A DNA stretch of 33,435 bases from Cyanophora paradoxa CCMP329 (lineage: Eukaryota > Plantae > Glaucophyta). The notes under the pieces were generated by a model. It saw only the letters and a program-made list of their open reading frames with translations. It made no database searches and was not told where the DNA came from. The translations under genes were made by a program, and so were the position numbers. Of the stretch, positions 1 to 33,435 are shown one piece after another. The DNA lies in the NCBI GenBank assembly GCA_004431415.1, contig QPMI01000065.1, positions 1 through 33,435 on the forward strand. Direction: 5' to 3'. Positions within the stretch are counted from its first letter, which is position 1. Every line of letters starts with the position of its first letter.

Positions 1-3000
1 GGTTGGAGAGGCGGGAGCCGGCCTCGGACAGCGAGAAGGAGCCGTCGGAGAGGGTCACGAGGTCGAGCCCCGCGAGGGCCCGTTTCGTGCGCCGGGCGAC
101 GACGCGCTCGCGTACCCCCACGTAGTGCATGAAGCGCGAGAAGACATCCTCGGAGGCCACGATGATCAGGCGCCGCCCGCCGGCCCCGGGCCCTCCCCAG
201 CGCCGCTGAGCGCGACGCTCTGGCCGTCCGCCGAGCCCGGCGGCTCGCTAGCGAGCCGCGGGGCCCAAGGACGCGGCGGTAGGAGCCCAGGCCCGGGCCC
301 CGCGGGGGCTGCTGGACCCCGGGAAGCTTGGGAGGGACGGGGGTGCGCGAACTCGGGGCGGCCGCCGCCGCGCCCGCCGGCCGCCCCGTTTCGTGGAGGT
401 CGATGAGGAGGGTCGGGGAGAGGAGGAGGCGGTCCGGCCGGCCTCCACCACGCGCCGGCTGGAGCCGGGGGCCGCCCCCGCCGCCGCCCCCGCCGCCGAG
501 GCGCACATCGAGTCCAGCGAGTGGAACGAGGCCGGGCCAACGCCGCCCGCCGCGGGGGCGGCGAGCCCCGCGCCGAGCGGGCCGTGGCCCTCAGCGTGTG
601 CGCCAGCCCGCTGCTGAGGTCGCGGTCCGAGTCGAGGGCCCCAGGGCGCGCCGGCGGCTGCGGCGGCGCCTCGGTCGCCTTCCGGGGGTACCGCCGTGGA
701 GCTCGGCGTGCTCGGCGGCGGCGGCGGCAAGGCGGCGGCGGCCTGCGGGGAGACGGGCAGCAGCACGCCTCCCACGCGCAAGTGGAGCATCTCCGTCGGC
801 GTCCGCAGGCCGCTCTCCGACCCGCCCCGCTCCGCGCTCCCGCCCCTGCTCCCGCTCTCGGACGAGGAGGGGCAGCGGGCCGCGCCTCCGCTCGCGGCGG
901 AGGCGGCCCATGACGCGCCGGCGGCGTGCTTCCACCGGCGGCGGAGGGCGGCGGCGCGGGAGCGGGGCGCGCCGAGGCGGGTCGGCTCGGCGCCTCGTCC
1001 TCGTCCTCCTCCAGTAGCCGATTGAGGCGGTCCCCTGCCGCATCACCACCGGCGCCGCCGCCCCCGCGCCCCGCCGGCCTCCTTCGACTCGGCCCGGGGG
1101 TACCCCGCGGACTCCCGGGGCGTGAACTTGGACACGAGCGTCTCCTGCGCGCACGCGTACCCCCGCACCGTAAGGCGACCGACTGGTTGGCCGAGATTGG
1201 GATCGAGGGGTACGTGTACGCACGGCGCCCTCGGGACGTTGAGGGGTAGAGCGACGGGGATGGCGAAGGAGGAGGCGGGCTTCTCGGCGGGGGCGGGGCA
1301 GGGCCCTCGTCCTCGTCCTCGCTGTCCGAGCCGCGGGGCCCGCCCGGCCGCCGCCGCGCGAGGCCGTAGGCGAGTCGAAGTTGAAGGGAATGAAGGGAGG
1401 CCCGCTGGCCGGCTGCGCGGGCCGCCCGGGGGCACCGAAGGAGCCCGTCCGGTCCGTCTCGTACTCGGACGAGCGGCTGGTCACTTGGTTCGAGCCGCGC
1501 GAGCCGCGCCGCGGGGCCCCGGACCCCTTGAACGCCTGCGACAGTTGCTGCGCCCGCCCGCGTAAGTCGACTGCCAGCCCCGCGACTCCTTAGGGAGCGC
1601 CCAGCGCACCCGCTCCCTGAGGAGGTTAGCGACGTCCTCGTACCCCCCGCGGAGGGCGTCGTCGAGGGCGTGCAGCCGAAGCGGTCGCGCGCGTCGATGT
1701 CGGCGCCCATCTTGAGGAGGATCTCGACGGCCGCCAGCTGCCCCTCCGACGCCGCCAGGTGCAGCGCCGTCCGCTTGTCGGTAGTCGCACACGTTCGGGT
1801 TCGCCCCGTTCCGCACGTACCGCTGCAGCGTCTCGATGTCCCCCTCTGCGCGCGCGCGCGCCACCGCGTCAGCGGCGCGGGGCAAGGGCGGGGGCGGAAG
1901 GCGCGGGGCCGGGGCACCGGAGGCGGCGACGTAGAGGGCGTCGCCGACGTCGGCGTCGGTGAGGCGGGCGCCGTGCTGCCGCAGGATCGCCGCCACCGCG
2001 TCGTGCCCGAACTTCACCGCGTTCTGCATCGCCGTCCGCCCCACCGGTCCCGCCGCCCCGCGTCTGCCCGCGCCGCAGCAGCAGCTCCGTCGCCTTGACG
2101 TGGCCCTCGGAGCGCTTATGTGGAGCGCGGTGCGCCCGTCGTAGTCGGCGGCGTTGACGTCGAGGCCGCCGTCGAGCATGCGCGCCATGTTCTCCACGTC
2201 GTTGAAGCCGGCGAAGTAGCAGAGGCGCATCAGCTGCTCCTCCTCCAACCGCCGGATCGCCGCCCGCACGCCCTCGAAGGAGCGCCCCAGCGAGGCGGCG
2301 CCCATCTTGAGCGCGTTCTGCCGCATCCGCGCCACTTGGTCGATGAACGTGTGCCCCAGCTCCTCGAAACTCCCGGCCGATGACGTAGAGCGTGCAGTGC
2401 GTGTGCGTGAAGGCCGTCTGCGTCTGCTTCACCCTGCGGAGAGGATGAGCGAAGCTCGCCAAGTTTTGAGCTTAGGCTCGGCTCAGGATCACCCGAAGAG
2501 CATGGAGATCTCGCCGAAGCACTGGCCCCGCCCGATCACCCGCCGCGGTGCGCGCGGCCCGCTCAGCGGCGCGCAGGCGGCGGGCGGCGGGGGCGGACGT
2601 GGCAGATGTCTTCTATCCAGACCTCGACCTCGCCGCCGCCGATGATGTACATCTCCCGCGACGGGTCGTCCACCCGCGTCACGTACTGCGCACAGGCGTC
2701 AGAGCAGGGCCGGGGCGGGGCGCGGCGGGCCTGGCCCGGGTGAAGACGGCGCGGCGCATGAGGACGGCGAGGGCCTGCACGAAGCGGCCCTCGCAGCCCT
2801 CCAGCAGCGCGCACTGCTCCGCCAGCGCGCGGTGCGTGTGGTCGACGACCTCGGCCTGCAGCGAGTACGAGTAAGAAAGAAAGCGGGCGAGTCCCCTAGC
2901 GTTCCTCCAGCCTCTAGCCTCTAGATTCAGCCTCCTACCCCTCCTCCGACTGACCTGCAGCGAGTACGGCAGCTGGTCCAGCATCGTGTCGGCCTCCGTT

Positions 3001-4765
3001 CGCGCTGGTTCATGAGCTGACGGGGAGGAAGAGAGGTTTAGTTTACGAAGAGGAGGAGGACAAGGGGTAAGGCGCGCGCGCACCACGAAGTACTCGGTGA
3101 GGCGGTCCCGGAGGGGCTTGGGGTACGCGTCCCTCTCGAAGCGCTCCTGGAGCGACCGCATCTGGGAGCGGAAGCGCGCCGTGTCCGCGTCGCTGGAGGC
3201 GGAGAGCGAGGCGGTGTGCCCGATGGTCCACGCCACCAGCGCGAAGCCGGCCGCGAAGACGGCGCGGAGAAAAGCAGCTCGCCGTCGCTCCGGGCGACGT
3301 GGTCGGCGGCGCCCGTGAGCGCCGCCGCCGACCAGTAGAGCGCCCGCGCGTACTGCGTGGCCGGCGAGCGCGCCCCGCCGAGGTCCAGCTGAGCCCCGGG
3401 GCCTCGTCTCCGCTGAAGACGCCGAACGTCGCGCAGGCCGCCAGTGGACGGCCAGGGCGACCACCGCCACCAGGCGCACCGCCCGCGCCAGCGCGAACGG
3501 CACCCGCACTGCCGCGGCCCGACCCGCGTTAGATGCGACGGGGCAGCTCAGAAACCTTAGCGGAGGGCAGCGCCCACCGCTGCGCTCGAGGCGGCGGAGG
3601 CCGGAGAGAGGTCGCCGATGCGGGCGAGGCGGAGGAGGCGGATCCAGAGGAACGGGTTCGCTCCAGCGAGGCCCCGTACATAAGCCGCTCGGGCAGCAGC
3701 AGCAGCGACGGCACCGCCGCCAGCGCGTCTGCGGCGAACGAAGTATTAGGAGAAGAAGGGGCGGGAAGCGGTGGCAAGGCAAAGCGAGCGAGCAGAGCCG
3801 ACCCTGGAGGAACGGTGGGCGAGGTAGTGGCGGGCCATGCGCCTGGGCTCGAGGACGAGCCGGCTGCGCTCGACGAAGCCCGTGCGAACCCGACGGCCAC
3901 GTCCAGGAGGAAGGCCGCGTCCGCGAGGTAGTCCACGGCCCGCACGCGCGGACTCGCCGAAGGCCAGCCGAAGGGTACGTCAGCGCGCACACCTGCCGCA
4001 GCGCAGTGAGCTTGCCGCGTCTTCTTTGTGCGCGGGGGCGGGGCGGGCGAACAGGACGAGGAGGAGAGGGCGCGCGGAGGCGGCGTAGATGGGGCCGGTG
4101 CGGGCGAAGAGAAGGAGCGGAGGAGCGCCCGCTCGTCCCCCGTGCCCCAGTTGTACTCGATCCCCTGCTCCGCGTGCGAGCGCCGCCGCTTGTACTGCCC
4201 CGCCTGCGCCCCGGCCGAAGGCGTAACCTTAGGCTCGAGGAGGGCTGGCTGGCGAGGAGGCAGGCGCACGATGATGGCTCCGGAGCTGTTGAGGCGGGTG
4301 CCCGGTGCGGGCGGCGTCGCCGCCGCCGCGGATGGACCCCCCGCGAGGGAGGCCGCCTTGCCCCCGTGCACGCTGTCGTCGACCGAGACGAAGTACGCGG
4401 ACCTGGGCCGCCGCCGACGCCGCCGTTGAGCCGAGAGCGCGCGCGGCGGGCGGGCGGGCGGGCGGCGGCGCGCCCTCGCTTCAGGCTCGGCTCGGGCATG
4501 ACCGTCAGCGAGTTGAGCGAGAGGATCGAGCCTGGCGCGCGGCGGGCGTCAGCCGCGCGGGTTCGAGGCCTCTCTGTGGAGGGGGCGAGGATCGGACCTG
4601 GGGAGGAGGGACGACCCCTCCCCTCGCGCCCCGCATGGCGGGCGTCGAGGAGGGCGTGTGGCGCGAGGCCTCCATCGCCGAGAACGACGCGAGCGGGTGC
4701 GTGCTTCGTTCATCGTTCGAGCTCCGCACCTTCCCGCTCAGCGACCTCACGATCTTATTCAACAT
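1..4765 (-). CDS. Cyclic-nucleotide-binding, ankyrin-repeat ion channel (AKT/SKOR/GORK- or CNG-like); multi-intron, frameshifted, 3' end beyond the window
   Basis: Stitched frames give a pore region QYARALYWSAAALTGAADHVARSDGELLF (~3355-3265), S6/C-linker VFAAGFALVAWTIGH...PKPLRDRLTEYF...LDQLPYSLQAEVV, a cNMP domain DDPSREMYIIGGGEVEV...GRGQCFGEISMLFG, and ankyrin repeats DYDGRTALHI..EGH, DKRTALHLAASEGQ, DRFGCTP (~2230-1620). Several GT-AG introns. The start at 4765 is tentative. Confidence 0.85.
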
Positions 4766-5483
4766 CCCGAGGCCTGCGCCTCCAGCCGGGGGCGCCGTCG
4801 GAAGCGTTGGTCAAGGTTCTCCGAGGGTCAAGTTCTTGATGACGCCAGTGCGACTCTGTGCGACCGAGGCGTTGATGGCGTTGCTCCTGCCAGCTGCTCG
4901 CCTAGCGAAGCCACGGTACGGCCCCAGCAGCGGTGGCGGCCAAGAGCCGCGCTCGCATAACGCCTGGGCAGCTCGCCCCGCAGCTCGCCCCCGCGTATTG
5001 CGCGGACAAGCTCGCGTTGACAAGCTTTCTCGCCGGTGCGCTTGTCACTGATGCCCTCGTTTCCACGCTGGCCGGGCCGCGGAGTGCTCGCCTGCTGCGC
5101 CGGGCGAAGATTTGGAATGCGTTTGGCCAGGCCTTGAGTTCGAATTCGCAGTGCGCGTTGATCGGATGCTGTCTAGCTGTACTGCAGCTGCTCGATGCGC
5201 GCGCTCACCAGCAGACTTGGGCAGCGCAGGCTCAGCTGCAGCTAGCTCTGCAATCGCGCATCGATGCGCTCTCGCATGCACAGACGAACCGCTGCGGTGA
5301 ACGCAGCGGTGAACCTGCTGCGAATGCGTGACAAGTGTATTGGCTCGGAAAGGGCGCGCCGCGACCGCTGCCTTGTCAACTCGAACCCTGGGGATTCGTG
5401 GGTCGGCGGTACCCCCCGGACCGGCGTGCGGGGGGTCGAGCCAGGCGTGGCCCGCCACGGGTACGCCGACCCGCCACCGCCAC

Positions 5484-5578
5484 GCGTGACCCCCGTGACT
5501 CCCGTGACACCCGTGACGCGGGCGGTGGTCGACCGGCGGCGAACCGGCGAGTCCGGAATGACGTCACGGTGACGTCAG
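5484..5578. promoter_or_regulatory. Cluster of (C)GTGAC tandem units and a TGACGTCACGGTGACGTCA double CRE-like palindrome
   Basis: cgtgacccccgtgactcccgtgacacccgtgacg (4 units), then tgacgtcacggtgacgtca, upstream of the channel gene. Related motifs recur upstream of other genes in the window. Confidence 0.4.
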
Positions 5579-5595
5579 CGCTCGGAACCGAGTAC

Positions 5596-5840
5596 TTACC
5601 ATGAATCACTAATCATAATGACTCGGCTGACCAATCCCATGGCGACTACTGCTCCCATCAGTGCAACGGCGATTAGCTGGCGGTACAGGACCAGCAGTGC
5701 CAGGATGAGCACGAGCACCGGCGCCGACGCCTGCCAGCCGTAGGCGCTGTGGACTCGCCAGAACAGCGAAAATGCACCGAAGCCCGCGAGCCCGAGCCCC
5801 ACGAGCAGGCCTGAGCCAGCCACAGTGCCTGATTCGCCAT
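5596..5840 (-). CDS. Small hydrophobic membrane protein (~80 aa, 2-3 TM helices)
   Basis: ORF 5596-5823: GLLVGLGLAGFGAFSLFW...PVLVLILALLVLYRQLIAVALMGAVVAMGLV. The ATG at 5840 needs one frameshift to join. Confidence 0.5.
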
Positions 5841-5874
5841 TGATACCAAATGAAAGGATAATGTTCCGATTCAG

Positions 5875-6000
5875 CCGTCGCCAACCCGACGCGACCCGAT
5901 GCGCGCCGACCGTCGAGCGTGCTGTATAAACCGACTCTAGGCGCCGTCACCGTGGTGGTGACGGTAAACCTTGCGGAGTTGAATCAAGGGTTCGAGTCCC
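5875..6000 (+). repeat. Dispersed repeat copy R1 (TATAAA + CCGTCACC/GGTGACGG hairpin + B-box-like GGTTCGAGTCC)
   Basis: TATAAA 5925-5930; 8-bp stem 5944-5951/5957-5964; GGTTCGAGTCC 5989-5999. Closely similar to 8304-8390. Confidence 0.85.
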
Positions 6001-6007
6001 CGCGGGC

Positions 6008-6123
6008 CCGTCGCCGACCCGACGCGCGCCGAACGTCGAGCGCGCCACCAGAGGCGAGCATAGGCGCCGTCACTCTGACGGTGACGGTAAACCCTGCGGA
6101 GTTGAATCAAGGGTTCGAATCTC
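6008..6123 (+). repeat. Dispersed repeat copy R2 (tandem to R1)
   Basis: taggcgccgtcactctgacggtgacggtaaaccctgcggagttgaatcaagggttcgaatc matches R1; the TATA-containing segment is replaced. Confidence 0.85.
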
Positions 6124-6142
6124 GGCGGGTCCCGTTTGGCCG

Positions 6143-6795
6143 ATGGCGCGTCGGGCGCTGGTGCGGTCCTTTCGCGCCCGCCAGTACGGTCGCGGCGCTC
6201 TGATGCATGATTGGCAGCGCGAGCAGTTCAACGGACGGGCGGCGGCCGGCGGCGCGCTCGGCGAGGATTTGAACCGCGAGGGCCACGTGGTGGTGCTGGC
6301 GAACGCCGCCGTGCACGTGGCGCACTGCGTGAACGACGCGCTGCACGAGATGCGCGCGGGCGCCGGCGACCCGTTTGTGTACAACCCGCTGCTCGTCGCG
6401 GCGGTTGCCGGCGTCCAATCGGCGCTGGACGGCGTCGCGAGCTTCTGCGACCGGCACTTCCCGAGCGGCGAGCGGCGGGAGGACAAGCTCTACTTCGACA
6501 GCTACCGGTTCGCGCACCAGTGGCTCGAGCCGGTCGAGCGCGCGCGCCTGGCGCTCCGGCGGCCCGACTTCTACAACGGCGGCGACTTTGCCGCCGTCGC
6601 CAACCGCGCCAAGCACACGCTCCCGTGGTTCGGCGCGCGTCAGCGGACGCGGACGGCGCGCTCGACGTCCGCGACGCCGCCGGCCGCCGCCTGGTCGCCG
6701 GCACAGTCGCGCCCGCCTATCGCCTGCTCTGCCAGTGCGTGGCCGCGCTCGCCGTCCAGTGCGGCGTGCGCCTCCGCGAGTGGCCCGCGGTCTGA
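6143..6795 (+). CDS. Intronless ~215 aa protein, putative HEPN-like (Cthe_2314-type) helical domain; paralog A
   Basis: VAGVQSALDGVASFCDRHF...DKLYFDSYRF...DFAAVANRAKHTLP; one frameshift near 6640. The SALD / KxYF / NxxKH pattern resembles HEPN-like families (recognised by eye, not searched). Confidence 0.6.
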
Positions 6796-6853
6796 CGATT
6801 GTCCGCGCTGCCGTGGCCCGTGATGAATGCGAATATATATACGACAGTACTAC

Positions 6854-7569
6854 CTAACCAGTCAAACCAGACTCCTCGGCTATCGAGAGGCTCAGCGATG
6901 CGTATCGGACGGTGAGGCCAGGCGGTTTGCGACGAAGTACGAGGCTCCGAGCACGCAGGCCTTGCTGAAGTGCGAGTGCGACTCGTACACCGTGGCCGGT
7001 CGGCCGTTGACCAGGAGCGTGGCGCCGAGCGCCGAGACAGACGAGAGGCCGAGCGCCTCGATGACGTCGCCCGAGACGTAGGTGTGCGGCGAGCCCGTGT
7101 CGATGATGAATGGGGCGAACACGGCGCGCCCGCGCCTCGCGGCGACCGGCAGGACTGCGAGCGGCCGGCTGTTGGGGCCGGCGATCTGGCCCTCGACGGG
7201 GAACGCGGGGCGGCGGTCCGGCGGGCTTCTGCGAGGTAAGCGACGCCGAACAGCTGAGCGATTGACTCCAGGTCGCTGCGGTCACGGATGTCCGTGAGCA
7301 GGACGTCGAACTGCTTCGGCGTCACGAGCGCCGGGTGCGCGTCCGCGAGCCCGGCGGCCTGCATGCTTCTGAATAGGAGCGCGAGTGGCGCGAGCGCTGA
7401 GTCGATCTCAGAGAGCTCCGGCGACTTGTCGGGCACGTTGACCCGGATCAACCGAAGCTCCGAAAGAACGTCCGCGATGTTGGCCGCATCGCCGCGCAGC
7501 TGCGACTGGTCGGAGCCCGGCCGGCAGCGCGCGAGCGCCGCTGCAGCCGCCCGCCTCGGCGCTTTCCAT
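6854..7569 (-). CDS. Clan AA (retropepsin-like) single-domain aspartic protease with N-terminal helical extension; frameshifted
   Basis: FIIDTGSPHTYVSGDVIEALG (DTG at 7093-7101), then LLVNGRPATVYESHSHFSKACVLGASYF (the xLG motif). No gag, RT or integrase nearby. Confidence 0.75.
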
Positions 7570-7650
7570 TGAAGGCCTAGTTCGAGCCCCGCGGCCGATT
7601 GGCCCGTGTTCGCTGGCCCGGCGCTTCTTTCGCACGTCGACGGTGAGCCC

Positions 7651-8248
7651 ATGGCGGACGACGCGTTCCCGCTGCTGTCTGACGGTTCGCGCTTCTGCAG
7701 GTGATGCGCGGCGCGCGGGAACCGGCCGCCAGCGGCTCAACGCCGCCGGCCCACTGGCACTGTGCGGGCCGCGGTGTGCGTGGTCGCGCGCTCGTCTGCC
7801 AGGCCCAGGAGCTGTGCGCCGGGGCGGGCGCCGGCGCGGACGAGCTGAACGGGCTGGCTTCACCGCCACCGTGAGCTGGCGGCGCTGCTGGACAGCGTCG
7901 CGCACTACTGCGAGCGCGCGCAGCCGCGCGGCCCGTACGCCGCGACGGCAACATATACTTCGCAAGCTACCCGTTCGCGCAGAGCGATTCCGATTCGTCG
8001 CGGAGGCCGCGCGCGGCTCGGCGAGCTGGCGTTCGCCGCAAGCCGTTCGCCACGCTCGTCAACGAGCTCAGCACCACTGCCCGCACGTCGCAGCCGTCGC
8101 TCTTCGGCGCACGGGCCACTACGACCTGCACGACGCGCGGGCCGCGTTACGTGTACGACGTCCTCGTGCCGGCGTATCGGATCGCGCGCGACGTCGTCGC
8201 GCGCCTCGCGGCCCTGTTGCCGCCGCCGCCCGGCTTCCCCACCCGTGA
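7651..8248 (+). pseudogene. Paralog B of the 6143-6795 HEPN-like gene, heavily frameshifted
   Basis: Stitched fragments AALLDSVAHYCERAQP / DGNIYFASYPFA / PFATLVNEL-x-HHCP / YDLHDA / VLVPAYRIARDVVARLA align colinearly with SALDGVASFCDRHFP / EDKLYFDSYRFA / DFAAVANRAKHTLP / LDVRDA / TVAPAYRLLCQCVAALA. Confidence 0.7.
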
Positions 8249-8303
8249 TGAACGCGAACATACGTGCCACCCAGCACGCTCGCGGTCGGGTGCCGGTCCT
8301 GGT

Positions 8304-8390
8304 GTCGAGCGTGCTGTATAAACCGACTATAGGCGCCGTCACCATGACGGTGACGGTAAACCCTGCGGAGTGAATCGAGGGTCGGATCCC
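8304..8390 (+). repeat. Dispersed repeat copy R3
   Basis: gtcgagcgtgctgtataaaccgactataggcgccgtcacc differs from R1 at one position; hairpin kept; B-box decayed (gggtcggatccc). Confidence 0.85.
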
Positions 8391-8463
8391 TACGAAACCT
8401 GATGAGACCTCGCATGACGTCCGGGTCCATGTAGCGGCGTGAGCATGAGCGCGAGCCCTGACG

Positions 8464-8727
8464 TCATTGTAAGCTTTGCCGGGCCGACGCGCCCGACCAT
8501 GAACGGAGGAGCAGATCACCACGCCGAGCGGCGCGCTGCCTTCCAGCCGAAGCGGCCGTGGAGGCCGCGAAGGCTTGTACAGCCGTACGGCGCCGTCTGG
8601 CCAGCAGCAGCACCAGCGCGTAGAGCGTCAGCTTGAGCTCGAGCTCGCCGCCGTCATCCTCCGCGCCTGCTGCTGCGGCTGCGTCGTCGAGGCTGCGCGC
8701 CCGGCGGTCGTGACTCGGCGTTACCAT
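8464..8727 (-). CDS. Small hypothetical protein
   Basis: ATG 8727: MVTPSHDRR...ELELKLTLYALVLLLA, GC3-rich codons, lying between R3 and R4. The true 3' end is uncertain. Confidence 0.3.
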   Translation of the reverse strand: MVTPSHDRRARSLDDAAAAAGAEDDGGELELKLTLYALVLLLARRRRTAVQAFAASTAASAGRQRAARRGDLLLRSWSGASARQSLQ

Positions 8728-8762
8728 GGTCACTCGTTGCGCTCGAAAAAAACGCGCGCGGC

Positions 8763-8864
8763 CCGTCGCAACCCCACGCGCGCCGACCGCCGAGCGTGCT
8801 ATGGGATGATCCGATCCGTCACGGGTCGAAGGCCGCGGACGCGTCGCCGTCACCGACGGTGACG
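8763..8864 (+). repeat. Diverged repeat copy R4
   Basis: ccgtcgcaaccccacgcgcgccgaccgccgagcgtgct matches the 5' part of R1; cgccgtcaccgacggtgacg matches the hairpin. Confidence 0.6.
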
Positions 8865-9118
8865 CGTCACCGTGACGCGCGATCATGCGGAAGCCGGAAA
8901 ATGCGAGCGCGAAATGCCGCGCGCGCGTTTTCCTGCGGCGCGTTTCCCGGCGCTGCGAACTGGGCCCCGAATGACCTCCGAGCGCCGGCCTCCGAACCTC
9001 ATTCCACTCGCCCAGCGAGATTCGCAAAGCCTCAGCGCTAGCTAGCAACTCACGGTGCGCGCGGTTTTCCCTTGGCTGCAAACTTGGCTGACTTTTCCCT
9101 TTGCGCGCAGATCTCAAG

Positions 9119-12100
9119 ATGAACTCTGCCAAGTCCGACCTCAAGGGCAAGGCGCTCTCACGGTAAGGGGATTTTGCCTTGGTGAAAAGCGCTGCCTTGG
9201 CTGATTTTGCCCGTTTTGCGCAGCCCTTGCGTACTTCACGATGCTTCAGGATTTGTCGTCGAGCCCGATTTCCCTTCGACGAGCGCCGCTGTTTCCGCCT
9301 AACCAGAGGGCCTTGTGCTCGCCGTGCCGTGCGCGGGGCTTGGCTTGCCGATTGAATCGCCTCTAACTCCCGTCCGTCTTTGGCGCAGGCGGACAAGGCC
9401 ACGTACGTCATGCGCTGTCGACAAGGACAAGCAGTCCCGCGTCCCCGAGGTCATCGACATGACCGATATCGAGGACGAGCCCGCCGGCAGGGCCCCCGCC
9501 CCGCCCGCGCGCCAAGGGTCCGTGACTCTGCCGAAATTTCTCGCATGACGTCACGCTGACCTTTTCGCGCCACGCGGCCGTCCCTTGAACTTCCCCAGCC
9601 TGGCTGCACCGGCGGCCGCGCGGCCGCGGCGCCTGTGCCGGCCCTTCAGCCAGCCGCCGCGGGCCTTCGAGCAAGCCGGCCTCGGCGGCCTCTACGTCGG
9701 ACGACGACGACGACAACGTGCGCTGAACCGCTGTGAGCCCCGCCCTTGCCCGCGTGCCTGCCCACGCTCACCGCCTTGCCGGCAGTGAAGCGCGGCCGGG
9801 ACTCTGAGATGCCGCCGCCAAGCCCGCCGCTGCCAAGCCCGCCGCCGCCAAGCCCGCCGCCGCCAGCCCGCCGCCGCCAAGCCCGCCGGCGTCTCGCTGC
9901 CAAGCTCGCCGCCAAGGCTGCCAAGTTCGCTGCCAAGTTCGCTGCCGAGCCCGCGGCCAAGCCCGCCGCCGCCAAGCCCGCGAGCCCTAGTGCGTAACCC
10001 TGTTTTTCGTCTGTTTGAATAGCCCATTGACTCCCGTTGTGCGCAGAGCCGGACGACCCACGTTCCAGCTCATCCCCTCGGCTCTGATTCCGTCGAGCCG
10101 ATCAGCCGCCGCCCGGCCCCGGCTGCCGCCGCCCCGGCCCGGCCCCGGCCGCGCCCGCCCGGCCCCGGCCGACGCCCCGGCCGACGCCCCGGCTGCCGCT
10201 GCCAGCGACGACGAGGACGTTGTCGGTCGCCAGATTCGGGAGGCCACTCAGAAGCCCGCGGCAAGGACTCCTCGACAAGGTCGCCAGCGACGCGTGGGAG
10301 AACGAGTCTGTGCGTGCGAGTACGGCAAGCCTACCTTGTGTGCGCATCGGAGCTTCGCATGGCCATCATACCCACGAGCCAGCCTGTGTCTCCCAACGCG
10401 CCGAAGAACTACGTGACTCGCGAGTGCAAGGCCGCATTGCATCTGCAAGCGCACCGCAGAGTACGACTACGACTCTGGCGAGGTCACGGAGATCCGCGCC
10501 AGGCGCGGGATGGCGAGTCGAAGATGATTAATGACAGCGAGAGCTCGTACAAGGTGAAGCTGGGCGGCCAGACGTGCTCTCACGTTCACTGAGATCGAAG
10601 CCATCAACCGCGAGCTCGTCCACTGGCCCGTCACTCTCGACAAGGACGGCAACTGCTGCATCAAGGGCAAGGCGCGCGACGCCGCCATGGAGCGCTACCT
10701 GGCCGCGAAGGCGCGCCTCAACATGCGGAAGACTGCCGCCCTTATGGCCGAGGTGAACCTATTTCTATTCAATCCGGCACCTCTAGATCTGCGCTGACTT
10801 GGCCGCCGCAGACCGGCGAGGCCGGCGGCAAGGTCTTGAACAGCAAGTTCGGCACGACCGTCCAGCCCAACGCGAGCTCGGTGGCACTACGAACCCCTCC
10901 TGTTCAGCTGCGGCTCGAAGCTCGGCTGCAGGCTGCCAGCTTGACGGTGCGCCGCGCGACTGAATCGGTTCAATTTCATTCAATTGGCTCACTTTCCCGC
11001 AGATCGCCAAGGCGTACGTCGACCCCAAGATGCTGCGGGCCCGCGCGATCAAGGCGTTCGACGACACGTTCTTGGACGTCATTTTCCGGCTCTACTCGAA
11101 GCAGGAGGTGCACAGATGGACGCGGAAGGAATCGTGAAGAGCGTCATCGCGATATCAAGGAGGACTCAATCAAGTTCCTCGTCGAGGAGGCATCGTGCCC
11201 GAGAAATCGTTCTCGTCAAGACCCGCATCCACCGCGCCTTTGTGAGCCGCCGGCCGCCGCACGCGGCGTACATGGGCGTCTGCCGCCTTCTCGGCGCGCA
11301 CACCGGCGCCGCTGGCAGCAGCAGCAGCCCGCCGGCGCCCGGCCGCCCGCGGGCCTGGCGACCCGCGGCGCCCGGCGCGCCGCGCGCGCCCGCGGCGCCC
11401 GTGTCGAGCCCGAGCGATGGACGTCGACTCGAGCCGGCGGCGGACCCCGAGCCGGCGGCCGAGTCGGACCACGCGACCGAGACCGAGGGCCCAAGCGCAA
11501 GCGCGCGAAGACCTCTGCCGAGGAGCTGACGCCGAGGCCAAGGCCGAGAAGCGCGCGAGGCGAACCGCAAGGCGCTGAGACCAAGGCCAAGAACGAGGAG
11601 GCGTGGGCCCGCGCCGTCCAGAAGGGCTACAAGTTCAACGCCAAGGAACTCGAGGTGCGCGGCTGAACTCAATCGCGCTCAATCGCACGCCTGACTCCGC
11701 GGCGCGCAGAAGGACACCCTGCCGAGCCGCGCGCGGCACGTCGACGACTTCCGCAAGCTCGTCGCCGAGAAGCGCGCCGAGTTCCTGGCCGTCGCGCGCC
11801 CGCTCCGGAACTTCGAGAAGGCCATCTCTAACGCCCGCGCCGTGATTGAGAAGCGCCTCGCGGCTGCCGATTGCAAGCCCAAGGAGAAGTCGGCGCTCCT
11901 GAAGAAGCTCGAGGCCGCGGGGCGTGCGACAAGGCCGAGGAGGCCCTGCGTGACATCACCGAGGAGATGGTCGCGGGGTGGCGCCAGACGATCGACGATC
12001 TCGAGTCGGCCTTCTTCACGCGCTACAACATCCCCAACTTCGCGCCCGTGGCGGCCGACTCTGCTGCGGTCGCTGCGACTTCAAGAAGATCGTGGAGGCC

Positions 12101-12310
12101 TCGCAGCGCTACAAGCGGCACAACCCCGGCTTCGGCCCGCCCCGCCGAGCGACGACGACGGCTTCTTCACCGACGCCGACGCCGTTGACGGCGACGCCGA
12201 CGCCGACACCTTGGCCAACGCCGCCAGCGAGGCCGGCGACGCGGCCGGGACGTGGCAGAGGCGCTGCTCTCGATGGCCGCCGAGGCGGCCGCCGGGACTT
12301 CGACGAGTAG
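9119..12310 (+). CDS. Large spliced hypothetical protein (Pro/Ala/Lys low-complexity, Cys/His patch, C-terminal coiled coil and acidic tail); frameshifted
   Basis: GC3-rich exon fragments (VPEVIDMTDIEDE; EIEAINRELVHWPVTLDKDGNCCIKG; IAKAYVDPKMLRARAIKAFDDTFLDVIF; DDFRKLVAEKRAEFLAV; LESAFFTRYNIPNF) separated by gt...cgcag introns; TGTAA at 12337. Confidence 0.6.
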
Positions 12311-12412
12311 GCGGCCTCTAGCTAGGAGTTGTGCAGTGTAAATAACTCAGTCAGTTTGGCTTATATTCGTGGCTTTGTTTGATCGCAAATACTTATATAT
12401 TCAATTCACACT

Positions 12413-12474
12413 CGCGACTCTGCTTGGCTGCCTCTAGCACTACGCGCGACTCTGCTGCCTTGGCTGCCTCTAGC
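12413..12474 (+). repeat. Short tandem duplication (~26-30 bp x2)
   Basis: cgcgactctgcttggctgcctctagc (12413-12438) and cgcgactctgctgccttggctgcctctagc (12445-12474). Confidence 0.8.
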
Positions 12475-12587
12475 GTCGTCCAAATACTGTGAAGAAGGCA
12501 CGAGAGCCTGTTTACTTCTGCGATCTGGCGGTCCTCGGCGCAGTCTTCCAAGTCGAGCGCCAGCACGGCGAGGTCCACGCGGCGCCG

Positions 12588-13394
12588 CTAAGGACTCGAG
12601 CGCCTCGGCCGCGGCGACTCGGGCGCCCCGCTCGCGCTCATGCCTCGGCCCTCGCTAGACGAGCGCGAAAACCTTGGCGCGCGCGCTCCGCCGCGGCCGC
12701 CGATCGCGACGGGCGCTCAGGCGTGCGGGCACGGGCTCGCCGCGAAGAGGAGGCCGTGGCGGCGGCGGAAGGGCGGCGGCGGGCGGACCGGGAGCCCGTG
12801 GGACGAGGCCGCCGCGACGGCGAGCGCGAGCGCCGCCTGGCGGTGCTGGCCGAGCGCGGCGTCGTAGTGCGCCGCGAGCCGCCGCTGGCTGCCGTGGCAC
12901 GCGTCGCAGAGCAGGTGCCGCTCGCACTGGAACATCCAGCAGGGTGCCCCGGCCGCGGCGCCTCGTGGCAGGACGTGCACGCCTCGCCGGGCTCGGCGGC
13001 GCCGCCGGCCGCGCAGCGGCGGAAGCCCGAGGGCGCCGCGGGAGAGGGCGCCTTCGACGGGGCGGCAGCGCCGGAGGCGCGCGTGCAGCTGCGCGATCTC
13101 GCCGTTCAGGTTCGCCACCACGGCCCGCAGCTCCGCGACGCGCCCCTCGAGGTCCGCGCGGGCGGACGCGCCCGCGCGACCTGCGCGGCGAGCTTGTCCG
13201 CACGCCTGCGCTCAATGCGCGCACGCTCCTCGCGGCCTTGGCCGCGAGGGCGCACGCGCGGCCGGCCGCCTCCTCGGACCGGAGCACCACCTCCAGGGCG
13301 GCCGCCCTGGCCTCCGCGTCGGTTGCGCGACGGGTCGCCAGCTCCACCAGGTCGACCCCGAGCGCTCGGGTGCGCGACTCGGCGCCTCCGACAT
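12588..13394 (-). CDS. Coiled-coil plus RING-finger protein (putative E3 ligase); frameshifted
   Basis: Heptads ELATRRATDAEARAAALE...LEGRVAELRAVVANLNGEIAQLHARL, then CTSC...CERHLLCDAC...(long insert)...CPH. The last Cys needs an indel. Confidence 0.55.
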
Positions 13395-13654
13395 GTCAAA
13401 ATGCAGCCGCGCCAAATCGCGCTCGCATTCCTCAAGGCCGATCGCGACGCAGCTCTTCATGATAATGTGTGTGTGCGGGAGAGGCCGCCCCGTCGAGGGC
13501 CGGCGCGCAGATGGCCGGTCCGCTGGCAGATGGCCGGTTCGCCGGTGACGGTGACGGGCGGCCATGTGATCATGGCCCGGGACCATGCGTTCGATTTTTC
13601 GTGCAAGTTGCAAGAACTTGCAACGATAGGGGTGTTGCGGGGTAAGTGCGGCTA

Positions 13655-13835
13655 ATTGCGACACTCGGGCTCGTAATTGTATTTATTAATTTTACATCAC
13701 ACTGAAGCGACTCGGATATCAGTAATTACGTACCCCAAAAATATACATAATTTGAGTTTTAACTTAATTATGTGCATTAATTGCTTGCAAATATTATTTT
13801 GACGGTCACCTGACGGCATAATATTGCAATTATCA
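13655..13835. other. AT-rich island with two adjacent imperfect hairpins
   Basis: acataatttgagtt/aacttaattatgt (13745-13773) and ttgcaaatattat/ataatattgcaa (13785-13829), set in otherwise very GC-rich DNA. Confidence 0.65.
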
Positions 13836-14132
13836 CTCTCGAGCTCCGACTCGGAGACTCTCGGGCCGGCGGGCTCCTAGTATCCAACAGGCATTCAGGC
13901 GACTCGAAAGTACATGTTAGTGGACGGGCGCGTGCCGGCGGCGGCGACGAATCGTTGGAGTCTAGCTGCATATGCATAGTCCACGACCATGGATGTGAGC
14001 CGTTGGCGCCGTTGCGGATCCGGCGCAATCTTTGCGGGCCCGTGCCTGCGAATCGGCCGCCGAGTGTAGGTTTTTTTGTCGAACTGGATGAATCACCCCT
14101 GGCTCATGTGCGGGGGTACCTCCGACCTACAA

Positions 14133-14741
14133 TCACGCCGGCGGTGCTTCAGGACCTTCGCTCTGGCAATCACTCCAGTTCACGTCTCGCGATTGCGGCG
14201 CGTAGCGTAGGCGCAGCGGCGCGCGGCGAAGGCGGCGGGCGGAGGCAGCGATGATGCGACGAACCAGCTGGTGTGCATGCGCACGCGCGCGCCGATCGTC
14301 GCGCGCGCCGCGCGCGCCGAAACCCACGCCCGCGCGCGCAGGGCTGGCCGCGCGCGCGAGCCCGATGTGGCAGGACTTCAGCCGCGAGCCGCGGCTGTTG
14401 CAGCACGGCCCGTCCGCTTTCCTGCCTCCCATGCGGCCCGCACCGGCGCGCGTGCCTCGGCCGGCGACGCCCATCAGAGCCGTGCTCGCCGGCGGCTTCA
14501 ATGATCGAGGTGCGCTCCGGGTTCGGGCCGCCTCGCTTAGGACTTGGTCGCGGATCATGGCGCCCGCGCGCCCGCGTGCCGCCGCCAGCCCGTTATCGTG
14601 CGCGTACCGGCGGAGCCACTGCCGGAACTCCGGCGCCATAGCCATCTCTAGCACGCGGGGCAGCGCTGTTGTGCGCGTGTCGCCGCACACGGGGCACGAT
14701 GTGAGCGCGCAGCACTCGGGGAAGTAGATAATCTCGCGCAT
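14133..14741 (-). CDS. Possible hypothetical protein with CxxC motif
   Basis: MREIIYFPECCALTSCPVCGDTR...VLEMAMAPEFRQWLRRYAHDNG reads protein-like; the rest is low complexity. Confidence 0.3.
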   Translation of the reverse strand: MREIIYFPECCALTSCPVCGDTRTTALPRVLEMAMAPEFRQWLRRYAHDNGLAAARGRAGAMIRDQVLSEAARTRSAPRSLKPPASTALMGVAGRGTRAGAGRMGGRKADGPCCNSRGSRLKSCHIGLARAASPARAGVGFGARGARDDRRARAHAHQLVRRIIAASARRLRRAPLRLRYAPQSRDVNWSDCQSEGPEAPPA

Positions 14742-14772
14742 GTGCGCCACCGAGCTGACGCCGCCGTTTTGC

Positions 14773-17056
14773 ATGCAGCCCGGCTTTTTCCAGGAGGTGT
14801 TCCTTGCAGAAACGGACCTCAAGGATTTATACGCCGTCTCCGACGCATGCCAATACGGGCGCCTTTTGGCCGACGGTGCATTCGACGCATACATCGGCGA
14901 TGCCGCCAAGCACTGCGCCGCACACAAGCACGTCTGTGGCGACGTCGGCTGCATGTCCGTTGTGGTCGAGCAGGACAGGATCGTCGCCACGCTGGCGTTC
15001 CCCGGCAGGTGCGCCCCGCCCGCGCGCCCGCCCGCCCCGCCTGACGCCCGTCGCGCATTTCCAGCACCGGGTCCGTCCAAATCGCGGTTCCGGCCATCCG
15101 GCCCGCGGCGGGGGAGGATTTCATCGAGCCGGCGAGATACGCGAAGGTCTTCGCCGAGGCAGTCTGGCCCGTCGTCGCGGAGGCGATCGGGCACGGACTG
15201 GAGCGGAATCCGGCGGTGGCGCGCAGTGCGCATATGCACGTCGTCAACATATGCTGTCACGTTATGGCCGCCGTAATGCGGTGCACGCAAGGTGTCCCGT
15301 GCCGCCCGCCATCGCCGTGTCCGCCGGTGACGCTGTGCTCGCAGGCGGAAAAGGCCTGGACGTCCCGAACGTCGACGTTGCGCTCCTGCAGTTCGCCCGT
15401 GCCGTTGCGGGCGCGAAGCGCGAGACTGGCCTCCTTTACCTCGACGGCACCCCCCCCAGCGCCGACAGCCCCTGGGACATCTGGGCGGCCGAGATTCGGA
15501 CCATCCCTCGCTACACGCCGCTCTCCCCTCCCCCCGTCGTTCACTCCGCCACCATCGACGCCCCAAGGGGCAGTTTGAGTGCGAAGCATTTTCGTCTCGC
15601 CCTGTTCTTCTCGGTGCGCGATTGCGTCCGCCGGCCCGTGCCCGCCCTCAAAGCCGACCCGCGGCCAGGTCCTGAGTTCGGTGCTGAACGACAACGTTAA
15701 CGTCGTCGAGTCGCCGGGGAAGGTCATGGAGGCGGCCAGGGATCGCGTCCCCCGCTACGCCAGTGGCACGTCGGGCCGTCGCAACCTCGGCTCGGAGGCG
15801 ACGAACGGCGTCAACCCCGGCACCCTCAACAGGGTCGCGAAGGCGGCCGGCGCGACGGCGGTCGAGATCTTCCGCGCAGAGACGAACGCCAAGGTCGGCG
15901 ACAACCTCTACGACAGAATCTTCGCAGCCGTGGAAAGGACCGGGCACTGCGCCCGGCGCTGGCCGAGCAGCCCGGGCGGCGACAGGGGGTCGTGCTCGCC
16001 ATCGAGACGGCCCTCAGCCACCACGGCGGTCCTCGCCTCTTCATTCTCCGCTGTGATCCGTCTGTCGCCGCGCACGGCGTGCTGGACTTCTTCTGGACGG
16101 CCGTGTCAATCGAGCGCGACGAGGAGTTGCTGGTGGTGAAGAACTTCAAGGATATCAACGGGGTCGTTTCCTTCGTGATGGAGAAGCACTCGCCGAAGCA
16201 GAAAACACGCCTTGGCGCATGGATTCTCACGTGCGGGGATCACGGCACGGCGACCGAGCCCCGCGAGTTCATGGCCGCGCTCGGCGACGGCATCGGCTAC
16301 GTCCACGGGGAGGCGGCGAGGACGGCAAGGACGACGGCGCCCCCCGGACCCCGGCAGGGCCCTCCCGTCTGTCGATAAGAACAAGTCCTATCGCCTGTGG
16401 CTGGCCTGCGTGGCGAGCATCCAGGCCCGCCACCGCCACATGAGCGACCCCATGCGAATGGCGCTCTTCATCGACAAGGCGGATCGCGCGATCAAGGGCC
16501 AGATCGCCAAGTACGTCGACAAGCGGTTCCTCGGCTCGCGCGACGTGGTCGACTACCGCATGCCGCCGCACCCCGACGATAAGGGGCGGCAGCCCGTCGA
16601 CGTTCTCCTGCCGAAGATGTTCGAGCTCGCGCTGGCACGGTACCGCGGAAAGCCGCTCTCCCACATGGCGTGGTCGATCTACGAGGCCTTCAATGTCTAC
16701 AACGGAGTCTCCCCGTGGTCCTCGACTGCGACGCGGAGTTCCGCGAGATGGCCAAGGGCGAGACATTCAAGAAGACGGCCAAGACCGCGCTCGGAGCCGT
16801 GCTCCGGGAGGCCAAGAGCTCTCCCTGATCGACACGAATATAGACTTTGAGAAGGAGCGGGAGACAAGGACAAGTGCAATCTCCGGGAAAGGAGAAGAAG
16901 CGCAAGCGCGCTGCCGAGGAGGCCCAGCGCACCCTCCGCGCCCGGGCACCGTCGCCCACCGACTCGTCGGTCGCCGGCACCGACGACACGGCAGCGAGTG
17001 GAGCGACGAGTGAGATTTTTGCTGCAGCCTTCTGGCTGCCCATGATGTATGCATAG
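14773..17056 (+). CDS. Spliced hypothetical protein (~700 aa), no recognised domain; frameshifted
   Basis: Introns at ~15009-15064, ~15292-15344 and ~15614-15668 (gt...ag) join globular-looking exons: FFQEVFLAETDLKDLYAV; YAKVFAEAVWPVV; GVLDFFWTAVSIERD; SYRLWLACVASIQARH; MAWSIYEAFNVYNG. Confidence 0.65.
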
Positions 17057-17099
17057 GGCGGCAGCAGCGGATGACGTTTGTTACAGTTTTCTACGCAGG

Positions 17100-17412
17100 C
17101 TAGGTTTTGAAAGTTTCACCCTCGTAGCCCATGATGATTTCATATATGGGCTTCATGTTCGAGATTTTTTTAGAGTCTGTAGGTTTTGAAGTTGCATTGG
17201 AAGCCTGAAATGATTGATCGGGCTTCATGTTAGAGTACGTAGGCTTGAAAGTTGCATCCTCGGTAGCCTGTGATGATTCATTGGGCTTCATGTTCGAGTC
17301 TAGAGTCTTATAGGTTCGCATAGAGTTGTGAATTGACCACCTGACTTTGCTCGCACGTGCGCCGGCCCTTGCTCCCGGCCCCACCTGCCGCCCGGCTTCT
17401 GGGAATTCAGGG
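17100..17412 (-). pseudogene. 3' remnant of a minus-strand gene with three in-frame ~20-25 aa repeats (SNMKP...FK(P)T)
   Basis: AT-rich 60-78 bp tandem units at 17101-17320 keep the frame open (SNMKPNESSQATEDATFKPT / SNMKPDQSFQASNATSKPT / SNMKPIYEIIMGYEGETFKT*). TGTAA on the minus strand at 17081-17085, just past the stop. Confidence 0.5.
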
Positions 17413-17446
17413 GGTGATTTTTCTCTGTTTCCCAGTAGGCCACCCC

Positions 17447-18625
17447 ATGGACGGCCGGAAGGCGGCGATCGCGCTTGCCGTCGCGGCGGGCGCGGCCGCG
17501 GCCATCTACGTGGCGGTGAAGTCGGCGACCCGAGCAGCACCGGAGGGATCCGAGCTTGCGCCAGGCCCCCGCCCGACGGCCGCCACGAGGGCGGCGTCGG
17601 CGGGGGGCGAGCCGATCGACGTGGAGAAGGAGCTCGAAGCGTTCGAACGCGGCCTCGTCGCGGCGCGGGTGGCGCCCTCGCCCAGGCAGGCGCTGGTGGC
17701 GCGGCAGGCGGAGGTGGCAGCGCTGCCGCCCGTGAACTGGGACGCCCTGACGACGGAACTGAACCGGATGCGGGCGTGGCGCTGGCAGGTGCTGAAGGAC
17801 ACCGCGATGATCGCACGCGAAGAAGCGAGACAGAAGAACGTCCAGCGCGCCCGCGAGGGGGTGCTGTACAGCGAGGCGTACGCCGAGTCGGCGCAGTTCG
17901 CCCTGGACTGGGCGCAGGAGAGGTGGCGGGAGACGCTGCAGATGCAGGCGGACACGGAGAGGCGCCTCGCGCTCACGAAGGCCATGGTGGAGCAGGTCAC
18001 GAAGGACACGTCGACGCTCCAGGTCGCGTCGCGGGCGAGCCGGGGCGCGGGGTCGCGCGTCGCGGTCGCCGGCGAGGTGTGGGGGCTGCCGCCGAACCCC
18101 CCCACGGGGCTGCGCGGCGAGGTCGTCTCGCGGGGCTCCCGGTCGAAGAAGGCGGAGGACTTCGTCGCCCCGACCGTGCGGCTCACCTGGAGCGAACCGG
18201 CGTCGGACGGCACGCCGTCGCTGACCCAGGCGTTCAGGGTCTACATCAACGGGCTCCCCGACGTCGCCAAGGACGGGACGCCCCGCCTCGTGGAGCCTGG
18301 GGAGGGCGGGTCCATCGAGGGGATGTACCAGTGGACGGGACCCGCGCCCGTCAGCGGGTTCCAGGACGTGCCGGGGCGGAACTCTTTCTCGGTCTCCGCG
18401 CTCCGCGTGTACTTCAGGGAGCCGACGGCGGAGGAGAAAAAGGGGGACCCCAAGCTGGAGGAGGTGCCGGTCTTCATCGAGGGTCCCGTGAGCGCCTCGA
18501 TCATCGTCGAAGTGCCCGAGCCGCCCTATGTCGAGAAGAAACCCGCCGCGAAGAAAACCGGCGATTTGAAGAAGGTGGACGGCGCCGCAGCCTCAGCGGC
18601 GACGAAGGCGGCGAAGGCGCTGTGA
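17447..18625 (+). CDS. Viral 392 aa protein: N-terminal membrane anchor, helical/coiled region, C-terminal fibronectin type III domain
   Basis: Intact ORF: AAIALAVAAGAAAAIYVAV; PPNPPTGLRG...VRLTWSEPASDG...FRVYING...FSVSA...EGPVS (FN3 pattern). Confidence 0.75.
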   Translation: MDGRKAAIALAVAAGAAAAIYVAVKSATRAAPEGSELAPGPRPTAATRAASAGGEPIDVEKELEAFERGLVAARVAPSPRQALVARQAEVAALPPVNWDALTTELNRMRAWRWQVLKDTAMIAREEARQKNVQRAREGVLYSEAYAESAQFALDWAQERWRETLQMQADTERRLALTKAMVEQVTKDTSTLQVASRASRGAGSRVAVAGEVWGLPPNPPTGLRGEVVSRGSRSKKAEDFVAPTVRLTWSEPASDGTPSLTQAFRVYINGLPDVAKDGTPRLVEPGEGGSIEGMYQWTGPAPVSGFQDVPGRNSFSVSALRVYFREPTAEEKKGDPKLEEVPVFIEGPVSASIIVEVPEPPYVEKKPAAKKTGDLKKVDGAAASAATKAAKAL

Positions 18626-19443
18626 TCGGCGGCGGGCCCGGGAGCGTGTACGGGGGCGGCGGGCCCGGGAGCGGCGCCGACTGTAACGGCGGCTGGATGC
18701 GTTGGGGCAGGGGCGTCATCCATCCATTCCGAATCCGGCGGGGGCATGGGCGTCCCGGGTTGCGATCCCGCCGCGGGATCGGGGGGCACCGGGGCAACGG
18801 GGCGCAGGTCCACTACTCGGGTTGGCGCCTGTGCAAGCGAATCCTGTAGGATCATCTTCTCGCGCACGAAGCTGAGCCCAAGCGCCATGGGATGTCTACT
18901 GCTCAGCGCCACCCTGGTGCTGGGTCCGACGCGACCGGGCCATTTCAAAAGGGCATACCTTGCAGCGGCGTCATACGCGATGTATGCAATGACGTTGCAC
19001 AGAGCAAGAGTGTCTGGAGTCTCGAAAGCCTCGAAGCTCAGGTCGAAGATTCGAAGCATTAGAAGAAATCCATATTCGTCCTCCTCTAGGACCAGTTGCA
19101 GGCCCACATGCGGAAGAGGGGCCCCCAACAGATCAAGGGCGCGGCCGCCCGCGGCGGGGGCCTGAGGGATCATGTTAACCTGAATTCCATCGACACTGTC
19201 CATCTCATCAAGCCGAAACCTATAGTTGATTTCTCGCACGTCGCTGGGGTTCTGAGGGTGCAGTATCTGGATTGGAATAATTGACCTCGATTTTATTCCC
19301 TCCCCAAACGAACGCCATGGCAGCGTCGGGAGCCTGGTCTGGTTGTTTATCCGGTCTCGTAGTGTCAATTCGGCAAATCTGCGTCCTTCCCCCCAGTGCC
19401 ACTTTGACGGGGGCGGGATATCGCGATGGGGCGCCCGTTTCAT
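18526..19443 (-). CDS. Viral hypothetical protein (~305 aa), lower GC than its neighbours, Pro-rich tail
   Basis: ATG 19443 preceded by gaaattatcagagaagctgggtaaag; open frame MKRAPHRDIPPPSKWHWG...; the 3' end overlaps the FN3 gene by ~100 bp. Confidence 0.6.
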   Translation of the reverse strand: MKRAPHRDIPPPSKWHWGEGRRFAELTLRDRINNQTRLPTLPWRSFGEGIKSRSIIPIQILHPQNPSDVREINYRFRLDEMDSVDGIQVNMIPQAPAAGGRALDLLGAPLPHVGLQLVLEEDEYGFLLMLRIFDLSFEAFETPDTLALCNVIAYIAYDAAARYALLKWPGRVGPSTRVALSSRHPMALGLSFVREKMILQDSLAQAPTRVVDLRPVAPVPPDPAAGSQPGTPMPPPDSEWMDDAPAPTHPAAVTVGAAPGPAAPVHAPGPAADHSAFAAFVAAEAAAPSTFFKSPVFFAAGFFST

Positions 19444-19469
19444 CTTTACCCAGCTTCTCTGATAATTTC

Positions 19470-19880
19470 TCACACGGGCGCGAACACGAACGCATCGGGC
19501 TCCTCGGCGGTGGGGAGCCACAGCCCCAGGTCGAGCACCACGCCGCTCGCGAGTCGGCGGAAGACGCGGAGGGCGCGGCCGTCCGCGATGTTCCTGCGCA
19601 TGGCGACGTGCTCGGCGGCGCCGTCGTCCCTGTACTTGGCGTACTTGAGCGCCTCCTCGGTCTCCTGGTTGGCGTACGCGGAGGAGGAGCTCGAGTAGAC
19701 GCTGGCGATGTAGCCGTCCTCGCCGACGTAGAACCCCCGTAGCGTCGGGTGCAGGCGCCGGAACTCGTCGGTGCCGAGGAGGGTCGGCTCGGGGCTGCGG
19801 GTCCGCCGGGGCCACCTTCGCGGCAGCTCGCCGAACACCGTCCACGGGGTGGGTTCGGTCTGAACGCCGGCCTCGGGCAT
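19470..19880 (-). CDS. Viral hypothetical protein (136 aa)
   Basis: Intact ORF with very high GC3; upstream ctattttccccgcgcaccggtaaagcagcaATG. Confidence 0.65.
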   Translation of the reverse strand: MPEAGVQTEPTPWTVFGELPRRWPRRTRSPEPTLLGTDEFRRLHPTLRGFYVGEDGYIASVYSSSSSAYANQETEEALKYAKYRDDGAAEHVAMRRNIADGRALRVFRRLASGVVLDLGLWLPTAEEPDAFVFAPV

Positions 19881-19929
19881 TGCTGCTTTACCGGTGCGCG
19901 GGGAAAATAGTGCGGCGCGCGAATCCGCG

Positions 19930-20264
19930 TCACGGCGCGAAGGGGTCGCGCGAGAACGGGCAGTGGGCCGTGGGGCCCAGGACGCTGCAGGGGATGCGCG
20001 CCGGCTTCAAGGCCTCGGACGCCACGATCCGAAACGCCGGCGCGCTCGAGCCGTCCGAGCCCGATGCGAGGCTCGCGACGGTGTCCAAGGCCACGAACGC
20101 CGGCGAGGTCGCCACGTCCTCGGGGGCGGGGGCCGGTTCGCTCGGGTTGGCGACGGCGGCAACGGGTCGCGCGGTCGGTTCGGCGGGGGTGGGGTGCGCG
20201 ACGCCACCCAGGCCGCCACGGCGGCGAGGGCGGCGAGAACCAGGAGGCCGCGCGCGGAGTCCAT
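19930..20264 (-). CDS. Viral small membrane-anchored protein (~110 aa; one frameshift)
   Basis: MDSARGLLVLAALAAVAAWVA, a Pro-rich linker, then a C-terminal IPCSVLGPTAHCPF in the next frame. Confidence 0.6.
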
Positions 20265-20318
20265 GGTTCCTGTGAATGGGCCAAAAAATAGATGCAACCC
20301 AGTAAGACGCGGGGAGCG

Positions 20319-21412
20319 ATGCCTGTCCTCGACCCCGCCAGGATCGCCCTGCTGGCGAAGAAGGTGGAGCAGGCGAACACGCAGTACAGCAAGAAGGCCG
20401 CCGAGGAGACGCTGATGAGGTACATCGAGAACCGCAGGGCGCTCACCCCGCCGCGGTACCGCTACCGGTACGCGGCGGCGGCGGGCGCGTGTACGACCAG
20501 TACGAGACGATCGACGGGTTCATGAAGCTCGTGGAGAAGCGGATGGGCACCGGGGCGGCGGGTGCCCAGGGCACGGCAGAGCTCCAGGATCTCACGAGGC
20601 TTCCGGCGGCGGCGTCGGTGGAGGACCGCCTGAAGATGCTCGAAGGGGTGCGGAAGCACAAGATCGAGCTCAAGGAGGCGGGGGCCACCCCGGAGGAGGT
20701 GGGGATACTCGACTACATGTTCCGCGTGCAGAACCCCGGGGCGGTCCTGCCCCCCAACGCGCCGAAGATGCCGGTCCCCGGGACCCTGGGCACGCTGGCC
20801 GGCGCCATGACGATGCTCCTGGGCCTGGGAGGGGGGGGTCAGGCGGCGGTGGCGGGCGCGGCCGCGGTCGGCGACGCGGTGGGCCAGATCATGGGCTCGC
20901 CGCAGTTCTGGAGGTCCGTGAACCAGCTCGTGGGCTCGAATAAGCTCATGCCCGAGGACCTCCACCGGCTGCTCGAGTCGCCCGGCTTCCTCCGCGCCAT
21001 GGAAACGGTCCGGGATGCCCGGCGCGAGGAGACCGAGGGCAAGCGCATCAGCTCCGCGATCGTGCAGCAGGCGCTGTCGATGATGACCACCGAGCCGGCG
21101 TGGGCCCGCAACCGCCGCTGGGCCGGCGCTCGGGGCGCCGCGGGCCCGGGGGACGCGCCGGTCGCGCCGGTCGCGCCGGCGGTCCGGCCGGTCCCGCGGC
21201 CCCTCCGTGATCACGCCGCGACCCTACATGACCGTCTAGCGCCGCCGAAGTTTTTGTTTAGGTACTTTGAGGACCCCGCACTTCCGCCGCCGCGCAAGAA
21301 CCCGCTCTCGTCCGCGAAGAGGCCGGGGTTGATTAGCCACGCAAAACACTACTGGTACAGGAGGCGGGTACCGCTCGCGTTCTGCCGCATGACGTTGAAG
21401 CCGACGGCGTAG
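20319..21412 (+). CDS. Viral hypothetical protein (~350 aa) with a central Gly/Ala hydrophobic segment; one frameshift near 20490
   Basis: MPVLDPARIALLAKKVEQAN... joined to YDQYETIDGFMKLVEKRM...GTLGTLAGAMTMLLGLGGGGQAAVAGAAAVGDAVG. The 3' end overlaps the MCP end and is uncertain. Confidence 0.65.
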
Positions 21413-22559
21413 ACGAGGAGGTCGAGGTCGGCGTCGGTGCCGGGCGACGCGAAGGTGAAGTTCATGAGGATCTGGTCGACGGTGCCGAGGTTGAGCGAGC
21501 CGGTGGGGCGGTGCGTGTCGGCGTCGAGACAGAAGGGCAGGCAGAAGATGTCGCGGTCGGGGACGCGACCGTGGACCTCGCGGGGGGTCACCACCTTGTA
21601 GTAGGTGGGCGGCAGCGGCGGGACGCGCTCGTTGCCGCGGAGGGTCAGCGAGAGCGTCTTGAACCGCTCGGGGATGGCGTTGTAGAGGGTGGCGGGGTCG
21701 GCGTTGTTGTCCGGCGTGGGGTCGTCGTGCTCGTAGTCGAAGAGGCGGCCGTTGGTGGCGCGCTCGAACTCGCGGAAGACGAAGAGGAGCTCCTTGCAGG
21801 GGCCCGTGAGCCTGATCTCGGCCGCGAAGGTCTCGGAGCCCTTGGGGACGCGGAACTCCTGGGTCTGCCAGGTCTCGACGAGGCGCTCGAAGGGGCGGTT
21901 GACCTGGGTCTTCTCGGGCTCGTCGAGGTAGATGAAGTTGCAGAGGAGGTAGGCGTCGGTGATCTGGCCGCTGAGGACGCGGTCGAGGGCGGGGATGGGC
22001 TCCAGGGCGTCGTCCGTCTGCAGCATGACGAGGTGCTTGAGGGGGCGGAAGGTGACGGCGACCTTGATGTCGGGGCTGCCCATCACGGGGTGCGCCGTCT
22101 GCGGCAGGCGCGTCCACGTGGGGAGCGGGACGATGAACCTCTGCGTCTCGTTGGAGACGCGGCGGAGGTAGCCGGGCGTCCAGTCCCAGTCGCCGATGAG
22201 GGGCGCGAGCGGCTTGTTGATCTCGTCGACGGAGAGCGCCGACTGGAGGTCGATGTGCTCGGGGCGGATCTCCTGCACGACCGCGCCGCCGATGGAGATC
22301 ACGACCTTCTCCCACATCGCGAGCCCCAGCTTGTTCGTCCAGTGCCAGTAGTTCACGCCGTCCGAGGGGGTCTGCACGAGGGGGCCGACCTCGAGGACGA
22401 GGTACACGCGGTGGAGGAGGTCGCACTGGCGCGGGACGGTCGTCCAGGCCGTGCCGCCGTACGCGGCGCCCATGGGGAAGGAGACGCGGACGGGCTGCGA
22501 GACGAAGGCGCTGTGGCGCTTGGTGCCGCCCGTCCAGAACGTGATCTCGGGGTTGAACG
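21349..22559 (-). CDS. NCLDV-type double-jelly-roll major capsid protein (divergent), missing roughly the first 15-20 residues
   Basis: Open frame starts upstream of the tracked Met: FNPEITFWTGGTKRHSAF...VPRQCDLLHRVYL...ISIGGAVVQ...YLLCNFIYLDEPEK...PCKELLFVFR...LRGNER...FCLPFCL....RPTGSLNLGTVD...VYAVGFNVMR. This is colinear with the Vp54-family motifs NPQITFF / GDL / IGG / YIYLD / PVKEL / PSGSLNFSRID / YAxNYNVLR. Confidence 0.92.
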
Positions 22560-22563
22560 AGGG

Positions 22564-22752
22564 TTCGTCTTCTCACACCACTCGTGGTACAGGTCGAGCA
22601 GGTCCTCCTTTCGGATATACCACTTCTTGTAAGTGCGGTCGTCCCGTGTAATCGTGGCATCCAGCTCGACCTTCGTAAGGAGCTGTTTCGCATGTCGCAG
22701 ACGGCCCCGGACGGACCTCGACGGGCCGAAAACGGCGCGACCTTTTGGACAT
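22564..22752 (-). pseudogene. 5' remnant of a gene with a winged-helix-like segment (RFX / D5 C-terminal type), abutting the MCP
   Basis: DRTYKKWYIRKEDLLDLYHEWCEKTNP resembles the IxxxxLxxxYxxWC helix pattern. Codons are less GC3-biased than the MCP. The ATG at 22752 needs one frameshift. Confidence 0.45.
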
Positions 22753-22986
22753 CCCGCTAGTTCGCGAGCTTTAACAATGGATGGAATTTGAATTTTGAAC
22801 ACGGCCGTGTCACGGCGGCTATCAGCCGGCTGAGTTCGAGTTCGAGCTGGCTAGACCAAATTCTATATCCCCCCAAGCCATCTCCCCCCCCTTCCAAGCC
22901 ACGGCCAGCTGCAGCTAGATTGCGGCCAGCCACGGACTTGCGCGGGAAAAGCAAAAGCGCTTATAGCTTAGCGTTCGGCGATCGAG

Positions 22987-24790
22987 ATGCCGCTCTCTGT
23001 GCTGTCTGCCAAGGTCGGCTCAGCGTTCGGTTCCATTAGAGCGTGGCTGGGCGGCGCCAGCGATGGCAGGCCGCGGCACGGCCAGATTGGCGGCAGCACC
23101 TGCGGCAGCCAGGACGACCTCGGCGAGGACGTGAATCCAGACGACTTTGGCGACGCAGCTTTGAGCGAGCAAGTCGTTCAGCCTGCGCATGCAGCGCCAG
23201 CTGCGCATGCGACGGCCGCGGTCGCGCTGGCGCCTCCCGCGGCGGAGCCGGCGGGCGGGAGCGACTCCCCACAAGTCTCGCCAGTACGCTCAGAGCTCGA
23301 GCAGAGCCCCGGCAGCGGCTGCTGTGAGACGCCAGGGACGCCTTTGGGGGGGGGTACGCCTGTACAGCCGTGTACGCCGCCTGTCGCAGCTGCCTCATCA
23401 GCGACCCCCGTGTACACGCCTGATCGCCCGCGTCGCAAGCGGGTAGTAGCTGCGCCCTCGCAATCGCAGCCTTCGCATGATCAGCCGGCCACGCCTCCAC
23501 GCACGCAGCCGCCGGCGGCAGCGGCCTCGCCAGCGACCCCGTGGACATGCCTAAGCGCGTGAGTCGCAAGCGGGCAGCGGCGGCGACCTCCCAGCCTTCG
23601 CCCGCGGCGGCACCGAGCGAGCAATATGAGGATCCCTTCGTTGCCATGGAGCGGTATATGGACGATCCCTCTGTCGCGCCGTCGCCTGCCAGCTCAGCCG
23701 CGAAGAAGCCAGCCCCGAAGAAGCCCGCCACGTCCACCAAGCAGCAGTGCAAGCGGCGCAAGTGCGATGTCGAGATGACGGGCGAGGAGGAAGATCGATT
23801 CACCCCCTGGGACAAGCCCGGGCGGCACCGCTTTCGCATCGAGGAGGAGGACGCCGCACTCTATCGGAGGCTCACCGGCTGCAAGCGGGTTTCCGATGCG
23901 GTTCGCATGGCGTCCAAGCTCCTTGAAGCGATCGAGTACCTTCAGCAGCGTGTGCGCGCGCCGTTTCACGCCGCCGTGCGCTTCGCCCGCAGCTTGCCTC
24001 GCTGATTCGGGCCGCAGGATGTCCTAGACAAGGGTCTAACTGGCGCGGAGCTCGCCAATCAACTGAAGGCGAAAGTCGACGTGTTCCTCCGTGCACCGGC
24101 GCAGCGTGAGGAGCTCCAACAGAAGTGCAGCTCCCTGGAGCGGGAGCTCCCTGATCTGCGGTGGGCCAACAGGGAGAAGCAGCGGCAGATCGCTCAACGG
24201 GAGGAGAAGATCGCTCAGCTGGAGAAGGAGATGATGCAGCTCAACGCCAGTCTGGTGAGCCCGCCGGCCGCCGCGCCGCCCGCGCCGCCGGCGCCCGCAA
24301 TGCGCTGCTGACGGCGGTCCCTCCGGCGCCCGCAGAGAGCGACTCGGGTCAAAAACCTCGAAGAGGAGTGCGAGGAGCTGCAGAACCAGAACGCTGCGCT
24401 GCAGACGAAGGTGGATGACTTGGAAAACAAGGTCCGCGATTGCCCACACGCGTGCGTGCGCCCGCTGGCGCGTAACGCGGCGCGGCGCAGGTCTCAAGGA
24501 TGAAGAGGAATTGGGACTTGGAGTTGGAGCGTGAGGCGAAGGTGTGGCGGAAGGAGGAGCGCATGTACATAAAGGAGGTGGAGGAGCTGGAGGCCGTTAT
24601 CGAGTATCTCTACATGAGGGACGTGCTCATGCGGGAACCCCGGGGGCCTAGGTCGCAGGGTGGGTCGCCGCGGTCCAGCAGCTACACGCTGCTGTGCCGC
24701 CGGAGACGTCGCCTTTCGAGGCGCCCGCCATCGGGCGCTAGCCCCGGCCCGCTCGCTTCGTCCTGCATAGCTAGAGCTCTCATCGGATGA
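22987..24790 (+). CDS. Spliced hypothetical protein: disordered Pro/Ser N-terminus, basic NLS-like patches, long C-terminal coiled coil
   Basis: ORFs 22987-23562 and 23541-24005, plus exons EELQQKCSSLERE...IAQLEKEMMQLNASL, NLEEECEELQNQNAALQTKVDDLENK and ELEREAKVWRKEERMY, separated by gt...gcag introns. Confidence 0.65.
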
Positions 24791-24921
24791 GAAAAATTTG
24801 TGTTCCTTTTGCGCATGCGTCGCCCACACGACAGCCGGGCGGGGACGCGGGGCGCGGCTGGGTTGGCTAACTGTGCGTGCATCCGGAGCCTCCGAGCAAG
24901 CCTAGCCTATAAGCTCGGCGA

Positions 24922-25072
24922 CGCTGAGCTAGGTGCGCCCGGCGCGCCTGGTAATCTGCTCGGGAAGGTCGGAACGGCTTGGGCACGGAACCGGGGTCGG
25001 CCGCAAAGGCGGACCGTGCCAGACCCAATCGCGCTGAGCTACGCCGGCGCGCCTGGTAATCTGCTCGGGAAG
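24922..25072 (+). repeat. Direct repeat pair with a 29-bp identical core
   Basis: ccggcgcgcctggtaatctgctcgggaag at 24939-24967 and 25044-25072, each preceded by cgctgagcta. Confidence 0.85.
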
Positions 25073-26223
25073 CTCGGGATGAGTCAAGGCCTCGCACCTG
25101 GGGCTGGCAATCCATGCACTGCGGCAAGCAGCCGCTGCCCCACCGACCTCGTCTCGCAGAAGCGGGTCACGGAGATGAAGGAAGACCGCGTGAAGCGCCG
25201 CGGGCGCTCTCGTGGCATGCCGGGCCGGGCCGGGCGTATGCGTACCCGGTTGGCCAGCGGAGGAAACTCGGCTGACTGAGCGGCTCGCGCTTTCGACAAC
25301 GTGGCACTGTGGCACTGTAGTACACCTGGCGAGGCGCACGCCGCGACAACGATTCGGCGAGGCGCACGCCCTCGCCCGCGAACTTGGAACATACGCACGC
25401 CTGCCCTGGATCGCGGACCGAGCCTCGGAGACTTCCGCCCTCTCCGAGGCTCATGGCTGAAGCTGCGATAGCATGGTGCCGGCTGGCTGAGGCCGCCCGT
25501 GCCGGAGCAGCTGCAGCCGGGGCCAAGTGGCTGGCCGGCGCCTTAAGCGCGCGGCTGCACTGCGAGCGGGGAGCTGGGCTCGCTGTCGGCGGCAATCTTA
25601 TCCGCTCTCAAGGTTTCGCAAGGCTGCGAGCGCGCGGCGACCCCGGTATCGCGTTCGCAATTTTTGATCTGCCAGGGAATCTGCACTCCGAGGCTTGCGA
25701 TTGAAGCACGGCAGCCTCGTATCTTGATTAGAACTTTTTATTCAAGATGTAGAGGCGTCACACGGCGTTATTTAGTGCCCTGCACAAAGCCCCGCGATGG
25801 GCCCATTTAACCCGTCATACCATATGACTCATCATACGCCTATACACTACGTTACAGCTAGTCTTCTGCTGACTTTTGGCCCTTCCAAATTGGGCCCATC
25901 GCCCAGGAGCTGGGAGACATCGAAAAAAGCTTAGAGAACCTTTTTAAAGCACTATATAAGGCCTCCTATGCAGCTGCAGGGTCGGGGGAGGCCTTGTATG
26001 GCGCGAAAATAGGCTCCCGAGGCCCCCGGACTGCCAGAGTGTCCCGGAGGCCCCCGACTGTCCCGCCAGGCGCCCCGCCCTGTCAGCCCGCCCCGCCAGC
26101 CCGCCCGCCACTCTCGGTAGTCACTGAGTGCCACGGTGCCACGGTGCCACGGTGCGCGCACGATAGCAGAATAACTAGTAAATCTGTCGTATTCAAGCCA
26201 GGTGCAGACTGCAGCTGGTGACT

Positions 26224-27320
26224 CTAGCTGCAGACATCGTCCGGCCGCGAGACGAGGACGCCGTCGCCGGCAGGGCGGCGACCGGCGGGGCGGGGGCGGG
26301 GGCCGGCGGGCGGGGCGGGGGCCGGCGGGCGGGGCGGGCGGGCGGGGCGGGGCGGGGCGGGGGCGGGCGGCGGGCGGGGCGGGGCGGGCGGGGCGGGCGG
26401 GGCGGGGCGGGGCGGGCGGGGCGGGGCGGGCGGGGCGGGGCGGGGCGGGGCGGGGCGGGGCCGGCGGGCGGGGGCGGGGCCGGCGGGGCGGGGCGGGGCC
26501 GGCGGGGCGGGGGCGGCTAACGGCGGGGCGGGGCGGCTAACGGCGCTACGCTTCGTCGTCGGCATCGTCCGGCCGCGAGACGAGCACGCCGTCGCCGCGA
26601 CGCAGGCGGCGGCGCTTGCACCGAGCAGCAGCAGCAGCCCGTCCGCCTCCGCCGCCGCCTCCGCCGCCTCCGCCGCCGCCGCCGCCGCCGCCTGCTGCTG
26701 CCGGATGCGCACCCGCTGGAAGTGCTCCGCGCACTTGAAGAGATTGTCGCCGAAATGCTCCATCTGCCCCGCCCGCCGCTGCAAGGCCGTCACGTTGTCA
26801 TAGAGAGGCTTGAAGGCCGCCTCCTCGTAGAGCCCGAGGGGTCCTGCCCGCAGAAGCGCGCCGTGCTGCGGTGCTTGCGGATCTCCGACCGCAGGTTAAT
26901 GGCCTCGAGGAGGTTGTTGTGCGCCAGCGCGACCTCGAACTGCTCGTACAGCTGCTCGTGCTCGCGCATCCACGCGCGCGCGTACTCCAGCAACTGCTGA
27001 GCTCGGCCAGCTTGTATGGCCTCACCGAGTCGCGCTCTATTGCGAGGTTGACCTCCAAAGCTGCCTGGTGGCGCCGCCTGATCTCATCCTCCTCCTCGAG
27101 CGCGCGCTCCTCGTCCGCCTTCATGCGCGCCCTGCGCTCGGCGCGCTGCCGCTGGTCCATCGCTCTCCGAGTCGCTGCTGTTGATCTCGATGACAGACGA
27201 AGTCATTGGGCGATTGCACGGCGCGTTGATGGTCTCCTCCTGGTCCTCCTCCTCGGACACGTAGTCAGCGGGCATATGCTTCGCTCCACAGCTAACATAG
27301 CTACACTGTCGATGCGACAT
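26224..27320 (-). CDS. Hypothetical helical protein (acidic patch, coiled coil, poly-Ala, Pro-rich tail); frameshifted
   Basis: Stitched: DYVSEEEDQEE; RMKADEERALEEEDEIRRRH; LLEYARAWMREHEQLYEQFEVALAHNNLLEAINL; FKPLYDNVTALQRRAGQMEHFGDNLFKCAEHF. Divergent from the transposase gene. Confidence 0.55.
26283..26540 (+). repeat. (GGGGC/GGGC)n G-rich tract bracketed by 35-bp direct repeats
   Basis: About 250 bp of almost pure G/C; catcgtccggccgcgagacgag(g/c)acgccgtcgccg at 26235-26269 and 26563-26597. Confidence 0.85.
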
Positions 27321-28232
27321 AGCTAACGCTTGAGGCTGCTTCAGGCCCACCAGCTGCAGGGCGTTCAGCTGGAGTTGGACGTTCAGCAGTTTGCGTACCC
27401 AGTCTGGGCATGCTCCCCTTGCTTAGCGCGTCATACCCATATCGACGAGCGAGCATCGCGGCCGGCAAGGACCGCGCGGGTGGACCAGCCGCTTCGCCTA
27501 AGGTAGCTATGCATCGCAATTGCGCATTATCGCGCATGCTGGCTCGCCTGCTGCTCTTCGGCGCCTAACTGTCGCGGATGTGTATGCTTGCTCGCGGCGC
27601 TCGGAGCTGCCGCTTCCGCAGATGGCAGGGGAGGTACACGCGATCTTTTTTTCCGAGTTTTGAACCCGCCGCGCGATGCAGCGACCCATCGCGCCCCGTC
27701 CCGCGGCCCAGCCCGCGCCCCAAACGTTTCCAGCGCCCGCAGCAGTCGTTTTAGAGATGGCGGACGCGTCGGTCGCGTACCAGGCGCTTATGCGGATCAT
27801 CGCAGTGCTCACCACAGCCGAAACGCCCACCTGGAACTGGAGGCGCGCGGCATTGCGTCTCCATTGTATCCGCATAGCTTAGCTTGCACGGCGGCGCTTC
27901 AAGAGGCCACCGCAGTGGCTGTGTTCCTCCAGTGCATCCTGCAGAGCCCTCCAGCTTCGCCACCCGGGTCGCCATCGGCTCCAGCGAGCCCGCAATCGCC
28001 TCAGATTAGCCCAGAGCAGCAGCAGCAGCGCGGTCGTCGCGCGTTCGGCGCCGACGTGGTATGCCGCTCATTCAAATTCGATGTCATGACTTGACTTGCC
28101 CGCGCTTACGAGTGTATGCTCTCTGCCCGGCCGCGAGCAGACGAATGCAGTTCTTAATGAGGCGCCGAGCCCGGCGCCGCGGCCGGCCCCGGCCCCGGCA
28201 CCGCCCCGAAACGCGCTCGCGGCAAGGAAGAT

Positions 28233-31192
28233 GTGCCGCCTGAGGAGCGGATCGTCCGCAAGGCGACGCTCAAAGCGCGCGACGAGCGCATCGCAGTGCT
28301 TGAGGCGGAGAACAAGAAGCTTAGGGAGGAGCACCAGTCGAAGCGCGCCAAGGTCCCGCGGACTTCGGCACAGCGTGCAGCGACCATCTCGCGCATAGCT
28401 AGGCAGGTCCCTGGGAAGGATGCTCGGATACGTCCAGGCAGCGGCGCACGCGGTTCCTCCGCATGCTGCTCTCGACGATTCTAAACGCTGCGAGTCCGGA
28501 CATCCAGATCCGCCTCCCCATGTTTAAAAAGAACTTCGCGAGGTACAAGGCGGGGCGGCGCGCGCGCAGGCATATGCATGCTTATCCAGGGCGCCCCAGG
28601 AACAAAGGAGAGGAGGAGGGCGCCTATCAGAAGAGGAGGGAGGCGCTGGAGGCGGAGGCACGCCGCCTCGTGAGCATCATCGGGCACACGCAGTGCGCGT
28701 TATTATACATAAAAAGAGCTACCGAGAATCGTACTTTAATAGGCTACAAAATCGTTGGAGAAGAGCACCTTTCTGAACCACCGTCCGCAGGCCCAACGAG
28801 CCCTGGAAACGAGCAAATCGGGTCAGCTGCAAGTGAAGAAGGCGATGAGCATCGCCTGCAGGAAGCTGCGGGACACCTTCCCGACTGCGAGATTCTAGAG
28901 TGGAAGGACCGCCACTGCATCTCGGACGTGCGCCCTTTCTCGAATGTTTTAACCCCCATCCCGTTCTAAACCGACCCGGGGCAGGCGACGTACTTTGAGT
29001 TCACGAAGCTCCTCAAGAAGGCCCTGAAGAAGCACTTCGTGGGCTGCGAGCTTCCTCCCGTCGAAGCACTGCATCACGAAGCTACGGGGCAAGGTCAACG
29101 ATGACCTCGAGAAGGCGCGGCGCGCGCGCGCGGGGCGGGGGTGAGGGACGAGGCTCACCGAGCGGTGCAGATCGTGCAGATCGTCGAAACAGCGGCGGGC
29201 GTCGGCGACGAGGAGAACAAGGGCAAGCCGGGCGTCATGCTCGAGCTCTTTGTGCTCCGTCGAGCGCAGCGCCGGCGGCGGGCGGAGAGCGGCAGCGCCG
29301 GCGGCGGGCGGAGAGGCGGCAGCGCCGCCGCCCGCAGAGCTGTCACGCGACGCCCGCCCTGTCGGCCCTCATCAGCGCTTTCGTCCCGCTGCACAAGCAC
29401 AGGGGGAAGAAGATCAGACCTCGAGTCCGCCTGGCGGGCGACGGGACGATCGCGTTCCGCGGAAGAGCGTCTCCACGACCGACGGCATGACTGCATCGTG
29501 GCAATCGTCGACGGCTACTACGTCATCGAGGAGGACGGGACGCAGGCGTACCACCCGCTGAAGGGCGTTCAGAGCTGCTACGCCCTCCTGCCCCTAATGC
29601 TCTTCGGCGGTAGCGACAGCGAGGAGAACCTGCGCCCACGCATCAAGCCCCTCGCCGACATGGTCGAGTACCTGAACGAGAACCCGCTCACCCTGATCCC
29701 CGGTACGAGCACGACAAGCCGTCGAGGTCGAATTCTTGGTGACGGCGACTACAAGTTCCTCGCGTCCTCCTCGGCTTCGACCTGTGCCCGCACTGCGATC
29801 TGTCCACCGACGCGGGTCAGTTCGCCGAGTCACACGCGCTGAGATTCGGCATGGGGCTCACGTTACTGCAGGTCCGAGTGCTCGGCGGTCGAAGTCGTGC
29901 GCGCAGCAGGCCGCGGATCGGGACGGCCTCCCTCCAGCCAGCGAACAGAGAATCCGCACCCCGAGCACGACGCCAACGCCCTCCTGCAGCCGCTCCGAAC
30001 AGCATGCTGCCCGTCGCTGCCGTCGAGGTGAGAAGCCCGCGACACCTCGCCTCAGCGGACGCCAACGCGCACCTCAGGTCCGGCTCGACGACGCCCTGCA
30101 CGGCATCAAGAGCTGGGTGGCCGGGTTCTTCGTCTACTTCTTCCTCGCCCTCGCCTGTGGTGCCTCGAGGACCAGCAGAAGCGCATCGAAGACCTGCAGC
30201 GTCATCTTCGCGATAAATACGCGCGGAACATCAAGTTCGAGAAGACCGAGAACGGGGCCACCTACAAGTTCTTCCAGAGATCTCCGCCAACACCGCCAAG
30301 AAGATCCTGGAGGACCCCGAGGCGCCCGACACCTCTTCAGCATCTGCTTCGGCGACAGTAAGGAGAGCTGGAGCGAGAAGACGAGGGCATGCACGAGATT
30401 GGCAGCTCCGCCAGATCATCTACCAGTACGAGCGGAACATGAAGCCCGACGAGGAGGCGCGGCAGCAAGTTATCGAGGCCGTCGCCGAGCTCCAGGCCTG
30501 ATGGAGACACACTTCCCGTTATGGAAGATCTTCACACGCTACATGCACTCGACGCTTGCGCACCTCGCGTTCTGGGCGCGCGTCGACAACACGAACGCGC
30601 CGGCCGTTGGAGCTGCGAGGTCATCGAGTCCTACATGGGCCTCCTTCGGCGCCTGCGACACACCGTCACGTCTCTCGGTGGCGGGTGGAACAAGGACCTC
30701 GACATGCTCAAGCAGATCATGACGCACCAGCGGCGGCGCCTGGCGCTGTGGATGCGGAACATGACGGAGGCGAGCGCCGGCGGGAAGGACGCTGCCACGC
30801 CGAGTACGACGCGCCCGTCGCCGCCAAGGCCTGGCCAGATGGCCCTTCATCCCCCGACCTGCGGCCCGTCCCCACCGTCAGCGGCTATGCAGGGCGAAGG
30901 GGCGGCGGCGGCGCCGCCGGGGCGAGGAGGTGGCAGCGGTGCCCCTGCTGCGGACGAGGAGGAGATCGACGAGGATATTGAGCTGCAGGAGGGGGATCCG
31001 GTGCCGGAGGACGAGGTGCCCGAGGAGAGCGGGGACGAGAGGAGGAGGAGGAGGAGACCGCCGAGTACGACGCCGAGCAGAGGAGGAGGCGGAGGAGGAG
31101 ATGAGGCGGAGGATGAGGGCGCCAACATGCTCGATTTCGATGATAGGGCCCTAGCAGAGGTTCTAGCAGACGATCTAGCGGAGGGGGAATAG
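28233..31192 (+). CDS. RAG1/Transib-like DDE transposase; intron-containing, frameshifted, acidic C-terminal tail
   Basis: D1 in VRLAGDGT (29440); LLPLMLFGGSDSEENLRPRIKPL (RAG1 [23 protein letters not shown]); D2 in GDYKFL (29747); CPHC (29785-29796); DALH (30090-30101, RAG1 IDALH); YMHSTLAH (RAG1 YFHKTLAH); GRWSCEVIESYMGLLRRLR with E at 30626 (RAG1 GAWASEGNESGNKLFRRFR). Introns at 28928-28984, 29252-29337, 29816-29871 and 30028-30077. Confidence 0.85.
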
Positions 31193-31223
31193 ACGAAATG
31201 GATTTGACCAGACATAGCGCACT

Positions 31224-31228
31224 TGTAA
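31224..31228 (+). promoter_or_regulatory. TGTAA poly(A)-signal-like motif between the convergent genes
   Basis: About 30 nt after the transposase stop. The same motif lies ~27 nt after the 12310 stop and ~15 nt after the 17100 stop. UGUAA is the known chlorophyte poly(A) signal. Confidence 0.4.
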
Positions 31229-31229
31229 C

Positions 31230-33203
31230 CTAGATAGTGCGATTCTCAGTAGCAGCTTCACGACTTTGCCCTCTTGCGCGCCGCCCCGCGCCGCGAGCTG
31301 TGCCGCGCGATCCTTCCTGCTGCAGGATTAGGCGAGCAAGTAGCCGAGCGGGGGCGAGGGGAGGGGCGCACTTGGGACCGAGCGGATGCGGCGGGGCAGG
31401 TAGGGCGCAGCGGCCGGTGGGGCAGCAGCAGCAGGGCGACAGGGCGGCGACGGCGGGCGGGGCGGGCGGGGCGGCGGCGGCGGCCGGCAGGGCGGCGGCG
31501 GCGGGGGCCGCGGGCGGCGACGGCGGGGGCGGCAGGGCGGCGGCGGCGGGGCCGGCAGGGCGGCGGCGGCAGGTTCTGAAGGGGCTGCTTCGGGACAGCG
31601 GCGCCTTGGCGACGGTGTTGGCGCCGGCGCGGCACCGGCGCGGGCGCTTCACGGGACAGCCGCGAGGGGCCGCGAGGCTGGCGATGCGCTCGCCGTCGGG
31701 CCGTACTCGTAGCTCGGAAGCTCGAGCGTGACGTGCCCACCTTTCCTGCCCGAGCGCTTCGTGCCACGATCCGACCGGGACCTGCCGCGCCAAGGAGCAG
31801 AGCTTCGTAAGCGAGCGGCGCGGCGAGGGCGGGCCGGGCGCACGCTCGTCGAACTGGACGACGTCATGGGAGCCCTGTGGCGCGGCACGATTAAGCGCCG
31901 TACGCCTTCTCGACGGTGACGGTCTGCATCTCGCTGTGCTTCCGGATCGCCTTCCGTCCGCTCCCGCTTGCAGACGCGCTTGGACGCTTGCGCCACGCCG
32001 GAGGGACCGAGAACAGCTGCAAAGAGGTCGGAAAAAAGACAGCGAGCGGGAAAAAGGAAGCGGCTTCCACCAGCAGCGGTCTCGCGGTCCGGAAGCTCGA
32101 TAACGAGCGATTCGCCGCCGCAGCTTGTCAACCGGGATCGGCTGGCCCGTCTTCGGGTCGATGGGCGTGGCGACGTGCGCGACCTGCGCCACGATGTTCT
32201 CCTGCGATGCGCACGTTAGAGGATAGAAAAAGAACTTCGAACGAGTCATAAGAGCCGCAGACAACATTGCCGGCCCGGCCACCGGGATCTGACGTTGAAC
32301 AGCTCGTCCGGTCTTCCGGCGCTTGAGGGCGTTCGCGGCGGCGTCCTGAAGGTAGCCAATCGCCTCCACGCGCTCTCCGGCCTCGACAGCGCCGGAGAAG
32401 CACGCCATCTTCTCTTCGCCACTCGCTGAGCCTCGCGTTGAAGGCGAGGCGACGTCAACTGGAAGGAGCCGTCGCCCGGGAACGTCATGATTTGCTTACA
32501 GACGTAGATGTGGGGATCGCGTGGTTGAGGGCTTTGTACTCGTCCGCGCCACCACCTTCGCGGGTGCGTGAACCTGCGCGCACGGGCATCGGACGCTGGA
32601 ACGGGCGCGGGCGCGGCGGCGGACCGTCACGTTCGAGTAGTAGATGAGGTGGTTTGCGATGCCACGGCTGCCTGCTCCCCGTCTGCCTTGATGATCACGC
32701 TGCCGAGCCGCAGTCCTTCACATCGGAGTCCTCCGGGCGCACGAAGCGCCGAAGGATGACGCCGTTGACGGAGTAGTTGAAGTCGCCGCGCTTCGCCTTC
32801 GTCTGTGTTGGGAACTCGCCCTCGACTCGCGCCAAAATCGTTTCACCTGGGCGCGGGAAATGGAAGGCTTCGGCGAACGACGCTGAGTTCTGGACACAGC
32901 TGGGTGTCTGAGCTAACTGAACAGATGACGAAGTCGCCAAGGCGAACGTGGTAGGCGCGGCCGCTGGTGTCCAGGCAGCGGACCGTTGCCGCGGGGTGCT
33001 CGCCCTTGAGGATGTCGAGGTCAGGGAGCTTGGGCTCCTTCGCCTTGCGCGCCTGCTGAGTGATCTTGTTGACACGCTTCATGTTGCCCTTGCCGGCCCA
33101 CGAGCTGCTGCTGTCGGGTCGCTTGCCGTGCCAGCGTGCGACGTCGGGCCTCGTCGAAGCCGTCATCCCAGAGGCTGGGTTCCTTTCGCTTTGACTGCTT
33201 CAT
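31230..33203 (-). CDS. BAH-domain-containing protein, convergent with the transposase; spliced, frameshifted
   Basis: Stitched 32960-32450: YHVRLGDFVICSV...ETILARVEGEF...VILRRFVRPED...NVHAPAKVVA-DEYKAL...PHIYVCKQIMTF..DGSF. This follows the BAH pattern (xGDxV / IARI / RPEE / GKCxV..EY / FxC..YD). The C-terminal part is unrecognised and Pro/Ala-rich. Confidence 0.6.
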
Positions 33204-33435
33204 GCACGCGGCGTGCAGGAATGCTCGCGCTCGGGCGTGCGCGATGGCGGGAAGCTAGCTAGTCCGGCCTAGCCGAGGGAAGCTGACTAGCAAGCCGGCC
33301 TGCTGACCGTTACTGTGACCGTTGTGGCCGCGTGTGTACGCCACTGTGTACGAGGCCAAGTTCGAGCTCAAGTTTGCGCTGGGCTAATTTCATTGGGCGA
33401 AGAAGTTAACAATGGGCGGGGCGTGACGCAAACTC

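Follow-up and report, generated by a model that had tools for sequence, protein, structure and literature searches.

One of the closest described counterparts of the locus analyzed here is the Punuivirus GEVE of Chlamydomonas reinhardtii, which spans 617 kb, encodes PolB and RNAP, and is bounded by terminal inverted repeats (TIRs) of 10 to 15 kb with ACC-GGT termini and a target-site duplication (TSD) of 6 bp (10.1101/2024.09.03.611062). The element reported here, which was encountered in a 33,435-nucleotide stretch of Cyanophora paradoxa CCMP329 DNA (the window), resembles Punuivirus in being an integrated Nucleocytoviricota-type genome with TIRs, a TSD of fixed length, relics and no identified integrase, yet differs from it in its imperfect TIRs of ~80 bp, its TTGTC/GACAA termini, its 2-bp TSD and a target motif at a fixed distance. 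The phaeovirus EVEs of Ectocarpus rely on a tyrosine recombinase and have a core that is invariably CC (or GC) (PMC13236599); conserved ends and a dinucleotide beside each insertion are common to both systems, whereas six different dinucleotides were present at seven sites of the C. paradoxa element, in which no recombinase was found. The Mriyaviricetes (PMC11253617) measure 35 to 45 kb and encode an HUH endonuclease. They share with the element a Nucleocytoviricota-type capsid, the lack of PolB and a likely nuclear habit, while the element reaches up to 111 kb (110,899 bp between matching TSDs), and a motif scan of it for an HUH endonuclease gave nothing convincing. Finally, Type IIL restriction enzymes of the MmeI family are reported to make a cut staggered by 2 nt at a distance of about 20 (+/-1) bp from their 6-bp site (PMC2731913), a geometry matched at 7/7 insertion sites of the element, although these are restriction enzymes rather than integrases and their methyltransferase motif was not seen in the element.

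The first-pass annotation had described positions 5,596 to 8,864 of the window as a cassette-like island of small toxin/defence-type genes punctuated by a four-copy repeat. A host locus or host defence island is not confirmed here, as the island sits in a multi-copy element beginning at position 5373 and is part of a provirus-like structure. This element is giant-virus-like, its terminal inverted repeats are imperfect (TTGTC...GACAA), and the island forms its left arm. The series of genes that had been read from the window was recovered as such, in alternating orientation, within the following set of features.

5371..5372, no strand: target-site duplication CC (2 bp), recurring past the right-hand end in C12, the allelic copy
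5373..5460, forward strand: left element end, an imperfect inverted repeat from TTGTC, with the GGTACCCCC motif ~38 bp inside
5559..5577, no strand: TGACG/CGTCA palindrome, matching the repeat core in type
5609..5840, reverse strand: small membrane-protein ORF (TM), 77 aa in the C12 copy
5874..6006, forward strand: repeat R1, with a CCGTCGCC(A/G)ACCC motif, TATAAA, a CGTCAC-N7-GTGACG palindrome and a B-box-like GGTTCGANNC
6007..6135, forward strand: repeat R2, a tandem copy immediately 5' of gene A
6143..6795, forward strand: gene A, predicted HEPN-like fold, motif A-N-x-x-K-H, 57-nt intron at ~6161-6217
6817..6837, forward strand: 21-bp motif, also present at the 3' end of gene B (8242-8262)
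6854..7569, reverse strand: retropepsin-like protease ORF with a DTGS motif, 240 aa in the C12 copy
7643..8248, forward strand: gene B, a paralogue of A (38% identity), 59-nt intron at ~7643-7700, coding from ~7704
8304..8392, forward strand: repeat R3, whose flanks and spacer differ among copies as mosaics of the R1 and R2 types
8390..8727, reverse strand: ORF C, 116-120 aa, with hydrophobic segments and no family
8755..8877, forward strand: repeat R4, with the left sub-motif ~35 bp 5' of ORF C and, after it, a TGACG palindrome
9119..12321, forward strand: intron-rich gene of ~900 aa, for which neither a family nor an outside homologue was found
21352..22572, reverse strand: major capsid gene (double-jelly-roll, Nucleocytoviricota-type), truncated at the 5' end by the internal deletion junction 22561/22562
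22674..33435, no strand: unrelated high-copy element that has inserted into this haplotype

The reading which we consider probable is that of a terminal provirus arm whose repeats act as promoters and whose insertion was guided by a motif. The window copy is an 18-kb deletion derivative, the remaining viral right arm being located on C431, while the longest copy, in C126, extends over 110,899 bp and is bounded by matching TC duplications. Left and right ends are common to the copies, down to MITE-like derivatives of 103-326 bp and remnants as short as 103 bp. Long ORFs cover 0.43-0.87 of the sequence in 9/10 stretches of the C126 copy, as against 0-0.2 in 12/12 stretches outside it. The capsid gene matches PF04451 (E 4.7e-20) and also PF16903 above the cut-off, and the C126 copy additionally carries an AEP_C962R primase (PF23162, E 5e-15), Chlorovirus glycoprotein repeats (3e-31), LicD, F-box and S74. 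No helicase linked to the AEP primase was found in that copy. None of the 13 family B DNA polymerase matches in the genome lies on C126, and none of 31 VLTF3 matches falls inside the element, the one on C126 being 85 kb outside it. An A32 packaging ATPase was not among the 150 scored of 483 candidates, nor was a Walker A found by motif. The 111-kb copy yielded no integrase, and the 900-aa and 431-aa proteins considered in this hunt had no match in Pfam, PHROGs, NCBIfam, PDB or Atlas. Because integrase, PolB, VLTF3 and packaging ATPase were not found in these searches, the designation "virus" rests on the capsid, the primase and the accessory genes. Relatives of the capsid, the A3 alignment or P0109 were not detected in viral_contigs. 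An IS630-like fragment was located outside the element.

Each of the seven insertions with two ends is flanked by a 2-bp TSD (CC, TC, CG, GA, GC, TC and CT, i.e., six different dinucleotides) positioned 21 bp (five sites) or 22 bp (two sites) from a host GGGTAC, a motif whose background is 65 occurrences in 61,100 bp. The seventh insertion (C229) was looked at only after the rule had been formed, and it conforms. GGGTAC is also found within both element ends at a conserved place, even in a diverged 103-bp copy, while C227 and C232, remnants with a single end, lack the motif on the side available. Insertion would accordingly involve a staggered 2-nt cut by a DDE-like enzyme, which would recognise GGGTAC at the element's own termini as well as in the host target, cutting ~20 bp away; short derivatives would either move in trans or arise by in-place deletion. 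The product of the ~900-aa intron-rich gene is a candidate for the insertion enzyme. A description of this combination of TSD and motif was not found in the main texts of the open-access literature, and the GEVE tables of PMC12344493 may list the locus.

Within the island, the four repeats in the same direction that had been reported are borne out for R1, R2 and R3, which are direct copies, while R4 (8755-8800) corresponds to the left part of the repeat only, with a local score of 59 against R1, where 200 shuffles reached no more than 33. R1 and R3 are indeed closely alike (91% over 80 nt), and R1 and R2 are 81% identical over 129 nt. Mapping of genomic repeat copies, which had been suggested as a check, did not reveal a scattered SINE: at least 16 repeat matches were present on six contigs, and all 16 lie within element copies. 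The repeats did not qualify as tRNAs (none predicted) or as a known RNA (one chance Rfam match). Folding z scores of R1-R3 ranged from -0.6 to -2.1, and covariation in the repeat hairpin was not observed (a two-sided change in 1/27 pairs). A sigma-70 scan was empty, such a scan being irrelevant to this DNA. The reading frames of the window are disrupted relative to the allelic C12 copy, with 2, 1, 7, 19 and 13 bases absent in TM, A, protease, B and C, respectively; since two DNA runs contain the extra bases at the listed indels, these are likely assembly errors.

Bacterial integrons hold small genes close to imperfect palindromic repeats, with an integrase and one gene per site. The island shares with them the small genes near imperfect palindromic repeats. 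In the earlier proposal, the repeats are recombination sites through which effector genes are gained, lost and shuffled. The mosaic spacers among R1, R2 and R3 across copies and the origin of A and B via duplication, of which the 21-bp motif common to their 3' sides is a trace, are in line with such shuffling, as is a joint from 8264 to 5902 in one DNA run, which fits either a circle or the R3 variant of C100/C37. The cargo, however, is constant: the order A-protease-B-C is identical in 5/5 independent insertions that have the island. The TM ORF is deleted in C227, C126 and C37 and shortened in C100, and these deletions end outside the repeats. The genes are in mixed orientation, so that the layout of one site per co-oriented gene is lacking; no repeat lies between A, protease and B, and no gene lies between R1 and R2. 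A tyrosine recombinase was detected neither by Pfam (in 171 overlapping, filter-chosen translations) nor by motif, nor was any other integrase found, and an R1-to-R3 deletion was absent from the 15 joints listed of 55 in contigs, the back-joint mentioned above being ambiguous. Cassette shuffling is therefore unsupported, given the constant order in five insertions and the confinement of the repeats to element copies, and we regard an integron-like array as highly improbable.

Of the two roles previously offered for the repeats, promoters and/or recombination sites, the former fits the evidence and the latter does not: the repeats are likely putative promoter modules, duplicated locally, for small flanking genes. 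One repeat sub-motif lies 34 and 35 bp 5' of the ATGs of TM and C, both leftward genes, and ~91 bp 5' of a right-arm gene, while being absent from 61.1 kb of host DNA, and the RNA contig of A extends into R2, to position 6057. Counting against this role, the sub-motif was also found where no ORF adjoins, and gene B has no upstream repeat. The CCGTCGCC(A/G)ACCC part would serve the leftward genes TM and C, the TGACG-palindrome part would serve A, and occasional conversion would keep the repeats alike. The description of the genes as intronless does not hold for A and B. The A intron (57 nt, GT..AG) is spliced in 2/4 RNA-type runs, from two studies, and retained across one DNA contig; the 59-nt intron of B is likewise spliced in 2/4 such runs, more weakly (sides of 20-24 nt, depth 2.5-3.4). 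RNA-type contigs cover the protease ORF in 4/4 runs, the "RNA" type of these runs being a label guessed by program. For TM, C and the intron-rich gene there was no RNA cover, which proves nothing either way, and assembled contigs cannot reveal transcription starts. Expression may stem from copies other than C12, since the RNA contigs mismatch C12 at several sites. A, B and protease would be expressed from integrated copies.

The aspartic protease identified previously is plausible by its DTGS motif, with a PF13650 match below the cut-off (E 0.003) and Atlas values of 0.86-0.87 to labelled clusters. Counting against the preferred explanation, replacement differences between copies outnumber silent ones in the protease (7:3) and in B (6:3). 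In word-index searches for outside homologues, with one frameshifted ORF among the queries, only this genome's own proteins matched. The HEPN-like character proposed for A and B likewise remains plausible as a predicted fold. The A/B family comprises 105 representatives, and a model (pLDDT 92.8) retrieved HEPN proteins as four of the top five VIA rows (Z 9.5-10.7, rmsd 3.0-3.4, 124-132 aligned), the best being Csm6 (Z 10.7, rmsd 3.2, 128 aligned); HEPN rows are thus enriched, yet their Z scores are within the range of plain helical bundles, a designed minibinder ranking second (Z 10.1). The Atlas lead for HEPN stood at 0.89. Foldseek and the BFVD search each returned no match at E<=0.001, the family profile found nothing among PDB sequences, and Pfam HEPN matched none of 77 family members. 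Modelled from its single sequence (pLDDT 53), A retrieved generic bundles only, and that model was discarded. The canonical HEPN motif is R-x4-6-H. The A/B family resembles HEPN RNases (Csm6, HepT, AF0298) in its predicted helical fold and in a His-containing motif at a helix end, but R-x4-6-H was not encountered in it, A-N-x-x-K-H standing in its place. Lys is conserved in 71/77 members and His in 72/76, while 57/76 have Ala at the expected catalytic Arg position (in a register taken from sequence rather than structural alignment), A and B having Ala/Val there. Because this Arg is absent, it is doubtful that A and B are nucleases. They would be HEPN-fold RNA-binding or RNase-like effectors in latency, with superinfecting viruses or host RNA as examples of possible targets. 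Relatives of A/B are present on a 592-kb C. incerta contig which holds a GEVE and on another contig, which carries PIF1, GH46 and KilA-N.

Alternatively, the element would be no virus with an insertion enzyme of its own but a DNA transposon into which a portion of a giant virus was taken up, the island being part of the transposon's cargo. The Teratorn-like fusion offers a parallel for a transposon with giant-virus cargo. In favor of this account, TIRs, TSDs and the MITE-like derivatives are present, the intron-rich gene adjoins the left end, and neither PolB nor VLTF3 was found inside. This account is nevertheless unlikely in view of the ~100 kb of dense viral genes between the ends, the single upstream motif common to both arms, the occurrence of the A/B family in giant-virus contexts and the lack of any matched transposase family. 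Similarly low is the probability which we attach to passive insertion, an alternative to the insertion step only, whereby a Type IIL/MmeI-like nuclease would have cut ~20 bp off, leaving 2-nt overhangs into which the ends were ligated. The one-base difference between offsets, together with the observed geometry, agrees with the 20 (+/-1) cut and two-base extension given in the MmeI-family account (PMC2731913). Against it, the [DNS]PP[YFW] methyltransferase motif was not seen in a protein-like context within the element, GGGTAC occupies its conserved place in both element ends, and the exact TTGTC/GACAA termini suggest an end-specific enzyme.

A further alternative concerns the repeats, which may be Pol III/TFIIIC (B-box) elements that act as insulators of A-protease-B against silencing of the provirus or yield small RNAs. 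In its favor, GGTTCGANNC in R1-R3 flanks the three genes with RNA cover, and viral genes are reported to be methylated in the host (PMC12344493); however, 110 kb of host DNA contain the same motif seven times, support from tRNA or Rfam searches is lacking, no T4 terminator follows the repeats, and the hairpin is without covariation. We judge this role rather improbable, albeit compatible with the provirus-arm explanation preferred here. A more far-reaching version of the latter, which we advance tentatively as a minority view, envisages an undescribed, polymerase-less Nucleocytoviricota-like lineage of ~100 kb with a new class of integrating enzyme, which would read a single short motif both at the viral termini and in host DNA and cut 20 bp from it, and a terminal latency module of non-canonical HEPN effectors and protease, turned on through insulated promoter repeats, comparable to a prophage moron.

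The element bears on how giant viruses enter host chromosomes, as it adds a third integration signature, backed by seven insertion sites. Its natural ends-only copies define the cis sequences and so narrow the search for the insertion enzyme. It furthermore offers a case in which accessory genes at the end of a provirus are transcribed and spliced, and it places a 105-member HEPN-like family in giant-virus contexts.

The four repeats of the island, which the first-pass annotation had interpreted as punctuating an integron-like cassette array, were confirmed by sequence comparison within the window, where they lie in the left arm of a larger element:

5874-6006, R1, direct repeat (91% identity to R3 over 80 nt; 81% identity to R2 over 129 nt)
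6007-6135, R2, direct repeat
8304-8392, R3, direct repeat
8755-8877, R4, direct repeat, left part only (alignment score with R1, 59; maximum among 200 shuffles, 33)

Mapping of repeat copies, which had been proposed as a check for variable cargo, placed 16 of 16 listed genome-wide R1-R2 matches inside copies of the larger unit, on six contigs. Shuffling of cargo was not supported: the order A-protease-B-C was kept in all five independent insertions (the copies on contigs C64 and C12, which have common flanks, being counted once), the only gene lost among insertions was that of the small membrane protein (TM), with endpoints outside the repeats, and no recombinase was detected among 171 overlapping translations. 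The integron reading of the island is not supported. The deletion of 5584-5827, in the TM region, was present in both DNA runs, and one ambiguous back-joint in a single DNA run. When element copies were compared, repeat spacers had been exchanged among R1, R2, and R3, which suggests gene conversion that left the cargo unchanged.

It is proposed that the repeats would represent promoter modules, spread through the duplication that gave rise to A and B. The CCGTCGCC(A/G)ACCC part is located 34 bp before the TM start codon, 35 bp before that of C, and approximately 91 bp before one right-arm gene. A 61.1-kb sample of host DNA contains no copy of it; within the element it is present, too, at sites without a neighboring ORF. 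A CGTCAC-N-GTGACG core occurs four times in the longest copy, in each case in the left arm, TGACG half-sites being transcription factor sites. An RNA contig of A extends into R2, although contigs cannot reveal transcription starts, and a B-box-like motif in the repeats has seven further occurrences in 110 kb of host sequence. A and B share a 3' motif in 6/6 copies. Small right-arm genes are preceded by repeats of a second family (genome stretches L022:2734-2883 and 3442-3581 and L042:2189-2326), which contain a TATA-like box and have the CCGTCGCCAACCC motif in common with R1, R2, and R4.

Gene sequences were taken from the C12 copy, allelic to that of the window, because the latter is short of 1 to 19 bases per gene and two DNA runs contain extra bases at the listed window indels. 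Five short ORFs exist as annotated, but A and B are not intronless. In A, a 57-nt GT..AG intron is spliced out of RNA-type contigs (2/4 runs, two studies) and retained in one DNA contig; in B, RNA-type contigs lack a 59-nt intron (2/4 runs, with short sides and low depth). The protease, which harbors a DTGS motif with below-threshold Pfam support, is covered by RNA-type contigs in 4/4 runs. Silent-to-replacement differences between copies, few in all, were 6:3 (A), 5:2 (C), 3:7 (protease), and 3:6 (B).

The HEPN-like assignment of A and B (38% identity) is plausible at the level of the predicted fold. The model of A, predicted from an alignment of 77 sequences (pLDDT 92.8), found its best structural matches among HEPN proteins (Z up to 10.7), interspersed with unrelated bundles, but Foldseek alone returned no significant match, none of 77 members of the 105-representative family had a Pfam HEPN match, and the motif is A-N-x-x-K-H, lacking Arg. 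Judging from the model, A and B may work like HEPN effectors, though they do not carry the HEPN catalytic motif. In P0044 of C. incerta, the A/B-family domain is predicted to be fused to a C-terminal region, perhaps a gene-model artifact, which we take to resemble Fanzor/TnpB RuvC by motifs; the libraries searched did not confirm this. Among 10 homologue clusters looked up, the one named cluster comprised C. incerta proteins whose contig, at 592 kb, has the size given for the GEVE contig of that species (PMC9693826). The single metagenome neighborhood examined, containing PIF1, GH46, and KilA-N genes, is read as giant-virus-like. A lone diverged match lies beyond known element copies (C304:43051-43329).

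The element begins at 5373 with TTGTC and terminates with GACAA, its ends being imperfect inverted repeats, and two-ended copies measure 110,899, 18,210, 9,213, 8,066, 1,523, 326, and 103 bp. The window copy, of the 18-kb type, encodes a Nucleocytoviricota-type capsid and is broken at 22674 by a high-copy element (22674-33435; ~11 kb, 99% identical, on many contigs, inserted in this haplotype), six ORFs of which gave no Pfam match. The longest copy, on C126, additionally encodes AEP primase, Chlorovirus glycoprotein repeats, LicD, F-box, and S74 domains, and gave no PolB or VLTF3 match, nor was it represented among the 150 A32-ATPase candidates scored out of 483; gene density was high in 9 of its 10 stretches, unlike all 12 stretches outside. 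Internal gene content differs between copies by indels distant from the R repeats: the C126 copy carries extra genes (L031:3117-4085) where the window copy has none (21244-21271), and a 1.5-kb derivative on C26 (L032:7039-8561) carries an ORF adjoining TM that the window copy is missing. On C126, two copies of the 4.6-kb right arm form a near-perfect inverted repeat (L044:5136 to L022:4590; C126:178136-187590), reflecting either fold-back replication or an assembly artifact. Inside the longest copy, a right end is followed by a 68-bp unique spacer with palindromic tips and then by a 161-bp left end (L022:4590-4819; C126:187590-187819), an arrangement that may stem from a circular or tandem junction.

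The genome carries a heavy load of further endogenous viruses, with at least 150 A32-ATPase and at least 30 Capsid_N matches. Two long intronless PolB-like ORFs lie on C400 and C406, and a separate intron-poor viral stretch (C126, ~73-96 kb; L050-L051), 85 kb outside the element, contains a strong VLTF3 match and an IS630-like fragment. Methylated GEVEs are reported in Cyanophora paradoxa (PMC12344493); the passages on them give no particulars of the present element.

All six two-ended insertions first studied display a 2-bp target duplication (CC, TC, CG, GA, GC, and TC). Each also has a GGGTAC on one or the other side, beginning 21 bp from the element end in five insertions and 22 bp from it in the sixth. 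In the seventh insertion, the diverged copy of 103 bp, which was inspected later, the duplication is CT and the offset is 22. The background of GGGTAC is 65 in 61,100 bp (~0.002 per site), the motif having originally been spotted on these same sites, and it also lies ~38 bp inside both element ends. Its absence from the available side of the one-ended remnants on C227 and C232 and of the internal end-to-end junction on C126 is uninformative, since the motif sits on one side only. Because the dinucleotide differs between sites, a staggered cut is favored over a recombinase core. A similar distance separates site and cut in the MmeI family (PMC2731913); no methyltransferase motif of that family was seen in the element. 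No prior description of this integration signature was found in the literature listings searched. The element is endogenous and Nucleocytoviricota-like, and its integration signature is distinct from those described for punuivirus (10.1101/2024.09.03.611062) and phaeovirus (PMC13236599).

Follow-up and report, generated by a model that had tools for sequence, protein, structure and literature searches.

A predicted RAG1/Transib-fold transposase and a probable degenerate BAH protein are encoded tail to tail in a young mobile element of the glaucophyte Cyanophora paradoxa

In C. paradoxa CCMP329, a young, multi-copy mobile element found at no fewer than 23 loci carries a gene for a transposase with a predicted RAG1/Transib fold and, convergent with it, a partner gene whose product is probably homologous to BAH domains. 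The window analyzed here is the whole 33,435-nt forward-strand stretch of contig QPMI01000065.1 (GenBank assembly GCA_004431415.1). The reading that we favor, at about even confidence, is that of a Transib-like stand-alone transposase accompanied by a nuclear accessory protein with a degenerate BAH domain, serving in targeting or silencing, and by an antisense brake. The copy-by-copy linkage of both genes, the modest statistical support for the BAH relationship, the lost methyl-lysine cage and the antisense RNA are new here. In the literature, we found no paper on such an element in Cyanophora, on a RAG1-like transposase in glaucophytes or on BAH passengers.

The broken reading frames of the window are long-read assembly errors, not decay. 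Illumina contigs of C. paradoxa have 57% of 31-mers in common with the analyzed region and differ from positions 27440-33435 by 91 small indels as against 7 substitutions, and each of the 12 indels listed among these 91 consists of letters absent from the window and present in the Illumina contigs. Frameshift-aware alignment to sister copies revealed one- or two-base losses only. Pseudogene decay is thus ruled out, since the indels occur neither in the Illumina contigs nor in other copies; models g22158 and g22160 of tig00000249 share the window's own frameshifts. Gene models from sister copies (EukProt; P0032/P0030 for the transposase, P0009/P0007 for the partner) were mapped on the window, and splice joints were drawn from two RNA runs, with two DNA runs as control. 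A Pfam search of stop-free window pieces returned nothing.

The transposase gene and its landmarks are as follows.
27757..31217, plus strand: predicted RAG1/Transib-fold DDE transposase gene, ~950 aa, mapping to P0032/P0030
28543..28599, plus strand: sense intron, GT-AG, spliced in RNA (run X15) and absent from the DNA runs
29428..29448, plus strand: RLAGDGT with the first catalytic Asp (position inferred), which we take to be the equivalent of RAG1 D600
29744..29796, plus strand: GDYKFL, holding the second catalytic Asp, and CPHC (at 29785), holding the C(2)C zinc ligands, of the motif class described in PMC12730594
30087..30495, plus strand: DDALHG together with the helical ZnH2 domain, one segment of which resembles the RAG2-contacting alpha11-alpha12 of RAG1 (structure comparison, motifs)
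30540..30631, plus strand: YMHSTLAH, supplying the H(4)H zinc ligands, and RWSCEVIES, supplying the catalytic Glu, from a motif scan
30950..31214, plus strand: acidic C-terminal tail, 52% D/E across 90 aa

The original prediction of a RAG1-like transposase is borne out by the agreement of ESM features, structure comparison, a PF12940 match and motifs, from which a RAG1/Transib fold with DDE and C2H2 zinc motifs is predicted. ESM features scored 0.92-0.93 to RAG1 clusters, with 9 of 10 family hits agreeing; the best six VIA matches of the transposase model were BbRAG1L, RAG1 and HzTransib (next, 6.6); and mouse RAG ranked first in Foldseek (E 0.23), although these three approaches are unable to tell RAG1L apart from other CMCT lineages, given how few structures the latter have. 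The ZnH2 region of the model aligned over 149 residues to BbRAG1L/RAG1 and over 138 to HzTransib (VIA), and its first-ranked Atlas match was the RAG1 ZnH2 cluster (TM 0.62 by target). The piece with YMHSTLAH and RWSCEVIES had PF12940 RAG1 (E 0.042) as its sole Pfam match. At the sequence level, the transposase matched no named transposon lineage and no Pfam family passed (DUF1280 with E 0.16 only). Neither word nor tblastn searches detected relatives, PDB sequence searches with both proteins yielded nothing relevant, and searches of viral and prokaryotic contigs gave no related loci. The start had been placed at 28233; the gene models begin at 27757, and it remains uncertain.

Downstream, the transposase gene meets its partner.
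31218..31257, no strand: intergenic gap between the two stop codons, 40 bp
31258..33203, minus strand: partner gene, ~585 aa, spliced, models P0009/P0007
32465..32953, minus strand: probable degenerate BAH domain, aa ~85-232, with cage positions I124/R154/V156

When models of other copies (P0031/P0023 and P0009) are placed on the window, the stop of the transposase falls at 31215-31217 and the partner stop at 31260-31258, so that the convergent genes, previously estimated to end ~40 bp apart, do so at exactly that distance. According to RNA contigs both genes are spliced, the partner with five minus-strand joints (31316-31407, 31763-31842, 32016-32071, 32201-32262 and 32571-32623). The pair also stays linked across copies: in 9/9 retrieved transposase loci, the partner model bears the next gene number (on tig00000249, two numbers away), in a retrieval that was length-limited, so partner loci lacking a retrieved transposase do not signify absence. 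End-to-end genes with shared untranslated regions are common in the gene-dense Cyanophora genome (PMC6704402), and the short convergent gap alone is therefore not unusual.

Models of the partner were located at 23 loci, spread over 22 contigs, and differ by 0-8 of 426 aa; sequencing depth in DNA stays level and very high across the whole region of the pair. Being multi-copy together with the transposase at such depth, the partner belongs to the young mobile element and is not a host neighbor; the prediction would have failed with a single-copy host gene or with transposase copies devoid of it, neither of which was found. Neighbors vary between copies, with a capsid gene here and a ketoacyl synthase in P0033, and extra truncated copies comprise the right end and the BAH half only. 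The proposed two-component unit, in turn, gives way to an element about twice as long, with at least two further ORFs, whose high-copy DNA exceeds 28233-33203 on both sides.
26200..27275, minus strand: further ORF, coiled-coil-like, no Pfam match, divergent from the transposase, its 5' part on the same high-depth contig
22987..24790, plus strand: further broken ORF(s) from ORF reading, presumed within the element
22772..22790, plus strand: candidate left end (inferred), TAA followed by a CA-starting terminus at 22775
33310..33435, no strand: right subterminal region, on a 141-nt high-depth contig that, in both DNA runs, extends 15 nt beyond 33435

High-depth DNA contigs extend 282 nt to the left of 27440, into another ORF, as well as those 15 nt past the window. 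The candidate target site on the left, TAA at 22772-22774, is the first beyond the start (22693) of an NCLDV-type capsid gene at 21349-22693; the right junction lies outside the window. In inverted orientation, the last 7 window bases agree with bases 10-16 of the candidate left end at 6/7 positions (chance ~2% over the offsets allowed), which would place the right end near 33444 and give an element of ~10.7 kb before indel correction. With the contig that runs beyond the window taken into account, the true right end lies just outside, at about 33444-33450. A 10-bp direct repeat at 22771 and 33406 is disfavored as target-site duplication (TSD), since high-copy DNA continues beyond 33415, and CACTGTG (33342-33348) was rejected as an RSS-like right end because DNA contigs cross it and it has no partner heptamer. 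A CACAG-type motif with short repeats is found at 33304-33348, just upstream of the partner gene.

The partner comprises a basic N-terminus, a BAH-like domain, a middle part (aa 255-465) without assigned domain and a Pro/Ala tail that ends in a basic motif. As anticipated, it contains neither kelch GG repeats nor PHD: there are three scattered GG, no CxxC, no Trp beyond residue 36 and no Pfam match. Pfam BAH (PF01426) did not match the whole protein or pieces of it at E up to 10, PDB sequence searches and ESM features gave no match, local hmmsearch with a BAH profile returned ~0 bits, and among 1.84 billion representative proteins, this proteome included, only Cyanophora copies and no host parent gene were found. 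A bacterial PPC-repeat protein was discarded as a relative because its E of 7e-7 sums six weak repeats and is repeat-inflated; P0020, which falls into a cluster with the partner, is a 54-aa peptide unrelated to it. The single-sequence structure model (pLDDT 35) is too low in confidence for meaningful fold searches.

A dedicated comparison used reference BAH genes taken from metagenomes with a generic BAH motif and confirmed by Pfam, a narrow set. Scored end to end with two insertions allowed, the partner reached z 2.6-3.1 with a plant-only profile (3-15/1000 shuffles; 1-13/719 decoys). With a plant+alga profile, which the divergent algal BAH joined only after its match had been seen, z rose to 3.5-4.1 (1-2/1000 shuffles; 0/706 natural decoys), or 2.4-3.5 with the search motif masked. 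hhalign gave P 0.021 for the BAH-like half and 0.89 for the other half of the partner. End-to-end similarity to verified BAH domains is thus above chance (p ~0.001-0.02, for this narrow reference set). The register pairs GDFV/GDCV, ARVE/ARVE and RPEDS/RPEES and then runs gap-free to YVCK/FFCR; over the final 40 residues this gap-free register was reached independently by hmmsearch, hhalign and pairwise alignment. For a prediction that staked itself on profile searches the outcome is divided: the library searches contain no BAH match, whereas the dedicated comparison does better than chance; the BAH-like motif series is ordered, but stays under every library threshold and has lost the cage. From these alignments, homology to BAH appears fairly probable. 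The partner might instead be an element-encoded orphan accessory protein with another beta-rich fold and chance BAH motifs, as the blank library searches, the ~0 bits and the two insertions of 13-20 aa required by the alignment would suggest. We consider this doubtful given five correctly ordered motifs and a register shared by three methods.

In the BAH domain of SHL, the aromatic cage consists of Y41, W63 and Y65 (PMC6013494). The partner does not keep it, and because the aligned residues are I124, R154 and V156, the usual methyl-lysine reading is unlikely, and the proposed parallel to the chromatin-reading PHD of RAG2 is not supported. The partner may bind in a cage-independent manner by analogy with AtORC1b, for whose BAH such binding is known (PMC6013494). 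A partner acting as RAG2 stand-in would bind the transposase via the alpha11-alpha12-like helices in a two-subunit enzyme steered by the BAH domain to marked chromatin, with convergent RAG1-RAG2 logic. The fixed tail-to-tail linkage, the BAH-like signal and a transposase model that fits RAG1/BbRAG1L better than HzTransib, and with more residues aligned, are consistent with such a role. However, it is unlikely in view of the lost cage, the further ORFs riding in the same element, the frequency of end-to-end genes in this genome, ESM, Foldseek and VIA matches that do not separate RAG1L from other CMCT lineages, and the retention of alpha11-alpha12 in RAG2-less Subgroup I and bacterial Transibs (PMC9435367). 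In layout, the pair resembles RAG1-RAG2.

The transposase core is also transcribed from the opposite strand.
29298..30840, minus strand: non-coding antisense RNA, spliced, overlapping the core of the transposase; nine introns (GT-AG, 52-75 nt)

Its nine joints (29348-30727) appear in two RNA runs and in neither of two DNA runs; all nine introns are GT-AG on the minus strand and interrupt the transposase reading frame. A coding gene is rejected, since most intron lengths are not divisible by three and each frame of the spliced RNA contains 4-8 stops. Antisense contig depth was 797 and 723, versus 155 and 4 for the sense 5' part, contig depth being a rough guide. Transcription may start near 30840 or read through from the partner. 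Both RNAi and numerous antisense small RNAs are documented in C. paradoxa (PMC3700990).

In the mechanism that we favor, the element is a young cut-and-paste DNA transposon whose transposase would act alone like Transib, cutting the element ends as a dimer, leaving a hairpin on the flank and choosing TAA for insertion, which would duplicate these 3 bp. The partner would be an element-borne nuclear accessory protein with a degenerate BAH fold, incapable of methyl-lysine reading and not a structural cofactor of the RAG2 kelch propeller kind. It could attach to the nucleosome surface, to unmodified histone, to DNA or to a chromatin protein of the host and thereby bias target choice or shield the element from silencing. 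Antisense RNA would lower transposase output by transcriptional interference or as a dsRNA trigger of host RNAi. Passive cargo, i.e., a fragment captured from a host BAH gene with no role in transposition, in Pack-CACTA style, would agree with the truncated copies, the CACAG-type motif and repeats upstream of the partner, and copies too young to reveal selection. It is very unlikely, as no host parent gene is found in the protein collection, the 585-aa ORF is intact, spliced and expressed and has basic termini, and so strong a divergence from every BAH indicates that it has long resided in mobile DNA.

RAG1-like transposases are rare outside animals; this one is young and expressed, and since its host alga can be cultured, it is open to direct tests. 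RAG1-type helices without RAG2 bear on how RAG1 ancestors gained partner subunits and chromatin guidance, and on the place of RAG1 within the CMCT clade. As a means by which a transposon might regulate itself, the spliced antisense RNA offers a concrete candidate. Among the chromatin passengers of DNA transposons (PHD, TET/JBP, SET, Myb/SANT, VANC), a BAH-type accessory gene would be a new kind; Iyer et al. are said to have linked BAM/BAH domains to Plavaka/CACTA-type transposases (PNAS, 2014), which would reduce the novelty. A scenario in which a RAG1-side transposase lineage of a glaucophyte acquired, independently of RAG2, a BAH-fold subunit able to bind the transposase and tether it to nucleosomes, along with a built-in spliced antisense brake, is improbable; if true, RAG-type recombinases of two proteins guided by chromatin would have arisen a second time, by convergence.

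RAGL systems for comparison are BbeRAGL, AanRAGL of Aureococcus (PMC9435367) and RAGL-A (PMC10629977). Like RAGL/ProtoRAG, the Cyanophora element has a core of predicted RAG1 fold that contains DDE and C2H2 zinc motifs, a long ZnH2 domain and recent activity; it shares a convergent second gene with BbeRAGL and a unicellular algal host with AanRAGL. Unlike RAGL, it has a partner without six-bladed kelch or PHD, intron-containing genes, ~11 kb with extra ORFs and, judging by the left candidate end only, probably a 3-bp TAA rather than a 5-bp TSD. No CAC-starting RSS-like TIR was found, the right end being outside the window, and the transposase has an apparent Gly at the E662 position and an acidic tail, with no RING/CCGHC motif seen. 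Because two defining features fail, the element is not a RAGL member, and its designation as RAG-like holds for the transposase fold but, given the ends, the Gly and the RING/CCGHC, not in the strict sense.

With HzTransib and Subgroup I Transibs the element shares a RAG1-related transposase without RAG2L, and with the latter also the alpha11-alpha12 region. Transib is a single gene with CAC TIRs and a 5-bp TSD, whereas the Cyanophora element is multi-gene with no CAC termini found. As for BAH domains (SHL/EBS), the partner follows their order of GDxV, ARVE, RPE(E/D)S, strand-helix YxxL and Y/FxC(K/R). Unlike the H3K27me3 readers among them, it has I/R/V in place of the Y41/W63/Y65 cage of SHL, two insertions, no adjoining PHD and scores below library thresholds; the cage-less types compared with it are those of Sir3 or AtORC1b mode. 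The CMCT clade comprises EnSpm/CACTA, Mirage, Chapaev/Chapaev3, Plavaka, ESTA and Lanisha (PMC12730594). The transposase matches none of these named lineages in sequence, and a BAH accessory gene was not found in the published accounts searched; the CMCT hallmark, C(2)C plus H(3-4)H lying after the second D and before the final E, is present (CPHC, YMHSTLAH), and the candidate left end, TAA|CA at 22772-22776, compares with CMCT 5'-CA..TG-3' termini and 2-5 bp TSDs. Chromatin accessory genes known in this clade include TET/JBP in fungi (PMC12730594) and the SET/methylase carried by red-algal Plavaka (10.1101/2025.02.11.637652). By analogy, the element appears to resemble Transib/RAGL in catalysis and other CMCT elements in its chromatin-related passengers.

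Some copies of the element are truncated. DNA depth across window positions 32325-33339 is about 1.7 times that of the remainder (621 versus 373 in the DNA sequencing run X13), and this increase is accompanied by a loose end at 32308, which together argue for extra truncated element copies. These copies consist of the right end and only the BAH-like half of the partner gene (amino acids 1-285). At one locus (tig00020848, gene models P0021/P0022), the partner's C-terminal half is partially duplicated in tandem.

RNA contigs of the partner, covering window positions 32623-33435 and beyond, extend 0.9-1.9 kb past the right end of the window; thus, some transcripts begin in flanking DNA. At another locus, model P0033 fuses a host ketoacyl synthase gene to the partner.

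The core of the transposase gene is covered by a spliced non-coding antisense RNA (29298-30840, minus strand), two introns of which overlap the predicted sense introns 29817-29872 and 30028-30077. One RNA contig joins 27021-27048 to 28062 with non-canonical ends, and a second RNA run likewise begins with loose letters at 28064. The joint may reflect either a deletion copy or a template switch.

Elsewhere the window carries the following features:

21349-22693, minus strand: NCLDV-type major capsid gene (Pfam E 4e-20)
5885-6135, 8304-8382 and 8755-8800: dispersed repeat of 40-130 bp, in three to four copies amid small ORFs

Intron-poor ORFs adjoin the capsid gene (region 17413-22693), and insertion of the element seems to have taken place immediately upstream of this endogenous virus-like gene.

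Short repeats and a heptamer lie near the ends:

22771-22780 and 33406-33415: direct repeat of an AT-rich 10-mer, one copy close to each end
33304-33348, minus strand: CACAGTG heptamer and, after it, two ACGGTCA repeats, situated inside the element and upstream of the partner

The heptamer and its ACGGTCA repeats may be what remains of one end of an older CACTA-like piece.
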